Shown here: positions 1 through 64,000 of the stretch, piece after piece | How positions within the stretch are numbered: position 1 is the stretch's first letter | Layout of the letters: every line of letters starts with the position of its first letter | From: Minisyncoccota bacterium | Lineage (GTDB): Bacteria; Patescibacteriota; Minisyncoccia; Phycocordibacterales; UBA9973 | Assembly: GCA_041664465.1 (NCBI GenBank) | Contig: JBAYKP010000002.1 | Span: forward strand, 21,190 to 85,189 | Reading direction: 5' to 3' | Length of the DNA stretch: 64,000 bases | Made by a program: the position numbers and the translations under genes | Notes under the pieces: model-generated | Databases searched by the model: none | What the model saw: only the letters and a program-made list of their open reading frames with translations | What the model was told of the DNA's origin: nothing

Positions 1-33
1 GCTTGTAGAAATAATCGGCTAATTAATGACCAC

Positions 34-68
34 ATGTCTGACATAGGGGAATCCCCCATGTCAGACAT
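34..68 (+). promoter_or_regulatory. Intercistronic perfect hairpin (11-bp stem atgtctgacat/atgtcagacat enclosing gggg-aat-cccc) between a presumed upstream gene stop (taa 20-22) and the rplD start
   Basis: Reverse-complement arms read directly from the sequence. The ATG at 34 lies inside the stem. Confidence 0.4.
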
Positions 69-81
69 GTGGACAAACTTT

Positions 82-750
82 ATGGAAACACAAATATACA
101 ACCAAAAAGGTAAGTCTGTTGGTAAGTTTGAACTCCCAGAATCAATCTTTGGTGTGCCTTGGAATGGTGACTTAGTTCACCAAGTAGTGACTGCCATGCA
201 AGCTAATGCTCGCACACCAGTCGCTCATACCAAGGACAGATCTGAAGTTCGTGGAGGAGGTAGAAAGCCTTGGAAGCAGAAAGGTACAGGGCGCGCCAGA
301 CATGGATCATCTCGTTCCCCAATCTGGGTAGGTGGAGGAGTGGCTCACGGACCTAGAAATGAAAAGAGTTATGAACAAAAGATAAACAAAAAGATGAAAG
401 CCAAAGCTCTCTTTACAGTTCTCTCTGAGAAATTCCGAAAAGGGCAAATTATCTTCCTCGAAGAATTAAATCTTAAGAATATCAAAACGAAAGATGCTGT
501 CGCTGTAATAAAAGATTTAAGTTCTTTGAAAGGATTTGAAAAGATGATTGGTGGCAAAAAGCCAAATACATTTATTTCAGTTCCTGCAAAGGGAGATATA
601 GTTAAGAAGAGTTTTGCAAATATACAAACCGTCGAAGTCGATGAAGTTCGCAATATGAATCCAGTAGATTTGCTTGCTTATCGTTATATTATTATCTCAC
701 AGCCTACAGAGAGTATTGCTTTCTTAGGTGGTAAGATAGAAAAAAAGTAA
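82..750 (+). CDS. rplD: 50S ribosomal protein L4
   Basis: Translation carries L4 hallmarks (KPWKQKGTGRARHGS..., GGGVAHGP). An internal ATG at 82 is preferred over the ORF-track start at 34, which lies in the hairpin. Confidence 0.88.
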   Translation: METQIYNQKGKSVGKFELPESIFGVPWNGDLVHQVVTAMQANARTPVAHTKDRSEVRGGGRKPWKQKGTGRARHGSSRSPIWVGGGVAHGPRNEKSYEQKINKKMKAKALFTVLSEKFRKGQIIFLEELNLKNIKTKDAVAVIKDLSSLKGFEKMIGGKKPNTFISVPAKGDIVKKSFANIQTVEVDEVRNMNPVDLLAYRYIIISQPTESIAFLGGKIEKK

Positions 751-751
751 T

Positions 752-1084
752 ATGACTACAACAAAAACAAAAAAGAATAAAGAAGAAGTAGTAGATGACA
801 CAAAGAAATTAAAAACTCATCCTCTAATCAAAGGAGTTCGTGTAACTGAGAAGGCTGCACTTGCAGCTGAGAAGGGAGCATACACTTTCAATGTAGAAGA
901 TAATGCAAACAAGAATGAAATAAAAAAAGCTATTAAATTAATTTATGGAGTAAACCCAGAACGCGTAGCCATAATTCAGATTAAAGAGAAGAAAGTTGTT
1001 CGTCGTGGAAAGATTGGCACAAAAAAGGGAGGCAAGAAAGCGGTCGTATTTTTAAAAAAGGGTGATAAAATAACTATTGCATAA
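752..1084 (+). CDS. rplW: 50S ribosomal protein L23
   Basis: 110 aa, with L23-like motifs and the conserved position after L4. Confidence 0.88.
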   Translation: MTTTKTKKNKEEVVDDTKKLKTHPLIKGVRVTEKAALAAEKGAYTFNVEDNANKNEIKKAIKLIYGVNPERVAIIQIKEKKVVRRGKIGTKKGGKKAVVFLKKGDKITIA

Positions 1085-1937
1085 TATGAAAAAATACAAA
1101 CCAACAACGCCTTCAAAAAGGCACCAAACCACAGTTACTTACAGAAATATTCTAACCAAGAGTGAGCCACTTAAATCTTTAACTCATGGTTTCAAGAGAT
1201 CTGTCGGACGCAACAATCAGGGACGTATTACTGTTCGCCACAAAGGTGGAGGACACAAGAGACTTTATCGTGAAGTGGACTTTATGTACAACAAGCATGA
1301 TATTCCTGCCAAGATAGCTTCTATTGAATATGATCCAAATCGTAATGCATTTATAGGCTTGGCCGTTTATGCAGATGGCGAGAAGCGTTATGTCGTTCTT
1401 CCAAAGTCAGTAAAGGTTGGAGACAAATTTATGGTAAGTGAAAAGGCACCATTAACTGTCGGAAACCGCTTACCACTTAAATATATTCCAGTTGGTACTT
1501 TTGTTTACTGCGTTGAAATCAAGGCAGGGAACGGAGGAAAATTAGCACGTAGTGCAGGAGTGTTCGGACAAGTAGTAGCAAACGACCTAGGATATACAAA
1601 CATCAAAATGCCATCAACAGAAGTCCGCAAAGTTTCTGAGAATGCTTGGGCAAGTATTGGCGAAGTTTCAAACTCTGAATACATACTTCAAAATATAGGT
1701 AAAGCAGGACGTTCTCGCTGGCTCGGAATTCGCCCTACAGTTCGTGGAACTGCTATGAACCCAGTAGACCATCCACACGGTGGAGGGGAAGGACGCCAAG
1801 GACGTGGTCTCCGCAGAGCAAAAACTATGTGGGGTAAGCCATCAGGAAAAGGCCAGAAGACTCGTACTCCAAAGAAATATTCAAATATGTGGGTTGTTTC
1901 AAGAAGAAAAGTTGGAAAGGCAAAGAGTTCAAAATAG
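1077..1937 (+). CDS. rplB: 50S ribosomal protein L2
   Basis: 286 aa. Motifs VRHKGGGHKRLYR and PHGGGEGRQGRG are characteristic of L2. Confidence 0.95.
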   Translation: MHNMKKYKPTTPSKRHQTTVTYRNILTKSEPLKSLTHGFKRSVGRNNQGRITVRHKGGGHKRLYREVDFMYNKHDIPAKIASIEYDPNRNAFIGLAVYADGEKRYVVLPKSVKVGDKFMVSEKAPLTVGNRLPLKYIPVGTFVYCVEIKAGNGGKLARSAGVFGQVVANDLGYTNIKMPSTEVRKVSENAWASIGEVSNSEYILQNIGKAGRSRWLGIRPTVRGTAMNPVDHPHGGGEGRQGRGLRRAKTMWGKPSGKGQKTRTPKKYSNMWVVSRRKVGKAKSSK

Positions 1938-2150
1938 AGACCCCTCAGTCCTACGGACAGCTCCTTACAGGAGCAGTACACCTTTCACATTTTGATTACA
2001 AAACGTTCAAGGTCTTGCGTTTGGGTCCCCTCCCAAACTCACCCCTTAGCAGGGGAGCAAAAACACACCCTAGAGTTAGGGTGTGTTTTGAATTTTCCTC
2101 CCCTGTGAAGGGGAGGTGGCTCTTAGCCGGAGGGGTGTTATAATAAGAAA
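1938..2150. other. GC-rich cluster of short hairpins in an AT-rich genome (ctcct-tac-aggag; acacaccc-tagagtta-gggtgtgt followed by a T-run at 2063-2096; cctcccc-tgtgaa-ggggagg at 2097-2116). Possible terminator or structured RNA after rplB.
   Basis: Inverted repeats read directly. The ORF-track ORFs here (1688-1981, 1780-1995, 1889-2143, 2116-2310) look spurious. Confidence 0.35.
2136..2144 (+). promoter_or_regulatory. Extended -10 (tgttataat) 6 nt upstream of the dgkA ATG; candidate leaderless promoter
   Basis: TGnTATAAT match with short spacing to the ATG at 2151 and no SD. Confidence 0.4.
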
Positions 2151-2528
2151 ATGGAAAAAATTAATGAAAAGAAAAGATTTTCAATTGTGGCGAGGGCGAA
2201 AAGTTTCACTCATGCAATTCGGGGGATTGGGGTATTGGTCAAAAGTACTCACAACTTTTGGATTCATATACTTGCAGCTATCATGGTTACTATTTTGGGT
2301 TATGTTTTAAAAATTTCTAATACAGAATGGATATTACTCGTATTTGCTATTGGTTTCGTAATGGTGACTGAGGCTATCAATACTGCGATAGAGATAGATA
2401 TAGACCTCACAAGTCCTACATACCATCCTTATGCTCGCGATACCAAGGATGTCGCTGCGGGTGCAGTTCTTATATCTGCCATTGTAGCAGTGATTGTAGG
2501 ATTGATAATATTTTTACCAAAAATATAA
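2151..2528 (+). CDS. dgkA: Diacylglycerol kinase / undecaprenol kinase (DgkA family)
   Basis: 125 aa with 3 TM segments. The EAINTAIE ... AAGAVLISAIVAVI block matches the prokaryotic DAGK signature. Confidence 0.8.
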   Translation: MEKINEKKRFSIVARAKSFTHAIRGIGVLVKSTHNFWIHILAAIMVTILGYVLKISNTEWILLVFAIGFVMVTEAINTAIEIDIDLTSPTYHPYARDTKDVAAGAVLISAIVAVIVGLIIFLPKI

Positions 2529-2530
2529 AT

Positions 2531-3337
2531 TTACCTATATTTATTTATTTCATCACGGAGTTTTCTCGCTTCTTCTTTAGGATTATCACTCCATATAATT
2601 GCTCGGGCGGAATTTATTATTAGACCAAGTCCTTCTTTATTCACTCCTTTGGTTATAATATTTTTTACTTCTCCTCCTTGAGCGCCAATACCTGGGACTA
2701 AGAATGTCATATCTTTTGCAATTGCGCGAGCTTCTATGAGATCATCTGGATTGGTGCCTCCCATCACAATCATTAAATTATTATTTGTATTCCATTCATT
2801 GCTAATTTTTTTAACAATGTATTTCCAAAGAGTTTCTTTATTTTCTAAAACGCAATCTTGGAATTCTCCTGCTCCAATGTTTGAAGTTCTAGCAAGAATT
2901 ATGGAGCATTTATCTTTTCTTTCTAGAAAAGGTTTTAAGGCCTCACTTCCTAGATATGGGTTCACTGTCACGGCATCAAATAGAAGCCAATCAAAGATAG
3001 AAGTGGCATAACCATTATTTGTATTTCCTATATCGGCTCTTTTAGCATCAAGAATAGTGAAAGCATCCCCATATTTTGAATTGATATAGTCCACTGTTTT
3101 TTTAAGGGCTTCCATTCCCTCTGTCCCGCGAGCTTCATAGAAAGCTACGTTAGGTTTGAAAGCCGCTGCATATTCATAAGTATTATCAATAATATATTTA
3201 TTGAATTGGAATTGTGCTTCGCTCCCTCCGAGGCTTTTGTATTTCTCAGGCAATTTATCAAAGTCAGCATCAAGGCCAACACATACGAGTGAATTTATTT
3301 TTCTAGCTCTTTCATTATATTTTTCTATAGGATTCAT
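2531..3337 (-). CDS. pyrF: Orotidine 5'-phosphate decarboxylase (type 2)
   Basis: The DAKRADIGNT motif (DxKxxDIxxT) and GLDADF. 268 aa. Confidence 0.82.
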   Translation of the reverse strand: MNPIEKYNERARKINSLVCVGLDADFDKLPEKYKSLGGSEAQFQFNKYIIDNTYEYAAAFKPNVAFYEARGTEGMEALKKTVDYINSKYGDAFTILDAKRADIGNTNNGYATSIFDWLLFDAVTVNPYLGSEALKPFLERKDKCSIILARTSNIGAGEFQDCVLENKETLWKYIVKKISNEWNTNNNLMIVMGGTNPDDLIEARAIAKDMTFLVPGIGAQGGEVKNIITKGVNKEGLGLIINSARAIIWSDNPKEEARKLRDEINKYR

Positions 3338-3364
3338 CCCGTGTGAAATTTATCTATTAATTAT

Positions 3365-4003
3365 TTATTGAAAACCATATTTCTTAGCCCAATTATGTGG
3401 ATTCCCATACCATTTTTTTACCATTACGCCGTCCATTTCTCCAATTACTCCCGAAGAAATTGCTTCACCAAAAATAATAGGGAAAGATGTCGTAGGATAA
3501 AGCTTCACCTTGGCTTTTTTGAAAGCCTCTTTTGCTTCATTAAAATCATAGCTTACAATTACTAAGCAGTCATTTACTATGCCTCCTTCATTGCGGATAG
3601 ATTCAATCCCTGCCAAGCTACTTCCACCAGTAGAAATCAAGTCCTCAATAAGTAAGACTTTTTTACCAGAAACATTACCTCCTTCAATCATACTTTTTGT
3701 CCCGTGCTCTTTGGCCTTTTTCCTGACGAAGATAGAAGGTTTATCCAACAAGAATCCCAAGGCTGCGCTGTGAGGTATACCACCTGATTCAACACCTGCG
3801 ATAATATCAAAATCAATTTTATTTTTCTCTATAATTTCTTTAAAACCATTTAGAACTATTTTCCATTCTTTGGGATGGAATGGAAGCTTCCTATTATCTA
3901 CATAGACTGGCGACTTGATGCCTGACTTGAAAGTTATCGGATTATCAATAGTAAAGCCGACAGCTTTTATTTTTATGAGGGCTTGAGCAATTTCTTTCTC
4001 CAT
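3365..4003 (-). CDS. pyrE: Orotate phosphoribosyltransferase
   Basis: PRPP-binding motif VLLIEDLISTGGS. 212 aa. Confidence 0.88.
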   Translation of the reverse strand: MEKEIAQALIKIKAVGFTIDNPITFKSGIKSPVYVDNRKLPFHPKEWKIVLNGFKEIIEKNKIDFDIIAGVESGGIPHSAALGFLLDKPSIFVRKKAKEHGTKSMIEGGNVSGKKVLLIEDLISTGGSSLAGIESIRNEGGIVNDCLVIVSYDFNEAKEAFKKAKVKLYPTTSFPIIFGEAISSGVIGEMDGVMVKKWYGNPHNWAKKYGFQ

Positions 4004-4012
4004 CAGTTCATA

Positions 4013-5077
4013 TTATAAGTTTTTAATCTCTTCTGCAAGGTAAGGGTTCCACATTGCACCAGTTGCCGACATCACGATATCGGCTCCAGCTTTGCGATAT
4101 TCTTTGAAATCTTCTTTCTTGGTGACTCCGCCCACTCCGATAATAGTGTATTTATAATGGAGTTCTTGGCGAATCTTTCTTAATCTTCTAACCATTTGAA
4201 GTCCTGCCCACTTGATAGAATATCCGCATACTCCACATCGTAGTCTATTCTCCCCGGGCAATGCTTGCTTGCCGTTTCGGTCTACTATACTAGATGCGAT
4301 TGTATTGATCGCTGAGATGCCATCTACAATTTTCCCAACTTGTTTTACAAAATCTTTCAAAAGAGTATTGTCTTCAAAATAGGCAATTTTTATAATAAGA
4401 GGTAATTTGCCGATTTCTTGTTTAATTGCACGGGCTACAGCCACACTACGATCCGTATCAAAGCATAGAAGATTAGTCGTTCCTTCATTGGGGCAACTTA
4501 GATTCACTTCAAAAACTTTTACGCCAGATTCTTTCAGAAGTTTAGCTGTTTTACGAAAATCATTTATGTAAGATTCTACATCACCATCTTCATTTTTAAT
4601 TCCTTGAAATGCTCCGACGACAATCTGTCCCTTCTTGGTATTTTTTATAACATTAGCGATGTCTTTTTGCCAAAACTTTGGATTTAAAGAAGGAACTCCG
4701 AATGAATTTGTTATAGAAAGTGGTTCGTGAAAATTATGATTAGCGATGAGTTTACCCTTTGCTTTTTCTAATGTTAGATCTCCCTTTATGTCGACTGATA
4801 GGATGTTGGGCCACTTATGGCAAGGGAATTCCTTACTACGGACGGTCTTGTAAGTTACAATATCGAAGCCTTTATTTAAAGCTCCTTTTACAAATTTCCC
4901 ATTGATGAGAGGGCCGGCTGGAATACCGAAAGGTGAATACACCTTGTGTCCGAAAAAGTTATATTGTGGTTCACTTTTTTGCTCTACTACTTTTTTATCA
5001 GCAAAATATCCAAACGGCCCATCTTTTAGATTTTCCTCATAAGTTTTTTCTGGATCGTAAAAAGGTTTTTGAAGCAT
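4013..5077 (-). CDS. pyrD: Dihydroorotate dehydrogenase-family flavoprotein
   Basis: NLSCPN motif, glycine-rich FMN-binding C-terminus (IGVGGV), and pyr gene neighbourhood. Confidence 0.72.
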   Translation of the reverse strand: MLQKPFYDPEKTYEENLKDGPFGYFADKKVVEQKSEPQYNFFGHKVYSPFGIPAGPLINGKFVKGALNKGFDIVTYKTVRSKEFPCHKWPNILSVDIKGDLTLEKAKGKLIANHNFHEPLSITNSFGVPSLNPKFWQKDIANVIKNTKKGQIVVGAFQGIKNEDGDVESYINDFRKTAKLLKESGVKVFEVNLSCPNEGTTNLLCFDTDRSVAVARAIKQEIGKLPLIIKIAYFEDNTLLKDFVKQVGKIVDGISAINTIASSIVDRNGKQALPGENRLRCGVCGYSIKWAGLQMVRRLRKIRQELHYKYTIIGVGGVTKKEDFKEYRKAGADIVMSATGAMWNPYLAEEIKNL

Positions 5078-5081
5078 AAAT

Positions 5082-6146
5082 TTATTTATTATTAATTATC
5101 ACACCATTTTCTAAAATTTTCTCTCCATTTATCACGACTGTTTGTGGTTTGCCGTAGAGAGTCATTCCTTCAAAGGGGGACCAGCCGCATTTACTTTCAT
5201 ATCCATTCTTTCCTGCGATATATGAAAGCTTTGGGTCAAGTTCTATATAAGTATCATTCTGATCTGGAATATTGAAAATCTTTTTAGGATTGGTATATAG
5301 AAATTTTATGACTTCCTCATTCGTGATACGTCCATCTTGCACAGCCTTATACATAAGCCCTAACGTCGTCTCAAGTCCGGGGACTCCAAAGGCGGGAGAT
5401 TTGCCGTCTGTCCCTATCTGTTTTTCTTCTTTGGTATGTGGAGCATGATCTGACTCTACTATATCAATAGTGCCATCTTTTAATCCTTCCCACAACGCTT
5501 CTATATCTTCACGATCTCCTAGCGGTGGTTTCATCATAGCGTAGCCCTTTAAATCTTCCAGAGCTTCCTTTGTAAAATATAAATGATGAGGAGTTACTCC
5601 GGCAGTTACTTCCTGCCCTCTTCTCTTTGCTTCTCTTACCATCTCTACTTCGCTTTTTTGTGAAATATGACATACGTGAAGTCTTCTCTTGTATTTGTCT
5701 CCTAGCGAAAGGACTCTCGCAAGTTGCTCTCCTTCAGCGTGGACGAGTATTGGCTTTGGAGAATTCCAATTAGAAAAAACATCTTCAAGTAATTTAGAAT
5801 CTTCAATTAGCATTTCACCTGTTGTATGGTTGCAATAAACTTTTAAGCCAAAGACATTTGGGGATTCTATCGCATAGATAAATTCTTCAATATTTTTTCC
5901 ATTAGTTCCGAAATGAAATCCAATATTACACAAAGCCTTTTCTTTTGATAAGTTAACTTTTTCTTCTAGTCTGATGCGGGATATCGTAGGGGTAGGGTTG
6001 TTCGGCATATCAACGATAAAAGTGAATCCTCCAGCGATAGCAGCTCGACTTCCGGTATAGAAATCTTCTTTATGGGTGCTCCCTGGTTCGCGTAGATGAA
6101 CGTGGATATCAATTAATCCCGGAATCTTTTGTAATGACATAGACAC
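5082..6146 (-). CDS. pyrC: Dihydroorotase
   Basis: N-terminal metal-binding motif DIHVHLREPG and an amidohydrolase-fold pattern. 354 aa. Confidence 0.82.
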   Translation of the reverse strand: MSMSLQKIPGLIDIHVHLREPGSTHKEDFYTGSRAAIAGGFTFIVDMPNNPTPTISRIRLEEKVNLSKEKALCNIGFHFGTNGKNIEEFIYAIESPNVFGLKVYCNHTTGEMLIEDSKLLEDVFSNWNSPKPILVHAEGEQLARVLSLGDKYKRRLHVCHISQKSEVEMVREAKRRGQEVTAGVTPHHLYFTKEALEDLKGYAMMKPPLGDREDIEALWEGLKDGTIDIVESDHAPHTKEEKQIGTDGKSPAFGVPGLETTLGLMYKAVQDGRITNEEVIKFLYTNPKKIFNIPDQNDTYIELDPKLSYIAGKNGYESKCGWSPFEGMTLYGKPQTVVINGEKILENGVIINNK

Positions 6147-6196
6147 ATATTACCATTTTTGCTAAAAAAGCAAAAAACCATGGGGATATAAGTGGG

Positions 6197-6225
6197 TTGA
6201 CTTTTATTTTAGATTTGATAGTATG
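6197..6225 (+). promoter_or_regulatory. Candidate sigma-70 promoter (ttgact - 16/17 nt - tagtat) restarting transcription of rpsS..rplE after the convergent pyr block
   Basis: Motif match only. Confidence 0.35.
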
Positions 6226-6273
6226 AATCAACAGCTCGTTTGAGCTTATTTATATTGCAAAACATTAAAACAA

Positions 6274-6618
6274 ATGACAAGATCACTAAAGAAAGGACCA
6301 TATGTAGATGAAAGGCTTTTGAAAAAGATTGCCGGAAAGAAACCACTTGAAACTGGCGTTATTAAGACTTGGTCTCGTGCCTGCGTCATCTCACCAGAGA
6401 TGGTTGGTTTCGTATTTGGAGTCCATAATGGTAAGGTTCATGTAGAAGTACTCGTCAGTGAAGATATGGTAGGTCACCGACTTGGTGAATTCTCTCTCAC
6501 TCGTAAGTTCGTCCGACACGGAGGTAAGATGCAGAAAGAACTTGAAGCAAAGAAGAAAGAATCAGAGATAACCGCAGCAAAGTCAGCTAAAGCCGCAACA
6601 GATACTAAGAAAAAATAA
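6274..6618 (+). CDS. rpsS: 30S ribosomal protein S19
   Basis: [12 protein letters not shown] ... HNGK motifs. Confidence 0.95.
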
Positions 6619-6628
6619 TTAATCTAAT

Positions 6629-7051
6629 ATGAAAGCATTTTTAAAAAATTACAGACAGTCTCCTCGCAAGGTTCGCCTTGTAGCAGACTTAATCAAAGGG
6701 AAAAGGGTTTCCGAGGCTTTTACGCAATTAGAGAACTTGCCTAAGAGAGCTTCTTTACCTGTAAAGAAGCTCTTGGCTTCAGCTGTCGCTAATGCCAAAA
6801 GTGCAGGAATAAATGAAGCTGATCTATACATAGCCAATGTCACAGTCAATGAAGGTATAGTTATGAAGCGTTCAATGCCTCGTGCACGTGGATCGGCTTC
6901 TCGAATCAACAAGAGAACTAGCCATATAATGCTTACTCTTATCGAGAAAAATGAAGCGAAAGTTAAAAAAGTTGTCAAAGAAGTTAAAGTAGAGAAGAAA
7001 GTGGCAGTTAAGAAGTCGAAAACAGTTAAAAAGCTAGAACCTAAAAACTAG
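6629..7051 (+). CDS. rplV: 50S ribosomal protein L22 (Lys-rich C-terminal extension)
   Basis: L22 motifs (SPRKVRLVADLIKGK). Confidence 0.9.
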   Translation: MKAFLKNYRQSPRKVRLVADLIKGKRVSEAFTQLENLPKRASLPVKKLLASAVANAKSAGINEADLYIANVTVNEGIVMKRSMPRARGSASRINKRTSHIMLTLIEKNEAKVKKVVKEVKVEKKVAVKKSKTVKKLEPKN

Positions 7052-7073
7052 AACCTATAACCTATTTAAATAT

Positions 7074-7757
7074 ATGTCAAAAGTTGTCCATCCATACGCA
7101 CATAGATTAGTAACCTTAAGAGATTGGAAGTCTCGCTGGTTTGCCGATAAGAAATACAAAGATTTGCTCAAGAGTGATGTTGTTATTCGTGAATTTCTTA
7201 TGAAGAAGTTGCGTGGTTTTTATATTTCTAGAATTGAAATAGACAGAAGTGCTAAGGCCACGAAAGTTATGGTTTTCACATCTCGCCCTGGTATGATCAT
7301 TGGCCGTTCTGGTGAAGGTGTCTCTAAACTTAAAGGAGAATTAACTGCTGTTATGAAGAAGCACAATGTCATCATCCCTGAAGATTTCAAATTTGATATA
7401 GTAGAAGTTACCAATCCAGATGCTGATGCTGCAATTGTAGCTTGTATGATTGCCGAAGGTCTTGAGAAGCGTCTTCCTTTCCGCCGTGTTATGAAGCAAA
7501 CAATTGAGAAAGTAATGACTGCCCGTGGAGTGAAAGGAGCTCGTATATATCTAGGAGGACGATTGGGAGGTGCCGAGATTGCTCGTAGTGAGCAGATCAA
7601 ACGTGGTTCTATTCCTCTTCAGACTTTCCGTGCTGATGTAGATTTCGCTCGCGAGAAAGCTCATATGAGTTATGGAGATATTGGTATTAAAGTTTGGATT
7701 TATCGTGGAGAAATTTTTAATAGTAATGAGAAAAACCCTCCAAAAGTGGGCCGATAA
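7074..7757 (+). CDS. rpsC: 30S ribosomal protein S3
   Basis: KH and S3-C domain motifs (IGRSGEGVSKLK). Confidence 0.95.
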   Translation: MSKVVHPYAHRLVTLRDWKSRWFADKKYKDLLKSDVVIREFLMKKLRGFYISRIEIDRSAKATKVMVFTSRPGMIIGRSGEGVSKLKGELTAVMKKHNVIIPEDFKFDIVEVTNPDADAAIVACMIAEGLEKRLPFRRVMKQTIEKVMTARGVKGARIYLGGRLGGAEIARSEQIKRGSIPLQTFRADVDFAREKAHMSYGDIGIKVWIYRGEIFNSNEKNPPKVGR

Positions 7758-7763
7758 AATTTT

Positions 7764-8180
7764 ATGTTAACACCGAAAAAAGTAAAATATAGAAAATGGC
7801 AAACAAGTAGAACTGATATGACGAAAGTCACTCCAGACACTCGTGGTATTACTGTGGCTTTTGGAGCTTATGGACTTAAGGCTATCTCAGGTGGACGTGT
7901 TCGTGCAAATCAGATAGAATCAGCTCGTAAAGCAGGGCACAGAGCTCTCGGTAAGACTGGACGTATGTGGACTCGCATATTCCCTGACAGACCTTTCACC
8001 GCAAAGCCTGCTGAAGTAGGAATGGGAAAAGGAAAAGGAGATCCACAAGGTTATTGTTTGGATGTTCGTCCAGGTAGAATACTTTTTGAAGTAGATGGAA
8101 TAGGCGAAGTTATGGCCAAAGAAGCTCTTCGCAAAGCAGGGACCAAATTACCAGTGAAAACTCGCATCGTAGCAAGATAA
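7764..8180 (+). CDS. rplP: 50S ribosomal protein L16
   Basis: [11 protein letters not shown] ... typical L16. Confidence 0.95.
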
Positions 8181-8184
8181 TAAT

Positions 8185-8427
8185 ATGGAAACAAAAATCA
8201 AAAAAACAAATAAAATTTTAAAAGGAGTCGTCGTTTCAGACAAGATGGACAAGACTGTTGTTGTGGAGGTGACTCGCTTTGTGGAGCACAAGAAATATGG
8301 CAAGAGAATTAAGAAGACCAAGAACTACAAAGCTCATGATGAAAATAATGTAAAGAAAGTAGGAGATATAGTCGAAATAGAAGAGACAAAGCCAATGTCT
8401 AAAGATAAGCATTTTAAAATAATCTAA
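8185..8427 (+). CDS. rpsQ: 30S ribosomal protein S17
   Basis: [16 protein letters not shown] ... [11 protein letters not shown]. Only 4 nt separate it from the rplP stop, so there is no room for rpmC. Confidence 0.9.
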
Positions 8428-8434
8428 AAAACAT

Positions 8435-8806
8435 ATGATTCAAGACGGAACAGTAGTAGTAATAACAGATAATGCCGGCGGTAAAGTCGGAAAGGTTTTC
8501 AAAGTACTTGGTTCTTCCAAGAAGCGTTATGCTGCAATAGGTGAGAAGGTTATGATCTCAGTTAAGATTGCTGATCCTCGTAAGGCCGTCAAGAAGAAAG
8601 ATGTCCACCAAGCTGTTGTTGTCCGTACTGTCAAAGCTTATAGACGTAAGGATGGCTCATATATTCGTTTCGATGATAATGCTGTCGTGATTCTTGAAAA
8701 GGATAAGCTTGATCCAAAGGGAGGTCGCGTATTTGGTCCTATTCCACGTGAGCTTGCTGAAAAGGGTTACCAGAAAATTATTTCATTAGCACAGGAAGTT
8801 ATTTAA
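8435..8806 (+). CDS. rplN: 50S ribosomal protein L14
   Basis: [16 protein letters not shown] ... typical L14. Confidence 0.95.
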
Positions 8807-8810
8807 ATAT

Positions 8811-9029
8811 ATGAAAATCAAAAAAGGAGACAATGTAATAGTTATCGCAGGCGCAAGTAAAGGCAAGAAAGGTAAAGTCTTAAAGGCAGTTCCATCTTTA
8901 AATAAAGTTGTAGTGGAGGGGGTCAATACTCGCAAGAAAGCTCACAAGTCAAAGAACAAAGGAGACCCAAGTCAGATATTAGAAATTTCTATGCCAGTTC
9001 ATGTATCTAATGTTAAGAAAATAGATTAA
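8811..9029 (+). CDS. rplX: 50S ribosomal protein L24 (short, 72 aa)
   Basis: KOW-like [21 protein letters not shown]. Confidence 0.85.
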
Positions 9030-9036
9030 AAATATT

Positions 9037-9576
9037 ATGGAAACAGTAAAACAAAAAGAGAAGAAAGCGTTTAAAGAACTTAAGGCCAAGTATGGTTACA
9101 AGAATGTTATGGCTGCACCTCACCTTGTAAAGGTAGTGGTAGCTTCAGGCACTGGCTCAGGTTTAAAGCGCAACAAAGATCACAACAAACTAGTCCTTGA
9201 AAGACTTGCCAAGATTACAGGTCAGAAGCCAGCTACCAAGAGTGCCAAGAAGTCCATTGCATCATTTAAGATTCGTCTTGGTGACCCAGTAGGAGTAATG
9301 GTAACTCTAAGAGGAGCTCGTATGTATGGATTCCTAGACAAGCTTATAAACGTAGCCATCCCTCGTACGAAGGACTTCCGTGGAATCGACCGCAAAATCG
9401 TGGACAATATCGGCAACCTTACTATGAGTATCAAAGAGCATACCATCTTTCCTGAAACAGGAGATGAAGAATTGAAAGACGTCTTTGGACTTGCCGTTAC
9501 TCTAGTCACCACAGCCAAGACCAAAGCCGAAGCCACAGAATTCTTTGAACTTATCGGTGTACCATTTAAGAAATAA
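9037..9576 (+). CDS. rplE: 50S ribosomal protein L5
   Basis: 179 aa with L5 motifs. Confidence 0.95.
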   Translation: METVKQKEKKAFKELKAKYGYKNVMAAPHLVKVVVASGTGSGLKRNKDHNKLVLERLAKITGQKPATKSAKKSIASFKIRLGDPVGVMVTLRGARMYGFLDKLINVAIPRTKDFRGIDRKIVDNIGNLTMSIKEHTIFPETGDEELKDVFGLAVTLVTTAKTKAEATEFFELIGVPFKK

Positions 9577-9592
9577 TTTAGATTACTTTAAA

Positions 9593-9617
9593 ATACCCCC
9601 AAACGGGGGTATTTTTG
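9593..9617 (+). terminator. Rho-independent terminator (taccccc-aaac-gggggta + T-run)
   Basis: Hairpin plus T-tract directly after rplE. Confidence 0.7.
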
Positions 9618-9677
9618 TAGATAAGCTTATATCATAATGGTTTACCGAAGCAAGGCTTCGGTGGGGTATAAATATTT

Positions 9678-9899
9678 TTATATTTCTTTCATTATATTTT
9701 TAATTTTTAGCGATTCGTACATCTTTTTACTGAAAACCTCTTTTAAGAAAGCTGTAGTTTTCTTCTTCCCTTTATACCAGATGAAACCTAAAATGATAAG
9801 GAATGTAGTACCTGGCACAGGAGTGAAATAAAACACTATACCCACTATTATAAATATGATTCCAAGTATTTTGTGTATTTTTATTGACCTTTCTTTCAT
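9678..9899 (-). CDS. Small 2-TM membrane protein, hypothetical
   Basis: Hydrophobic ORF. The overlapping plus-strand ORF 9637-9831 is less protein-like. Confidence 0.35.
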   Translation of the reverse strand: MKERSIKIHKILGIIFIIVGIVFYFTPVPGTTFLIILGFIWYKGKKKTTAFLKEVFSKKMYESLKIKNIMKEI

Positions 9900-9931
9900 A
9901 ATGATTTGATTATAACACTATTTATAGTAAC

Positions 9932-10624
9932 TTAGTCTATATTTGAAATCCAATTTTTAAAATTATCTATAAATATACCCTCTTTAAGCATTTCTAGTTG
10001 GTGTGGTAGATGGGTCCATGAGATATGAGTTTTAATATTTTGTTCTTTTAGTAGCTTTATAAGTTTTCTGCCATTTGAAACGGGAATCACAACATCATTT
10101 TTAGACAAGATTATGTTGAATTCAGTATTGTGACTTTTCCTTTTAAAATAATGATCGGGAGATATCTCAGCCCAAACTTTTTTAAGTTTAGAAAGAGTAG
10201 TTTTGTAATCTTGTATCATTTTATTTTTTAATTTCTGAGTACTTGCACCTTTCCAGAACGCTTCAGCCAAGTTATACCCTGGGACGATAAGCATAACTTT
10301 CTCCATTTTTATTTTATCTGAGACTATCATACAGAATAATCCTCCCAAACTTTGTCCATACATATAGAAATAGCGGGGCTTTTTATTTTTAAGACCACTC
10401 AAATCTTTTATTATTGTATTTATTAAATGCTCGAAATTGTCTTTTGTTTTAAGTGGATCAGGGCAAAGTATTTTGTCTGGATAGGCATACTGGATGTACC
10501 CATAATCCTTTGGTATAGATTTCCTCATAAGAAAATACAAAGATTCATATGAAGACCATCCATCCAATAATATTATGATTTTCTCTTGGTGTAGTCTGTC
10601 TTTTATCTTTGTAATTTTATACAT
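9932..10624 (-). CDS. Alpha/beta-fold hydrolase (esterase-like)
   Basis: GQSLGG nucleophile elbow (GxSxG). 230 aa. Confidence 0.55.
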   Translation of the reverse strand: MYKITKIKDRLHQEKIIILLDGWSSYESLYFLMRKSIPKDYGYIQYAYPDKILCPDPLKTKDNFEHLINTIIKDLSGLKNKKPRYFYMYGQSLGGLFCMIVSDKIKMEKVMLIVPGYNLAEAFWKGASTQKLKNKMIQDYKTTLSKLKKVWAEISPDHYFKRKSHNTEFNIILSKNDVVIPVSNGRKLIKLLKEQNIKTHISWTHLPHQLEMLKEGIFIDNFKNWISNID

Positions 10625-10783
10625 ATGTTTATTATATATATTCTTAGCTATTTCTACAAATAAAATTATATACTAGCCCTAAGCCACGCTTATGACTGGT
10701 ATTTTTTGTTGACAAATTTTCAAGGGGGGTGTATACCTCGGGTATAAGGCTCATTTCAATATATTTCATTTAATTTTTTTAAA

Positions 10784-11017
10784 ATGAAAACCAAAAAGTT
10801 TTTCTTTTATGTTTTTTTTGGAGCCCAACTAATCGGGCTCGGTGGTTTTTTGGGGAAAATCATTTACGATGGGGTGCAAAATTTTCAAAGTGCCTCAATC
10901 GGAGGTAATGTCTCCAAAGAAACCATTACAACTCTGGGCGTTCTGTTTTTTGTTGGCTTTGCAGGTTTTCTTGCAAGCAACAAGCTTGTAGACCAGTTGA
11001 ATAAACTGGAAAACTAA
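10784..11017 (+). CDS. Small membrane protein, hypothetical
   Basis: 77 aa with two hydrophobic segments. Confidence 0.35.
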   Translation: MKTKKFFFYVFFGAQLIGLGGFLGKIIYDGVQNFQSASIGGNVSKETITTLGVLFFVGFAGFLASNKLVDQLNKLEN

Positions 11018-11233
11018 AATAGGAAGCCTAAATGGGAAAAAGCGGGTGGATGAAATATTTCACCTGCTTTTTTAATTATAGGATGGATGGGTACAGAAAT
11101 TTGACATAAATACGTTCATTTGCTAGTATAAGGGAATTCGGTATTGAGCTGATCTGTGTTTCTCCTTAAGACATTTGTTGATGTTTTAAGAAATGACACA
11201 TGATATCGCCTTATCGGGTAAAGCATTTTATTT

Positions 11234-11419
11234 ATGGCAAAAACATCAGTAACAGCTAGACATTTAAAGAAGTCAAAGTTTAGTACACGAGAAACAAATC
11301 GTTGTTTTCGCTGTTCCCGCGGGCATGCATATATGCGAGACTTCGGTCTCTGTCGTATTTGCTTCCGTGAATTAGCAAACGAAGGGATGCTTCCGGGGGT
11401 CAGAAAATCAAGTTGGTAA
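11234..11419 (+). CDS. rpsZ: 30S ribosomal protein S14, zinc-binding type Z
   Basis: 61 aa with CxxC...CxxC (CFRCSRG ... CRIC). Confidence 0.9.
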
Positions 11420-11470
11420 TTTTAATAGCAATTAGGCCATAGGCCTTAGGCACCTAGCAAAAAGCTAAAT

Positions 11471-11497
11471 TCCTAGAGCCTAGAGCCTAAAGCCTAA
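11471..11497 (+). repeat. Tandem heptamer repeat (agcctag/agcctaa x4) immediately upstream of rpsH
   Basis: Read directly from sequence. Confidence 0.6.
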
Positions 11498-11505
11498 ACA
11501 AAACA

Positions 11506-11892
11506 ATGGATCAAATAGCAAACATGGTGAATATGATAAAGAATGCAGGTCGTGCTGGGCACGAGTCTGTTACTGTATCATTTTCTAAAATCAAACAGGC
11601 AATCGCTGAATGCTTACTTAAGGAAGGCTACATCTCATCTCTCAACAAGAAAATGCAGAAAGGTTTCCCTGTCCTTGAAATAGGTATACTTTATGTAGAC
11701 GGAGCTCCGAAAGTAGGAGGAGTAGAAAGAATATCTAAATCATCATGCCGTGTATATAAAGGAGTTAAAGATATCAGATATGCAAAAGGTAGCTCTATCA
11801 TCACAGTCTTTTCGACACCGAAAGGAGTTTTGACAGATAAAGAGGCACGCAAGCAAATGGTCGGAGGAGAAGTATTGTTTAAAATTTGGTAG
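11506..11892 (+). CDS. rpsH: 30S ribosomal protein S8
   Basis: 128 aa, typical S8. Confidence 0.95.
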   Translation: MDQIANMVNMIKNAGRAGHESVTVSFSKIKQAIAECLLKEGYISSLNKKMQKGFPVLEIGILYVDGAPKVGGVERISKSSCRVYKGVKDIRYAKGSSIITVFSTPKGVLTDKEARKQMVGGEVLFKIW

Positions 11893-11911
11893 GTAATCAC
11901 CCAAAAAATAT

Positions 11912-12448
11912 ATGTCACGTATTGGAAAACAAACAGTTATAATCCCCACAGGTACAGAAGTCAAACTTTCTGGTACGACTCTTACCGTGAAAGGACCGAA
12001 AGGGACTCTCACAAGAGATTTCCCTGGTCTAGTCACTATACATATCAATGGCAATGAAATTACTTTCACTCCCAATAAAATTGGAGACAAGACTATCAAT
12101 GCACTTTGGGGTACATATGCTTCACATGTGAAGAATATGGTCTTAGGTGTAAATGAAGGTTATACGAAAAAGCTCGTACTAGAAGGAGTCGGATTCAAGT
12201 CAGAAGTAGCTGGTAAAGTTCTCAATCTTGCTCTTGGTTTCTCACATCCTGTAAAGATTAATATTCCAGAAGGTCTTACTGTTACAGCCGAGAAGAATAA
12301 CATCACGATTAGTGGTATAGATAAAGAGCTTGTAGGCTCTTTCACCGCCGGAGTTCGTTCACAGAAAAAGCCAGAGCCTTATAAGGGTAAAGGTTTCCAT
12401 TACAATGATGAAGTTATTCGTCGTAAGCAAGGTAAGAAAGCGGCATAA
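11912..12448 (+). CDS. rplF: 50S ribosomal protein L6
   Basis: Two L6 repeats (KGPKGTL ...). Confidence 0.95.
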
Positions 12449-12453
12449 AATAT

Positions 12454-12795
12454 ATGAATAAAAAATTAGAAAAAAGAATAAGATTAAAGAAGAAGATTCG
12501 TACAAAGATTTTCGGTACTTCCGACACACCTCGTCTTTCTGTTTTCCGTTCCAACAATTACGTCTATGCTCAGATGATTGATGATGCTAAAAGTGTCACT
12601 ATCGCTTCCGCTTCTGATATGGATGTGAAGACAGGGACAAAGACAGAACGTGCTATCGCAGTAGGAGCAAACATTGCAAAAATTTCAAATACAAAAGGCA
12701 TAAAAGCTTGCGTCTTTGATCGTAATGGATTCAAATATACCGGTCGCGTGAAAGCTCTTGCGGACAGCGCACGTAAGGCAGGGCTTAAGTTTTAA
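12454..12795 (+). CDS. rplR: 50S ribosomal protein L18
   Basis: [18 protein letters not shown] motif. Confidence 0.9.
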
Positions 12796-12804
12796 TATAA
12801 ATAT

Positions 12805-13470
12805 ATGGATACAACAAAACCAAAACAACATACAACAAATAGTGGAAGCCCACGTGGAAATACAAGTGGAGGATATCGTGGCAACCCGAACAACAAACGT
12901 GAAGGGGGAGAACGTAAGCCTAGAACATTTTTCGAAAAGCCAAAACCAGAATTTGACCAGAAGATGGTTTCTATTCGTCGCGTGACTCGTGTGGTGGCTG
13001 GTGGACGTCGTATGACCTTCGCAGTTGCACTTGCTATCGGAGATAAAAAGGGCTCTATTGGTCTTGGTACTGGAAAGGGAGGAGATACAGCTATGGCTAT
13101 TGCGAAAGCTCTTCGCCAAGCTAAGAAGAATATGTTTAAGATTAAGACAACCAAAGATATGTCCATTACTCATGAGGTCTCATCCAAGTTCTCAAGTTCT
13201 AAGCTTACAATGATGCCAAACAGAGGTAAGGGATTAGTAGCAGGAAGTACCGTTCGTGATATGCTTATACTTGCAGGATTAAAGAATATCACTGCCAAGC
13301 TTCATTCAGGAAGTAAGAATAAATTAAACAATGCCAGAGTTGCTTATAAGACTTTGTATCAACTTAAAGCCTTAAATACTCTACCCAAAGTAGCCGCATT
13401 TATCGTGGAATCAGAAGCTGAGGTCAAAGAAGAAGTGGCTGGAAAAGTAATTATAGAGGAAGTTAAATAA
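12805..13470 (+). CDS. rpsE: 30S ribosomal protein S5 (N- and C-terminal extensions)
   Basis: VSIRRVTRVVAGGRRMTF ... S5 core. Followed directly by rplO, so no rpmD. Confidence 0.93.
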   Translation: MDTTKPKQHTTNSGSPRGNTSGGYRGNPNNKREGGERKPRTFFEKPKPEFDQKMVSIRRVTRVVAGGRRMTFAVALAIGDKKGSIGLGTGKGGDTAMAIAKALRQAKKNMFKIKTTKDMSITHEVSSKFSSSKLTMMPNRGKGLVAGSTVRDMLILAGLKNITAKLHSGSKNKLNNARVAYKTLYQLKALNTLPKVAAFIVESEAEVKEEVAGKVIIEEVK

Positions 13471-13478
13471 TAAATTAT

Positions 13479-13907
13479 ATGGAATTACACACATTAAAAA
13501 GAGAACATCCAAATAAGAAGAAAAGACTCGTCGGTCGTGGAGGTACACGTGGTAAGACTTCAGGCCGTGGAGGCAAGGGTCAGACTGCTCGTGCTGGTAA
13601 CAAGCGTCGCCCAGAAATGCGTGATATAATCAAGAAGATTCCGAAGCTTCGTGGTTACCGTTTTCACTCTGCATCTACCAAGCCCACTCCTGTAAATGTC
13701 GGAGCCTTGAATATATTCAAAGCAGGAGAAATCGTAAATCCAAAGTCACTTTTTGAAAAGAATTTGATTCGTAATGTCGGTGGCAAGCTTCCAGCTGTGA
13801 AGATTCTAGGTACAGGCGAGATAACTGTTAAGCTAACAGTATCAGGATGTGTATTATCTAAAACAGCAAAAGAGAAAATAGAGAAAGCCGGAGGAAGTAT
13901 AAAATAA
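13479..13907 (+). CDS. rplO: 50S ribosomal protein L15
   Basis: GRGGTRGKTSGRGGKGQ motif. Confidence 0.9.
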   Translation: MELHTLKREHPNKKKRLVGRGGTRGKTSGRGGKGQTARAGNKRRPEMRDIIKKIPKLRGYRFHSASTKPTPVNVGALNIFKAGEIVNPKSLFEKNLIRNVGGKLPAVKILGTGEITVKLTVSGCVLSKTAKEKIEKAGGSIK

Positions 13908-13908
13908 A

Positions 13909-15180
13909 ATGGAAACAGTTTTCAACAAACTAAGAATGATATTTACAGACAAGACTCTAAGGTCTCGTGTCTTATTTGTGCTCGGAGCATTTATTTTATT
14001 TAGACTTCTTTCTGCAATTCCAATTCCTGGTATTGATGCTACCAAGCTACAAATTTTCATAAACAATAATCAATTTCTCGGAGTCTTAAATATGTTTTCA
14101 GGTGGAGGACTTTCTACTCTTTCTATAATGATGCTTGGAGTAGGTCCGTACATTACTTCTTCTATCATAATGCAGTTGCTTACTATTATGTCTCCTCGCT
14201 TGAAAGCGATGTATCAAGAAGATGGAGAAGCTGGACGCAAGAAATTTACTCAGTTTAGTAGAATGATTACAGTTCCTCTTGCTATCGTTCAAGGATTTGC
14301 TCTTTTGTTTTTATTGAAAAAGCAAGGAATACTTGGAGATCTTTCAATGTTTAATATGTTTGCGAACCTTTCTGTCATAGTCGCTGGCTCTATGCTTATA
14401 ATGTGGATTGGTGAATTGATGTCTGAGTTTGGTATTGGGAATGGAATATCACTTATAATCTTCGCTGGTATCGTGGCTAGAATTCCACAAGAGATTACTC
14501 AATTCCTCTTTACTTTCAATATTGCTAATCTTCCACTTTATATATTATTCCTAGCTGTAGGGATCTTGATTGTTGCCGGAGTTGTAATTATGACTGAAGC
14601 CGAGAGGCCTATTCCTGTGACTTATGCCAAGCAAGTGCGTGGCGATCATATCGCGGGAGGGACTCAGACTTATCTACCACTTCGCGTGAATCAAGCTGGA
14701 GTCATACCTATCATCTTTGCACTTTCTATTTTGCTTTTCCCTCAGCTTATCGGCAATGCTTTGGCAGGAATGAGTAATCACATCCTTCTATCTATTTCAA
14801 GAGGCTTACTCTGGTTCGTTTCTAATACTTGGCTTTATTCATTGGCTTACTTTATTTTTGTATTCTTATTTACTTACTTCTATACAGCTGTTACCTTTGA
14901 TCCCAATCAAATTTCTGAAAATTTACAGAAGAATGGAGCTTTCGTGCCAGGGATTCGTCCAGGACCTGCCACTCGTGACTACATAGAGAAGATTCTCAAT
15001 CGCATTACAACGATCGGTGCAGTCTTCCTAGGATTCATTGCGGTGCTACCTCTCGTTATGAAAGCAATTACAGGTATTACGGCTTTCGCTATCGGAGGTA
15101 CAGCTCTCCTCATTGTCGTCTCTGTCGTTTTGGATTTGATTAAAAAGATTGAAGCGCAACTCTCTATGAGAGAGTATTAA
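13909..15180 (+). CDS. secY: Preprotein translocase subunit SecY
   Basis: 423 aa, 10 TM segments, SecY motifs. Confidence 0.95.
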   Translation: METVFNKLRMIFTDKTLRSRVLFVLGAFILFRLLSAIPIPGIDATKLQIFINNNQFLGVLNMFSGGGLSTLSIMMLGVGPYITSSIIMQLLTIMSPRLKAMYQEDGEAGRKKFTQFSRMITVPLAIVQGFALLFLLKKQGILGDLSMFNMFANLSVIVAGSMLIMWIGELMSEFGIGNGISLIIFAGIVARIPQEITQFLFTFNIANLPLYILFLAVGILIVAGVVIMTEAERPIPVTYAKQVRGDHIAGGTQTYLPLRVNQAGVIPIIFALSILLFPQLIGNALAGMSNHILLSISRGLLWFVSNTWLYSLAYFIFVFLFTYFYTAVTFDPNQISENLQKNGAFVPGIRPGPATRDYIEKILNRITTIGAVFLGFIAVLPLVMKAITGITAFAIGGTALLIVVSVVLDLIKKIEAQLSMREY

Positions 15181-15182
15181 AA

Positions 15183-15208
15183 AAGACCTATTATTTAGGT
15201 CTTTTTTA
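15183..15208 (+). terminator. Rho-independent terminator after secY
   Basis: aagaccta ... taggtctt hairpin followed by a T-run. Confidence 0.6.
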
Positions 15209-15239
15209 ATATATTAGAATTTTAGTATATAATAGAAAG

Positions 15240-15836
15240 ATGATAAACAAACCACAAACATTTATATTTTATGGGATAGCAGGTTCGGGTAAGGGTACCC
15301 AAGTAAAACTTTTACAAAATGTTTTGAAAGCCAAAGATGGTATGGATACGGTATATGGAGCACCCGGCAATGAATTTAGAAAACTTGTTGAAAGTGGCAA
15401 TCTTACAGGGTCTACTCTGAAAGATGCTATGGAAGCGGGTCTTCTTTTGCCAGATTTTTTACCTAATACTGTTTTTGCTGATATTTTAATTTCTGAATTA
15501 ACAACAGATAAACATTTAATTGCAGATGGTTTCCCTCGTACAGTGGTTCAATCTGAAAATTTTGAGGAGATGATGAAATTTTATAATCGTGAGAATATAA
15601 AAGTTATTTATATAGAACTTAGCAAAGAAGAAGCAATAAAGAGAATGAAGATTCGTGCTAGACCAGATGATACTGATGAAGGAATTGCAAAAAGATTTGA
15701 TGAATATGTAAAAAATATTATTCCTTCTATGAATTATTTCAAAGATAAAGAGAATTATAAAATGTATATGATAAATGGAGAACAATCCATAGAAGATGTC
15801 CATAAAGAAATTATTACTAAATTAAACTTAATCTAA
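15240..15836 (+). CDS. adk: Adenylate kinase (short form)
   Basis: P-loop GIAGSGKGTQ. 198 aa. Confidence 0.85.
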   Translation: MINKPQTFIFYGIAGSGKGTQVKLLQNVLKAKDGMDTVYGAPGNEFRKLVESGNLTGSTLKDAMEAGLLLPDFLPNTVFADILISELTTDKHLIADGFPRTVVQSENFEEMMKFYNRENIKVIYIELSKEEAIKRMKIRARPDDTDEGIAKRFDEYVKNIIPSMNYFKDKENYKMYMINGEQSIEDVHKEIITKLNLI

Positions 15837-15840
15837 TTCA

Positions 15841-16539
15841 ATGCCAGAAACAAAAACAGAGAAAGAAACAATCGTGATATCGCTTGGGGGGTCTATTGTA
15901 GTACCGGATTTACCGAATGGAGAATTTGTAAAAGCTTTCAAAGAAATAATTTTACATTTTGTAGAAAAGGGTAAAAAGTTTGTAATAATCGTAGGTGGAG
16001 GCAAGACTTGCAGACGTTATAATGAAGCCTTAAGTAATGCCACAGAAGTTATCAATGAAGATCTGGATTGGCTTGGTATATATACTACTCGCCTCAATGC
16101 AGAACTTGTCAGACTTTCTTTTGGTAAAAAGGCGGCGGATAGAATTCTGATAGATCCAAGTATAATAAAAGATTTCAATGACGACGTCGTTATTGGTGCT
16201 GGGTGGAAGCCTGGGAATTCTACAGATGCAGTTGGGATTATGATTGCGAAGGAACTTGGTACAAAAAAGGTAGTTAATATTTCAAATATTGATTATATTT
16301 ATGATAGTGATCCGAAAATAAATGAGGATGCCAAGAAGTTTGAGAATATTTCATGGGCAGAATATCGTTCTTTTATATCTTCCGTTTGGAAGCCAGGTAT
16401 GAACACTCCTTTTGACCCTATTGCTTCAGAGAAAGCAGAGGAGGGAGGCATAGAAGTTGCTTTCATGTCAGGGCACAATCTAGAAAGTCTTGAGAATTAT
16501 CTAAAAGGAGAGCATTTTGTAGGAACAATCATAAAGTAA
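15841..16539 (+). CDS. pyrH: Amino-acid-kinase-fold protein, likely archaeal-type UMP kinase
   Basis: ISLGGSIV ... IIVGGGK pattern and 232 aa length. Function assigned by family resemblance only. Confidence 0.5.
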   Translation: MPETKTEKETIVISLGGSIVVPDLPNGEFVKAFKEIILHFVEKGKKFVIIVGGGKTCRRYNEALSNATEVINEDLDWLGIYTTRLNAELVRLSFGKKAADRILIDPSIIKDFNDDVVIGAGWKPGNSTDAVGIMIAKELGTKKVVNISNIDYIYDSDPKINEDAKKFENISWAEYRSFISSVWKPGMNTPFDPIASEKAEEGGIEVAFMSGHNLESLENYLKGEHFVGTIIK

Positions 16540-16547
16540 TTAGGAAT

Positions 16548-16586
16548 CACTGCCCCCAAGCAAGGCTTGGGGGCAGTGTGTATTTT
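16548..16586 (+). terminator. Strong terminator hairpin (13-bp stem cactgcccccaag/cttgggggcagtg + T-run)
   Basis: Read directly. Confidence 0.75.
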
Positions 16587-16601
16587 AGAGCTGTATTCTA
16601 G

Positions 16602-16607
16602 TATAAT
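16602..16607 (+). promoter_or_regulatory. -10 box (tataat) 6 nt before the ATG of Cys-rich paralog 1; leaderless candidate
   Basis: Motif and spacing. Confidence 0.4.
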
Positions 16608-16613
16608 GAATTA

Positions 16614-18362
16614 ATGGAATCACAAACTAAAGTGTGTCAAAATTGTAAGCTTAATTTCACAATTGAGCCAGATGATTTTTCATTTTACGAAAAGATAAAA
16701 GTCCCTCCACCAACTTGGTGCCCTTATTGTAGGTTTATACGTAAAATGACATTTATTAACGAGCGTTCTCTTTATAAAAGAGTTTGTGATAATTGTAGTC
16801 AGTCTATGATATCTATGTATAGCCCTGATATACCACTTCCTGTTTGGTGCAATAAATGTCATATAAGTGATACTTGGGACGGAACTATATATAGTAGAGA
16901 TTATGATTTCTCTAGAAATTTTTTTGAACAATATAAAAAATTAAAATATGATGTTCCTCATAGGGCGCTTGATCAAAACGAGCGAAATGGCGAAGGGTGT
17001 GAGTATTCCAATCTATGTTACACCAGTAAAAACATATATTTATCTTTTAATATTATTGGTTCTGAAAATCTTAAGTATTCGGCACATGCTTTTAAGAATA
17101 ATAAAAATTGTTTAGATTCACTTATTTTTAAAAATAATGATAGGGGGTATGAGCTTGTTCAGGCTATTTCTAATTACAACTCATCTTTTTTAATTGAAAG
17201 TGACCAATGTGTAGATTCACATTTCCTTTATGATTGTTCTAATTGTGTTAATTGTTGTTTATCTTCAAATCTTCGAAATAAAAGTTATTTTTTTCAAAAT
17301 CAACAGTTATCGCGTGAAGAATATAAAAAGGCAGTTATGGCGCTTAGACTTGAGACATATTCTGGGCAATTAAATACTAAGAATATTTTTATGCAAATAG
17401 CAAAAGATGCAATTCATAAATACGCGCATATAAAGAATTCAGTAGATGTTATTGGAGATTTTATTGAAAATTCAAAAAATATTTACCATTGCTATGGTCT
17501 TGTAGATGCTATAAATACTAAATATGTATTTTTTGCAGTAAATACAATTGTAGATTCTCAAGATGTAATATTTGCAGGAAAAGTAGAGGAGTGCTATGAG
17601 TTTACTCTTGGTGGTAGGGGAGCTAGTCGTGTAATTTTATCTTTTAGTTGTTCTGGGGGGTGCAAGGATCTATTCTATTGTGATTCGTGTATGAGTTGTT
17701 CAGATTGTTTTGGCTGTGTAGGGTTAAAAAAGAAACAGTATTATATTTTTAATAAACAATATAAGAAGGAAGAGTATTTTGAAATGGTTAAGAAAATTAA
17801 ACAACACATGAATGATATGCCTTATATAGATAAGATTGGTAGAATATATAGCTTTGGGGAATGTTTCCCTACAGAACTTTCTCCTTTTGCTTACAATGAA
17901 ACTCTTGCTTTTAAAGAGAATTTTATCTCAAAAGAAGAAGTAATCTCTTTGGGATATAAATGGAAAGAAATGGAATCAAAGTTATATACTCCAACACTTA
18001 AAACAGATTCTGTGCCAGAGAGTATTAATGATGCTCTAGACACTATTTGTAATGAGATTATTGAGTGTCCCAATCAAGGCAAAGTAGATACACAATGCAC
18101 TTCAGCTTATAAAATATTACCAGATGAGTTAGCATTTTATAGACAAATGAATCTTCCAATACCTAGGTATTGTCCGAATTGTAGATATCACAATCGTTTA
18201 ATTTGGAAGAATCTTTTTCACTTTTACAAACGACAATGTATGTGTAATTCATCAAATCATAATCATAAAGGAAAATGTCAGAATGAATTTGAGACATTGT
18301 ATGCTCCCGACAGAGAAGAATTAATTTATTGTAAAGAATGTTATCAACAGGAAGTGTATTAA
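16614..18362 (+). CDS. Cysteine-rich paralog 1 (582 aa, about 37 Cys), unknown family. Has N- and C-terminal CPxCR zinc-ribbon-like modules and internal CxxCxxC clusters.
   Basis: Shares an N-terminal CQNCKxxFTIEPDDFSFYEKIKVPPPTWCPxCR block, a central KHMNDMPYIDKxGRIYxxGExFPxELSPFAYNET block and a C-terminal CQNEFETxYAPDRxExxYCxxCYQ block with the ORFs at 18401 and 29308. Confidence 0.7.
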   Translation: MESQTKVCQNCKLNFTIEPDDFSFYEKIKVPPPTWCPYCRFIRKMTFINERSLYKRVCDNCSQSMISMYSPDIPLPVWCNKCHISDTWDGTIYSRDYDFSRNFFEQYKKLKYDVPHRALDQNERNGEGCEYSNLCYTSKNIYLSFNIIGSENLKYSAHAFKNNKNCLDSLIFKNNDRGYELVQAISNYNSSFLIESDQCVDSHFLYDCSNCVNCCLSSNLRNKSYFFQNQQLSREEYKKAVMALRLETYSGQLNTKNIFMQIAKDAIHKYAHIKNSVDVIGDFIENSKNIYHCYGLVDAINTKYVFFAVNTIVDSQDVIFAGKVEECYEFTLGGRGASRVILSFSCSGGCKDLFYCDSCMSCSDCFGCVGLKKKQYYIFNKQYKKEEYFEMVKKIKQHMNDMPYIDKIGRIYSFGECFPTELSPFAYNETLAFKENFISKEEVISLGYKWKEMESKLYTPTLKTDSVPESINDALDTICNEIIECPNQGKVDTQCTSAYKILPDELAFYRQMNLPIPRYCPNCRYHNRLIWKNLFHFYKRQCMCNSSNHNHKGKCQNEFETLYAPDREELIYCKECYQQEVY

Positions 18363-18367
18363 TAGTC

Positions 18368-18390
18368 AGATAGGGGTTAAACCCCTATCT
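18368..18390 (+). terminator. Hairpin agataggggtt-aa-acccctatct (same 23-nt core recurs at 47713-47735); weak or no T-tract
   Basis: Read directly. Confidence 0.4.
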
Positions 18391-18400
18391 AGAGAATAGT

Positions 18401-20170
18401 ATGGATTATAAACCAGAAAATAGAATATGTCAGAATTGTAAGAAAGACTTCACTATTGAGCCAGACGATTTTTCATTTTATGAGAAGATGAAAGTCCCTC
18501 CGCCAACTTGGTGTCCTGAATGTCGTTTTCAAAGAAGGTGTCTTTTCCGTAACGAAAGAAAACTTTTCCGAAATATAGATGGAGTTACTGGTAAGCCAAT
18601 ATTTTCACTTTTTCCATTGGAGGCACATTTTCCAATTTATGAAGATAGTTATTGGGCAAGTGATAATTGGGACCCATTTTCTTATGGGATGGACTTTGAT
18701 AGGTCACGACCATTTTTAGCCCAACTCTTAGAGTTGAATTCAAAGGTACCACGTCCTCGCTCTGATGCTATAAATATGGTAAGAAGTGAATATTCTGCAA
18801 ATGCTGCAGACTTAAAAGATTGTTATTTGATTTTTAATTCAAGCTATACAGAAGATTCAGCATATGGAAATGCCAATGATTATTGCAAAAATTGCTTTGA
18901 TAATTCTCATATTCAAAATTCAGAGAAATGTTATGAATCATTTTGGCTTACTAAATGTTATGATACACATTTTTCTTCACAATGCGAGGATTGTGTTTCA
19001 GTTTGGTTTAGTAAAAATTGTCGTGGATGTACGGATTGTTTTGGCTGTGTAAACTTAACAAATAAATCTCATTGCTTTTTCAATCAATCTTTATCAAAAG
19101 AAGAATACAAAGAAAAGATAAAATCACTTGATTTTTCAAAATGGTCAAATCTCGAAAGAATAAAAAAACAAGTTGGAAAAATATGGTTGAATTTTCCTGT
19201 TAGATATCTTCAAGGTATTAAAAATTATTTATCTGATGGCGAATATGTTGCTTATTCAAAAAATGTTCGTCATAGCTACTTAGTTCGAGGGGGAGAAAAT
19301 CTTGCCTATGTGCAATATGTTCAAGTTCCATCATTAAAAGATTCTATGGATGTTATTGTGGGTGGTTGTAATAGTGAGTTAGTATATGAATCTTCAGCTT
19401 GTGGTTGGGATTCTTCACAAATTCGTTTTAGTATTGAGTGTTGGGACGGGGGAATGGATTTTGAATACAGTATGTTTTGTGGAAAGAAAGCCAGTCATAC
19501 ATTTGGTAGTATTAGTATTTGTAGTGGGGAATATGTTATTTTAAATAAAAGATATTCCAAAGAAGAATTTTATAAACTTAGAGATGAAATACGTAAGCAT
19601 ATGGATGAAATGCCATATATAGATAAAAATGGACGTATTTATAAATATGGCGAATTTCTTCCACCTGAGTTTTCCCCTTTTGCATACAACGATACGATAA
19701 CTCCGGAACATTTTCCTTTATCAAAAGAAGAAATAATCTCCTATGGTGCCAATTGGTATGAGATACCAAAAGTTGATTATGAAACAACAATGAAAGCCAA
19801 AGATATACAGGATGATATAAATGATGTATCGGAAGGTATTTTAAAAGAGATTATTTCTTGTGATAAATGTAATCGTGCTTATAGAATAATTCCTTCCGAA
19901 TTACAATTTTTAAAACAAAACCATATTCCAGTTCCTCGTAGTTGTGTGAATTGTCGTCATGATTTACGTATTTCACAAAGAAATAAAAGTAAACTGTATA
20001 AAAGAAAATGTAATTGTAATGGGAACAATTCAACAAATAATAAATATAAAAATGAAATCAGACATTCCCATGACACCGAAGCTTGCCAAAACGAATTTGA
20101 AACATCTTACTCCCCAGATAGACCAGAGATAGTGTATTGCGAAAAGTGCTATCAGCAAGAAATTTATTGA
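18401..20170 (+). CDS. Cysteine-rich paralog 2 (589 aa), same unknown family
   Basis: Conserved N-terminal, central and C-terminal blocks with 16614 and 29308. Confidence 0.7.
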   Translation: MDYKPENRICQNCKKDFTIEPDDFSFYEKMKVPPPTWCPECRFQRRCLFRNERKLFRNIDGVTGKPIFSLFPLEAHFPIYEDSYWASDNWDPFSYGMDFDRSRPFLAQLLELNSKVPRPRSDAINMVRSEYSANAADLKDCYLIFNSSYTEDSAYGNANDYCKNCFDNSHIQNSEKCYESFWLTKCYDTHFSSQCEDCVSVWFSKNCRGCTDCFGCVNLTNKSHCFFNQSLSKEEYKEKIKSLDFSKWSNLERIKKQVGKIWLNFPVRYLQGIKNYLSDGEYVAYSKNVRHSYLVRGGENLAYVQYVQVPSLKDSMDVIVGGCNSELVYESSACGWDSSQIRFSIECWDGGMDFEYSMFCGKKASHTFGSISICSGEYVILNKRYSKEEFYKLRDEIRKHMDEMPYIDKNGRIYKYGEFLPPEFSPFAYNDTITPEHFPLSKEEIISYGANWYEIPKVDYETTMKAKDIQDDINDVSEGILKEIISCDKCNRAYRIIPSELQFLKQNHIPVPRSCVNCRHDLRISQRNKSKLYKRKCNCNGNNSTNNKYKNEIRHSHDTEACQNEFETSYSPDRPEIVYCEKCYQQEIY

Positions 20171-20259
20171 TTGTTTGATTATATTGAGGTTTTGGGCTAG
20201 TATTGAAATATATGGCACCCCGAAGGAAAGATTACTTCCTACGGGGCAAGGTTATAAAT

Positions 20260-21024
20260 ATGAATATCATTATAAAGACAAAAGAACAAATAGAGATTAT
20301 ACGAGAAGGGGGGAAGATTTTGGCGGAGGTATTGAAGAAGGTGGCTAAAAAAGTATCTCCGGGGATTTCGACATACGAACTTGATAAATATGCGTACGAT
20401 TTGATAAAAGAGAAGAGTGGAATCCCAGCATTTTTGAATTACAGGCCAGAAGGTGCACCGAAAGCTTTTCCTGCTTCTATATGTATATCAGTGAATAATG
20501 AAGTTGTTCATGGTATTCCTAGTAAGAATAAAATTTTGAAAGAAGGAGATATTGTCTCTCTTGATTTAGGACTCAAATACAAAGGGCTCTTCACTGACCA
20601 TGCTGTGACTGTGCCCGTGGGGAAGATTTCAAAGAAGGACCAGGATTTGCTCGATAAGACGAAGAAAGCCCTAGAAATAGGCATTTGGGCAGCTCGTGGA
20701 GGGGCTACAGTGGGTGACGTTGGTCACGCCATAGAATCATTTGTGAATAGGAAATATGGCATAGTTCGCGAGCTTTCAGGGCATGGTGTAGGGGTGAAAA
20801 TTCACGAAGATCCATATGTGCCGAACTATGGTAAAGCTGGTAAAGGGCAGAAATTAATTCCAGGAATGATTATAGCCATTGAGCCAATGCTAAATATTGG
20901 AAAGGACAATATAACTGTTGCCAATGATGATTGGACTATTAAAACAGCCGATGGCTCTCATTCTGCTCATTTTGAGCATACGATTCTCATTACCGAAGGT
21001 GACGCGGAAATATTAACTAAGTAA
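20260..21024 (+). CDS. map: Methionine aminopeptidase type I
   Basis: Metal-ligand pattern (D..D..H..E..E) and typical MAP-I sequence. The ORF-track start at 20203 adds 19 non-conserved residues. Confidence 0.88.
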   Translation: MNIIIKTKEQIEIIREGGKILAEVLKKVAKKVSPGISTYELDKYAYDLIKEKSGIPAFLNYRPEGAPKAFPASICISVNNEVVHGIPSKNKILKEGDIVSLDLGLKYKGLFTDHAVTVPVGKISKKDQDLLDKTKKALEIGIWAARGGATVGDVGHAIESFVNRKYGIVRELSGHGVGVKIHEDPYVPNYGKAGKGQKLIPGMIIAIEPMLNIGKDNITVANDDWTIKTADGSHSAHFEHTILITEGDAEILTK

Positions 21025-21146
21025 AAACACTCCATAAAAACATTCTCAGACTCACCACACAATAAAATTCTGCTGAATTTTTTGCTCGCACTCGGCCCGT
21101 CGGCCTGCGTGAGGGTTCGCTTGAGAACATTTTTTATTTCGTGTTT
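21023..21146 (+). repeat. Palindromic repeat element copy A (about 124 bp, starts inside the map stop codon)
   Basis: About 97% identical to 61522-61644. The core matches 31957-32040 and 48461-48542. Terminal arms aaaaacattctcagactcacc / ggttcgcttgagaacattttt are inverted repeats. Confidence 0.8.
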
Positions 21147-21180
21147 AATTAGCCCATATAGATTTTTTAGAATAGTCTCT

Positions 21181-21260
21181 GAGAAGGGGCCGGCGCAGGC
21201 TGTCGAGCCGAGCAATGAGCAAATTTCTAGCAAGAAATTATGTGATTCACCAGAATCACC
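21181..21260 (-). repeat. Diverged inverted copy A' of the same repeat core (head-to-head with copy A)
   Basis: The reverse complement contains tgctcggctcgacagcctg, identical to the copy C core, and a homologous cacataatttcttgctagaaattt segment. Confidence 0.6.
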
Positions 21261-21337
21261 TAAGGGCAGAAATATTCAGGAGAGCTATTCAAAAAATCTA
21301 GATACCAACATTTATAGATCATTTTTTCTTTTTCTTG

Positions 21338-21346
21338 TGGTATAAT
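21338..21346 (+). promoter_or_regulatory. Extended -10 (tggtataat) 6 nt upstream of the ATG at 21353
   Basis: Motif and spacing. Confidence 0.45.
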
Positions 21347-21352
21347 AAAACT

Positions 21353-24085
21353 ATGGAAGGATTAAATCTAAACAATGCTCCTAAATTTAAAACCCCAGAA
21401 GAAGAGTTGGTATTTTTGCGTGCTCACTTGGCTGAACATGAGAAGAAACTCAATGAAAAAGGGCAAGAAGTAAACAAAGAAGATATTGCTCACAATTTAA
21501 TCTCTGAATATAGAAAGCTTGAGCCGACAGATGTAATGCATAAAAGTGCCGTGATAAATAAAAATGAAGCTGAAGGCTTAGTCTTGCGATTAAAGCCTGA
21601 GAATCACGACAGTAAAATGGAAGAGCTTCTCGGTATTCTCTTGGATAAAGGTATTTCCAATACTCTTTCCATTGTGGCGAAGATGAATAATCCTCACCTA
21701 GATGATGACTTTCACCGTTTCCTTGTCCAGTATTTATACAGTACTCATAAAGTGCCGGGGCTTAAAGAAGGCACTCCTCTTTTCAAATCTCTTGATATGA
21801 AACTTTTCGAAATTACTCTGCCTGATGTCAGCGAAGATGATAAAGACAAGAAAGGTTTGAAAGAATTACTCTCTGCCATGGAGCAATTCTATGCTGGTAT
21901 GCATTCAGTCGGAGAAGGAAGAGAGAATTATAATAGAAATCATTTTACTTTAGAGATTGCCCTCGCTGAAGGGACGGACAGCTTCATCTTTTATGTCGCA
22001 GTACCTACTCACAAGGCAGAATTATTTGAAAAGCAATTACTTGGAGTTCATTTAAATGCGAAAATTACAGAAGTTCCTGATGATTATAATATTTTCTCTC
22101 CCAATGCATTTATCAGTGCCTCTTATGCAACCTTGGCTCATCACGAAGTCTATCCGATAAAGCTCTATGATACGATTGATCATGATCCACTCAATATAAT
22201 TCTAAATGTTTTCACTAAATTAAAAAAGCATGGAGAAGGTGCTTCTATTCAGTTCACTATTTGTCCGGAAGATGAAGATATTATCAGGAAGTTTCATATT
22301 ATCCATTCGGATGTGAAAAGTGGTATGTCTGTACGTACCGCTTCGAGTATGACTCGCCAAGTGACCAAGGAATTGAAAAATATAGCCAGCGAATTATTCT
22401 TCGGAGCTTCTAAAAAGAAAGAAGAGAAGCAAGTGAATGATAAAGCTGTGGAATATATTGGAGAGAAGTTGAAGAGTACCATAATGGCTACCAATATTCG
22501 TATCATCGCTTCAGCTGAATCGCAATTACGCTCAGAGCAAATATTATCTGAAATAGAATCTTCTTTCAATCAATTCACCGAAGCCGATCGCAATGGGTTT
22601 AACTTTAATCATCCTAAGGGGGGCTCACTTATGAATCTCATTCACGATTTTTCTTATAGAACATTTTCAGATGATTATTCTATGCCACTTAATCTTAAGG
22701 AGCTTGCTACTATTTTCCACTTTCCGAATAGCATTGTATCTTCACAGCTCAAGCAGGCTAAGGCCGGCTTTGCCCCAGCCCCACTTGAAATGGGCAATGA
22801 AGGAATTCTACTTGGTATCAATAGTTTCAGGGGCAAAGATACAGAGGTACGAATGAGTCGCGAAGACAGACTCCGTCATATGTATGTCATTGGTCAGACG
22901 GGTACAGGTAAGACGACAATATTGAAAAATATGATTGCCCAAGATATCAAGAATGGCGATGGCTGTTGCTTTATCGATCCACACGGTAGTGATATCCAGG
23001 ATATACTTTCTTATGTGCCCAAAGAAAGAATTGACGATGTCATTTACTTTGACCCTGCTTATACTGCTCGTCCGATGGGGCTTAATATGCTCGAGTATGA
23101 TCCGAAATATCCCGAGCAGAAGACTTTCGTCGTGAACGAATTGATGAGTATTTTCAATAAACTTTTTACGAAAGAATCTATGGGCCCTATGTTTGAGCAA
23201 TATTTTAAGAATAGTGCCTTCCTGGCAATGGATGATCCGAACAATCATGCCACTCTTCTAGACATCACTCGCATCTTAGGCAATAAAGAGTATAGAGATT
23301 CACTTTGTGAAAAATGTAAGAATCCTATTATCAAAGAATTTTGGGTTAATGCTGAGAAAACAACAGGGGACCAATCCATCGCCAACTTTGTACCATATAT
23401 TTCATCCAAATTTGATAACTTTATTTCCAACGATATAATGCGCCCTGTTGTTCTCCAAGAAAAATCTTCATTTAACTTCCGTGAAATAATGGACAATAAA
23501 AAGATTCTTCTGATAAACCTTTCAAAGGGAAGACTTGGAGATATCAATGCTAATCTCATTGGGCTTCTACTTGTGGGGAAGATTCAGATGGCAGCACTTT
23601 CTCGTGTAGATATGTATGGGCAAAAGATGAATGACTTCTATCTTTATATTGATGAATTCCAGAATGTGACGACTGATTCTATTGCCTCTATTCTTTCTGA
23701 GGCACGTAAGTATCGCTTGTCCTTAACTGTTGCTCACCAATATATTTCTCAGCTAGAAGAAAAAATAAAGGATGCTGTCTTCGGCAACGTCGGCTCGATG
23801 GCTGTCTATCGTATCAGCTCTGAAGATGCAGTCGCCGTAGAACCGAAATTCAAACCAACTTTCACCGCAGCGGATATTATGAAGCTTGATAATTTCAATT
23901 CATATGTGAGTATGCTTATAGGTGGAGTACCGACGAAGCCTTTCAGTATGACTTCCCATTGGAGTCTCACTCCCAAAGGCAACACTGAGATAGTAGATAA
24001 AATAAAAGAATTATCATATCTCAAATACGGCCGTCTCCGCGAAGAGGTAGAAGAGGAAATAATGAATAAATACAGAAAAGAATAA
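21353..24085 (+). CDS. VirB4/VirD4-superfamily (type IV secretion-type) P-loop ATPase with a roughly 480 aa N-terminal domain of unknown function
   Basis: Walker A GQTGTGKTT followed by IDPHGS, Walker B LYIDEF and a C-terminal AHQYISQL motif, all typical of TraC/VirB4/TraG-like ATPases. No N-terminal TM segment. The ORF-track TTG start at 21335 is replaced by the ATG at 21353. Confidence 0.55.
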   Translation: MEGLNLNNAPKFKTPEEELVFLRAHLAEHEKKLNEKGQEVNKEDIAHNLISEYRKLEPTDVMHKSAVINKNEAEGLVLRLKPENHDSKMEELLGILLDKGISNTLSIVAKMNNPHLDDDFHRFLVQYLYSTHKVPGLKEGTPLFKSLDMKLFEITLPDVSEDDKDKKGLKELLSAMEQFYAGMHSVGEGRENYNRNHFTLEIALAEGTDSFIFYVAVPTHKAELFEKQLLGVHLNAKITEVPDDYNIFSPNAFISASYATLAHHEVYPIKLYDTIDHDPLNIILNVFTKLKKHGEGASIQFTICPEDEDIIRKFHIIHSDVKSGMSVRTASSMTRQVTKELKNIASELFFGASKKKEEKQVNDKAVEYIGEKLKSTIMATNIRIIASAESQLRSEQILSEIESSFNQFTEADRNGFNFNHPKGGSLMNLIHDFSYRTFSDDYSMPLNLKELATIFHFPNSIVSSQLKQAKAGFAPAPLEMGNEGILLGINSFRGKDTEVRMSREDRLRHMYVIGQTGTGKTTILKNMIAQDIKNGDGCCFIDPHGSDIQDILSYVPKERIDDVIYFDPAYTARPMGLNMLEYDPKYPEQKTFVVNELMSIFNKLFTKESMGPMFEQYFKNSAFLAMDDPNNHATLLDITRILGNKEYRDSLCEKCKNPIIKEFWVNAEKTTGDQSIANFVPYISSKFDNFISNDIMRPVVLQEKSSFNFREIMDNKKILLINLSKGRLGDINANLIGLLLVGKIQMAALSRVDMYGQKMNDFYLYIDEFQNVTTDSIASILSEARKYRLSLTVAHQYISQLEEKIKDAVFGNVGSMAVYRISSEDAVAVEPKFKPTFTAADIMKLDNFNSYVSMLIGGVPTKPFSMTSHWSLTPKGNTEIVDKIKELSYLKYGRLREEVEEEIMNKYRKE

Positions 24086-24155
24086 AATTTTGCATTTGTT
24101 TTATTAGATTAAATCTGCTATTATGCTAGTAATTTATTAGATTATTTTTTTATAT

Positions 24156-24740
24156 ATGAAACATCCAAAAGAAGAAAGAACATACGTGATGATTAAGCCT
24201 GATGGGGTCAGAAAGGGTTTAATTGGAGAGGTTATTAAGCGTTTTGAGCAACGTGATTTGAAAATTGTGGCTCTTGAAATGTCTCAACCATTATACGACC
24301 AAATGGATAATCACTATCCTAAAAAAGAAGAATGGGTTACTCGTTTGGGAGAAAAAACTAAAAATACATACGAAAAATATGGATATGATTTATTTGCAGA
24401 TTTTGGGACAGATGATACTTCAAAGATTGGACCAGAAGTTCGCAAATGGGTTATTGATTTTATGATGAGTGCTCCCGTTGTGAAGATGATTGTTCAAGGG
24501 ATACACGCTGTTGACGTAGTTCGTAAAATTGCCGGTGATACAATGCCTTACAAAGCCGATATGGGTACGCTTCGTGGAGATTTCTCAATAGACTCTCCTG
24601 CACTTGCAAACAAAGAAAAAAGAGCAGTTATGAATATAGTTCATTGTTCTGAGACACCAGAAGAAGCCGAGCACGAGATAAAGCACTGGTTTGGGGATTC
24701 TGTGATTTATAATTATAAACGTTTTGGAGTAGACGAATAG
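24156..24740 (+). CDS. ndk: Nucleoside diphosphate kinase (long form with about 50 aa insertion)
   Basis: TYVMIKPDGV ... RGDF ... NIVHCSE, with an active-site His. Confidence 0.8.
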   Translation: MKHPKEERTYVMIKPDGVRKGLIGEVIKRFEQRDLKIVALEMSQPLYDQMDNHYPKKEEWVTRLGEKTKNTYEKYGYDLFADFGTDDTSKIGPEVRKWVIDFMMSAPVVKMIVQGIHAVDVVRKIAGDTMPYKADMGTLRGDFSIDSPALANKEKRAVMNIVHCSETPEEAEHEIKHWFGDSVIYNYKRFGVDE

Positions 24741-24747
24741 TTTCCTA

Positions 24748-24775
24748 ATAAAATCCCTTAAAAAGGGATTTTATG
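24748..24775 (+). terminator. Terminator (aaatccctt-aaaa-agggattt + T-run)
   Basis: Read directly. Confidence 0.6.
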
Positions 24776-24794
24776 TTATATTGAAAACATCAGT

Positions 24795-25445
24795 ATGAAA
24801 AATATTATAGATATATACAAAGAATATAAAATAATGCCGAATTTAGCGGTACATCAGTTTCGAGTAGCGGCTGTGGCTTGGCAAATTTGCGAATCTTTCA
24901 ACATAGATGTAGATAAGGATAGTATTGTCAAAGCCTGTCTTCTTCATGATATGGGTAATATCATTAAGTTTAATTTAATTCAGACACAAGCACTTTTTGG
25001 ATTATCCGATTTAGAAATACAAGATGCAATTATAGTACAAAATGAATTTATTCAAAAATATGGTAAGAGCGAACATGAAGCCACTGTGCTTATAGGCAGA
25101 GAGCTTGGTGTTTCTTCATATGTTTTAGAACTTATAGATTGTGTTGATTCATCTAACTTGGAAATTTTAGCAATGAAAGATGATTTTAATAAGAAAATTT
25201 GTATGTATGCAGATGGCAGGGTGACTCCACACGGAGTAGTCTCTATAAATGAGAGAAGTAGAGAAGCCAAAGAAAGATATCAGAATCATCCTAATAAATT
25301 TGATGAAGAAAGTAGATTACATTTCAACAAAAATTTAGGCAGAATGGAGCAGCAGATCTTTTCTCATTCAAAAATTAAACCCGAAGACATAAATGATGAA
25401 TCTATAAAAAATTATTTAGAAAAATTGCAAAATTATTCAATTTAG
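24795..25445 (+). CDS. HD-domain phosphohydrolase
   Basis: H ... LLHDMGN metal-binding motifs. Confidence 0.55.
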   Translation: MKNIIDIYKEYKIMPNLAVHQFRVAAVAWQICESFNIDVDKDSIVKACLLHDMGNIIKFNLIQTQALFGLSDLEIQDAIIVQNEFIQKYGKSEHEATVLIGRELGVSSYVLELIDCVDSSNLEILAMKDDFNKKICMYADGRVTPHGVVSINERSREAKERYQNHPNKFDEESRLHFNKNLGRMEQQIFSHSKIKPEDINDESIKNYLEKLQNYSI

Positions 25446-25726
25446 ATTAAGTATCTTTATTGAAATACTGTCAAAAGTGTGTTTTATTGGGAAAGTTGCT
25501 TGCTTTGGCCTCACTAACGCGTATACTTTAAGTAGGGTTATTTGAATTGTGTTACCTAGAACAATTTTTTAGGGGATTAAATAGTTTTGATATAGTGCTG
25601 TATACGTATTATGTTAACAAATCTCTATCATCCTTAATCCCACTTAGCGTTATGCTATGGTAATATACTTCGGATAGTCCTAATAAGAGATTCTTTCATA
25701 CTTTTGAAAGGATTTTTTGTTTTGAA

Positions 25727-25817
25727 TTCCTCCCCTCCTTACTAAGGAGGGGAATGAGGGGAGGTTCTTAATTAATTTACCTCTCCCCAGCCCTCCCCTT
25801 AGTAAGGGGAGGGGGAA
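25727..25817. other. GC-rich nested hairpins (cctcccctcc-ttactaa-ggagggg ...; ccctcccc-ttagtaa-ggggaggg) in an AT-rich spacer
   Basis: Read directly. Similar CCTCCCC/GGGGAGG hairpins occur at 2097-2116. Confidence 0.35.
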
Positions 25818-25859
25818 AATTCCATTTTAGTTTTTTATTATGTTATAATAAAAATATAT

Positions 25860-27230
25860 ATGGAGAATGATACGAAACTGAAAGTTACATTTTGTTCTGG
25901 CGCTGGGACTGTTACAGGTGCCAACTTTTTAATAGAGGGTAATGGCAAGAAATTCTTAGTAGATTGCGGGCTTATCCAAGGAGAAAAAGTGGCAGATGAT
26001 ATCAACTGGGAGAAATTTCCTTATGAAGCATCTTCCATAGATATTCTATTTATCACTCACGGGCATATAGATCATATTGGCAGAATCCCGAAGCTTATCG
26101 CTGAAGGTTTCAATGGCAAGATTATATCTACCATTCCCACGAAAGAGATTACAGAAGTAATGCTTGCGGACACAGCGCATTTACTTTCTCGTGATACGGA
26201 TCACAATTTGGCAGAGATTTATTCAGAAGAGAATATTAATAAAGCAATCGGTCTATGGGAGACTCTTGAATATGGGCAGAAGCTCAATGTGGATCACGGC
26301 TTTCAATTTTCTTATAAAGATTCAGGCCACATATTAGGGTCTGGGATGCTTGAGATTATCTATAATAACAAGAAAATTATTTTCACTGGTGACTTGGGGA
26401 ATTCACCTTCACCACTTCTTCGTGATACAGAGAAGATAGCCAATGTGGATTATCTTTTTATGGAATCTTGCTATGGAGATAGGAATCATGAAGATCGTGA
26501 TACAAGGAAAAATAAATTACAAGAAATTATTAAAGAAAATTATGAAAGAAAGGGTACTCTTATTATCCCGACTTTTTCTTTGGAACGTACACAAGAATTA
26601 CTTTATGAGATAGATACTTTGATTGAGAATAAATTAATTCCACAGATGCCCATATTCCTTGACTCACCACTCGCCATAAAGCTCACGGCCATTTATCGCA
26701 AATATGAGAAATATTTCAATCCGACAGCTTTGAAAATTATAAAAGGTGGAGATGACATTTTTAATTTCCTTGGACTTAGGATGACGAATGAGACCGAAGA
26801 ATCGAAAGCAATATTAAATGTCCCAGATCCCAAGATTATTATGGCAGGTAGCGGGATGAGTAATGGAGGCAGAATCCTTCATCATGAGAAGAATTATCTT
26901 CCACATGCCAATAATACTATTCTACTTATTGGATATCAGTCCGTGGGGACATTGGGTCGCTCTATAGAGAATGGAGTGAAAGATGTCCGTATTATGGGAG
27001 AGGATATACATATTAAAGCTCATTTAGAAATGATAAGTGGCTATTCTGGGCATAAAGATTCCGACCATCTTGTGGAATTCGTAGAAGAGACTGCCAATAC
27101 GGTCAAAAAGGTATTTTTACTTATGGGAGAACCCAAGGCTTCAATGTTCTTGGCTCAGAAGCTAACAGATAATTTAGGTATAGATGCTTATACACCAACA
27201 AGTGGGGAATCTGTCGAAATAGAGTGCTAA
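25860..27230 (+). CDS. Metallo-beta-lactamase / beta-CASP family ribonuclease (RNase J-like)
   Basis: HGHIDHIG (HxHxDH) motif, 456 aa, beta-CASP-like C-terminus. Confidence 0.6.
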   Translation: MENDTKLKVTFCSGAGTVTGANFLIEGNGKKFLVDCGLIQGEKVADDINWEKFPYEASSIDILFITHGHIDHIGRIPKLIAEGFNGKIISTIPTKEITEVMLADTAHLLSRDTDHNLAEIYSEENINKAIGLWETLEYGQKLNVDHGFQFSYKDSGHILGSGMLEIIYNNKKIIFTGDLGNSPSPLLRDTEKIANVDYLFMESCYGDRNHEDRDTRKNKLQEIIKENYERKGTLIIPTFSLERTQELLYEIDTLIENKLIPQMPIFLDSPLAIKLTAIYRKYEKYFNPTALKIIKGGDDIFNFLGLRMTNETEESKAILNVPDPKIIMAGSGMSNGGRILHHEKNYLPHANNTILLIGYQSVGTLGRSIENGVKDVRIMGEDIHIKAHLEMISGYSGHKDSDHLVEFVEETANTVKKVFLLMGEPKASMFLAQKLTDNLGIDAYTPTSGESVEIEC

Positions 27231-27234
27231 ATAA

Positions 27235-27262
27235 AAAACCTTCACAATTGTGAAGGTTTTTT
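27235..27262. terminator. Bidirectional terminator (aaccttcacaa-ttgtgaaggtt flanked by A and T runs) between convergent genes
   Basis: Read directly. Confidence 0.7.
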
Positions 27263-27264
27263 AT

Positions 27265-27606
27265 TTATATGCTTTTTACGATTCTTGCGAATGTCTCAGG
27301 ATTATTTTGGGCGATATCTGATAGAATTTTGCGGTCTATATCAATCTTCTTTTTCTTAAGACCATCTATGAATCTACTGTATGATAATTCAAATGGTCTA
27401 ATAGCAGCATTGATACGTGTAGTCCAAAGGCTTCTTGCATCTGCCTTCTTATCCTTTCTGTGAGCGAATGAATATGCTCCTGCATGGCGTAATGCATCTT
27501 TAGCTTGGGCTTTCTTTGTACTACGACCAAAACGGAATCCTTTAGCTTGGGCTAGGATATTCTTTCTGTGTTTATTCTTTATTGTTCCTCTTTTAACTCT
27601 TGTCAT
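27265..27606 (-). CDS. rplT: 50S ribosomal protein L20
   Basis: MTRVKRGTIKNKHRKNIL ... typical L20. Confidence 0.95.
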   Translation of the reverse strand: MTRVKRGTIKNKHRKNILAQAKGFRFGRSTKKAQAKDALRHAGAYSFAHRKDKKADARSLWTTRINAAIRPFELSYSRFIDGLKKKKIDIDRKILSDIAQNNPETFARIVKSI

Positions 27607-27650
27607 ATATGTTTGTCCATAGGTCGGACCTATGGTCGATAATTTATAAT

Positions 27651-27842
27651 TTATGCGTTTGCTAAATAAGTTCGTCTATTTTTATTTGAAATTTTGAAAT
27701 TATTTGTTTTCTTACCAGCTAATTGCTTTGTACGTGATTGCTTGGCATTGAAGTGGTTGAATCCTGGTGCACGAGATAAGATTTTACCATTCTTTGTAAC
27801 CTTTAAACGCTTTGTTAATGATTTGTTTGTTTTTATACTCAT
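27651..27842 (-). CDS. rpmI: 50S ribosomal protein L35
   Basis: 63 aa, basic, typical L35. Confidence 0.88.
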   Translation of the reverse strand: MSIKTNKSLTKRLKVTKNGKILSRAPGFNHFNAKQSRTKQLAGKKTNNFKISNKNRRTYLANA

Positions 27843-27847
27843 AAAAT

Positions 27848-28354
27848 TTACTTTTCTTTTTCTATTGTAATAGTTGGACCTTTGGGACCTTTTCTATAAT
27901 CTTCTGCTACTTTATAATTCTCAGTTATAAGGTGAAGTATTCGGTCGAGTCTTTCTCTCAAGAATGCATCGGCCATATATTTAGAACGTCCCGAAAGGAA
28001 AAGCTCTATCTTAATACGGTGACCTTCTTTGAGCCACTCTGAAGCTTTTCTGGCTTTCAAAGCGAGGTCATTCTCTCCAGTACCAATCTTTATTTGCACA
28101 GATTTGGTTTCTGTAGTTTTAGCTCCTGCTTTCGCCTTCTTCAACTTCTTATTTTGCTCATATTGATACTTACCAAAATTTGCTATTTTAACTATTGGGG
28201 GATTTGCATTGGGAGTGATTTCAATCAAATCAAAGCCTTGTTGATTGGCCATTGCGAATGCATCTTTAAAACTTAAAATACCAAGGTTTACACCTTCGTT
28301 TGAGATTACGCGAACCTCAGATGCTCGTATTTGATTGTTTATTCTTTCTCTCAA
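27848..28354 (-). CDS. infC: Translation initiation factor IF-3
   Basis: IF3 N- and C-domain motifs, and infC-rpmI-rplT order. Confidence 0.9.
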   Translation of the reverse strand: MRERINNQIRASEVRVISNEGVNLGILSFKDAFAMANQQGFDLIEITPNANPPIVKIANFGKYQYEQNKKLKKAKAGAKTTETKSVQIKIGTGENDLALKARKASEWLKEGHRIKIELFLSGRSKYMADAFLRERLDRILHLITENYKVAEDYRKGPKGPTITIEKEK

Positions 28355-28430
28355 TTTGTTTGCCGATAGAAATAAATAGATTACCTACCTAAATAGAATA
28401 CTAGCATATTTGTGTTATTATGGCAATACG

Positions 28431-29231
28431 ATGGATAACGTTATAAAAGTATATAAAAAGGTAGGTGAGACGCCTCTAGATTGCATTCAAAATCTCAAAA
28501 AAGATAGGCCAGAACTGGGCCTTTTACCTATGACTTATGCAGGACGGCTTGATCCGTTAGCAGAAGGGGTGCTTTTACTCCTTGTAGGTGAGGAATGTAA
28601 GAAGAAAGATGAATATCTTAATCTACACAAAGAGTATGAGGTAGAAGTTCTCTTTGGTTTCGCGACGGATACATATGATGTATTGGGAAAAGTCACTCCG
28701 TCGGAAATACTATTTAAAAGGTCCAGGGACCTGGGGGACGGGAGCCGGTGCCAGACCATTTCAAATCGCTCATCCTTTGACTTCGTTTTGCCTCTAAAGA
28801 AGATCCTTCCAAATTTTATTGGCAAGATAAAACAATCATATCCACCGTATTCTTCTCGTCCAGTAAATGGCAAGCCGTTGTTTATGTGGGCGAGGGAAGG
28901 GAAGCTAGGTGAGATAGAGATACCTACGCACAATGTGCAAATAGATAATATAGAAATAATGGGGCAAGATTTTATAAAAGGAAATGAACTTTTGGAAAAT
29001 ATTAAAGATAAAATTTCAAAAGTGAAAGGTGATTTTAGACAAGAAGAAATATTAAAAACTTGGGAGAAAGAATTGAAAGACAAAAAAGAAGAAAAATATC
29101 CTATAATTAAATTAAGAATTTCTTGTGGCAGTGGGGCCTATATGCGAAGTATTGCCAATGACATAGGGGAGAAGCTAAGCATCCCCGCTCTTGCCCTCAA
29201 AATAGTCCGCACAAAAGTAGGAGATTACTAA
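28431..29231 (+). CDS. truB: tRNA pseudouridine synthase (TruB family) with an internal GC-rich insertion
   Basis: YAGRLDPLAEGVLLLLVGE motif. The ATG at 28431 is preferred. Confidence 0.65.
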   Translation: MDNVIKVYKKVGETPLDCIQNLKKDRPELGLLPMTYAGRLDPLAEGVLLLLVGEECKKKDEYLNLHKEYEVEVLFGFATDTYDVLGKVTPSEILFKRSRDLGDGSRCQTISNRSSFDFVLPLKKILPNFIGKIKQSYPPYSSRPVNGKPLFMWAREGKLGEIEIPTHNVQIDNIEIMGQDFIKGNELLENIKDKISKVKGDFRQEEILKTWEKELKDKKEEKYPIIKLRISCGSGAYMRSIANDIGEKLSIPALALKIVRTKVGDY

Positions 29232-29234
29232 ATT

Positions 29235-29279
29235 CCCCAGAACTTACGCTATAGCGTAAGTTCTGGGGAATTTGTTTTT
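29235..29279 (+). terminator. Terminator (15-bp stem ccccagaacttacgc-tata-gcgtaagttctgggg + T-run)
   Basis: Read directly. Confidence 0.8.
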
Positions 29280-29293
29280 AGGGGTATTTAATA

Positions 29294-29299
29294 TATAAT
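29294..29299 (+). promoter_or_regulatory. -10 box (tataat) 8 nt before the ATG of paralog 3
   Basis: Motif and spacing. Confidence 0.35.
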
Positions 29300-29307
29300 T
29301 TAATCAT

Positions 29308-31029
29308 ATGAAAAGTGAGACGAAAAACTGCCAGAATTGCAAAAAAGACTTTACTATTGAGCCAGATGATTTTTCTTTTTATGAGAAAATAAAAGTCCCT
29401 CCGCCAACCTTTTGCTCGGAATGTAGAATGATACGAAGGATGATTTGGAGAAATGAGAGGTCTTTTTATCATCGTAATTGTGATTTGTGTGGAGAAAAGA
29501 TAATTTCAGTTTTTGATGATAAAAATTTGAAAATTTATTGCCAGAATTGTTGGCTTAGTGATAAATGGGAATCTTTGGAATATGGAGTAAATTATGATTT
29601 CTCCGCATCATTTTTTTCTCAGTATTCAGGTTTATATAAAAATATACCACTAATAAATTTAAATGGGCATATTTCAAATAAAAACTCACCGTATGTAAAT
29701 TATATTGTTCAGGCTAATAATTGCTATTTTTGTTTTGGTGGAGGATATATAGAAAATGTTATGTTTTCTAATGTTGGGGTAAGAATAAAAGATTCAATGG
29801 AAATATTTTTCTCAATGGATTGTGAATTTTGTTATGAAATATTAAATTGTCAGAAATGTTATCGTATTTATTATGGAAATAATTTGAAAGACTGCATGGA
29901 TAGTTATTTTTTGCAGGACTGCGTGAATTGTAAGGACTGTATCATGTCCTGTAATTTAAGGAATAAATCTTATTGTTTTAAAAATCAACAATTAACTAAA
30001 GAAAAGTTTTTGGTCAAAAAAGAAGAATTTTTAAATAAACTACAGAAAAATATTTATTCTCTTAAAAATGAATTTAAGGAAGTATTGATTAAAAGTCCTA
30101 AAAAATTTGCCAATATTTTGAAATCAGAATTTTCTACAGGTGATAATATCTCTGAAAGTTCACGAGTGGTAAATAGTTTTAATATTTCTAAGAGTGAAAA
30201 TTGTAAAAATTCACAAGATATAGTTGGAGTTGCTCGTGATATCTACGATACAACAAGTGCTGGGTTAGGACTGGAAAATATGTATGAATCAATGTCTGTA
30301 AGTATGAATATTTTGAATTCATTTTTTTCTTTATCAATAAGAAATGATTCTTTTAATATAAATTATTCTTTTGGGTTAACTTCATGTTCCAACTGCTTCG
30401 CCTGCATCGGTCTCCGCTCCAAACAATACTGCATCCTCAACCGCCAATACACCAAAGAAGAATACGAGAGCCTTGTCCCCAAAATCATAAAGCATATGAA
30501 CGACATGCCCTATATAGATAGTAAAGGTAGAATCTACAAATACGGTGAATTCTTCCCAAGTGAACTCTCACCCTTTGCCTACAACGAAACCATAGCCCAA
30601 GAATACTTCCCATTAACAAAGGATGAAGCTCTACAACAAGGCTACAAATGGAAAGACAAGGAAGAACGTAACTACAGTATAGATATACATACAGAAAACA
30701 TCCCAGATTCCATTAAAGACATACCTGATACAGATATCCTAAACAAAGTCATAGAATGTAACCATAAAGGAACCTGTAATCAACAATGTACAGAAGCCTA
30801 TAAGATTATACCCGAAGAACTATCCTTCTACAGACGTATGAATTTACCTCTACCTCGTCTCTGTCCTAACTGTAGACACTATGAACGTCTTTCTCAACGA
30901 AACCCTATGAAATTATGGCATAGAGCCTGTATGAAGCCTGGATGTACCAATGAATTTGAGACATCTTATGCTCCAGAGAGACCGGAGATTGTTTATTGTG
31001 AGAAGTGTTATCAGGGGGAGGTGTATTAA
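29308..31029 (+). CDS. Cysteine-rich paralog 3 (573 aa), same unknown family as 16614 and 18401
   Basis: Same N-terminal, central and C-terminal conserved blocks. Confidence 0.7.
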   Translation: MKSETKNCQNCKKDFTIEPDDFSFYEKIKVPPPTFCSECRMIRRMIWRNERSFYHRNCDLCGEKIISVFDDKNLKIYCQNCWLSDKWESLEYGVNYDFSASFFSQYSGLYKNIPLINLNGHISNKNSPYVNYIVQANNCYFCFGGGYIENVMFSNVGVRIKDSMEIFFSMDCEFCYEILNCQKCYRIYYGNNLKDCMDSYFLQDCVNCKDCIMSCNLRNKSYCFKNQQLTKEKFLVKKEEFLNKLQKNIYSLKNEFKEVLIKSPKKFANILKSEFSTGDNISESSRVVNSFNISKSENCKNSQDIVGVARDIYDTTSAGLGLENMYESMSVSMNILNSFFSLSIRNDSFNINYSFGLTSCSNCFACIGLRSKQYCILNRQYTKEEYESLVPKIIKHMNDMPYIDSKGRIYKYGEFFPSELSPFAYNETIAQEYFPLTKDEALQQGYKWKDKEERNYSIDIHTENIPDSIKDIPDTDILNKVIECNHKGTCNQQCTEAYKIIPEELSFYRRMNLPLPRLCPNCRHYERLSQRNPMKLWHRACMKPGCTNEFETSYAPERPEIVYCEKCYQGEVY

Positions 31030-32489
31030 AATATTACTTTCTTTGCTTCCTCAAATAATTCATCTATTCTTTCTTGAGTTTTTGCTTCACCGAAGAGTTT
31101 AATTATTGGTTCTGTATTTGAAGGACGAAGGTGGAGCCAAGAACTATCCGGTAAGTCTAGGCGTAGGCCATCTTGTTCATCATATGTAGCATCTTTAAAA
31201 TGCTCTTTCAATTTAATGTACATTTGTTTTAGGTCAGAGCCCAATGGCCATTTATCTTTCTTTATTATATATTTTGGCAATTCTTCCATCAGTTCACTTA
31301 TAGTTTTATTTCTCTCTGCCATAAGTTCAAGGATTAAAGCAAGTCCCGTAAAACTATCACGGACTGTATTTATAATAGGGTAGATTATTCCACCATTTCC
31401 TTCACCTCCAACTATTGCATTATGAGCTAGTATTCCTTCTACGACGAATCCTTCGCCAATTTTAGTTCGGAATGTTTCACTTCCATATTTTTTAGCTACA
31501 TCAGCTCCTCTTTGTGAAGTAGAAAGATTAAGCACTATAGGCTTACCTGGATGTTTTGATATCACATTTTCTATTACCAATGCTATAGAATTTTCTTCTG
31601 ACTCCACAATTCCTTTATCACTTACCAATACCAGCCTATCAGCATCAGGATCATGGACGAAGCCTACATCTACTTTTTTTTCAACAACTAATTTTTCTAT
31701 ATCGCCTAGATTCTCACGAAGAGGCTCTGGTCTGTGCCCGAATTTACCATTAGGGATATTGTTTAAGGGATATACTTCTACTCCTAGTTGTTCAAATAAA
31801 TAAGGATCCATCACACAAGCTGAAGCATTGATCATATCAACAGCTACTTTGAATTTCTTAGCACGGATTACTTCTACATTTATATTTTCTAATATTTTAT
31901 CAGCATGTTCTTTGAGAAAGTTTGGTGTAATGTTAGATGGATTTTCGCTCGACTCATTATTCCCGTCAGCACGCGATAAAATTCTACTGAATTTTTCGCT
32001 AGTGCTCGGCTCGACAGCCTGTGCAATGCTTCCTGGAACAATGAGTTCTCGCTCAAATCCATCCCGTTCGAATTTCTTAATTTCTTCTTCATAATATTTA
32101 TTTATCCTTTCTACTTCTTCATTTACAGTGAAAAGAGCTTTATCATTTACAAATTTGAGGCCGTTATATTCTATTGGGTTATGACTTGCGGTAATTATTA
32201 TAGCTCCATCATATCCGTGTTTACGAACAGAGAATAGAACTGTCGGCGTTGGAAGTATATCTCCATATACTGCTTCTACTCCCAGATTTTTTAATTCATT
32301 TAGAATTATTTCTCTTATCTCAGGTCCAGACTCACGACCATCTCTGCCAATTAAAATAGTAGGATGTTCCTTTTTTTCTTTTAAAAATGAAACGAAAGCA
32401 CGCGTATATAAAATAACCACCTCTTTACTAAGTGATTCACCCCAGATACCTCTATATCCAGAGACATTAATTCTTTGTTTAAATTCCAT
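31026..32489 (-). CDS. Phosphohexomutase (phosphoglucosamine mutase / phosphomannomutase family) carrying an in-frame repeat-element insertion
   Basis: GAIIITASHNP (active Ser), DPDADR, GGEGNGG and RPSNTEP motifs. The inserted peptide GSIAQAVEPSTSEKFSRILSRADGN is encoded by the repeat at 31951-32047. The ATG at 32489 is preferred over 32546. Confidence 0.8.
   Translation of the reverse strand: MEFKQRINVSGYRGIWGESLSKEVVILYTRAFVSFLKEKKEHPTILIGRDGRESGPEIREIILNELKNLGVEAVYGDILPTPTVLFSVRKHGYDGAIIITASHNPIEYNGLKFVNDKALFTVNEEVERINKYYEEEIKKFERDGFERELIVPGSIAQAVEPSTSEKFSRILSRADGNNESSENPSNITPNFLKEHADKILENINVEVIRAKKFKVAVDMINASACVMDPYLFEQLGVEVYPLNNIPNGKFGHRPEPLRENLGDIEKLVVEKKVDVGFVHDPDADRLVLVSDKGIVESEENSIALVIENVISKHPGKPIVLNLSTSQRGADVAKKYGSETFRTKIGEGFVVEGILAHNAIVGGEGNGGIIYPIINTVRDSFTGLALILELMAERNKTISELMEELPKYIIKKDKWPLGSDLKQMYIKLKEHFKDATYDEQDGLRLDLPDSSWLHLRPSNTEPIIKLFGEAKTQERIDELFEEAKKVIF
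31951..32047 (+). repeat. Palindromic repeat element copy C, in-frame inside the phosphohexomutase gene
   Basis: The core attcccgtcagcacgcgataaaattct..ctgaatttttcgctagt..ctcgg...gcttcctggaaca is shared with 48461-48542. Flanked by inverted gactcatt / aatgagt. Confidence 0.8.
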
Positions 32490-32526
32490 TCCTTTATAAT
32501 ACCAGTTTTTGAGGAATGAGGGAATA

Positions 32527-32952
32527 TTATTGAAAACTAATTTCAAATGGATACATTCCCATACCGCAGGAGCCGTTTAGGGTGCCGGCTGGTTGTGTAC
32601 TGAGGTCTATATCTGTACTTCCTGATTGTGGGAGACTTTTAAAGATATTCATAGAAGGAATTCTGACAGAAGAAGAGCAATCAAAAGTTCCATTTGTGTT
32701 AAATCTTAAAATTGTAGGAATTCCTGCCTTTGCAATACTTTTCCTTGGTTGGTAACCACCTTTAGCATTTATCTCTATAATTTGTTTACCATCTACTACC
32801 GAAACATTCTTTATAGAAGTTTCTTGTGTTGTTCCAGTACTATTATTACTAGAATCATTTGATTGATTACTTGTTTTTCCACTCGTAAGAACAATAGCAA
32901 ATATAATTAATGCCGCTGATACTACTATTGAGATGATTGTGTTTTTTGTCAT
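32527..32952 (-). CDS. Cupredoxin-like domain membrane-anchored protein
   Basis: C-terminal GSCGMGMYPFEI resembles the cupredoxin-like Y-x-C-x3-H/x-x2-M motif. Paralog of 44140-44499. Confidence 0.45.
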   Translation of the reverse strand: MTKNTIISIVVSAALIIFAIVLTSGKTSNQSNDSSNNSTGTTQETSIKNVSVVDGKQIIEINAKGGYQPRKSIAKAGIPTILRFNTNGTFDCSSSVRIPSMNIFKSLPQSGSTDIDLSTQPAGTLNGSCGMGMYPFEISFQ

Positions 32953-32953
32953 T

Positions 32954-34015
32954 TTAAAAATTAAATATTGGCTTTATTAATCCGATTACGACCAAACTAT
33001 TCAATACATTCATTATAGCAAAAAGTATGACGATAAGCCCAGCTGACTTGAAGAAGATGCCAGAGTTTTTATTATTCTTTATACTAAAAGAACTGAAGCT
33101 TATCAAAGCAAGTACAGGAAGAGTCCCTAAAGCAAAAGCAAACATTGTAAGAGCTCCATTCATGAAACTTCCAGTAGAAAGAGTGTATATCTGCATTGAT
33201 TGAGTAAATCCACATGGAAGAAAGAATGTAGCTATGCCAACTAAAATTGGAGTGAGAGAGTGGTTTAATTTGGAAATATTGAAAGCTCTTTTTGATATAA
33301 ACTTTGGCATGCTTAATTGCAGTTTTTTAGTAGAGTGGAATACATCAAGCAAGTTTATACCCATGATAAGCATAACTATGCCTATAAATATTCCTAAGCC
33401 AAACGCTGCTCCAGTATTTAAAGTGAATACACTTCCAAGAGCACCGATAACTCCACCTAATATAAAAAATGAGACGAGCCTACCGAGATGGAAAAGTATT
33501 TGAGGCTTCACCTTATCGCCTTCTTGGGCGAAAGTTGCCGACATTGAGAGGACAAGTCCTCCGACGACGGCCATACAAGTAGAGAGGGAAGCGATAATCC
33601 CGACCACAAAAGCAGTCCCATAAGTAATTTTTGATGTATTTATTAGATTTACCAGTCCAATCTTTTGCAAGATTATAAATAAAGCAATAAATAATAAAGC
33701 CACAGGTATCGCGATTTTAAAATCTGACCAATTTTTGTCTCTTTTTTGTTTTTCAAGTGAGAGAGTATATCCGTGAGGTTTTAAAACAGTTGTTAATTCT
33801 TCTGCTATCTGTTCTATTGTCTTATCTCCGAAATCCCCCTCTATTTCTACGGAAGTATTCTTGAGGCTTGATCTCACGTGTGTTATATAAGGTAATTCCT
33901 TTAATTCACTTTCAGTTAAGAGTACACAAGAATTGCAGTGCATACCATTTACATGAAATTTATATTTTGTTGTTTGATTTTGATTGTTCATATAGTTAGA
34001 TATACAATTTACCAT
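32954..34015 (-). CDS. HMA (heavy-metal-associated) domain fused to a CcdA/DsbD-like polytopic membrane domain
   Basis: N-terminal GMHCNSC motif. TM Cys motifs STC and LPCGFT resemble the CcdA SPC/TPC pattern. Confidence 0.55.
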   Translation of the reverse strand: MVNCISNYMNNQNQTTKYKFHVNGMHCNSCVLLTESELKELPYITHVRSSLKNTSVEIEGDFGDKTIEQIAEELTTVLKPHGYTLSLEKQKRDKNWSDFKIAIPVALLFIALFIILQKIGLVNLINTSKITYGTAFVVGIIASLSTCMAVVGGLVLSMSATFAQEGDKVKPQILFHLGRLVSFFILGGVIGALGSVFTLNTGAAFGLGIFIGIVMLIMGINLLDVFHSTKKLQLSMPKFISKRAFNISKLNHSLTPILVGIATFFLPCGFTQSMQIYTLSTGSFMNGALTMFAFALGTLPVLALISFSSFSIKNNKNSGIFFKSAGLIVILFAIMNVLNSLVVIGLIKPIFNF

Positions 34016-34061
34016 AAAAAAATACCTTTTACAATTAAGTATTTATCTACATAAAATATTA

Positions 34062-34086
34062 TATACCCCCTAGGGGTATATGTCAA
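34062..34086 (-). promoter_or_regulatory. CsoR-type operator palindrome (tatacccc-cta-ggggtata) lying between ttgaca (-35) and an AT-rich -10 on the minus strand
   Basis: Near-identical palindromes at 34782-34806 and 44792-44818. Resembles the published Bacillus CsoR operator (TACCC...GGGGTA). Confidence 0.6.
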
Positions 34087-34088
34087 TA

Positions 34089-34472
34089 TTATTTTACATT
34101 ATTAATAATGTTTTGAATAATTTGGTCAATTTCTTTTGGCCTCTCACCTAAATCTGCTTGTGGGAAGAATTGTGACAGAATAATTGGTCGCATACCAGAA
34201 ATAAAAGTTTGTCCGTCTTTGTTATAAACATTTATTTTGCACGGCAAGCAGAGTCCGATTTTAATGTCTTTTTCTAAAAATTCATTAGCAAACTTGGCAC
34301 TACAAAATTCAATAATTTTAAATGATTCTCGTTCAAATCCTTTTTCGCCTAAAGTTTTTTGTACGTCATGAATATACAAAACACGCATGAGAGCTTTGGC
34401 GATTTCATCCTCCACACTTTTGACTACGTCATCAAAAGTTTTAGTTGTAGTTACTGTATAATCAAATTCCAT
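34089..34472 (-). CDS. DUF302-family protein
   Basis: Conserved GLCLPCKINVY segment typical of DUF302. Confidence 0.55.
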   Translation of the reverse strand: MEFDYTVTTTKTFDDVVKSVEDEIAKALMRVLYIHDVQKTLGEKGFERESFKIIEFCSAKFANEFLEKDIKIGLCLPCKINVYNKDGQTFISGMRPIILSQFFPQADLGERPKEIDQIIQNIINNVK

Positions 34473-34497
34473 AAATTTTTATATATTAAACTAATAA

Positions 34498-34722
34498 TTA
34501 AGCACTTAAATCCTTTTTCTTTTCTTCAAATTCTTTTTTATCTATTTCACCTTTAGCGTATCTTTCTTCTAAGGTATGAAGAGATTTCTTGCTATCCATT
34601 ACATTTGTTTTATTGTTGCTGATAAGCCAAATAATAAAATAAATAATTGCTCCCCAAAACAAAATCATCATAATTCCACCTCCAAACCAACCACCCCATC
34701 CATTATATATTCCATACATCAT
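34498..34722 (-). CDS. SHOCT-domain small membrane protein
   Basis: Gly-rich TM N-terminus plus C-terminal [22 protein letters not shown] (SHOCT-like). Confidence 0.5.
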
Positions 34723-34781
34723 ATAATTTACTTTTGTTTATTTTTATAATAAATACAGTCCGACAAACTTATATAATATTA

Positions 34782-34806
34782 TATACCCCTAGGGGGTATG
34801 TGTCAA
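34782..34806 (-). promoter_or_regulatory. CsoR-type operator palindrome (tatacccc-ta-gggggtat) + ttgaca -35 upstream of the SHOCT/DUF302 pair
   Basis: As for 34062. Confidence 0.6.
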
Positions 34807-34869
34807 CGATATCAATAAACAAGAAAACTACTTCATATGAAGTAGTTTTCTTGTTTATGAATCTCTCTA

Positions 34870-35568
34870 TTATAATTTTTCTATTTTTTGTATAAGCATA
34901 TCATTTGCTATGGCCATATTGGGGTCATCAAATACATATCTGACTATTCCTTCTTTATCTATAACTATATAGGTATGCCCTGGAAGAGAACCTCTATGCA
35001 TTGAAGAAGCAGTAGTTAAGAGACCTAATTGTTTAGATGTGTTTGCATTGATATCAAACATCGTCATTGTTTTTGCGAGTTCTGGCATTTGGTCTATTGC
35101 TTTCTGCCAATCTTTGGCAGGGTCAACTACGACAGAAATAGCTTGAGTTTTATCGTTATTGAATCTCGCATCACTTCCAAAGGCTGACATTTGATTCCAG
35201 CAAGCTGGATAGCACATAAGTCCTTCATTGAAGAACAAGACTATATTTTTACCTTTTAAATCAGCAGGTGTATATATTTTTCCATCTTTATCAGATAATG
35301 AGATTGCAGGCATAGTTTTCCCCACAAGAGAATTTAATAATGTATTGTCCGTCGCTATCGATGCACCACCATGATCGTGTGGATTAGGAGTTGTGTTACT
35401 ATTGTTAACACTAGTTTGAGGATTAGTTTTTGGTCCTTGGGAAGGGTTTTTTATTAGGAAGTATCCTAAAAATAATATTACAATTGAAAGTATTACAATT
35501 GAAAATACAAGTGGTTTATTATTTTGATTATTCATGTTTTTTGTTTTTATTTTGATTAATGAACACAT
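34870..35568 (-). CDS. Membrane-anchored thioredoxin-fold thiol:disulfide oxidoreductase (TlpA/redoxin-like)
   Basis: Active-site-like CYPAC within IVLFFNEGLMCYPACWNQ. Confidence 0.55.
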   Translation of the reverse strand: MCSLIKIKTKNMNNQNNKPLVFSIVILSIVILFLGYFLIKNPSQGPKTNPQTSVNNSNTTPNPHDHGGASIATDNTLLNSLVGKTMPAISLSDKDGKIYTPADLKGKNIVLFFNEGLMCYPACWNQMSAFGSDARFNNDKTQAISVVVDPAKDWQKAIDQMPELAKTMTMFDINANTSKQLGLLTTASSMHRGSLPGHTYIVIDKEGIVRYVFDDPNMAIANDMLIQKIEKL

Positions 35569-36388
35569 ACGATATGAGTATTATTATTCCGACGAATAAT
35601 AATGCCCATATGTATTCAGGGATTACTTTTATAAATCCACTGATAGATTTTAAGAATTTAGCATTGTATAAATTCATATCTAATTGATAATCTGAGTGAA
35701 CAAACAATTTATCTTTAAAAGCTAAATATGTAATATAGCTTCCCATTAAGAAAAATATAAGTCCAGAGATTAATTCAGAAACAGAAATTTTCCAGCTGAA
35801 ACTACCAATTCTCATACCAATACTTCTCTTAGCATTAGTAAACTTTTCTGCTAGGTTTACTTTATCCAAGAAGGCTGCAATGATGAATAACGGCAAGGTC
35901 ATCCCTAGGACATATGCGAGTGTATATAAGACACCCCAGACTATTGTACCGCTTGTTAGTGATAGAGTTAGAACTCCTGCTAAAACTGGAGCACAACAAG
36001 TAGTTGCAATCGCTGAGAAAATACCGAGAACATAGATAGAAGAGACGTGCCTTCTCATTCCATCTCGAAGAGAAACTGGTCGAGCAAACTTTTTACCCAA
36101 AAGCATTATTATTCCTAATATTATTAAGAATATTCCACCTACAGTAAAGATTACATTATGATATTTACTGAAAAGTTGTGCTAAGGCAGAGAATCCTAAA
36201 CCGATTGGAACAAAGACAGTTGCTACTCCTAGGAAAAATATAAAAGTCATAAAAAAGATTTTATATTTTTCTCTAAAGATATTTCCCAAATAAGAGGGGA
36301 GTAGAACTGTAATGCAACAGGGAGCAAAGAGTGCTGCGACTCCAGCCACAAAGGCTGCTACTAACGATATTCCGACTAATGATTCCAT
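35528..36388 (-). CDS. CcdA/DsbD-like polytopic membrane protein with paired Cys motifs
   Basis: FAPCCITVLLP and ATTCCAPVLAGV in TM segments. Confidence 0.5.
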   Translation of the reverse strand: MESLVGISLVAAFVAGVAALFAPCCITVLLPSYLGNIFREKYKIFFMTFIFFLGVATVFVPIGLGFSALAQLFSKYHNVIFTVGGIFLIILGIIMLLGKKFARPVSLRDGMRRHVSSIYVLGIFSAIATTCCAPVLAGVLTLSLTSGTIVWGVLYTLAYVLGMTLPLFIIAAFLDKVNLAEKFTNAKRSIGMRIGSFSWKISVSELISGLIFFLMGSYITYLAFKDKLFVHSDYQLDMNLYNAKFLKSISGFIKVIPEYIWALLFVGIIILISYVFINQNKNKKHE

Positions 36389-37026
36389 ATATTTTTTTCT
36401 TTAAAATTAGGAATAAATGCAGGGACTTTTTCTTTGTATTTTATATATTCTTCACCAAATTCTTTTTCCATCTCCCTTTCTTCTTTATAAGAAAGACGTG
36501 TATACATAAAAACTAAAATAGGGAACATTGCTAATGTTAGTATTGTTGGCCATTGCAAAAGAAATCCAACCATTATCATTATAAAACCAACATACTGAGG
36601 ATGTCGGGTATATTTGTATATTCCATTTACAGCGAGAGTATGCTCTTTTTGTGCTTTATATAAAACTTGCCAAGCCTTGGCTATAATTATAAAACCAATA
36701 ATAATAAATACACTACTTAAAGTATGTATTATATTAAAATGCGGATCTCCTTTTAATCCCAATAGAGTTTCCCATAAATGTCCATTATTATGGCTAAGCC
36801 AATCTACATTAGGAAAATATTTTATTAATGTTCCAGAGAAAAAATAAATAGTTAGAGGGAATCCGTACATTTCTGTGAAAAGAGCTACTATGAAAGCAGA
36901 AAACGCTCCAAATGATCGCCAGTCTCTTTTTGTTTTAGGATGAGTAAAACTAAAAGCAAAGACAATAAATATTGTTGTTTCTAATAATACTAATCCCCAT
37001 AATCCATAACCTGATGTTGTTGTCAT
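36376..37026 (-). CDS. Isoprenylcysteine carboxyl methyltransferase-family (ICMT/PEMT-like) membrane methyltransferase
   Basis: RHPQYVG motif. 216 aa, polytopic. Confidence 0.6.
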   Translation of the reverse strand: MTTTSGYGLWGLVLLETTIFIVFAFSFTHPKTKRDWRSFGAFSAFIVALFTEMYGFPLTIYFFSGTLIKYFPNVDWLSHNNGHLWETLLGLKGDPHFNIIHTLSSVFIIIGFIIIAKAWQVLYKAQKEHTLAVNGIYKYTRHPQYVGFIMIMVGFLLQWPTILTLAMFPILVFMYTRLSYKEEREMEKEFGEEYIKYKEKVPAFIPNFKEKNIWNH

Positions 37027-37041
37027 AATGTTTTTATATTA

Positions 37042-37518
37042 TTAATTAAGTTGCCAAATAAAACTCCTTACGGTCTCTTTAATTCCAGAAATTTTTAATT
37101 CAATAGATTTAGGATTAGGATTTATCGCCTCAAACACTAAAACCCCTTCTCTATGGTGTCCACCGGCTTCTGCCCCTTCCCAACGTAATGGTGTATAAAC
37201 TTTTCCTTGATTATCTACTAAAACAGTATTTTTTATTAAATCTTGATCAAGCTCGATTTCGTGATTATTCATTACTATCTCAAATCTCCATTCTTTTGAT
37301 TGTGAAGAGACATCTACTGGGGTGATAGTGACAGTCACAGCCAATTGTTCGTCGGTTTTAGATTCCAATGTTATCTTTGGGGAATTATTTGTATTTACGA
37401 AGGAGTCATTTTTTAAGACTGGATGATTTATTTTTTTATTATCAAAAACAACAAACATCAAGATTCCTGTAATTATAAATAATATTATTAGAATTATAGT
37501 TAGTTTTTTAGATTTCAT
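37042..37518 (-). CDS. Membrane-anchored hypothetical protein
   Basis: N-terminal TM segment. No recognised domain. Confidence 0.4.
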   Translation of the reverse strand: MKSKKLTIILIILFIITGILMFVVFDNKKINHPVLKNDSFVNTNNSPKITLESKTDEQLAVTVTITPVDVSSQSKEWRFEIVMNNHEIELDQDLIKNTVLVDNQGKVYTPLRWEGAEAGGHHREGVLVFEAINPNPKSIELKISGIKETVRSFIWQLN

Positions 37519-37964
37519 ATGTTTGTTTTTTTAATTTTAATTATTTTATTACTTATAAATATAATACCGAATATATTAAATAGAATTCCTACCCAAAAGA
37601 TTTCAGTTTGATATTTTGTGATGAACATAAGGGAACCCGAGATGCCGAGAATCGGTATTATATTGGTCAAGTAATGAGCACAACACGAAACCATTGCTAA
37701 AGTAGAAGTCGTACCTGTCACAGCCACAGCCTTGCCATCTATAGTAATATGTTTATTCTTAACAAGTTCTTTTAGATAAGAATATAATCCTATCTGAATT
37801 CCAAAACCTACCGTTAAGCTGACAATAAAATACCAATAACTTGCAAACTGCTTTTCTGCAAAAACCCAACCTGACACAAACGTTAATACTGCAAAATAAA
37901 CTCCAAGCAAAATTATGCTTGCAAGTGTTCCATATAGAATTGATTTTTTAATACTACGAGCCAT
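37515..37964 (-). CDS. Polytopic membrane hypothetical protein (contains CC pair)
   Basis: Hydrophobicity. VSCCAHY segment. Confidence 0.4.
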   Translation of the reverse strand: MARSIKKSILYGTLASIILLGVYFAVLTFVSGWVFAEKQFASYWYFIVSLTVGFGIQIGLYSYLKELVKNKHITIDGKAVAVTGTTSTLAMVSCCAHYLTNIIPILGISGSLMFITKYQTEIFWVGILFNIFGIIFISNKIIKIKKTNI

Positions 37965-37998
37965 ACTTATTTAATGACAACTATTACTTGAATTATTT

Positions 37999-38256
37999 TT
38001 AACTTTTTTCTTTATCTCCCTCTCTTCCTTTTAATACCTCAGTTTCTTCACTGGAATTTTTATGAGATTTTCTCATCATAAATAGATGAAATATAACCAT
38101 TACTCCTATCCCAATAAAAATAATCCATTTTGAATTTCCAGAATTACCAGCACTACTTCCTACTCCAAAAATTAAAAGAAGAACAATAGGTAGGGCACAG
38201 CAAATCATCATCATCCACATCATTCCTTTTCCATTTTTATCGTCGTGATTATGCAT
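37999..38256 (-). CDS. Small Met/His/Cys-rich membrane protein (possible metal-binding)
   Basis: MHNHDD ... MMWMMMICC composition. Confidence 0.4.
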   Translation of the reverse strand: MHNHDDKNGKGMMWMMMICCALPIVLLLIFGVGSSAGNSGNSKWIIFIGIGVMVIFHLFMMRKSHKNSSEETEVLKGREGDKEKS

Positions 38257-38294
38257 ATTATTTTTTTTATTTAATTTTTAATTTTCAACCTCTT

Positions 38295-38462
38295 TTAATG
38301 ACAACAACTTCCAGAATGTTCTGGTTTCGATGCTTCCTGTTTTTTATATTCTTCTTTGCAATTTTCTGAACAAAACTTTTTACTAGATTCTTCAGGATAG
38401 ACTTTTTCTTTTTGTAATTCCATTTTACAAACGGGGCATTTTTCTTTAAATAGATTGAACAT
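38295..38462 (-). CDS. Small TRASH/YHS-like zinc-ribbon metal-binding protein ending in SCCH
   Basis: CPVC-x18-CSENC spacing close to the TRASH pattern C-x2-C-x19-22-C-x3-C. The ORF-track N-terminal extension to 38582 overlaps the neighbouring gene and is rejected. Confidence 0.4.
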   Translation of the reverse strand: MFNLFKEKCPVCKMELQKEKVYPEESSKKFCSENCKEEYKKQEASKPEHSGSCCH

Positions 38463-38515
38463 AAAATTTAATAAATTATTTTTTAATATCGACCAATCAT
38501 TAATTATATAAGACT

Positions 38516-39547
38516 TTATACCCCGCACCCTTGTTGTTTTTGTTGTTGCGGAGCTTGAGCAGGTGCTCCTCCGACATCGCATCCACCTCCTTTTTGTTGC
38601 GTACTTTCAGGCTGTGTAACTTGTGTTTTTATATTTGCAAATCCTTGGCTACTTGAATAATCTGCCCCAAGTATTTCTTGTGCATTTATATTTTTCCATT
38701 CTACCCCCTTACTCTTCATGTAAGTTGCTATTGTTACATATGTATCAGGGAACCAGTATGAATTGACAGTTAAGGCTGTGCTCCACATCTCTTGTTCACT
38801 TGCACCTTGTGAAGCCATTAATTCTAATAGTCCAAGCATTGCCATTCCGTGGTTGCAATCAGGAAAATGAACTGAGTTTCCACAGCAAGGTCTATATATA
38901 CCACGAGATACTTTGTCTACAAGAGCTTGTTGCTCTGGTGTTAAGTTAAAGAATACGTGTTTACTGTAGTGATCCATTGCTCCACCTTTGGCAATAGTCC
39001 AACCTCCAGTTGAAGCAAAGTTTCCTGCTCCACCATATTTAGGATCCATCATTTCTCCTTTCTCTAATATTTCATTCTTATTAGCCAAGCCAAGTGCCCA
39101 GAATAGATTGAGTAAATATCCCGAATTTTCATTGGTTATTTTTATTTTACCGTTACCTATTCCTTCAAGTAATCTTTTATCTTCATCTGTTAATTGACCT
39201 CTATCTTTATAGAGAGCTTTGAATTTGTCTGCATCGATTGCTCCAGATTCAGTCAACTTTACTCCAAGGTCTCCCCATTTAACATTTAGTGTTACTCCTT
39301 TAGCAGGAATTACTTTTTGTTCTAGGGCGGATACTTGGACTTCTTCTTTGGTTGATGAAGGGGTGCCTTTATTTGTTGCATAGACTAAAGATCCCCCGAT
39401 AATAATGGCCGCTAATAATATACTCCCAGGTAGTATATAATTTTTTTCTTTTTTATCAGAAATTATTTCTTCTTTTGGAAGTTCTTCTAATATTATTATT
39501 TCTTCTTCTTTCAATTCTTCAACTTCATTATTTTCTTCGTTTTTCAT
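38516..39547 (-). CDS. Membrane-anchored hypothetical protein with a Cys/His cluster (RPCCGNSVHFPDCNHGMAM)
   Basis: TM anchor after an acidic N-terminus. No family recognised. Confidence 0.4.
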   Translation of the reverse strand: MKNEENNEVEELKEEEIIILEELPKEEIISDKKEKNYILPGSILLAAIIIGGSLVYATNKGTPSSTKEEVQVSALEQKVIPAKGVTLNVKWGDLGVKLTESGAIDADKFKALYKDRGQLTDEDKRLLEGIGNGKIKITNENSGYLLNLFWALGLANKNEILEKGEMMDPKYGGAGNFASTGGWTIAKGGAMDHYSKHVFFNLTPEQQALVDKVSRGIYRPCCGNSVHFPDCNHGMAMLGLLELMASQGASEQEMWSTALTVNSYWFPDTYVTIATYMKSKGVEWKNINAQEILGADYSSSQGFANIKTQVTQPESTQQKGGGCDVGGAPAQAPQQQKQQGCGV

Positions 39548-39549
39548 AA

Positions 39550-40044
39550 TTATTCATTACAGCAATTAGCGAGTTTACTAATGATATCTTCTAGGTTTGA
39601 ACTCGTTTTTGCGGTATCTTTTATTAATTGACCATCTATTAATTTTAACTTTAGAGCCCAAAAGATTGAATATACTTTATAAGCTCTTTCAAACATCTTC
39701 TTTGCTTCATCTTTTTTATTTTCAGATTGAAACTTATTTCCGACCTCTATAAGCCTCATTGTGGAGGAAAGTAAATGTTTTGATATGCACCATGTTTCCC
39801 CTTCGTGATTTGGCATTAATTCTTTCAGTAATTCTTTTCTTAAGCTTCTTATTTCTTCTGCTGTGTCAAAATATTCATCTTTTTTAATTTTTACCCCTGT
39901 GAAGAAGAAGTGTTCTTCTAGACTGATTAAATTCATAACTGCTAAACTTAAATCCTCCGTGGTAGAAAGATCTACCCCTGCTTTATCTTTAAGCGATTCT
40001 ATTTTCTCAAGGAATTCATTTAGTGTTGGTATTGTTTTTTCCAT
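39550..40044 (-). CDS. Hypothetical cytoplasmic protein
   Basis: ORF with protein-like composition in an operon context. Confidence 0.35.
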   Translation of the reverse strand: MEKTIPTLNEFLEKIESLKDKAGVDLSTTEDLSLAVMNLISLEEHFFFTGVKIKKDEYFDTAEEIRSLRKELLKELMPNHEGETWCISKHLLSSTMRLIEVGNKFQSENKKDEAKKMFERAYKVYSIFWALKLKLIDGQLIKDTAKTSSNLEDIISKLANCCNE

Positions 40045-40048
40045 AAAT

Positions 40049-40828
40049 TTATATAAAGAAGATTAAGATACCGATAATAATCATTGCGAGACCAGCCCAG
40101 AATTTAAACCCTTTCATATTTGTCTTTTTCCATTCCGAAACCTTATCCACCATAGTTCTATTAGCTGTTACAAAGAGAACGGCAACTAAAGGCACAATAA
40201 GAATTAGATTGTAAAGCATTAAATAGCTTGAACCCATTAAGTATGTTACTTGATCTTTTAGAAGCCCTATGACCATCAAGTACGGGCCACCCATACAAGG
40301 GAACTGGCATATACCTACTAAGAGCCCAAGACCGAATGCTGCAGGAAATGAAGCCTTTTCCATTAGGCGACCCATAGCCGTATGAGAGATAGACGGAATT
40401 TTAAACTTGATAGGAAACTTCGGAAACAACTGACTTAAAATATTTATTAATCCAAATATAATAAGTAGTGATGCTCCAAGTTTACCCATGAAGTGGGGAG
40501 TGTTGAAGAGGTGTAGGACTTTTAGAATCCCTAAGCCAATCAGTAAATAAGCGACAAAGATTCCGGCGATATATGTGCCACCTATTTGAAGAATTTTCTT
40601 TCTAGTTAATTGCATCCCAAATAGGAAAGCGATTGTAATTAGAAGAATTGAGAACGAGCAAGGGTGCACACTATCAAGCAATGCCGCGACTAATACAAGT
40701 GGTAGAAGCCAAGTACCACTATTGCTTAAATTCCATATGAATGCAGCCGTACCCGTGCTCTGTTTCAAGAACACTATTCCTAAAATAGCGATGATTAAAA
40801 CAATTGATATTATTATTATTTTTTTCAT
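40049..40828 (-). CDS. CcdA/DsbD-family thiol:disulfide transporter
   Basis: SVHPCSF and QFPCMGGPY motifs (CcdA-like xPC ... xPCxGP). Confidence 0.6.
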   Translation of the reverse strand: MKKIIIISIVLIIAILGIVFLKQSTGTAAFIWNLSNSGTWLLPLVLVAALLDSVHPCSFSILLITIAFLFGMQLTRKKILQIGGTYIAGIFVAYLLIGLGILKVLHLFNTPHFMGKLGASLLIIFGLINILSQLFPKFPIKFKIPSISHTAMGRLMEKASFPAAFGLGLLVGICQFPCMGGPYLMVIGLLKDQVTYLMGSSYLMLYNLILIVPLVAVLFVTANRTMVDKVSEWKKTNMKGFKFWAGLAMIIIGILIFFI

Positions 40829-40834
40829 AAGTAT

Positions 40835-41359
40835 TTAAGGTGTTACTGTTGCTTTAATTTCAATACTAATATCTTTACCATTTTCATCAACCAGTGTGAT
40901 AAACCTATCTATAAATCCTACACCAGCGGGGCCATGAGCATTAGGATCATAAACAACTTCTAGATTGCTAGTACCCCTTGCTTTTATAGTTTCATTGGCA
41001 GGAGGGAGATATCCATGACCTGACATTCCAAATGGTCCTTTTTTAGTACCATCAGGGCTAATAATGAATGCATTAGTACACATACAAGAAGTAGAGACAG
41101 AAGAAAGAAGAATATCTTTATCTGTAGGGTTTGTAATGGTGAAATTTTTAGTTACATTTCCATCTTTCATAGAAATCGTACCAAAATTATAAACACTTTC
41201 TGATGTCGTTAGAGCACTTTGTTCCCCTGTACTTTGTACTGGAGCTTTTTGATTTTTACTACCCCACCATATAAGGCCTATGATGGCTAAAATAATAAGG
41301 AGGGTAATTGTAATAGTTTTTTTCATTTTATTTAAGTTTAATTTAATTAATAAAAACAC
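40835..41359 (-). CDS. DUF1573-like secreted or membrane-anchored protein
   Basis: STSCMCT resembles the DUF1573 SCGCT signature. N-terminal TM anchor. Confidence 0.4.
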   Translation of the reverse strand: MFLLIKLNLNKMKKTITITLLIILAIIGLIWWGSKNQKAPVQSTGEQSALTTSESVYNFGTISMKDGNVTKNFTITNPTDKDILLSSVSTSCMCTNAFIISPDGTKKGPFGMSGHGYLPPANETIKARGTSNLEVVYDPNAHGPAGVGFIDRFITLVDENGKDISIEIKATVTP

Positions 41360-41425
41360 AAGAAAAAAGCCTTGCGGTTTTTATTTATCAAAAATGACCA
41401 AACTGAAATTGATAAACCCGCAAAA

Positions 41426-41869
41426 CTATATATTTGCTAGTTTGTATTTTTTTGTATTAAGAATTCCACTAGAGAAAATTTCTCCTAGATAATTGAAAAG
41501 ATTTATTTGTGGATGTTCTTTTATATAAAGTTTAAATTTAAGATAAATTTGCCGAGAATATAGAGATAAATAATTTCTTGCAAAAACAAATATTACAAAT
41601 AGTAATACAAATGATACAAGGGAGCTTGTTGTGTTAAGAATATTTTGGGGCATTAAAGTGAACATTTCGTTCCAAACAGTGACATGCTCAGAGAAGTTCA
41701 TAGCACACCCATTATTTTCACTACCCAAAAGACAACTATTTTTAGCTCCTTCAAATTTCATTCCATTCATATGATAAACAAGCCCCAAAGTACTAATCCA
41801 CAATAAAGAAACTATGCTTATTATAAGCATTATTTTCCCGAATTTTTTATTGTTTAATGTGGAATTCAT
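41426..41869 (-). CDS. Hypothetical membrane protein
   Basis: Hydrophobic segments only. Confidence 0.35.
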   Translation of the reverse strand: MNSTLNNKKFGKIMLIISIVSLLWISTLGLVYHMNGMKFEGAKNSCLLGSENNGCAMNFSEHVTVWNEMFTLMPQNILNTTSSLVSFVLLFVIFVFARNYLSLYSRQIYLKFKLYIKEHPQINLFNYLGEIFSSGILNTKKYKLANI

Positions 41870-41900
41870 ATATATTACTATATTAACACAATTTTTATTG

Positions 41901-44135
41901 TTAAACTATATTTTTTTTCTTAAGCCAAAGTGAATTTCCGACGACGGAAATAGAACTCGTTGCCATCGCTACTGATGCGAAAATAGGATTGAGGAGGATG
42001 TGGAAAAGAGGGTAGAGAGCTCCCATAGCTACGGGGATTAATATAACATTATATCCGAATGCCCAGAAAAGATTTTGGCGGATAGTTCGCATAGTTTTCT
42101 TGGATAAGACAATCGCTGCCGCAACGGACCTCAAATCTTTATTGATAAGAGTAATATCAGCGGCTTCTATCGCTACATCAGTTCCACTCCCCATTGCAAT
42201 CCCTACGTCAGCAGCAGCGAGAGCAGGGGCGTCATTGATACCATCTCCTACCATTGCTACAACTTTACCTTCTGCTTGTATTTTTCGTACCTCTTTTTCT
42301 TTTTGATCAGGGAGAACTTCTGCAAGGATTCTAGCAATGCCTAACTTTTGACCTATTGCATTGGCAGTTCTTTGATTATCTCCTGTGATCATTACAGTCT
42401 CAATGCCAAGCTTTTGCAATGCTATTAATCCTTCACGAGCACTTTCTTTTATGATATCAGCAACAGCAATGAATCCAATAAGTTTATTTTCTCGCCCTAT
42501 CATCATCACAGTCTTACCATTGTTTTCCATTTCGGTTATTCCACTAAGAGCACTACTTATATCAATGCCTTCTTTGTCCATCAATCTCTTATTACCGAAA
42601 ACAATTCTTTTACCATCTATAAAGCCTTCAACTCCGTGTCCAGGAATTGCTTGGAATTTTTCTACTTTTATTAGTATGAGTTTTTCTTCTTCTGCTTTTT
42701 TTACAATTGCTTCTGCAAGAGAATGCTCGGAACCTTTCTCTATAGAACCCGCAAGTTTTAATAGCTCGTCACTAGATATTGTTTTATCTATTGAAACAAT
42801 GTCTGTAACTTCTGGTTCTCCTTTTGTGAGAGTTCCTGTCTTATCAAAAATAATTGTATTGATTTTATGAGCTATTTCTAGACTCTCAGCATCTTTTATA
42901 AGGATACCGTGCTCTGCACCTTTACCTGTACCTACCATAATTGCCGTCGGAGTAGCGAGGCCCATAGCGCAAGGACAAGCAATTATAAGAACAGCAACAG
43001 TGTTTAATATTGCAAATAATAAAGTAGGTGCAGGCCCAAATATATACCAGATTGCGAAAGTAAGTATAGCAAGCATTATTACAACTGGTACGAAATATGA
43101 AGATACTAAATCAGCCAAGCGCTGGATAGGTGCTTTACTTCCTTGGGCTTCTTGAACCAGTTTTATGATCTGAGCGAGCATTGTCTCGCCTCCTATTTTT
43201 GTAGCTTTGAAAGTGAAAGTGCCGGTTTTGTTCATTGTTGCGCCTACGACTACGTCGCCTTTTGTCTTATCTGTGGGGATACTTTCCCCCGTAATCATAG
43301 ATTCATCGATAGAAGATTCTCCTTCTATAATAATTCCATCTACAGGAATTTTCTCGCCTGGTCTTACTCGTATAATATCTCCAATGATTACTTCACTTAT
43401 AGGTAAGTCTATCTCTTTCCCGTCGCGCATTACACGAGCAGTCTTGGCTTGAAGTCCGATAAGCTTTTTAATAGCTTCCGAAGTTCCAGCTTTAGCCTTT
43501 GCTTCAAAATAGCGCCCTAATAATATAAGACCAATGATAATTACTGTCGTATCAAAATAAGGCATTGGCTCAATGCCTATCTTTTGTACAAGATGAGGGA
43601 ACAAAATTACAAAAACAGAATACGCATATGCGACAGTTGTACCTATGACTACGAGTGTATCCATGTTTGCAGTCCTGTGCTTGATAGCTGAGAGAGCAGC
43701 ACGGTAGAAAGTAAAGCCAGCCCAGAATTGTACGGGAGTAGCGAGGATGAATTGAACCCAGAAATTTCTCAAAATCATAGGTGAAGTTTCCATAAGTCCT
43801 GGGAAAGCTCCCCATAAAATCAAAGCTCCTAGACCAAGACTTATTATAACTTTAGTGCGTAAACTACGAAGATCTTTTAATTTTTCTTTTTGTTCCTCAT
43901 CTTCTGTTTTTACTTCTTCGTCTAAAAGGGCAATGTATCCGACGTTAGAAATAGCACTAGATAGCTTTTCATCTGTTACTTTACTTGGATCGTATGTTAC
44001 TGTCGCTTTCTCTGTCGCTAAGTTTACTATGGCACTAGAAATACCATCTACTTTTTTAAGTGAGCCTTCTATTATTGCCACGCATGAAGCGCAATGTATT
44101 CCTTTTATTGCAAATGTTTTTTTATTTTGTTCCAT
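41901..44135 (-). CDS. copA: Copper-translocating P1B-type ATPase
   Basis: N-terminal HMA GIHCASC, TM CPC motif ([10 protein letters not shown]), DKTGTLT phosphorylation site and [10 protein letters not shown]. Confidence 0.92.
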
Positions 44136-44139
44136 ATAA

Positions 44140-44499
44140 TTATTTTACTATTATTTTCCCGTGATACATGCCCATACCACAAGTGTATGTAAATTCACCA
44201 CTCTTAACAGGGGATAGGTCTATCTCGACTTTCTGATTAAGTGGTAGTTGTTTGCGAATTTTAAAATCTCCTAGAACTATTTCTTCTAGACATGCAGTTG
44301 GATCCTTGCGAATAAAAGTAAGCTTGGTTGTTTTGCCTTTTGGTATTGATATAACTTCTGGGGTATATCCACCATCCACAATGATATCTACAGAGCCTGA
44401 GACTTCTACTTCCTTATCTTTCTTACCAAGAAAAAACCAATAGGTGAAACCTATTCCCAAAATACTTATTACTATAACCATTATTTGATCTATATTCAT
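44140..44499 (-). CDS. Cupredoxin-like domain protein
   Basis: [16 protein letters not shown] matches the cupredoxin-like Y-x-C-x3-H-x2-M-x-G-K-I-V signature. Sits immediately upstream of copA. Confidence 0.55.
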
Positions 44500-44517
44500 A
44501 TATTTTTATTAAATTAA

Positions 44518-44781
44518 TTATTTTCTCTTAAGCCCATAAACTTTTAATATTTCCTCCGTGGCCTTTTTGGTTTGCCCTTTTTGTATTTGGTGTACTAGAC
44601 AGGTACCTAGGTGACCTTCCATTAGGGCATCTTCCACTCCTGAGAGAGCTTGCTTCACGGCGGAGGTCTGGGTGATGATATCAATGCAGTAAATTCCTTT
44701 CTCGACCATCTCTTGTAAGCCTCGTACTTGCCCTTCAATAATTTTCAAACGCTTTATTAGTTTTTGATTATTTGTATTCAT
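44518..44781 (-). CDS. csoR: CsoR/RcnR-family metal-sensing transcriptional repressor
   Basis: RLKIIEGQVRGLQEMVE...C.D ... H...C pattern. 87 aa from the ATG at 44781. The 179-aa ORF-track version has a non-conserved extension overlapping smpB. Confidence 0.8.
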   Translation of the reverse strand: MNTNNQKLIKRLKIIEGQVRGLQEMVEKGIYCIDIITQTSAVKQALSGVEDALMEGHLGTCLVHQIQKGQTKKATEEILKVYGLKRK

Positions 44782-44791
44782 ATAAAACATC

Positions 44792-44818
44792 TTATACCCT
44801 AGGGGGGTATAAGTCAAG
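44792..44818 (-). promoter_or_regulatory. CsoR-type operator palindrome (ttataccc-ta-ggggggtataa) + ttgac on the gene strand, 11 nt upstream of the csoR ATG
   Basis: Same palindrome as at 34062 and 34782. Sits in the -35/-10 spacer position. Confidence 0.65.
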
Positions 44819-44880
44819 AGGGAGGGTAGGAAGATGGTGAGTAAAGGAAATTCAAATATTTTGTGGTAATATATGAGTAT

Positions 44881-45327
44881 ATGGCAACATATATAGACAA
44901 CAGAAAAGCACACTTTAACTATGCAGTGGAGGAAACTTTCGAAGCCGGGATAGAACTCCAAGGTTTTGAAGTGAAATCTATCAAGAATGGACATGGAACT
45001 ATCAATTCTAGTTTCGTCATAGTGCGAGGTGGTGAAGCATACATCGTAGGTATGCATATTCCTCCGTACCAGCCTAACAATACAGACCCTGGCTATGATC
45101 CAGACAGGACGAGACGCCTTCTTTTGTCTAAAAAGGAGATAAAGAAGCTAGCAGATAAAGACAGTACCAAAGGATTGACTCTCATCCCCCTCTCGTTGTA
45201 TAGTAAGGGTCGCTACATAAAAGTATCTATTGCGGTAGCTCGTGGAAAGAGAGTTTTCGACAAAAGAGAAACTATCAAGAAACGAGAAACGGATAGAGAA
45301 ATAAGTAGAGAGTATAAAGTTCGTTGA
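44881..45327 (+). CDS. smpB: SsrA-binding protein
   Basis: HFNYAVEETFEAGIELQGFEVKS ... typical SmpB. Confidence 0.9.
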   Translation: MATYIDNRKAHFNYAVEETFEAGIELQGFEVKSIKNGHGTINSSFVIVRGGEAYIVGMHIPPYQPNNTDPGYDPDRTRRLLLSKKEIKKLADKDSTKGLTLIPLSLYSKGRYIKVSIAVARGKRVFDKRETIKKRETDREISREYKVR

Positions 45328-45331
45328 AAAT

Positions 45332-45729
45332 GGGGATGATCGGCTTCGACAAGAGGACTCATCTTATATATGCATGTAAAGTACTCAGGAATCTTTTAAA
45401 ACTTCTTGGAAAAGACTAAGTGCAAACAAAGTCGCCAAAGCGGTAGTTTCACCTTACACTTTTGTGTTTGGTAACTCACCTGCTTTCGCCCTCGCCTAAT
45501 TTAGGTCTGGACGATGTCTGCTCTCTCTACATCCGATACAGAGGTTGGGCATAATTTATCGGGTTACGATTTTACAACAGCTTGATGTAAAGTCCGACAA
45601 TTTAAAGCTCGTTATTTATCTTTCTTGTGTGCTCTCTAGGATAAATGGTTAAAACAAAATGAACATACTAAACATGTAGATTTCTATAAGATCTCCCTTT
45701 GCACGCGGGTTCGATTCCCGCCATCTCCA
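45332..45729 (+). ncRNA. ssrA: tmRNA (SsrA)
   Basis: 5' ggggatgatcggcttcgacaagagg and a 3' tRNA-like domain gcgggttcgattcccgccatctcc pairing with the 5' end. The internal tag ORF ends ...GNSPAFALA-taa. Lies directly after smpB. Confidence 0.8.
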
Positions 45730-45742
45730 CACTCAAATAAAA

Positions 45743-45770
45743 AACACTCTAAATAAATGAGTGTTTTTTA
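45743..45770 (+). terminator. Terminator after ssrA (aacactc-taaataaat-gagtgtt + T-run)
   Basis: Read directly. Confidence 0.65.
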
Positions 45771-45814
45771 TTTACCTTTATTTTTATCCATTCTGCGTGT
45801 ATAATGCACTAACT

Positions 45815-47701
45815 ATGAAGCCCAACACAACAAACAAGCCAAATCAACCCAAAATACCCAATATTATGAATCAGATAATTATTGCAGTATTTATTTTTAT
45901 TAGTATTACCCTTATCTATACCCTTGTCGCCAAGAAGCCAGAAGATGTCAGAAAGATGGCGATTTCTGATGTGGCTAAAAGTGTCCAAGATGGCACAGTG
46001 GAGAAGATTGTAGTTTCTGGGGGAGATGTCAATATTGCTTTCAAAGACAAGACTAATGGCGTAGCAAAGAAAGAATTAGAAAGTTCACTGTCTACCACTT
46101 TATATAATTACGGAGTGACTCCGGCACAATTGTCTGGAACTCCGATTGAGATTAAAACTGAGTCAGGTTTCTGGTATACCATTTTGAATTTATTGCCATT
46201 TTTATTGCCAGTCTTTTTAATTGTATTTTTTATTTGGATGCTTACTCGCCAAGTCAAAGGGCAGGGAATGCAAGCTTTCACTTTCGGACAATCCAAAGCC
46301 CGTATTACCGATCCAGATGACAAGAATAATAAAGTGACGTTCAAGGATGTCGCCGGTGCAAAAGAAGCGAAAGAAGAATTGAAAGAAATTGTAGACTTCT
46401 TGAAAAATCCTAAAAAGTTTTTAGATATTGGAGCAAGAATTCCTAAGGGAGTGCTTCTGACTGGGGCACCTGGAACAGGCAAGACTTTGCTTGCCAGAGC
46501 TGTCGCTGGAGAAGCGGCGGTGCCATTCTTTCATCTTTCAGGAAGTGAATTCGTAGAAATGTTCGTAGGTGTCGGAGCTTCTCGCGTGCGTGACTTATTC
46601 AAAATGGCGAAAAAGGCTGCCCCTTCAATAGTCTTTATCGATGAGATAGATGCTGTGGGGCGTGTGCGTGGTACAGGAGTGGGAGGGGGCAATGATGAAC
46701 GCGAACAAACTCTAAATCAAATACTTGTGGAGATGGACGGCTTTGAACCAAATGAAAAAGTGATAGTCATGGCTGCTACCAATAGAGGTGACGTGCTTGA
46801 CCCCGCACTCCTCCGTCCAGGAAGATTCGATAGACGAGTTCTTCTTGATCTACCAGATAGGAAAGATCGTGAAGAGATTTTGAAAATTCACTCGATTAAA
46901 AAACCTTTTGCTGAAGATGTGAATCTCAAAGTTATCGCTGAGCGTACGCCTGGATTCTCTGGTGCTGATTTATTCTCTATTATGAATGAAGGAGCAATAT
47001 TGGCAGCGAGAGAAGACAGGAAGAAGATTGCCCAATTTGACCTTGTTCGTTCTATTGAGAAAGTAATGATGGGTCCGGAGAGGAAGAGTCATTTGCTTTC
47101 CAAGAAAGAAAAAGAAATTACCGCTTACCACGAAGCAGGCCATGCTCTCATAGCATCAATGCTCCCTTATGCCGACCCAGTTCACAAAGTCTCTATTGTT
47201 TCTCGTGGAAGTGCTGGAGGATATACTTTGAAATTACCACTTGAAGAGAGAAGAATGCAAAGCAAAAAAGAATTCCTCGATGACATAGCTATGTCCTTGG
47301 GTGGTTATGTTGCAGAAGAAATGGTCTTTGGAGATATTACTACTGGACCGTCGAACGATTTACAAGTAGCGACAAGCTTGGCTCGTGCAATGGTCACACG
47401 CTTTGGAATGAGTACAGAGATAGGTCCGATAGCTCTTGAAAGTGATGGTGGGAGAACAATGTTCGGTAGAGGTGTGAACGACCAAGAATACTCTGAACGT
47501 GTCAGTGCTCTTATAGATAGTGAGGTTTCTAAAATAATGAATAATGCTTTTGCTGTCGCTCGCGATGTCCTGACAGATAAAAGAAAAGTATTAGATGCAA
47601 TAGCGCATAAACTTATAGAAGTAGAAACCCTAGAGCAAGCTGAATACAATGAACTCATAACAGCGAATGGAATAATACCTAAAAAGAAAATTAGTGAATA
47701 G
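45815..47701 (+). CDS. ftsH: ATP-dependent zinc metalloprotease FtsH
   Basis: AAA Walker [12 protein letters not shown], and zinc-binding HEAGHAL. The ATG at 45815 is preferred over the GTG at 45761, which overlaps the ssrA terminator. Confidence 0.92.
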
Positions 47702-47706
47702 TAAAA

Positions 47707-47742
47707 CTGCCCAGATAGGGGTTAAACCCCTATCTGGGCAGT
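47707..47742 (+). terminator. Long hairpin ctgcccagataggggtt-aa-acccctatctgggcag after ftsH
   Basis: Read directly. Core identical to the hairpin at 18368-18390. Confidence 0.5.
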
Positions 47743-47785
47743 TGCTTATTAGACACTTTTTCGGTAATATATGAGTGTTGGATAT

Positions 47786-47858
47786 CCGCACTTAGCTCAG
47801 TTGGTAGAGCAATCCGCTTATACCGGATCGGTCCTAGGTTCAAGTCCTAGAGTGCGGA
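47786..47858 (+). tRNA. tRNA, anticodon TAT by manual fold (tRNA-Ile UAU)
   Basis: Manual cloverleaf: acceptor ccgcact/agtgcgg, D arm agctcagttggtagagc, anticodon stem atccg/cggat with loop cttatac, T arm ctagg-ttcaagt-cctag, discriminator A. No encoded CCA. Confidence 0.65.
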
Positions 47859-47863
47859 CAATT

Positions 47864-50167
47864 TTATTCAAAATGCAATTTTAGGTTTTTGTCGGTGAGA
47901 GTTTTCGAGAGGAGAGGGGAGGATTTGAGATATACATCAGAAGTGATCATTTTGATGGCTTCGGTACGGGCGGCTTCCACCATTTTTATATTCTTTATAG
48001 CTTCCATTCCGAGGTCGGTGATGCCCCATTGTTTATCGCCAGAGAGAAGTCCTGCTCCGCGGAGTGTTAGATCAAGCTCTGCCAATTCAAATCCATTAGC
48101 TGCTTTGGTTAAGGCTTTTAATCTGTCTATTGTTTTGTCACTCTTAGCATCGGCAAACAAATAACAATATGACTGGTATGTGGAGCGGATAACTCGTCCA
48201 CGAAGCTGATGAAGCTGTGCGAGGCCAAATCTCTCTGCTCCTTCTATTATGATGACTGTGGCATTAGGGACGTTTACCCCTACTTCTATTACAGAAGTAG
48301 AAACGAGAATATCTATTTTCTTTTCAGCGAAATCTTTCATCACTTTCTCTTTCTTCTCTTTGCTCATTTTACTGTGCATGATATCTATATTGTAATTTGG
48401 GAAGATATCTTTTTTCAGTCTTTTTGCTTCTGAGGTAACGGCTCGTAGGTCGGACAGAGTATTCCCGTCAGCACGCGATAAAATTCTGCTGAATTTTTCG
48501 CTAGTACTCGGCCCGTCGGCCTCCGTAATGCTTCCTGGAACACTCTGTCCGACCTCCTCGCCTTTCCCTAAAACACTTTCTCCGAGCTCCTCTCCGATTT
48601 TCGGACAAATTACATAAAGCTGTCTACCAGCTTCTAATTCCTTTTTAATTTTCTCATAAGAACTTTCTCTTTTATTCTCTGGCACAATTTCTGTAATGAC
48701 TTGTTTACGTCCCGCGGGCATCTCATCAATGATGCTTAAGTCCAAGTCTCCGTATATAGTGAGAGCGAGAGTACGGGGAATGGGAGTAGCAGTCATAGAG
48801 AGGTAGTGCGGTGCGTGGCCGTGCTTCTTCACTAGTTTCATTCTTTGATTCGTGCCAAAGCGGTGCTGTTCATCTATTATGACTAATCCTAAATCTTTGA
48901 ATTCTACAGATTTTGATATGAGTGCATGAGTGCCTATCACTATCGGTATCTCACCATTTTTAATCCATTTCAAAAGTTGATTTTTAGATATAGTGGTCCA
49001 AGTTTTCACTTGTGTACCTTTCTCCCACGGAGCCGATTTACTTGGGAATTTACGGCATCCAGAGCCTGTCATAAGAGCGATAGAGATACCAGTGTGTTCA
49101 AAATACTGGATAAAATTCTCATAAAGTTGCGTTGCAAGTACTTCCGTCGGAGCCATATAAGCTACCTGTAAATTTCCATATTCTCCATACTGAGAAGTTC
49201 CGGTTGTGTTCTTGATTACAGCATAAGCGACAGTTGCTGCCACGAAAGTTTTCCCACTTCCTACGTCTCCTTCAATAAGACGAGACATTGGCTTATCTTT
49301 TATAAAGTCTTCTAGTATCGTATCTATCGCACTTGTTTGGGCCTTGGTCGGAGTAAAAGGGAAACGTCCAACGAAGTCAGTAATATCTTTGTGTGGAATT
49401 TTAAGTTTGTATGAAAAGTTTTCTTGATATTTCTTTTTTTCTTGTTGGCGAGAAAGTTGAATGAAAAACACTTCCTCAAAGGCAAATCTTTTGCGTGCTA
49501 TTTCGGCATGCTCTTTCTTAGCTGGCATGTGGACCCAGATCAAAGCTGTGTGTAAAGCGGGTAATTTGTAAGTATTTAATATTTCACTTGGGATATAATC
49601 TACTATATCTTTCACACAACCTTGCTTCAATATCTTCTGTATAGCATGATAGAACCATTTAGAAGTGATGCCACGACTTTCTCGATAAACAGGGAAGCCG
49701 AATTGCGTTTCCACTCCTTTATTACTCCAAAGTGAATCGTGAATATCTATCGGCAGGATATCTTCTTTATTTATTTCTGGATTTGTGAGAGTAGGGCCGT
49801 AAGTTTTACTATTTGTAACTTTTCCTGTCACTCGCACAGTTGAGCCTTCTTTAAGCATCTTTGCAAGGTATGGCTGATGGAACCAGATGATATTGATAGA
49901 GCCAGTCAAATCAGAAAGTACAGCCTGCCCCATTGGGATTTTACTTTTGAATCCCTTTTTAGTTTTAAGTCCTGTGAGTTTCCCTAAGATGGTGATGTTC
50001 TCACCTTCTGTTAGAGTATTGATATTTCTAACTTCACTTATATCACTATAACGAGAGGGGAAATGATAAAGTAGGTCTCTCAAAGTTTTGAGTCCAAGCA
50101 CTGATAACGCCTTTTTCTGATTTACATCAAGGCGAAAATGATTTTCAATTTTATCGGTTAGATTCAT
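47864..50167 (-). CDS. recG: ATP-dependent DNA helicase RecG carrying an in-frame repeat-element insertion
   Basis: GDVGSGKT, DEQHRFG, and wedge and helicase motifs. The inserted peptide VPGSITEADGPSTSEKFSRILSRADGN is encoded at 48447-48555. Confidence 0.9.
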   Translation of the reverse strand: MNLTDKIENHFRLDVNQKKALSVLGLKTLRDLLYHFPSRYSDISEVRNINTLTEGENITILGKLTGLKTKKGFKSKIPMGQAVLSDLTGSINIIWFHQPYLAKMLKEGSTVRVTGKVTNSKTYGPTLTNPEINKEDILPIDIHDSLWSNKGVETQFGFPVYRESRGITSKWFYHAIQKILKQGCVKDIVDYIPSEILNTYKLPALHTALIWVHMPAKKEHAEIARKRFAFEEVFFIQLSRQQEKKKYQENFSYKLKIPHKDITDFVGRFPFTPTKAQTSAIDTILEDFIKDKPMSRLIEGDVGSGKTFVAATVAYAVIKNTTGTSQYGEYGNLQVAYMAPTEVLATQLYENFIQYFEHTGISIALMTGSGCRKFPSKSAPWEKGTQVKTWTTISKNQLLKWIKNGEIPIVIGTHALISKSVEFKDLGLVIIDEQHRFGTNQRMKLVKKHGHAPHYLSMTATPIPRTLALTIYGDLDLSIIDEMPAGRKQVITEIVPENKRESSYEKIKKELEAGRQLYVICPKIGEELGESVLGKGEEVGQSVPGSITEADGPSTSEKFSRILSRADGNTLSDLRAVTSEAKRLKKDIFPNYNIDIMHSKMSKEKKEKVMKDFAEKKIDILVSTSVIEVGVNVPNATVIIIEGAERFGLAQLHQLRGRVIRSTYQSYCYLFADAKSDKTIDRLKALTKAANGFELAELDLTLRGAGLLSGDKQWGITDLGMEAIKNIKMVEAARTEAIKMITSDVYLKSSPLLSKTLTDKNLKLHFE
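48447..48555 (+). repeat. Palindromic repeat element copy D, in-frame inside recG, flanked by a perfect 14-bp inverted repeat (aggtcggacagagt / actctgtccgacct)
   Basis: The core at 48461-48542 matches copy C and the cores of copies A and B. Confidence 0.85.
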
Positions 50168-50184
50168 TGTATAATAGACTTTAT

Positions 50185-50565
50185 TTACTTTTTGGGAGTG
50201 GTATTTAATGAATTTATCTTACCGACATCCATTTTCCCGATTTTCTCTTGGTCCATTTTGAATAATCTGACCCCCACATAAATGACGATAGCGATTACAA
50301 TAAAATCTATTCCATTATTTATGAAAACACCATAATGAATTGTCGCTTTATTCAAATGAACAACTTTTGAATTCAAATCATCAACTCCACCTAGTAACCC
50401 ATTTAAAACAGGATTGATAATATCAACGACAAGAGATGAGACAAATTTAGAGATAGCTCCCCCCAGTATGAAACCTATCGCTAAAGTAATTATTCCTTGA
50501 TTCTCCAAGAAATCTTTAAACCCCGCGAATCCTCTAATCTTTTTTAAATTTTGTAATCTTTTCAT
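50185..50565 (-). CDS. mscL: Large-conductance mechanosensitive channel
   Basis: FKDFLENQGIITLAIGFILGGA ... typical MscL. 126 aa. Confidence 0.85.
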   Translation of the reverse strand: MKRLQNLKKIRGFAGFKDFLENQGIITLAIGFILGGAISKFVSSLVVDIINPVLNGLLGGVDDLNSKVVHLNKATIHYGVFINNGIDFIVIAIVIYVGVRLFKMDQEKIGKMDVGKINSLNTTPKK

Positions 50566-50596
50566 AATATTAGTATAGCAAAAAATTACAATTTTG

Positions 50597-50683
50597 CGGA
50601 GCCGGCTGGATTCGAACCAGCGGGGGAATTTACTCCCCGCCTCTTTAGCAAAGAGGTAGATTAAACCACTCTCCCACGGCTCC
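50597..50683 (-). tRNA. tRNA-Ser (anticodon GCT), class II with long variable arm
   Basis: Reverse complement folds as ggagccg ... cctct-ttgctaa-agagg ... long variable arm ... gctgg-ttcgaat-ccagc ... cggctcc-g. Confidence 0.75.
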
Positions 50684-50774
50684 CTAAATACATTTATACC
50701 TTATCATATTTAACATTATTACTCAAAAATTTGGATTTTATATTTCAAGATAAATATGCTAATATGAGAAAACT

Positions 50775-50864
50775 GGATGAGTGGCCGAGAGGCTTAAGGC
50801 AGCGGTTTACTAAACCGCCGTTCTGTAAAAAGAACCGTGAGTTCGAATCTCACCTCATCCGCCA
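50775..50864 (+). tRNA. Class II (long-variable-arm) tRNA with encoded CCA and an atypical anticodon loop (ttactaa; canonical reading gives anticodon ACT)
   Basis: Acceptor ggatgag/ctcatcc, discriminator G, CCA encoded, T arm gtgag-ttcgaat-ctcac, anticodon stem gcggt/accgc. Identity unresolved. Confidence 0.5.
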
Positions 50865-50896
50865 AGGTTTTCGCGAAGCAAAAAGCTTGGCGGATG
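50857..50896 (+). other. Perfect 11-bp hairpin (catccgccaag ... cttggcggatg) overlapping the tRNA 3' end and CCA
   Basis: Read directly. Confidence 0.5.
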
Positions 50897-51001
50897 GGAG
50901 CAAAGTATCTGCATACTTTGCGTGTGAGATGAGAAGACCTTGAATAAATTTTTTGAAATTTAATAATTTAAAAAAATATGAAAGGTGTACAGAATCTGTA
51001 A

Positions 51002-51063
51002 GATTCGAAAAGCGTATTCGCGGTCTCACCTCATCCGCAAAAGTTTTAAAAATTTGGTATAAT
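51002..51063 (+). promoter_or_regulatory. Degenerate copy of the tRNA 3' half (agattcgaa ... ggtctcacctcatccgc) followed by the ccgcaaaagtttt motif and extended -10 tggtataat; promoter of the aldo-keto reductase
   Basis: Sequence comparison with 50840-50864 and with 58619-58652. Confidence 0.4.
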
Positions 51064-51069
51064 CAATTT

Positions 51070-52062
51070 ATGAAATTAAAAGAAACAAACCTTATCTTAA
51101 ATACAGGGGCATCAATGCCCATATTAGGGCTTGGAACATGGAAGTCTCTGCCAAACAAAGTTAAAGAAGCAGTTCTTCATGCTCTTTCAGAATGTGATTA
51201 TCATCATATAGATTGTGCGGCGGTGTATCGTAATGAAAAAGAAATCGGGGAAGCTTTTAAAGAAGTATTTGAAAATAATACAATAAAAAGAGAAGATATT
51301 TTTATTACAAGTAAGCTTTGGAATTCTGAACATAAAAAAGAATATGTAAGAAAAGCATGTGAAGCTACATTGTCTAATTTGAATCTTGAATATTTAGATT
51401 TATATCTTATGCATTGGGGCATTGCTATCCCTCATAAGGAGAATTTAGAAGCCGGATGGACTGTAGAGCTAGGTGATGATGGAGTGATGATAACAGATAA
51501 AGTTTCTATAAGAGAAACGTGGGAAGCCATAGAAGAATTGGTAGAATTGGGACTTGTAAAAGCCATAGGTGTTGCAAACTTTACTACTATGATGCTTATT
51601 GATTTACTTTCTTATGCTAAGATTAAACCCGCAGTGAATCAAATTGAATTACATCCATATTTACAGCAAACAGAATTATTAGAATTTTGTAAGCGTAATG
51701 ATATAATTGTGACAGCTTATTCTCCACTTGGTTCTCCTGGTAACAGGAGTGGTGTAGTTATCAACGGTCATCCTTCTCCAGATAATAAAGATAAGGTATT
51801 ACCTTCCATTTTAGAAGACGATACTATACTTGCGATAGCTTCTTCTCACAATAAAACTCCTGCTCAGATATTAATCCGATGGGGAATACAAAGAGGAACA
51901 ATTGTTATTCCCAAGAGTGTCACCCCTGAGAGAATAAAAGAAAACATAGATGTTTTTGATTTTGGATTATCTGCAGAAGAAATGAATAAAATCGCAGAAT
52001 TAAACAAAAATCTTCGCTTTGTAAATCCACAATCTTTTTGGAAGATACCTTATTTTAAATAA
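51070..52062 (+). CDS. Aldo-keto reductase
   Basis: ILGLGTWKS ... AKR catalytic-tetrad context. The ATG at 51070, 6 nt after the -10, is preferred over the ORF-track start at 50953, which runs through the tRNA-derived sequence. Confidence 0.78.
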   Translation: MKLKETNLILNTGASMPILGLGTWKSLPNKVKEAVLHALSECDYHHIDCAAVYRNEKEIGEAFKEVFENNTIKREDIFITSKLWNSEHKKEYVRKACEATLSNLNLEYLDLYLMHWGIAIPHKENLEAGWTVELGDDGVMITDKVSIRETWEAIEELVELGLVKAIGVANFTTMMLIDLLSYAKIKPAVNQIELHPYLQQTELLEFCKRNDIIVTAYSPLGSPGNRSGVVINGHPSPDNKDKVLPSILEDDTILAIASSHNKTPAQILIRWGIQRGTIVIPKSVTPERIKENIDVFDFGLSAEEMNKIAELNKNLRFVNPQSFWKIPYFK

Positions 52063-52066
52063 ATTT

Positions 52067-52666
52067 ATGAGAAAAATTGGACAAGGGTGGCAATACACAA
52101 CGTATGATTTAGAAAATGGAAGAGTTTTAAAGAAATTTCATTCTTGGATAAAAGCATATTTTGTAATACTAAGAGATATCTTTCCTTTTGATAATGATTC
52201 GTTATTTGAAATTCCAAGTTTTATTAAAGATGTAAAAGGAAAGGCGGATGAATCATTTGAAGTATTGAAAAGAGTTAATATCCCACAAGAATGGATGGCA
52301 AATCCAAGATTTATAAATAAGTATGATTTTGAGCAAGATAAGGTAAAACCACTGCATGAAGTATTCGAAAATTTAGATGCCATTGAAATTAAAAAAATTA
52401 TAGATAAATTTATTGAATTTAATTTAAAATTATTGAACCTTGGTGTTATAGATAAAGGTTTTAATATTACAAAAAATTATGGAATAAATAATGATGGAGA
52501 AATCGTGCTTATTGATATAGGAGAACTCTTTGATGACAAAGAATTAATAAATAAACAACTCAAAGATCGTGGATGGACCCATAGTTATGTAGGAGGATGT
52601 ATAAAAAACAAAGAAGCTCGAGAATATTTTATTAATGAGATGGATAGAAATTTTAGTTTGAATTAA
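52067..52666 (+). CDS. Hypothetical protein (possible small kinase-like fold)
   Basis: No firm motif. Confidence 0.35.
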   Translation: MRKIGQGWQYTTYDLENGRVLKKFHSWIKAYFVILRDIFPFDNDSLFEIPSFIKDVKGKADESFEVLKRVNIPQEWMANPRFINKYDFEQDKVKPLHEVFENLDAIEIKKIIDKFIEFNLKLLNLGVIDKGFNITKNYGINNDGEIVLIDIGELFDDKELINKQLKDRGWTHSYVGGCIKNKEAREYFINEMDRNFSLN

Positions 52667-52669
52667 TCT

Positions 52670-53899
52670 ATGAATAAAAGAAACATATTTCTATGGGCAC
52701 TATATGATTTTGCTAACTCAATCGTAATGATTGTTTTTATGCTATATTTTTCTCAATGGCTTGTAATAGATAAGGGGGTATCAGACTTTTGGTATAACGC
52801 TTCATTTATTTTTTCAACAATATTATTGATTTTAACTGGACCAGTTGTTTCAGTATTAGCTGATAAAAAAGGAAGGTGCTTCTCATTCTTTTATAAAAAT
52901 ACAGTTATTTTATATATATTATATATATTACTGACTTTTATTATTCTCTTTTTCCCCGAACAAAGGATTTTAGCTATCGTTTTATTCATTTTAGGGAATT
53001 TTGCTTATCAATCATCATTTATTTTTTATAATTCTTTTTTAAATGAGATTTCTCAACCAGAAAAAAGAGGTTTTACTTCAGGTATAGGGAATGCTGCTAA
53101 TTGGCTTGGGCAAATTGCTGGTTTATTATTAGTACTTCCATTTGTAAGTGGTAGTCTATATTTATTTGGAGAAACGGGTAGGGCACAAGTTTTCTTACCG
53201 GCCGTAGTATTTTTTATTATTTTATCTCTTCCCATGCTTCTTTTTTACAAGAAACAAAAAATTATAGAACAAACATCAGTTAGTTTCTCTCACATAAAAG
53301 AAGAATATAAAAATGTATTTGTACAAGCTAAAGCATTATTTATAATTCCAGGCGTCTCAATGTTTTTATTAGCTTATTTTTTCTTTAATGATGCAGTTCT
53401 AACTCTTTCAAATAACTTCCCAATTGTTGTTGATAAGGTATTTAACGCTCCTGATATTCAAAAGACATTTTTGCTTATTCTTATTTTAGTAACTTCTGTA
53501 ATTGGTTCGCTTATATGTGGGTCTTTGGGGGATCATTTTGGCTTAAAACGTGTCTTACTTTGGATTTTATTTGGGTGGATAATAATTATTCCTCTTATGG
53601 GAATTAGCCCAAATATTACAATATTAGGAATTCTTGTAACTTTTATGGGTATTTTATTTGGTGGAGTATGGGCTGTTTCTAGAGCATTGCTTTCAAAACT
53701 TATCCCTCTAGATAAATTAAATTATGGTTTTAGTTTTTACACTATTTCAGAACGTTTTGCGTCATTTTTAGGTCCACTTACTTGGTCGGGGATAGTTGTC
53801 TTCACTTCAAAAACAAACGGCTTAAACTACCGTTTTGCAATAATTTCAATGACAATATTTATTATTGTTGGGTTTTTATTTATGAGAAAAGTAAAATGA
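52670..53899 (+). CDS. MFS transporter, Atg22/UMF1-like family
   Basis: WALYDFANS N-terminal signature and 12 predicted TM segments. Confidence 0.65.
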   Translation: MNKRNIFLWALYDFANSIVMIVFMLYFSQWLVIDKGVSDFWYNASFIFSTILLILTGPVVSVLADKKGRCFSFFYKNTVILYILYILLTFIILFFPEQRILAIVLFILGNFAYQSSFIFYNSFLNEISQPEKRGFTSGIGNAANWLGQIAGLLLVLPFVSGSLYLFGETGRAQVFLPAVVFFIILSLPMLLFYKKQKIIEQTSVSFSHIKEEYKNVFVQAKALFIIPGVSMFLLAYFFFNDAVLTLSNNFPIVVDKVFNAPDIQKTFLLILILVTSVIGSLICGSLGDHFGLKRVLLWILFGWIIIIPLMGISPNITILGILVTFMGILFGGVWAVSRALLSKLIPLDKLNYGFSFYTISERFASFLGPLTWSGIVVFTSKTNGLNYRFAIISMTIFIIVGFLFMRKVK

Positions 53900-53940
53900 G
53901 TTACAAGAATTATTCTCTTGAATCATGATATAATAAAACT

Positions 53941-54552
53941 ATGAATCTAAAAGAAAAAATTGACCCAAAATATACAGTCTTGCTTGTAATAGATATACAA
54001 AATGATTTCGCATCTCCAAATGGCTTGCGTGCTAAAAAAGGAGGAGATCTTTCTCTTGTAGAACCTCTTATCGAAAAGTTGTCAAAAATAATTGATATAA
54101 CTAAGAAGGCAGGCGTTCTCACTCTATACACTCAACAAATATATGACCGCTCAAAATTGAATGATTTACAAAAAGAACAATATGATCTTGATGGACGATT
54201 TGTAATGGCAGATATAAATACTGATGGATATAAATTTTACAAAATAAACCCTCCATCTAATTTAGTTTTCCCAAAATATAACTATAATGCTTTTTCAAAC
54301 CCTGATTTACTAAAAACTCTACAAGATCATAATATTAAGACCTTAGTTATTACTGGTATGGATACTTTTTATTGTGTAGAAACTGCAATTCGTAATGGAT
54401 TTGATTTAGGATATAAAATTGTTGTTCCAGAAGATTTAGTTGCTTGTAATGCTAAACACATAGGTTTACATAACAGAACGCTTGAATTAGTAAAAAAGAG
54501 TTATGGAGTTCTTACAAGTTCTTTAGAGTTAGGACAAATTTGGGATAGATAG
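53941..54552 (+). CDS. Isochorismatase-family cysteine hydrolase
   Basis: LLVIDIQNDF, K, and catalytic Cys in ITGMDTFYCVETA. Confidence 0.72.
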   Translation: MNLKEKIDPKYTVLLVIDIQNDFASPNGLRAKKGGDLSLVEPLIEKLSKIIDITKKAGVLTLYTQQIYDRSKLNDLQKEQYDLDGRFVMADINTDGYKFYKINPPSNLVFPKYNYNAFSNPDLLKTLQDHNIKTLVITGMDTFYCVETAIRNGFDLGYKIVVPEDLVACNAKHIGLHNRTLELVKKSYGVLTSSLELGQIWDR

Positions 54553-54605
54553 AAAAGTTGTTATATTTTGAGTTGTTTTGATATAGTTTTAATTATAAAA
54601 ATAAA

Positions 54606-54640
54606 AAGAGAGCAGATATGTTCTGCTCCCTTTTTTAAGT
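54606..54640. terminator. Bidirectional terminator (gagagcaga-tatg-ttctgctc + flanking A and T runs) between convergent genes
   Basis: Read directly. Confidence 0.6.
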
Positions 54641-56479
54641 TAAAGATCTTGCGGATCTATTTATAGGATTTTCCAGAATTGCTGGTATTTGCCAAATTCT
54701 GGAATTTAAATTACTAGTACCAAGTATAATCTTACTTTTTAAATTACGATTTGCCATTCTTACAAATGGCTCTACTTCAATACTGTAAGGCATAGCTCGC
54801 CTCGGGTCTTTTTTAACAATGGCAGAATAAACTTGTAAGACATAATTACCAAGTCCTTCATCTAAAGTCATTTTTAATATTAACTCTAGTGAATCAATAG
54901 AAAGTGGTTTCTTATTATCATACATATTCAACAATCTTGTAATTTCATTATTTTTATACAATGTAATAGCAAAATCATTTGTTTTATCTGACTCCTCATT
55001 TACCCTAGGGATGGAAGACCTAAGACGATAGCATTTACTAATTATTTCTTTTAGTTCCATGCGTGTCTCAGGATTTTGCTCGGCGTGATTTTTGTAGATG
55101 TTGATTATTTGCAAAATTAGATTTGCGTCCATTCTTGTCATAAACTTAGCCCTTCCCCTGATTATTTCAAATAAACTTATCGATTGATTTAAAGTAAATT
55201 TGGTATTCAGAAAATTCAATCTGTTCATTACTAAATTCATACCCTCATCAGACTTTAGAAGTATACAAGTTTTAATAATGTATAAGATGGAAGAACAATG
55301 CATGATTTTTGATACGCTAAACTTAAATAAATCCAAAGCTTCACCATCAAACTTTCTAGTATATGCATTTAATAGTGTAGACAGGATGTTGTGATTAAAT
55401 GGCTGAATGGTATACAACTTTTTTATTTCACTGATGTCTTTAAAAGTTATATTCGGATCTAATTCTTTCTTATCACAAAAAGTAATACCATCGTTTATAA
55501 TCCTTTCTCTTTCCTCGGGAGTTTTTGTTACTAATTCAAGCGGTATTAATTGACCCGTCAATTCAGACAATCGATCTAAAAATACCACGCTGTTACTTTT
55601 TTGAAAAATATTCCAAAGAATAAGACTTTCTGTAGCGACATCATGCTGACTTTTTGCATATAAGCAAATAGGAATCAAAGATTGAATACCTCTTGCAAAA
55701 AGTTCTCTTCGTTTCTGATAGTTTTTCCCCGGAATGTGTAATTTCTCATAGTTCTTTTTAATAAACTCGAGTGGAAAATCTGGCCATGAGAACTTTTCAA
55801 ACGTAGAAAGACTAAAAGATTTTTTGCTGAGTTTTAATTCTGGAATTACTTCAAATATTATACTAGTGATATCATTATCTTTAAGATAAGAATGATACCA
55901 ATATAATGAAATGAGTATTATTTCAGATTTTATTTCAGCTAACTTATTTGCAATTAATCTTAAACTTGATTCTTGAATATTGCCCTTATTCAAGTCACTT
56001 ATGATTCTAAATGATTTAAAAAATAATTCATCCACGTTATGTACTTTCGTGTAGAAATTAAATAATTCATCAATAAGCTTATTTTTCTCCAAGTTATTAG
56101 CTTGATATAAAAATAAAGCTGTAACAGTTTGTACTCCAAGAGGTCGAATAACAAGTAGCATTATTACATTCTTATAAAGTGATAAATAATCTTGATTTTT
56201 TAGAAAATCACTTATAAATTCATTGCTCTTATTCCATCTGGTTTTCATTGCTTCTTCATAATTTAAATTAACATTTGTAATTCCACTTATAATTTCAGCA
56301 ATTTCATCAGACCAATCATCAGCATCTAAACTTGCCACTGCAAGTAATAAAGCCTTTGAATTCTCTTCTTGTTCTAAGTACTTTTTTATTTGGTTAATAA
56401 CTAGGGGAACCTCCATGTCGTGGAGATTTAAGTCGAGAAACTTCTCAACTTGTTCAGTAAAATTGGTAGCTTTTTTCAT
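54635..56479 (-). CDS. Large hypothetical protein (614 aa), no recognised domain
   Basis: Long intact ORF with protein-like composition. Confidence 0.4.
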   Translation of the reverse strand: MKKATNFTEQVEKFLDLNLHDMEVPLVINQIKKYLEQEENSKALLLAVASLDADDWSDEIAEIISGITNVNLNYEEAMKTRWNKSNEFISDFLKNQDYLSLYKNVIMLLVIRPLGVQTVTALFLYQANNLEKNKLIDELFNFYTKVHNVDELFFKSFRIISDLNKGNIQESSLRLIANKLAEIKSEIILISLYWYHSYLKDNDITSIIFEVIPELKLSKKSFSLSTFEKFSWPDFPLEFIKKNYEKLHIPGKNYQKRRELFARGIQSLIPICLYAKSQHDVATESLILWNIFQKSNSVVFLDRLSELTGQLIPLELVTKTPEERERIINDGITFCDKKELDPNITFKDISEIKKLYTIQPFNHNILSTLLNAYTRKFDGEALDLFKFSVSKIMHCSSILYIIKTCILLKSDEGMNLVMNRLNFLNTKFTLNQSISLFEIIRGRAKFMTRMDANLILQIINIYKNHAEQNPETRMELKEIISKCYRLRSSIPRVNEESDKTNDFAITLYKNNEITRLLNMYDNKKPLSIDSLELILKMTLDEGLGNYVLQVYSAIVKKDPRRAMPYSIEVEPFVRMANRNLKSKIILGTSNLNSRIWQIPAILENPINRSARSLT

Positions 56480-56582
56480 AATTTATTTTTTTGTAAGTGA
56501 ACAAAATGTTTTCAATACAATAACATAATTATCCCTATTAGTCAAAATCTGATTATTTTTGAAAATTTGATATAATCTAATT

Positions 56583-57167
56583 GTGATAGAAATTGAAAAA
56601 ATAAAACAAAAATTCGGAGAAAATTTTGAAACAGACGAACAAACTTTTGTAATGGGTATTCATAAAGATTTTGCTAATAAAATTGCCAAAAGATTTTCTA
56701 GGTGTAAAAAAGTTTTGGATTCATGTGCTGGAGCTGGATTTATGTCTATTGTTTTAGCTCAATATGTGGAAGAAGTGATTGCTGTAGATATTGATTCATC
56801 ACATTTAGAGATGGCAAAACACAATGCTTTGATTGCTGGAGTACAAGATAAAATACGTTTTATTCACGGAGATATATTAAATAAAAAGATTTTAGACCAA
56901 ATTGAAAATATTGATGGAGCATTTTTAGATCCAGATTGGTCAATAGAACAGAATAAACGAATTCATGTAACCTCTTTAAAATCTATGATTCCTCAAGCGG
57001 ATTTACTTTTCAAAGAAATATCATTAAAAACAAATAATATAGCTCTTCGTTTGCCAAAGGAATTAAACTTGTCTGAATTAGCTGATTTACCAAAACATGA
57101 AGTAGAAGAAGAAATTATGGAGAATAAGTTGAAATTCTATTCAATATATTTTGGGAATTTAATATAA
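56583..57167 (+). CDS. Class I SAM-dependent methyltransferase, Tgs1/RNA-guanine-N2-methyltransferase-like
   Basis: Motif I VLDSCAGAGF, acidic VIAVDID, and FLDPDWS (a DPPW-like motif). Confidence 0.5.
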   Translation: MIEIEKIKQKFGENFETDEQTFVMGIHKDFANKIAKRFSRCKKVLDSCAGAGFMSIVLAQYVEEVIAVDIDSSHLEMAKHNALIAGVQDKIRFIHGDILNKKILDQIENIDGAFLDPDWSIEQNKRIHVTSLKSMIPQADLLFKEISLKTNNIALRLPKELNLSELADLPKHEVEEEIMENKLKFYSIYFGNLI

Positions 57168-57174
57168 TAAATTT

Positions 57175-58578
57175 ATGGAAATAAAATTTTATGAAAATAA
57201 TTTATATACAGGATTAGATTTAGAAAACGATAATACGGGTAGTTCAATAGAAGCTACCGCTATTTTAGAAGGATTTAAAAAACAAAATAAAAGACACATT
57301 ACTATTTTATATTACCCAGCAGATAAAATCTTTGAAAACATTCCTAATAATTCACCTGTTGAAGTAAAAGAAAAGATAATTAAAGAAATTAATGAGCTTT
57401 TAAAAAGTTTTGAATGGAAATTTAAACCAACAGAAATTTATAAAATAGAAAAACAAGGATATTTTAGGGATTCTTCTATTTTGGAACATAGAGAATCCTA
57501 TATTAATTTAGTGGAAATGCCAGATATTGAAATTTTTTATAAAAAGCTTAATTTATTACTTAAATCTAATTTGCCTGTTCAGTTTACTCATATAACCTTA
57601 TTTACAAAAGGTGAAAGAAAGGATGCTAGCTTTTATGGTATACCAATTCCATATGTTGAAGAATTTAATAATCTTAATCCTAGAAAAATTTCTAAATTAG
57701 AATCGAATGAAAGGTTTAAGGAAATTAAAAAAATTCTTATTGGTAGTTTAAAAGAATCATATCAAACTCACGAACAATTGGCTGAAAAAGGAGAAAAATA
57801 TACACACACGATAAATAGTTCAGGAGATAGAACTTTGGTTATAGATTATGAAATTGAAGAAACAATTATTAATTTCTTTAAAAAATTAAATTTTCCAATA
57901 AAAATAATATCAGAAGAACATGGTGAAGTTAATAATATTAATAGAAATCCTAAGTATCTGGGAGTGCTTGATGGATTAGATGGATCAAGAGTATATAAAA
58001 CAGAAAGAGGTATAGGTAGGTATGGAACTATGTTCGGAATATTTGATACTTTAAATCCAAAATATAATGATTATCTTGCTAGTGGAATTATGGAACACTC
58101 AACTAATAAATTATACTTTTCTATTAAAAATAATGGTTCTTTTGTAATTGAGAAAGATAAAGAACCTGTTCAAATAAAAAGTTCAGGTCAAACAAAATTA
58201 AGTAAATCAAATAAAATTTGGATAGATGAAGAATTAATGAAGGAACCTTTTAATAACAAAGATTTAGAAAAGACAAGAGATATTTTAAAATCACATGGAT
58301 TTGAAATTAATATATCTAAAGGATCCTCGGCAATAGATTATGTTGATTTGGCCATTGGAGAAAAAGACATAGTTTTAGAATGTACCAGAAAAAATAATCT
58401 TGAAATAGCAGTAGCTTATGGGTTGGTTAAAGAATCTGGTGGTGTTATAGTTGATTTGAATGGAGATGATTTAGGAGATAAGAAATATAAAGAATTCGGA
58501 CAAAAAGATCATGTTATGGTTATAACAGCCTCAACCCCCGAACTAGTATCTGAAATGATTAATTTGCTAAAAAAATAA
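57175..58578 (+). CDS. Hypothetical protein with a C-terminal inositol-monophosphatase/FBPase-fold domain
   Basis: GVLDGLDGS (DPxDGT-like) and AVAYGLVKESGGVIVDLNG (WDxAAG..EAGG..TD.-like). Confidence 0.4.
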   Translation: MEIKFYENNLYTGLDLENDNTGSSIEATAILEGFKKQNKRHITILYYPADKIFENIPNNSPVEVKEKIIKEINELLKSFEWKFKPTEIYKIEKQGYFRDSSILEHRESYINLVEMPDIEIFYKKLNLLLKSNLPVQFTHITLFTKGERKDASFYGIPIPYVEEFNNLNPRKISKLESNERFKEIKKILIGSLKESYQTHEQLAEKGEKYTHTINSSGDRTLVIDYEIEETIINFFKKLNFPIKIISEEHGEVNNINRNPKYLGVLDGLDGSRVYKTERGIGRYGTMFGIFDTLNPKYNDYLASGIMEHSTNKLYFSIKNNGSFVIEKDKEPVQIKSSGQTKLSKSNKIWIDEELMKEPFNNKDLEKTRDILKSHGFEINISKGSSAIDYVDLAIGEKDIVLECTRKNNLEIAVAYGLVKESGGVIVDLNGDDLGDKKYKEFGQKDHVMVITASTPELVSEMINLLKK

Positions 58579-58618
58579 AGTTAATTTCTTCATCAAAAAG
58601 GTTTCAACAGCATACCAA

Positions 58619-58652
58619 ACCACCCGCAAAAGTTTTAAATATTTGCTATAAT
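58619..58652 (+). promoter_or_regulatory. Promoter: ccgcaaaagtttt motif + extended -10 tgctataat, 6 nt upstream of the HAD hydrolase ATG
   Basis: Near-identical to 51035-51063. Confidence 0.45.
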
Positions 58653-58658
58653 ATAACC

Positions 58659-59258
58659 ATGATAAAAGTTCTAATTTTTGATGCTGATGGGGTCCTTATA
58701 AATGGGGATATTTTTAGTAAAAGATTTTCAAAAGAATACAATATTGATATAAATAAAATAAATCCATTCTTTGATGGGCCATTTAAAGATTGCCTCGTAG
58801 GCCAGGCTGATTTGAAGGAAGTTATAGCTCCATATCTAGAAGAATGGGGCTGGAAAGACGGAGTTGATAACTTTCTAGAATACTGGTTTACCTCTGAACA
58901 TTCAATAGACCAAGAACTTATAAATTACGTACAAGAGCATAGAAAAAATGGCATTAAATGCGTAATGGCCACCAATCAAGAAAAATATAGAGCCGAATAT
59001 ATTTTCAATAAGATTGGTTTTGTAAATAGTTTTGATAAGATGTATGTTTCCGCCCATTTAGGGCACAATAAAACGAATAAAGAATTTTTTGAGAAGTTAG
59101 TGAATGATTTAGGTAGTATTGAGAAAGACGAAATTCTTTTTTGGGATGATGATATAAAGAATATAAATACTGCAAAAGAATTTGGAATAAATGCTGAATT
59201 ATATACTACTTTTGAAAATTTTAAACAAAAAATGAAAGATTATTCATTTAATAAATAA
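58659..59258 (+). CDS. HAD-superfamily hydrolase
   Basis: Motif I LIFDADGVL; motif IV-like FWDDD. Confidence 0.68.
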   Translation: MIKVLIFDADGVLINGDIFSKRFSKEYNIDINKINPFFDGPFKDCLVGQADLKEVIAPYLEEWGWKDGVDNFLEYWFTSEHSIDQELINYVQEHRKNGIKCVMATNQEKYRAEYIFNKIGFVNSFDKMYVSAHLGHNKTNKEFFEKLVNDLGSIEKDEILFWDDDIKNINTAKEFGINAELYTTFENFKQKMKDYSFNK

Positions 59259-59268
59259 AATTATAAAC

Positions 59269-59300
59269 AATCGTGAGGCAAGACCTCACGATTTCTCACG
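59269..59300 (+). terminator. Terminator (aatcgtgagg-caag-acctcacgatt ...)
   Basis: Read directly. Confidence 0.55.
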
Positions 59301-59357
59301 GTTGCTGGTTTTTTTATAAATTAGCTTTTTTGTGCTAAAATAGCCTTATAACATTAA

Positions 59358-60626
<1,269 letters not shown>

Positions 60627-60639
60627 TATAATATAAAGT

Positions 60640-60816
60640 ATGGAAACAATACAAAATTTTTTACAAGTTATATGGGCTTCAATTCTTTTATTAGGGTGGG
60701 TGAAAGTTATTATTATTGTAGTTGCTATCGCTTTCCTGTCTAAATATCAGTACATATTAGGAATGCTCGCAGCCTTACTCTTCGTCGCATTTCTTGCACA
60801 TTGGATAGCATTTTAA
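60640..60816 (+). CDS. Small hydrophobic protein (58 aa), hypothetical
   Basis: Not in the ORF track (under 60 aa). Extended -10 tgatataat 7 nt upstream. Two TM-like segments. Confidence 0.3.
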   Translation: METIQNFLQVIWASILLLGWVKVIIIVVAIAFLSKYQYILGMLAALLFVAFLAHWIAF

Positions 60817-60831
60817 TTAAAAATTAAATAT

Positions 60832-60978
60832 ATGAAACCTCAGTTCAATACAACTTGGTTGTGGATAGCTGTTATCATCATTGGTAATATTTTCATTTTC
60901 TATTTTGTATCTCAAAAATTGGAAAGTTTTGTTTTAACCAATACAGCCAAGAAGATGATCGCTGAAGGTTTATTGTAA
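60832..60978 (+). CDS. Small hydrophobic protein (48 aa), hypothetical
   Basis: Not in the ORF track. One TM-like segment. Confidence 0.25.
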   Translation: MKPQFNTTWLWIAVIIIGNIFIFYFVSQKLESFVLTNTAKKMIAEGLL

Positions 60979-60983
60979 AAATA

Positions 60984-61523
60984 ATGAAAAAAGATAAGTT
61001 AACAATAGGGCAAATTATTAAAAGAGATATCTGGCGACATTTATATCGTGTTTTTCCTTGGGTCCAAAAGCATTTCTTAAAGTGGCACCTAGTCTGGCAT
61101 GAGAAAGGACGTCAGCCTTATCATATCGGGTGGCTTGCCCCAGGGAAGACATTAGAAGAACTTGAAAAGCACTTGCATACTGAATGGGGCTTCGGGAACC
61201 ATTTCGTGGCATGGCATGATAGAGGTCAAGTTCTTTCTTGGCGTAAGCTTGAAGATTTTGATAATCAGTATCATATAAGAGTTTTCAAAGATGGGGAGAT
61301 ACGAGGGCATCATGAATTCACTCCTGAAAGTAAACCATTTGATCATTTCGTAGAAATAAATGAAGAATCTCGCATGGATCAATTTAAAAAGTTTCTCGGA
61401 GATTATATCGTCCAAAGGAAATATATTTCACATTTGAAAGTAGACAAGAAAACTGCTCCAGATTCAGAAATAACTATAGACAATAGACTTGATAAAAATG
61501 GAAGAATCAAACATAAAATTTAA
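60984..61523 (+). CDS. Hypothetical protein (His/Trp-rich), no recognised domain
   Basis: Intact 179-aa ORF. Confidence 0.4.
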   Translation: MKKDKLTIGQIIKRDIWRHLYRVFPWVQKHFLKWHLVWHEKGRQPYHIGWLAPGKTLEELEKHLHTEWGFGNHFVAWHDRGQVLSWRKLEDFDNQYHIRVFKDGEIRGHHEFTPESKPFDHFVEINEESRMDQFKKFLGDYIVQRKYISHLKVDKKTAPDSEITIDNRLDKNGRIKHKI

Positions 61524-61644
61524 AAACACTCCATAAAAAAATTCTCGGACTCACCACACAATAAAATTCTGCTGAATTTTTTGCTCACACTCGGCCCGTC
61601 GGCCTGCGTGAGGGTTCGCTCGAGAACATTTTTATTTTGTGTTT
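61522..61644 (+). repeat. Palindromic repeat element copy B, wedged between the stop codons of two convergent genes
   Basis: About 97% identical to 21023-21146. Confidence 0.8.
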
Positions 61645-62841
61645 TTATATTTTAGATTCAGGATAAATTATATCCCAGAGAGCACCGGCGACGTTGTGGG
61701 GTTTCCCTACGAGAGGGAAATGGTGAAGGTCTATAAACGGGGCGGAGTTACATTCTATGACTCCACTTCTTGGCTGGTCACGCCATGAGATGGAGACATC
61801 ATCCATTATAAAGTCTACTCCGATGAGAGGATCATTTAGAACTTTTCCAATTTTCTCAAGCATTTCTTTATTATCAGGATGGACTACATCTGTCATATCT
61901 GTGATACCACCTCCCACAGCACGGCTCGTCTTCTGGCCGAGAGTGATTATTTCTTTATCTTTCGGAATTGTATCTGCAGTCTTACCCCAGTGTGTAAGTT
62001 CTTTTATGGCTTCTTCATCTAAAGAAAGTTGGTGGAAAATTGGTCCAGCACGTAGTGGATTTTTATTTTCTATTTCAATTAAATCTTTTACATTGTGTAC
62101 TCCATCGCCTATCACGTAAGCAGGCTCACGACGAAGCACTGCGATAAGCTTGCCTCCTATTACTGTTCCTCTGAATACATATCCAGAAAGTTCTTCTTCT
62201 ATCATAACGTAAGGGGAAAGTTGGTGGGCCTTGTGGAAAGCTACCATAAACTCTTTTTCATTTTCAATATGAGTTGTCGTGTGCCTGCTTCTTGATCCTA
62301 TATTGGGCTTGGTGATGACTGGTTTACTTAAAGAATTAAATATTTTAAGAGCTTCTTTATTGCTACTCGTTATTCCACCCTTAGCTACGGGGATGCCCTC
62401 TTTCTCAAAATGCTTTTTCATTTCATTCTTATTATCCATCCATTCCAATCCTTTCGGATCATAATTCTTTGTACGAGGAAGAACATCAAAGAATCTCATT
62501 TCACCTTTATATCTTGAAATGAAAAGATCTTGACCAATTCCAAACAAATGAAATTCTTTCATATCTATGCCTCGCTTCATTGCTTCTTCCCAGAGGACTT
62601 TGGCTCTGCCACTATCCTTTTCATTCGGAGCGGTTGTGACATTCCCTAAATGCAATAGGCATAAAATTTTCACTATGATTGGACCTAGCCATTCCAGACT
62701 ATCTTCTGGAATTAATTTCGCCATCCAGTTCGTCCAAGGTTCTATAAGATTTCCTAAGAGTACAGATATATAAGCGACCCGGTGATTCACTTGCGCCCCT
62801 CCACAATCCACACAATAATTTTTCTTTTTTTGTTCTGACAT
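61645..62841 (-). CDS. ATP-grasp family ligase (cyanophycin-synthetase / RimK-like fold)
   Basis: ATP-grasp-like glycine-rich and EEELSGYVFRGTVIGGK segments. N-terminal CVDCGG. Confidence 0.5.
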   Translation of the reverse strand: MSEQKKKNYCVDCGGAQVNHRVAYISVLLGNLIEPWTNWMAKLIPEDSLEWLGPIIVKILCLLHLGNVTTAPNEKDSGRAKVLWEEAMKRGIDMKEFHLFGIGQDLFISRYKGEMRFFDVLPRTKNYDPKGLEWMDNKNEMKKHFEKEGIPVAKGGITSSNKEALKIFNSLSKPVITKPNIGSRSRHTTTHIENEKEFMVAFHKAHQLSPYVMIEEELSGYVFRGTVIGGKLIAVLRREPAYVIGDGVHNVKDLIEIENKNPLRAGPIFHQLSLDEEAIKELTHWGKTADTIPKDKEIITLGQKTSRAVGGGITDMTDVVHPDNKEMLEKIGKVLNDPLIGVDFIMDDVSISWRDQPRSGVIECNSAPFIDLHHFPLVGKPHNVAGALWDIIYPESKI

Positions 62842-62877
62842 AAAAATATAATAACATATTTATTTTTAATATTAAAA

Positions 62878-62965
62878 ACTCTTCCGTCCTTCGGACACTT
62901 TCCCTTCGCAGGGAAGGAAGAATTCCTCGCCCCCTGCGAAGGGGGAGATGCCGGAGGCAGAGGGG
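62878..62965 (-). other. GC-rich hairpin cluster (including a 6-bp stem ccccct capped by GCGA, agggg) between the comFC stop and the ATP-grasp start; candidate terminator or 5' leader structure
   Basis: Read directly. The ORF-track ORF 62699-62986 here is rejected. Confidence 0.35.
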
Positions 62966-62969
62966 GTGT

Positions 62970-63644
62970 TTAGTGTGCCACGGCAAATCCCAAGACTTTC
63001 TTGGCGCCGGCTTTTCTAAGAATTTTCATTATTTCTGTGATTGTGCCACCCGTCGTCGTGACGTCATCTATTATGATTATTGTTTTCCCACGTACAAGTT
63101 CTTTATTTTTAATTTCAAATGCACCTTTTATATTTTGCAAACGTTTATTCCTATTTGTTAATCTGGCTTGGGGAATTGTATTTAATTTCTTAAACACAAT
63201 ATTACTTTTAATTTGAAATATATTTCTCTCTGCCATTTTGCAAAAGTTTCTCGCAATGATTTCCGATTGATTATACCCTCTTAATTTTCTTTTATTACGA
63301 GATACTGGCACAGGTATAATGAGAATAGGAGAACCGAGAGAGAACATTTGTAAAAGATTTATTTCTTCTAAAAATGATTCATAAAGCAGTTCACCTAGTT
63401 TCTTCCCTAGGTGAGGGTGATGATAATATTTTAATTTCCAGATGGCCTTTTTCACCACCGGGTCTCTATAATCATAGACTGCCATAATATTCTCCTCTGT
63501 TGGTCGTTCGGCTAGCTGTAGCCTATCTACGCAGTTAGGGCATAATATTTCGTCTTTTATATTGCATCCTATACATCTAGAAGGGAACAATATTTCCAAA
63601 AATAAAGCCATCCATCCCCTTATGATAAATTTGGTCTTTTTCAC
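62970..63644 (-). CDS. comFC: ComF/GntX-family phosphoribosyltransferase-domain protein (competence)
   Basis: N-terminal CxxC...CxxC zinc finger (CIGCN...CPNC) and PRT motif IIIDDVTTTGGT. Confidence 0.75.
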   Translation of the reverse strand: MKKTKFIIRGWMALFLEILFPSRCIGCNIKDEILCPNCVDRLQLAERPTEENIMAVYDYRDPVVKKAIWKLKYYHHPHLGKKLGELLYESFLEEINLLQMFSLGSPILIIPVPVSRNKRKLRGYNQSEIIARNFCKMAERNIFQIKSNIVFKKLNTIPQARLTNRNKRLQNIKGAFEIKNKELVRGKTIIIIDDVTTTGGTITEIMKILRKAGAKKVLGFAVAH

Positions 63645-63687
63645 TTCTTAATTTTACTATATATGTGTTATACTAGGAAGTATAAAT

Positions 63688-64000
63688 ATGGATAATTCAT
63701 TTCAGAATATAATATCATCTGGGGTAGCTAGCTTATCTCAAATTTTTTCTTCGGATAAGTCCACAAAAAGTGTCTTAGGTATAGATATAGGATCTTCCGC
63801 TATCAAAGTTGTTCAATTAAAGAAGAAAGGGGGTAAAGCTGTATTAGAAACTTACGGAGCCATTGCTCTTGGACCTTATGGTAATACCGACATTGGTGCC
63901 ATTACCAATTTGCAGACAGATGACGTCGTTAAAGCATTGCTTGATGTGATCAAAGAATCCAACGTCACAGTTCGCTCGGGTGTTATCGCTATCCCGTCTT
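63688..64000 (+). CDS. pilM: Type IV pilus assembly ATPase-fold protein PilM (5' partial; runs off the window)
   Basis: LGIDIGSSAIKVVQL actin-like N-terminus, typical of PilM. Confidence 0.65.
   Translation, partial: MDNSFQNIISSGVASLSQIFSSDKSTKSVLGIDIGSSAIKVVQLKKKGGKAVLETYGAIALGPYGNTDIGAITNLQTDDVVKALLDVIKESNVTVRSGVIAIPS

Follow-up and report, generated by a model that had tools for sequence, protein, structure and literature searches.

A perfect inverted repeat directly in front of csoR is best read as the operator of the CsoR repressor encoded immediately downstream of it, lying inside the core promoter of what appears to be a csoR-cupA-copA(-tm147) operon, and we put the probability of this reading, which is drawn from sequence, at roughly 85%. 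The switch is of an ordinary, well-understood kind; the lineage that would carry it, the uncultivated and ultra-small Patescibacteria, is little-studied. Throughout, "the window" means the whole 64-kb stretch of DNA that was analysed, and "relatives" means 80 Patescibacterial csoR loci obtained from a scan of species-representative genomes, which amount to 803 kb around the genes.

An operator-like palindrome in front of csoR

Type-2 CsoR operators are G-tract pseudopalindromes for which a TAC-X9-GTA dyad is essential, and their consensus is ATATACCCCTNAGGGGTATAT (Tan et al., PMC3902906). Read directly from the window sequence, minus-strand positions 44820-44779 are cTCTTGACTTATACCCCCCTAGGGTATAAGATGTTTTATATG, and an inverted-repeat search finds there a perfect 9+9 bp inverted repeat, CTTATACCC / GGGTATAAG, the arms of which (44791-44799 and 44805-44813) stand 5 nt apart.

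44791..44813, no strand assigned: putative CsoR operator (site 1), the 9+9 repeat, with the core TACCCCCCTAGGGTA (TAC-N9-GTA) at 44795-44809; matches the type-2 class

The pattern is far more frequent in the window than chance would have it. TATACCC-N5-GGGTATA with at most two mismatches has three matches in the 64 kb against an expectation of 0.15, and none of 100 shuffles reaches three. Since the window has a G+C content of only 35%, the C6/G3 core of site 1 is also far from the background. A search of the window at the relaxed stringency of TACCC-N5-GGGTA with at most one mismatch returned the same three sites and one mismatched match at 316, and no further credible box. All three sites have the form TA-TAC-(C/G tract, 9 nt)-GTA-TA, which is the type-2 dyad with its TA-rich flanks over a length of about 19-21 bp, and site 1 is the most asymmetric variant of the box that was seen (C6-TA-G3, where relatives have C4-TA-G5 or C5-TA-G4).

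The earlier note on this DNA had described a palindrome of the type bound by Bacillus CsoR on the gene strand at this place, with a -35-like ttgac fused to it, and had set it 11 nt before the csoR ATG. The palindrome is where it was said to be and has the sequence claimed for it, a perfect inverted repeat beyond chance, and its type is borne out by the experimentally defined type-2 class, in which the G-tract pseudopalindrome rests on a TAC-X9-GTA dyad (PMC3902906). The distance has to be amended: from the end of the 9-bp arm to A44781 of the start codon there are 9 nt (44790-44782), and the figure of 11 nt is valid only when counting from ...GGGTATA.

Promoter geometry and a probable leaderless start

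A promoter scan places TTGACT-17-TAAGAT, a match to 9 of the 12 consensus positions, directly before csoR-cupA-copA, so that the ttgac of the earlier note is indeed part of a promoter hexamer. The elements concerned are these:

44812..44817, minus strand: -35 hexamer TTGACT of the csoR promoter (promoter scan); most of 70 relatives have a TTGAC(A/T)-type hexamer there
44789..44794, minus strand: -10 hexamer TAAGAT, abutting the operator core (promoter scan); TATACT or TATAAT stands in the same register in relatives
44779..44782, minus strand: predicted transcription start (T44782 or A44781) and csoR start codon (44781-44779), from the geometry of -10 hexamer and ATG

The full minus-strand layout is ...CCTACCCTCCCTC-TTGACT-TA-TACCCCCCTAGGGTA-TAAGAT-GTTTTAT-ATG, in which the TAC-N9-GTA core (44795-44809) fills the 17-bp spacer between the -35 hexamer and TAAGAT. 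Type-2 operators are located in the promoter of a copper-efflux gene or of csoR itself, as site 1 is, and this location is conserved in 70 of the 80 relatives.

The relatives make the arrangement much more than a peculiarity of one genome. Across their 803 kb, TACCC-N3-7-GGGTA occurs 83 times, against 1.35 in shuffles, and in 70 of the 80 loci csoR has a box immediately upstream; in another five the box stands further upstream (290-460 nt), ahead of a SHOCT gene located between it and csoR. Where the box is directly upstream, the hexamers on either side of it match at least 10 of 12 promoter consensus positions in 60 of 70 loci, and the spacer between them is 16-18 nt long in all 70 (17 nt in 40 of them). 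The gap that separates the -10 hexamer from the start codon is equally constrained, being exactly 6 nt in 40 of the 70 loci and 6-9 nt in 61, and a fixed gap of this kind is the geometry required for a leaderless transcript. Because the start codon sits so close behind the -10 hexamer in these 61 relatives, the csoR mRNA of the window, where the gap is 7 nt, is probably leaderless or carries a 1-nt leader, with its start at T44782 or A44781 under canonical geometry. No Shine-Dalgarno sequence can be read before the csoR ATG. In other phyla the operator consensus itself includes the TATA flanks, and part of the conservation seen at the "-10" could be conservation of the operator.

The leaderless signature appears to be general in this genome and not peculiar to csoR. 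Twelve of 62 likely genes in the window carry a hexamer that agrees with TATAAT in at least five of six positions and ends exactly 6 nt ahead of the start codon, where the background is about one per offset; an SD-like tetramer of any kind is found in only 8 of 60 window genes, and TATAAT-N6-ATG is enriched about threefold in the loci of the relatives. A literature search on leaderless mRNA in Patescibacteria found nothing relevant.

Two further candidates in this region were set aside. An upstream csoR start at ATG 44790-44788 (MFYMNTNN) falls inside the -10 hexamer, and it is the downstream start that is conserved, giving a protein of 87 aa in 70 of 80 relatives and being used by two independent gene calls. 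Control of the divergent smpB gene by the same box is unlikely, with the smpB ATG (44881) and a putative -10 hexamer (44867-44872) more than 50 bp away.

An unlikely alternative would have the operon transcribed from a promoter further upstream (e.g., TTGCCA-18-CAAAAT, 44887-44858), which would place the palindrome in a 5′ UTR of ~70 nt, where CsoR would act as a roadblock to elongation, and csoR would not be leaderless. That upstream candidate scores an equal 9/12 in the scan, and the -10 hexamer at the box is admittedly weak (TAAGAT, 4/6), but the relatives do not conserve the upstream region, and in 60 of 70 loci they have TTGACA and TATAMT on either side of the box in a fixed register. The candidate moreover lies inside the start region of the divergent smpB gene. 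A roadblock also leaves the tight 6-9 nt gap between -10 hexamer and ATG unexplained, and both the missing SD sequence before csoR and the TATAAT-N6-ATG signature of the genome at large speak against it.

The repressor, its partners and the signal

The transcription unit that would be controlled from site 1 is made up as follows:

44518..44781, minus strand: csoR, 87 aa (PF02583), with Cu(I) ligands C32, H57 and C61 and second-shell residues Y31 and E77
44140..44499, minus strand: cupA-like gene for a membrane-anchored putative Cu(I) chaperone, 119 aa (Pfam Cupredoxin_1; CupA match)
41901..44135, minus strand: copA, P1B-1 Cu(I) ATPase of 744 aa with one N-terminal HMA domain (TIGR01511, Pfam and motifs)
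41426..41869, minus strand: membrane protein of 147 aa and no known family, probably the last operon gene, 31 nt after copA and in the same position in two of the relatives
41357..41376, minus strand: terminator-like hairpin with T-run, the likely end of the csoR-cupA-copA unit (terminator scan)

The csoR product matches the PF02583 profile (Trns_repr_metal) over residues 5-81 with an E-value of 2e-25 and 89.4 bits, against a cut-off of 22.8, and its closest solved relatives are all copper sensors, namely 4m1p from Geobacillus thermodenitrificans, 4adz from Streptomyces lividans and 2hh7 from Mycobacterium tuberculosis. The Cu(I) ligands of these three proteins (Cys36/His61/Cys65 in M. tuberculosis numbering) correspond in the alignment to C32, H57 and C61, an x-C-H-C fingerprint, and 80 of 80 Patescibacterial relatives show the YC...H...C pattern. 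The second-shell Tyr and Glu of the M. tuberculosis protein (Y35, E81), through which the binding of Cu(I) is coupled to release from DNA, have their counterparts in Y31, which precedes C32, and in E77, which aligns to position 81 of 2hh7; the conserved Gln known as Q81 in S. lividans, a residue that operator binding requires, is found as Q38, since IDIITQ aligns with IDILTQ of 4adz. Homologs of the protein number in the thousands, and the closest of them (80-95% identity) are named Candidatus Nomurabacteria or Paceibacterota, while the identical protein is encoded on a metagenome contig of 102 kb in ENA; the top literature matches do not mention CsoR together with Patescibacterial phyla.

One element of the family's DNA-binding apparatus is altered. 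The RLXR motif of helix 1 (R54 and R57 in S. lividans) reads R11-L-K-I14, the first Arg being kept and the second replaced, and the same position reads RLK(I/V) or RLRI in 80 of 80 relatives. The R57A variant of S. lividans CsoR gave no binding isotherm, so that in that protein the Arg is needed for detectable binding (PMC3902906). The second Arg is not universal in the family, however, because M. tuberculosis CsoR has Thr in its place (RLKT in the alignment with 2hh7). The missing residue thus lowers the claim that the protein binds in the same mode as its Streptomyces and Bacillus counterparts, and not the claim that site 1 is a CsoR operator.

The second gene encodes a match to Cupredoxin_1 (E 4.8e-22) and, more specifically, to CupA of Streptococcus pneumoniae (4f2e/2mry, E 5e-22), both Cys and the C-G-M-x-M motif being aligned: ..DPTACLEE.. 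and ..TCGMGM.. here vs ..DPSPCLDQ.. and ..ACGMNM.. there. The ligands of CupA are C74, C111, M113 and M115 (PMC5646241). Of the features by which a CupA is recognised, the alignment supplies the two Cys and the C-x-M-x-M motif, and a hydrophobic N-terminus, read from the translation, would supply the N-terminal anchor. CopA has E1-E2 ATPase and HMA matches in Pfam and scores 641 bits against TIGR01511, for which the cut-off is 397; CPC, N-x6-YN-x4-P and M-x2-SS-x5-N can be read directly in its translation, and these are the motifs that define the P1B-1 group in the Arguello classification. The 147-aa membrane protein has no Pfam or NCBIfam match. Its gene may have a promoter of its own, TTAACA-16-TATAGT, according to the promoter scan.

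The gene content that the earlier note had assigned to the operon, an 87-aa CsoR repressor, a cupredoxin-like protein and a CopA P1B-ATPase, therefore stands, with the cupredoxin now refined to a CupA-type homolog. Autoregulation, which the note had also proposed, follows by position, because csoR is the first gene. In the relatives, copA comes after csoR in 72 of 80 loci, and the window-type order csoR-cupA-copA recurs in six.

It is improbable that the repressor senses a signal other than Cu(I), such as persulfide in the manner of CstR or Ni/Co in the manner of RcnR or InrS. The CsoR family is functionally diverse, the window protein falls below the cut-offs of the NCBIfam models for RicR, RcnR and FrmR (68.6 bits vs 175 in the case of RicR), some relatives begin MH.. 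and could thereby assemble an InrS-like H-C-H-C set, and the regulon holds thiol-related DsbD_2 proteins. The window protein, however, has the x-C-H-C set with its Tyr/Glu second shell and no N-terminal His or Cys, and its surroundings also point to copper: the regulated transporter passes a copper-specific ATPase model and has the P1B-1 motifs, the operon also encodes a homolog of the Cu(I) chaperone CupA, and the operator is of the type-2 class of copper-responsive CsoR.

Two further box promoters and a candidate regulon

The other two boxes of the window are on the same strand as site 1 and lie in the 17-nt spacers of perfect TTGACA/TATAAT promoters (12/12). Each of the three boxes stands on the gene strand in a 17-nt spacer between sigma-70-type hexamers. 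The two further promoters and the genes downstream of them are:

34058..34086, minus strand: candidate CsoR-box promoter, site 2, composed of TTGACA (34086-34081), TATACCCCTAGGGGGTA and TATAAT (34063-34058), with the core at 34064-34078
34778..34806, minus strand: candidate CsoR-box promoter, site 3, composed of TTGACA (34806-34801), CATACCCCCTAGGGGTA and TATAAT (34783-34778), with the core at 34784-34798
32527..34015, minus strand: HMA-DsbD_2 membrane protein (32954-34015) and a second CupA-like protein (32527-32952), downstream of site 2 (Pfam)
34089..34722, minus strand: SHOCT-domain membrane protein (34498-34722) and DUF302 protein (34089-34472), downstream of site 3 (Pfam)

The second CupA-like protein matches CupA with an E-value of 6e-7. 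The 64-kb window was searched for a second CsoR-family gene to which sites 2 and 3 might belong, and none turned up; because there is only the one, the three transcription units, all part of a 12-kb minus-strand cluster of metal and thiol genes, appear to answer to a single repressor.

In the relatives, the genes that stand behind sites 2 and 3 mostly belong to the csoR operon itself. The HMA-DsbD_2 and CupA-like pair is found downstream of csoR in 53 of 80 loci, mostly directly after copA, and SHOCT/DUF302 genes are found inside box-controlled csoR operons in thirteen loci. In the window the HMA-DsbD_2/CupA-like pair is 10 kb from csoR and has its own copy of the box promoter, and the same junction, in which a box stands between DUF302 and HMA_DsbD2, is present in three other loci. 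The case for site 3 is one of synteny and not of site conservation, because a search of 68 metagenomic DUF302 loci gave no second case of a box immediately in front of SHOCT-DUF302. Eight loci have the SHOCT-DUF302 pair behind a divergent CsoR paralog (33-38% identity), and there this box is absent.

The three sites taken together also bear on whether the palindrome might act as RNA. The terminator scan flags site 1 as a 9-bp stem followed by ATGTTTTATA, and the predicted fold has -11.9 kcal/mol (z -2.9), yet it is very improbable that the palindrome is an RNA hairpin, whether intrinsic terminator or attenuator, in place of a protein-binding site. No minus-strand gene ends upstream of it, the neighbour being the divergent smpB; under the conserved geometry it lies upstream of the predicted transcription start; the arms TACCC/GGGTA are invariant in 77 of 80 relatives and do not covary; the predicted folds of sites 2 and 3 do not surpass those of shuffles (z -1.7 and -0.8); and Rfam gives no match. 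Promoters of the MerR family are known for a dyad placed between their -35 and -10 hexamers, but an activator of the CueR kind is scarcely credible as the protein bound here, as MerR-type promoters need over-long spacers of 19-20 bp and the spacer is 17 bp here and 16-18 bp in 70 of 70 relatives, no MerR-family gene is present in the operon or adjoining it, and the sequence fits the CsoR class, not that of CueR. Conserved geometry, invariant arms, the ligand set and the cargo genes are what disfavour all four of these alternatives to a CsoR operator within the core promoter.

Proposed mechanism and significance

What the analysis shows is the anatomy of the sequence, the excess of boxes over chance, the families of the proteins, the conserved ligands and the geometry of box, promoter and start codon that is kept across Patescibacteria; how such a switch would work, from DNA binding and its stoichiometry through the response to Cu(I) to the start of transcription and leaderless translation, we infer. 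When copper is absent, CsoR tetramers would occupy the TAC-N9-GTA pseudopalindrome, perhaps two to a site by analogy with S. lividans, and the bound protein would exclude RNA polymerase, given that the palindrome covers the entire spacer between TTGACT and TAAGAT. A rise in cytoplasmic Cu(I) would load C32, H57 and C61 and cause CsoR to leave the DNA. The operon would then be transcribed, yielding CsoR for negative feedback, a CupA-type Cu(I) chaperone and the Cu(I) export pump CopA; with transcription beginning at the A of the csoR ATG or 1 nt before it, csoR would be translated from a leaderless mRNA. The promoters at 34.06 and 34.79 kb, being identical in design, would place the HMA-DsbD_2/CupA-like and SHOCT/DUF302 pairs under the same repressor.

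A broader proposition can be entertained only tentatively, and we consider it rather doubtful: that the Patescibacterial CsoR system is clade-specific, in that it recognises TAC-N9-GTA without the second Arg of RLXR, is always leaderless in genomes largely without Shine-Dalgarno sequences, and controls the HMA-DsbD_2 and CupA-like pair (53 of 80 loci). If this were true, a CsoR without the second Arg would imply a somewhat different protein-DNA interface, and the HMA-DsbD_2 and CupA-like pair would be a new copper-handling module, possibly one in which thiols or electrons are transferred to a membrane-anchored cupredoxin.

For copper biology in general nothing unexpected is added. What is gained is a concrete, testable pair of transcription factor and operator for the Patescibacteria, in which almost no regulation has been characterised, and a regulon assignment that would connect copper stress with the HMA-DsbD_2/CupA-like pair, which is widespread but uncharacterised, and with the SHOCT/DUF302 genes. 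Compact and defined in full as they are, the three promoters, two of which are perfect consensus, might serve as copper-inducible parts, as well as probes of the rules for promoters and leaderless translation in this lineage.

Comparison with known systems

The type-2 operators of Streptomyces lividans (csoR, copZA1 and copZA2), Bacillus subtilis copZA, Listeria monocytogenes and Staphylococcus aureus have the same dyad and the same TA-rich flanks (PMC3902906). Two tetramers bind each type-2 operator, and the validated S. lividans sites include TATACCCCCTAGGGGTA (PMC3902906); in their cores, TACCCC(C)TAGGGG(G)TA, sites 2 and 3 are essentially identical to the copZA sites validated in S. lividans. 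The C-H-C Cu(I) triad, the conserved Gln and a Cu(I) P1B ATPase as target are likewise common to the type-2 systems and the one described here, and autoregulation of csoR, which in our case is deduced from gene position, is shared with S. lividans and Listeria. Unlike these systems, the present one is hosted by Patescibacteria (Nomurabacteria/Paceibacteria-like), has Ile or Val for the second RLXR Arg clade-wide, includes at site 1 a core of unusual C6/G3 asymmetry, employs a chaperone of the CupA type and not CopZ, and has a regulon enlarged by the HMA-DsbD_2, CupA-like, SHOCT and DUF302 genes.

CsoR/RicR of Mycobacterium tuberculosis belongs to the same family, has the Cu(I) triad and second shell (2hh7), is autoregulated as the first gene and is also without the second Arg. 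Its operator, however, is unlike the window sites, with GTA/TAC in inverted orientation and a much longer span (PMC3902906).

For the arrangement of operator and promoter, the identical layout is that of Mesorhizobium NreA (nreAXY), where a dyad operator likewise sits between the -35 and -10 hexamers and the regulator is encoded by the first gene, and where the transcript starts at the A of the AUG and is leaderless by 5′-RACE (PMC12724321). NreA belongs to another clade of the CsoR/RcnR family, its metal is Ni and its operator sequence is different; the leaderless start, experimental in that system, is for csoR a prediction from geometry.

For the arrangement of genes, the counterpart is the copY-cupA-copA operon of Streptococcus pneumoniae (PMC5646241; PDB 4F2E, 4F2F), in which repressor, CupA and CopA follow one another in the same order. 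The pneumococcal repressor is CopY and not CsoR, with an operator of a different class, and the CopA of the window binds metal at its N-terminus through a predicted classical HMA/CxxC domain and not through a CupA-like cupredoxin. The CupA homolog itself is like that of the pneumococcus, in that all four Cu ligands (two Cys and two Met) align and a membrane anchor is predicted at the N-terminus.

Translation starts and the smpB–tmRNA locus

On sequence grounds, most operons of this genome seem to begin with predicted leaderless mRNAs, a property read from the gap between the -10 hexamer and the start codon. Among 62 likely genes in the window, 12 carry a match of at least 5/6 to TATAAT exactly 6 nt 5′ of the start codon, the background being about one per offset; an SD-like tetramer is present at only 8 of 60 genes. 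Related Patescibacterial loci totalling 803 kb likewise show a roughly threefold enrichment of the TATAAT-N6-ATG arrangement. A literature search found no description of such leaderless starts for Paceibacteria. Example gene starts with this signature are as follows.

15240, 16614, 53941, 56583, 57175, 58659, plus strand
10624, 50565, minus strand

Divergent to csoR, with 99 bp between the two start codons, lies smpB, which is followed after 4 nt by the tmRNA gene.

44863-45327, plus strand, smpB
45332-45732, plus strand, tmRNA gene (RF00023, 131 bits)
47786-47858 and 50775-50861, tRNAs

Repeated sequences

A palindromic element recurs in the window as two intergenic copies (95% identical to each other) and two shorter core copies (90% identity).

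21022-21146 and 61521-61644, intergenic copies, 125 nt
31958-32040 and 48460-48542, core copies, 83 nt
31026-32546, phosphomutase-like ORF hosting a core copy
47864-50167, RecG-like ORF hosting a core copy

The 125-nt copies have inverted repeats of about 24 nt at their termini, and the predicted structure is a long hairpin (-34.6 kcal/mol, z -3.6). Both cores lie in frame within their unrelated host ORFs, where they read ..PSTSEKFSRILSRADGN... The element has no match in Rfam and might be of the MITE or REP kind.

Three ORFs, each coding for about 580 aa, are paralogs with a common Cys-rich N-terminus (MKSETKNCQNCKKDFTIEPDDFSFYEKIKVPPPTFCSECR...), and 80-90 nt of DNA at their 5′ ends are 85-90% identical.

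16614-18362, 18401-20170 and 29308-31029, plus strand, Cys-rich paralogs

The gene block between units under probable CsoR control

34870-41359, minus strand, run of 11 co-oriented genes separating the CsoR-controlled units

Within this run, which is closed by a strong hairpin at 34817-34856, no CsoR box was found. It encodes a DUF1573 protein, a redoxin/AhpC-TSA protein, an ICMT-like methyltransferase, two DsbD/CcdA-like membrane proteins, several small membrane proteins and a 343-aa Cys-rich protein with ..CCGNSVHFPDCNHG.. and the C-terminus GGGCDVGG..QGCGV. Parts of the block accompany csoR-copA in five relatives (L007, L025, L051, L065, L072).

CsoR, its paralogs and comparison with known systems

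In all 80 Patescibacterial CsoRs (L001-L080), Ile or Val stands where the RLXR DNA-binding motif has its second Arg (RLKI-EGQ), while their operator keeps the canonical TAC-N9-GTA form. In metagenomic loci L082, L114, L131, L138, L139, L151, L153 and L157, the SHOCT-DUF302 pair is preceded by a CsoR-family paralog that is divergent, at 33-38% identity to the window CsoR, and no TACCC...GGGTA box was found near the pair; together these observations suggest that a further regulator of the CsoR family exists, whose operator, and perhaps whose signal, is different.

Several relatives begin MH.., and His 2 could there serve as an additional fourth ligand, giving the set H-C-H-C, a likeness to InrS. 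At the csoR operator itself, a third TACCC half-site (44824-44828, minus strand) is present 19 nt 5′ of the TACCC in the operator, just ahead of the -35 hexamer (CCTACCCTCCCTC); L006 and L007, two Patescibacterial csoR loci, likewise have C-rich stretches before their -35 hexamers. The half-site could be a chance occurrence or an auxiliary contact, for which the proposed analogue is the "external GTA dyad" of S. lividans copZA1.

Follow-up and report, generated by a model that had tools for sequence, protein, structure and literature searches.

A structured palindromic repeat in recG, other genes and intergenic spacers of Candidatus Nomurabacteria

The recG gene of a patescibacterial genome contains a palindromic segment inside a reading frame that stays open, and this locus raises the question of what the segment is and how it came to lie there. 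The window referred to below is the whole stretch of DNA that was analysed, 64,000 nt in length. In the preliminary description, the segment was taken for a repeat inserted in frame in the manner of the Rickettsia palindromic elements (RPEs) and was thought to be undescribed in this kind of genome; a search of the accessible literature found no report for Patescibacteria/CPR.

Copies of the element

As first described, the recG open reading frame is uninterrupted through the element and encodes VGQSVPGSITEADGPSTSEKFSRILSRADGNTLSDL. There are five copies in the window, four of them full and one diverged; two lie in frame within genes and three are intergenic (Table 1). Copies in the window and in other genomes were detected and scored with the covariance model R1 and are 105-137 nt long. 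The perfect inverted repeat that brackets the recG copy was confirmed, with a chance expectation of 0.11 and only 1 of 100 shuffles giving two or more. The 82-nt core of this copy (48461-48542) is unique in the window at three mismatches or fewer. Whereas the window has a GC content of 35%, that of the core is 51% and that of the elements overall 44-54%. The core had been called nearly identical to three other stretches. This holds for the mutase copy (31957-32040, 90.2% over 82 nt), which has the same orientation and reading frame as the recG copy, and is somewhat generous for the two intergenic copies, whose match is restricted to the central 55 nt (87.3% with 21064-21120 and 85.5% with 61563-61620, each over 55 nt). 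Aligned with one another, the latter two share 95% identity over 118 nt. One begins at the stop codon of a Peptidase_M24 gene, and the other is separated by 4 and 5 nt from the stop codons of its flanking genes. The fifth copy (about 21162-21290) had been overlooked; it is diverged, lies on the opposite strand, matches R1 partially (21192-21241, 38.1 bits) and has an additional hairpin, GTGATTC-ACCA-GAATCAC.

Table 1. Positions of the element copies, their parts and their host genes in the window
Feature	Position	Strand	Description
Diverged intergenic copy, second subfamily	21162..21290	+	Ends AATAGTCT...AGAGCTATT
Intergenic copy	21022..21140	-	R1 102.5 bits; subfamily ends AAAAACAC...GTGTTTTT
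Phosphoglucosamine/phosphohexose mutase (GlmM/PGM-type) ORF	31026..32489	-	487 aa as annotated; second genic host
Mutase element copy, in frame	31944..32054	-	R1 104.8 bits; ERELIVPGSIAQAVEPSTSEKFSRILSRADGNNESSE
recG ORF	47864..50167	-	767 aa; element host; Pfam RecG_wedge, DEAD, Helicase_C
recG element copy, in frame	48445..48556	-	mRNA-sense; encodes about EVGQSVPGSITEADGPSTSEKFSRILSRADGNTLSDLR; R1 125.7 bits, E 3.5e-30 on -, versus 30.8 bits on +; MFE -69.1 kcal/mol, z -8.8
Outer-stem arm, recG copy	48447..48460	.	AGGTCGGACAGAGT; perfect 14-bp inverted repeat with 48542-48555
Outer-stem arm, recG copy	48542..48555	.	ACTCTGTCCGACCT; partner of 48447-48460
Imperfect outer-stem extension, recG copy	48433-48473 / 48529-48569		
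Hairpin 1, recG copy	48480..48497	.	+ strand AAAATTC-TGCT-GAATTTT; sense loop UCAGCAGA
Hairpin 2, recG copy	48510..48521	.	+ strand GGCC-CGTC-GGCC; sense loop GACG
Remnant, 33-nt duplicate of the element 5' arm	48560..48592	-	Sense GAGGAGCTCGGAGAAAGTGTTTTAGGGAAAGGC; peptide ELGESVLGKGE
Intergenic copy	61521..61639	-	R1 95.9 bits; between convergent genes

The core is not confined to the sites listed at first, the covariance model finding it in recG, glmM/PGM, tsaD and about 20 intergenic copies in other genomes. In related genomes the element lies in frame at matching loop positions in recG and in glmM, with further in-frame copies in tsaD (L122 and L162), and members of the family are mostly intergenic. 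A metagenome search with the pattern CGAGN{13,15}CAGCAGN{9,10}CGTGCTGAC returned at least 120 stretches; among the 80 loci listed, 7 were true members, the pattern being too loose. Three intergenic subfamilies have ends that are shared across loci and species, those of the diverged window copy recurring in L002, L005, L016, L018 and L019. While the intergenic subfamilies keep common ends, the distal part of the terminal stem is gene-specific in the genic copies (recG, glmM, tsaD).

Fold and strand polarity

A fold common to 35 copies from many genomes consists of a long outer stem closing a three-way junction, which bears an A/U-rich hairpin (hairpin 1) and a GC-rich hairpin (hairpin 2), with the loops given in Table 1. 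In place of a simple hairpin, the palindrome first described thus forms a heavily covarying three-way junction. Of 1072 pair cells in these copies, 96.1% are paired, and each of the 31 pairs has undergone compensatory change, with both partners altered. None of 500 shuffles matched the real value, and slid controls reached at most 55%. The seven pairs of hairpin 1 are 99.6% paired in the 35 copies, with compensatory changes at 7/7, and the four pairs of hairpin 2 are 97.8% paired, all covarying. The outer stems measure 7-25 bp and the perfect stems 14-22 bp. The more stable strand is identical in 35/35 copies, with a mean advantage of 8.8 kcal/mol, and the asymmetry of the strands is also visible in the pairs themselves (45 G.T versus 17 A.C). 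Conservation is seen in the bases of the loops and the junction but not in the sequence of the stems, which suggests that one strand in its folded form, and not the linear sequence, would be what is recognised.

The hairpin-1 stem AAAATTC/GAATTTT is common to all four full window copies, and the two copies of L002 likewise share theirs. Concerted evolution is not claimed, as L004, L005, L018, L019 and L073 hold differing hairpin-1 stems within one genome.

At gathering threshold, Rfam 15 gave no match on the elements over the whole window. At E <=10, two element regions gave as their sole match the bZIP intron model (Hac1/Xbp1; 19.4 bits, E 0.31, gathering score 41), the intergenic copy that was searched giving none; no ribozyme or intron signature appeared in the Rfam searches of the elements. 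A tRNA-like origin was rejected, ARAGORN calling none of the copies. The motif CUGACGG-GAAU looks by eye like a hammerhead or self-cleaving core but is without the intervening stem II and has no Rfam match, and was likewise rejected. A terminator scan requiring a loop of 3-8 nt did not call the elements. The only feature behind the terminator-like idea is the A/T runs.

Insertion sites and coding consequences

The recG insert had been assigned to the linker between the two RecA-like lobes. Alignment to solved structures, which places the inserts of both RecG and the mutase in loops, shows instead that it follows the beta-strand LYVIC (516-520) inside the C-terminal RecA-like lobe (lobe 2). Residues 524-571 of RecG have pLDDT values below 50 in the AF2 model. 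The segment is not ancestral, in agreement with the original interpretation: the window RecG has 53 residues where T. maritima RecG has 11, and among the 80 recG loci of Nomurabacteria compared at species level, 56 retain a linker of 15-19 residues (type xEPDPDKExAxxxKSV). Some insert is present in 23 of these 80 species linkers, and in 12 of the 23 it is the element; the linker of one species (L009) is a stem only. The L009 allele is a bare perfect hairpin whose total linker length is as in empty alleles. On a neighbour-joining (NJ) RecG tree of 68 species, the distribution of the element corresponds to at least nine gains or losses. Identity among the recG elements (51-93%) is unrelated to that of their host genes (64-84%). 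In filled alleles the former linker residues are replaced rather than just split, so that there is no clean insertion. Beside the recG copy, a 33-nt remnant is unique to its lineage, being missing from all of the 120 orthologs listed, and is similar to an arm of other recG alleles, e.g. that of L015; it would be the trace of a re-insertion or replacement.

The mutase reading frame also remains open across its element, which lies between PGM domains I and II. Compared with L205 and L206, the window glmM element is 91-93% identical (87-89% at third codon positions), whereas the gene outside the element is 66% identical (44% at third positions). Closely related orthologs lack the element in recG, in glmM and in the M24 spacer, and the M24-DUF8128 spacer is 8 nt long in L205 and L206 versus 310 nt, with two elements, in the window. 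The hexamer GAGCGA is directly repeated on both sides of the glmM and tsaD copies. Nevertheless, a clear target-site duplication was not found: L273, a glmM allele without the element, has no GAGCGA, and no clean junction could be read from it or from the empty M24 spacers. The intergenic copies have AT-rich flanks, which preclude target-site-duplication calls.

The length of every genic copy examined (recG, glmM, tsaD) is divisible by three, and none has a stop in the frame of its host; this is also true of recG inserts of several unrelated families. Among the intergenic copies, 8/15 have stops in all sense frames. The genic copies whose DNA was read are all in mRNA sense. Some glmM orthologs apparently hold a reversed element with unrelated peptides, as judged by back-translation from the peptides. 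The peptide encoded by the element is not conserved; compensatory stem changes give EKFSRIL, KNLSRDL, KKPSKVL or EIFQQKN, and local frame shifts alter it further. Given that they have no stops and that the loops in which they are placed are predicted with low confidence, the genic copies are probably translated with the host protein. HMM alignments of the insert-bearing proteins split into two domains.

Origin of the family and its relation to known repeats

The element is probably a non-autonomous, structure-dependent mobile repeat of Candidatus Nomurabacteria whose behaviour matches that of RPEs and in-frame MITEs. Small non-coding repeats (105-135 nt) would spread within and between Nomurabacteria genomes, and the factor propagating them, presumably an enzyme acting in trans, would recognise one polarity of the single strand (ssDNA or RNA) in its folded state. 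The majority of insertions would persist in short intergenic spacers adjoining gene ends. Inside genes, the survivors would be the multiple-of-three, stop-free copies in a tolerant surface loop, and these would be transcribed and translated as a hydrophilic, probably disordered loop of 27-37 residues (recG, window mutase). Occupied sites would afterwards be overwritten or re-invaded by related copies. Against this explanation stand the lack of a clear target-site duplication and of clean insertions, and also the recurrence at one exact position in each of three genes, which needs filtering to be strong, the site to be targeted or resident copies to be replaced. In addition, no transposase or other candidate enzyme was identified among the genes of the window at 19-64 kb, no transposase Pfam family among those of the syntenic loci, and no autonomous partner element. 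A phage vector was considered and is unsupported, two exact-pattern scans of viral contigs and then the covariance model having found no copy.

The heavy covariation and conserved loops could instead express a function of the RNA in the host. The copies would then be recruited, rather than selfishly spread, instances of a host-selected structured module (a protein or RNase site, a 3'-end stabiliser or a terminator) under purifying selection. Such a module would account for the very strong covariation with its conserved loop and junction bases, for the constancy of the better-folding strand in 35/35 copies and for the mRNA sense of all genic copies read as DNA. Intergenic copies are frequently found 3-15 nt past stop codons, in the 21.0k/61.5k subfamily the stem is preceded by an A-run and followed by a T-run, like bidirectional terminators, and the glmM element is conserved far above its host gene. 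However, about 7/18 intergenic copies are antisense to the flanking genes, the element seems to be reversed in some glmM orthologs (from their peptides), and it is missing from close orthologs of recG, glmM and the M24 spacer. Its similarity is moreover independent of host phylogeny, and both Rfam 15 and the simple terminator scan are silent at the elements; we regard recruitment of an RNA module as unlikely. It is very unlikely that the segment acts as an intervening sequence, cut out of the transcript by stem cleavage and rejoining or passed over by translational bypass, leaving a mature protein without the 36 residues. Perfect stems of 14-22 bp would indeed juxtapose both flanks, nucleotide conservation is above that of the host gene, and there is the weak likeness to the two-hairpin Hac1/Xbp1 intron model, far under its gathering score. 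Yet all genic copies are multiples of three and stop-free, which a removed segment would not need to be, Rfam shows no ribozyme or intron signature, and the element is common between genes too. To our knowledge, RNase III products are not substrates of the known bacterial RNA ligase RtcB, which also counts against removal.

Two further explanations dispense with insertion or with movement. The constant position of the segment in many Nomurabacteria RecG orthologs would be expected of an ancestral or lineage-specific part of the protein under protein-level selection, but the segment is missing from T. maritima and most Nomurabacteria RecG and is predicted to be disordered. The same DNA is found in two further genes and between genes, and the peptide varies freely while base pairing persists; this explanation is almost certainly wrong. 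Alternatively, palindromes could arise locally and independently by hairpin-templated mutation (template switching) in AT-rich DNA, with nothing moving. The distal outer stems, locus-specific and often perfectly complementary, would fit such an origin, as would the bare perfect hairpin of L009 at the linker length of empty alleles. In contrast, the 80-nt core with its asymmetric loops and junctions is 85-93% identical across unrelated loci and genomes, which makes an independent origin of the core impossible, and template switching is an extremely improbable source of the family, although it may be the source of outer-stem growth and repair.

Within the preferred explanation, a mobile repeat, a more specific proposal can be made tentatively, at rather low probability: the element would be of a new kind, structure-guided and returning to its sites, with an enzyme that reads the three-way junction of 110 nt in single-stranded, folded form, in a homing-like manner without an encoded endonuclease. 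It may move between Nomurabacteria lineages and land at, or overwrite, fixed codon-level positions of recG, glmM and tsaD. The conserved fold might additionally work as RNA within host mRNAs.

Among known systems, RPEs are palindromic, about 105-146 bp long and have a long stem (Ogata et al. 2000, 2002, via PMC2229807 and PMC10969869). They are described in these accounts as in-frame, stop-free inserts in housekeeping-protein loops, with intergenic copies in addition, and their families as encoding a conserved peptide; retention of the insert in the protein, at a fold-compatible surface site, was shown for Rickettsia gmk (PMC2229807, PMC10969869). The element resembles them in size, in its palindrome with a long stem, in having intergenic and in-frame housekeeping-gene copies, in what would be a hydrophilic addition where the protein surface tolerates it, and in a host whose genome is small and AT-rich and whose lifestyle is dependent. 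The likeness proposed at the outset thus extends to stop-free, in-frame loop insertion and to intergenic copies, but not to membership of the RPE sequence families, and the host is a member of the Patescibacteria (Candidatus Nomurabacteria / Paceibacterota), not of the Alphaproteobacteria. The element furthermore has a three-way junction with two conserved-loop hairpins where RPEs form one stem-loop. It shows covariation at every pair, a clear preference for one strand and no conserved peptide, and orthologous sites were repeatedly gained, lost or replaced. It is a new family in another phylum than the RPEs, set apart by its host and by the RPE descriptions rather than by comparison of consensus sequences.

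Bacterial MITEs with in-frame intragenic copies include the 107-bp form of Correia/NEMIS, ERIC, YPAL and RU-3, and MITEs are defined by A+T-richness, TA termini, target-site duplication and a partner insertion sequence (PMC2229807). Like them, the element is shorter than 200 bp and non-coding, has terminal inverted repeats common within subfamilies and subfamily-specific ends, forms a stable stem-loop transcript and is mostly intergenic with occasional ORF fusions. In contrast, it is GC-richer than its genome (44-54% versus 35%), has no demonstrable TA ends or target-site duplication and no partner insertion sequence among the genes at 19-64 kb and in the syntenic loci, carries gene-specific distal terminal stems in its genic copies, and keeps its internal structure by covariation.

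For REPIN/REP (RAYT) and IS200/IS605-derived palindromes, a Y1-type transposase presumably acts on one strand, of fixed polarity, in its folded state, and REPs have a conserved 5' GTAG motif and are strictly extragenic. The element is likewise a short structured repeat, and Y1-type handling would fit its strand asymmetry, but it has no GTAG-type motif, has intragenic copies and consists of two differing hairpins inside one long stem; no RAYT/TnpA gene was seen near the copies. Integron attC sites offer an analogy only: they conserve structure rather than sequence and are recognised folded, as single strands of one polarity. The element has no cassettes, integrase or R'/R'' core sites, and we know of no attC sites in frame in housekeeping genes. 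The GC clusters and bypass elements of yeast mitochondria are GC-rich palindromic mobile inserts of an AT-rich genome that can sit in coding sequence. They belong to eukaryotic organelles, however, and the ribosome passes over bypass elements, which can thus be out of frame, whereas the genic copies of the element are all in frame and stop-free.

In-frame "protein-coding palindromes" were earlier presented as a peculiarity of Rickettsia. Like behaviour in Patescibacteria, a further lineage of tiny genomes and dependent lifestyle, suggests that such inserts arise generally where genomes are reduced and AT-rich and offer few landing sites between genes. The family is unusually informative, with dozens of independent copies that show complete covariation, a clear strand polarity and repeated gain, loss and replacement at orthologous sites. 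Covariation, polarity and site turnover together make the question of movement testable, as regards the ssDNA or RNA intermediate, the enzyme and the choice of site. In practice, the inserts make CPR housekeeping proteins larger and more diverse, split their HMM alignments as noted above, and can lead gene callers and phylogenies astray.

Fold and copies of the element

The repeat adopts one fold in every copy, a long outer stem closing a three-way junction with two hairpin branches, one GC-rich (4 bp, loop GACG or GUCG) and one A/U-rich (7-10 bp, loop UCAGCAGA). A covariance model of the element, R1, constructed from 15 copies, found only four full copies in the window (96-126 bits) and a partial diverged one. 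In an R1-fitted alignment of 35 copies, taken from the window, from 80 species-level recG loci and from elsewhere, standard pairs occupied 96.1% of 1072 pair cells and both-sided changes were seen in 31 of 31 pairs. None of 500 shuffles reached these values, and pairing fell to 35-55% once the 3' partners were displaced by 1-3 columns. Independently of the R1 fit, MAFFT/RNAalifold gave compensatory pairs in 27 of 31. The fold has a polarity: the recG-mRNA-sense strand is more stable in all 35 copies (mean 8.8 kcal/mol), with 45 G.T wobbles vs 17 A.C mismatches. No family in Rfam 15 matches the element.

The inverted repeat AGGTCGGACAGAGT / ACTCTGTCCGACCT, noticed in the preliminary description, is indeed perfect over 14 bp, for a chance expectation of 0.11 matches. 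The 82-nt recG core (51% GC vs 35% for the window) is 90.2% identical over 82 nt to 31957-32040 in the phosphohexomutase gene glmM, and over 55 nt 87.3% identical to 21064-21120 and 85.5% to 61563-61620. The latter two intergenic copies, 21.0k and 61.5k, share 95% identity over 118 nt. A- and T-runs flank the stem in their subfamily, whose possible role as a bidirectional terminator is only a conjecture because these elements are not among the calls of a simple terminator scan. The recG frame stays open through its copy, as had been claimed, and the mutase ORF also reads through its own, in the same orientation and frame.

Features of the window and of related loci
Feature	Position	Strand	Remarks
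Element, recG copy	48445-48556	-	
Inverted repeat, 14 bp	48447-48460 / 48542-48555		
Element, mutase copy	31944-32054	-	
Element, 21.0k copy	21022-21140		
Element, 61.5k copy	61521-61639		
Element, fifth, diverged copy	about 21162-21290	opposite	extra hairpin; compensatory changes in hairpin 1 (A/U-rich)
recG ORF	47864-50167	-	767 aa
Mutase ORF	31026-32489	-	
Remnant of older 5' arm in recG, 33 nt	48560-48592		just upstream of present copy
Additional RecG segment	about 48990-49080		residues ~363-392
36-nt repeat, three copies	34051-34086, 34771-34806, 44782-44817		centred on palindrome TATACCCC(C)TAGGGGGTATA
58-nt palindrome	34808-34865		spacer upstream of AhpC/Redoxin gene
Paralogous ORFs	16614-18362, 18401-20170, 29308-31029		573-589 aa; no Pfam match
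ftsH ORF	45761-47701		646 aa
tRNA-Ile	47786-47859		anticodon UAU; ARAGORN
tRNA-Ser	50775-50864		anticodon ACU; ARAGORN
tRNA-Ser, normal	50596-50683		anticodon GCU; adjoins the preceding
recG loci with other insert families	L014, L032, L033, L034, L046, L060, L068, L072, L075, L078		linker site

Other features of the window

The window is nearly identical to the ENA metagenome contig ERZ27249449 k141_630824, and its closest proteins place it in Candidatus Nomurabacteria / Paceibacterota, within the candidate phyla radiation. A 1-nt indel at ~46424-46450 splits ftsH of that contig into 202-aa and 416-aa gene calls, the ORF being intact in the window, and two mismatches lie within 19308-41029; hence the two sequences are assemblies of one genome, the window being a slightly different or a corrected version. 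The 36-nt repeats lie within a copper/metal-handling cluster (HMA, Cupredoxin, DsbD), one of them near a Trns_repr_metal (CsoR-type) gene, and they resemble CsoR-type operator sites. The 58-nt palindrome is near-perfect: its two 29-nt arms abut each other and show 90% complementarity. The three paralogous ORFs, which have in common some DNA stretches of 67-75% identity, end in a common Cys-rich C-terminus (...YC..CYQ.E.Y*). The UAU and ACU anticodons are both unusual for bacteria; the ACU call may be a misplaced anticodon.

Insertion sites across genomes

Among 80 recG loci from GTDB species representatives, 56 have a short linker of 15-19 residues (xEPDPDKExAxxxKSV, or DGDDEEEKVKLDVKSV) and in 23 the position is occupied by an insert, which in 12 cases belongs to the three-way-junction family. 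One further allele (L009) consists of the outer stem alone, as a perfect hairpin. The remaining inserts, all in-frame and stop-free, are unrelated palindromic families such as PLRPSGTSPLAGG or IFxPRGSR...EGRRGxKF. On a neighbour-joining tree of 68 RecG sequences without the insert, presence of the family requires at least nine changes. The element was inserted into recG, and repeatedly so. An ancestral protein segment of RecG, the reading that would make it no insertion at all, has a negligible probability: as the preliminary description had supposed, the segment is not ancestral, Thermotoga maritima RecG (1GM5) having 11 residues at this place vs 53 here.

In other Nomurabacteria, this recG loop carries in-frame palindromic inserts of at least five more families, all of them unrelated. 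PLRPSGTSPLAGG is encoded by GC-rich hairpins, IFxPRGSR...EGRRGxKF comes from a second two-hairpin family, and the PLRPSGTSP-type element is also found in the glmM orthologs P0152, P0166 and P0168. In two host genes (recG, L004:11573-11800; glmM, protein P0141) ~96 extra nt encoding ...RPFE...QKVYCSCK... are nested within hairpin 2, the GC-rich branch. Since this segment matches, in part, the 5' arm of a different subfamily (L018:3999-4104), elements are suggested to insert into, or recombine with, one another. In this clade RecG contains another ~20-residue segment, GSGCRKFPSKSAPWEKGTQVKTWTTISKNQ, absent from T. maritima RecG; it is conserved in Nomurabacteria orthologs and is not a repeat copy.

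R1 also extended the family beyond the sites first noted, to tsaD and intergenic places of other genomes. In the mutase, whose baseline is ~457 aa, an insert occupies the corresponding position in roughly half of the 120 closest orthologs listed; judging from peptides, some appear to hold the element in the opposite orientation. A metagenome scan gave tsaD as third host gene (L122 and L162 among the matches listed), in-frame and with the same orientation and frame. In recG-locus flanks about 20 further copies were found, nearly all intergenic, many of them 3-15 nt from a stop codon (~11 sense and 7 antisense to neighbouring genes). The spacer between Peptidase_M24 and the DUF8128 ATPase proves presence and absence of the element at an orthologous intergenic site: L205 and L206 have 8 nt there, but the window has 310 nt, which include two elements and retain the original GTG(A/G)TATAATA at the right-hand junction.

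The element sites in RecG, the mutase and TsaD are loops. The RecG insert follows strand 516-520 and precedes helix 570-588, inside the C-terminal RecA-like lobe, so its earlier placement in the inter-lobe linker was slightly off; residues 524-571 have pLDDT <50 in a moderate-quality model (mean 66). The mutase insert separates domains I and II, and solved structures have a 4-residue loop at the TsaD site. Further lineage-specific inserts occur elsewhere in TsaD of L122 (DPVRSRSPQGDRSTPTKSRRAASNG), RecG of L093 (two segments) and GlmM of L086 (SPDNSPKSDLGSLSLTSGN), for which reason in-frame insertion may be widespread in these genomes.

Proposed mobility and relation to known elements

The host frame stays open through each of the 20 genic copies examined, and 19 of these share one frame relative to the element, whereas 8 of 15 intergenic copies lack any open sense frame. 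Genic copies are thus constrained to stay translatable, which argues against excision from mRNA and makes an intervening sequence in recG and mutase transcripts quite unlikely. The encoded peptide shows no conservation, and compensatory changes in the stems convert EKFSRIL into KNLSRDL, KKPSKVL or EIFQQKN.

The window mutase element shares 91-93% identity with its counterparts in L205 and L206 (87-89% at third codon positions), although the gene outside it is only 66% identical (44% at third positions), and much closer mutase orthologs have different variants. In recG, element identity (51-93%) is unrelated to gene identity (64-84%). Because stems change quickly among close recG orthologs, constraint alone cannot account for the high mutase-element identity. 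This weighs against a structured RNA module selected by the host, which we consider improbable though the least so of the alternatives. Palindromes generated locally are very unlikely. Copies must have been exchanged, re-inserted or overwritten; the 33-nt recG remnant fits replacement of a resident copy, and homogenisation within a genome, seen in some genomes only, is not claimed. On these sequence comparisons, the history of the element does not follow that of its host.

The preliminary description was essentially right in reading a real inserted repeat as similar to Rickettsia palindromic elements (RPEs): its behaviour matches that described for RPEs and other in-frame bacterial MITEs (PMC2229807, PMC10969869). 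It is nevertheless not a member of the RPE family, because its host belongs to a different phylum, it has no conserved peptide and its fold differs. Unlike a typical MITE, it exceeds its genome in GC content, its genic copies have distal stems specific to each host gene and no target-site duplication is evident; none was identified at the copies, including by comparison with empty M24 spacers and an empty glmM allele. No transposase or partner element was identified among the genes of the window at 19-64 kb. A full-text literature search, with most subscription journals outside its coverage, returned no description of such elements in Patescibacteria/CPR.

The best supported reading is a non-autonomous mobile repeat that would be handled in folded single-stranded form, with one polarity, and for which we infer a mobilising enzyme and an intermediate. 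Short spacers would tolerate it, as would surface loops if it is in-frame, and in such loops it would be translated as a disordered passenger. Its recurrence at the same sites is homing-like, with an unusually clean structural signal.
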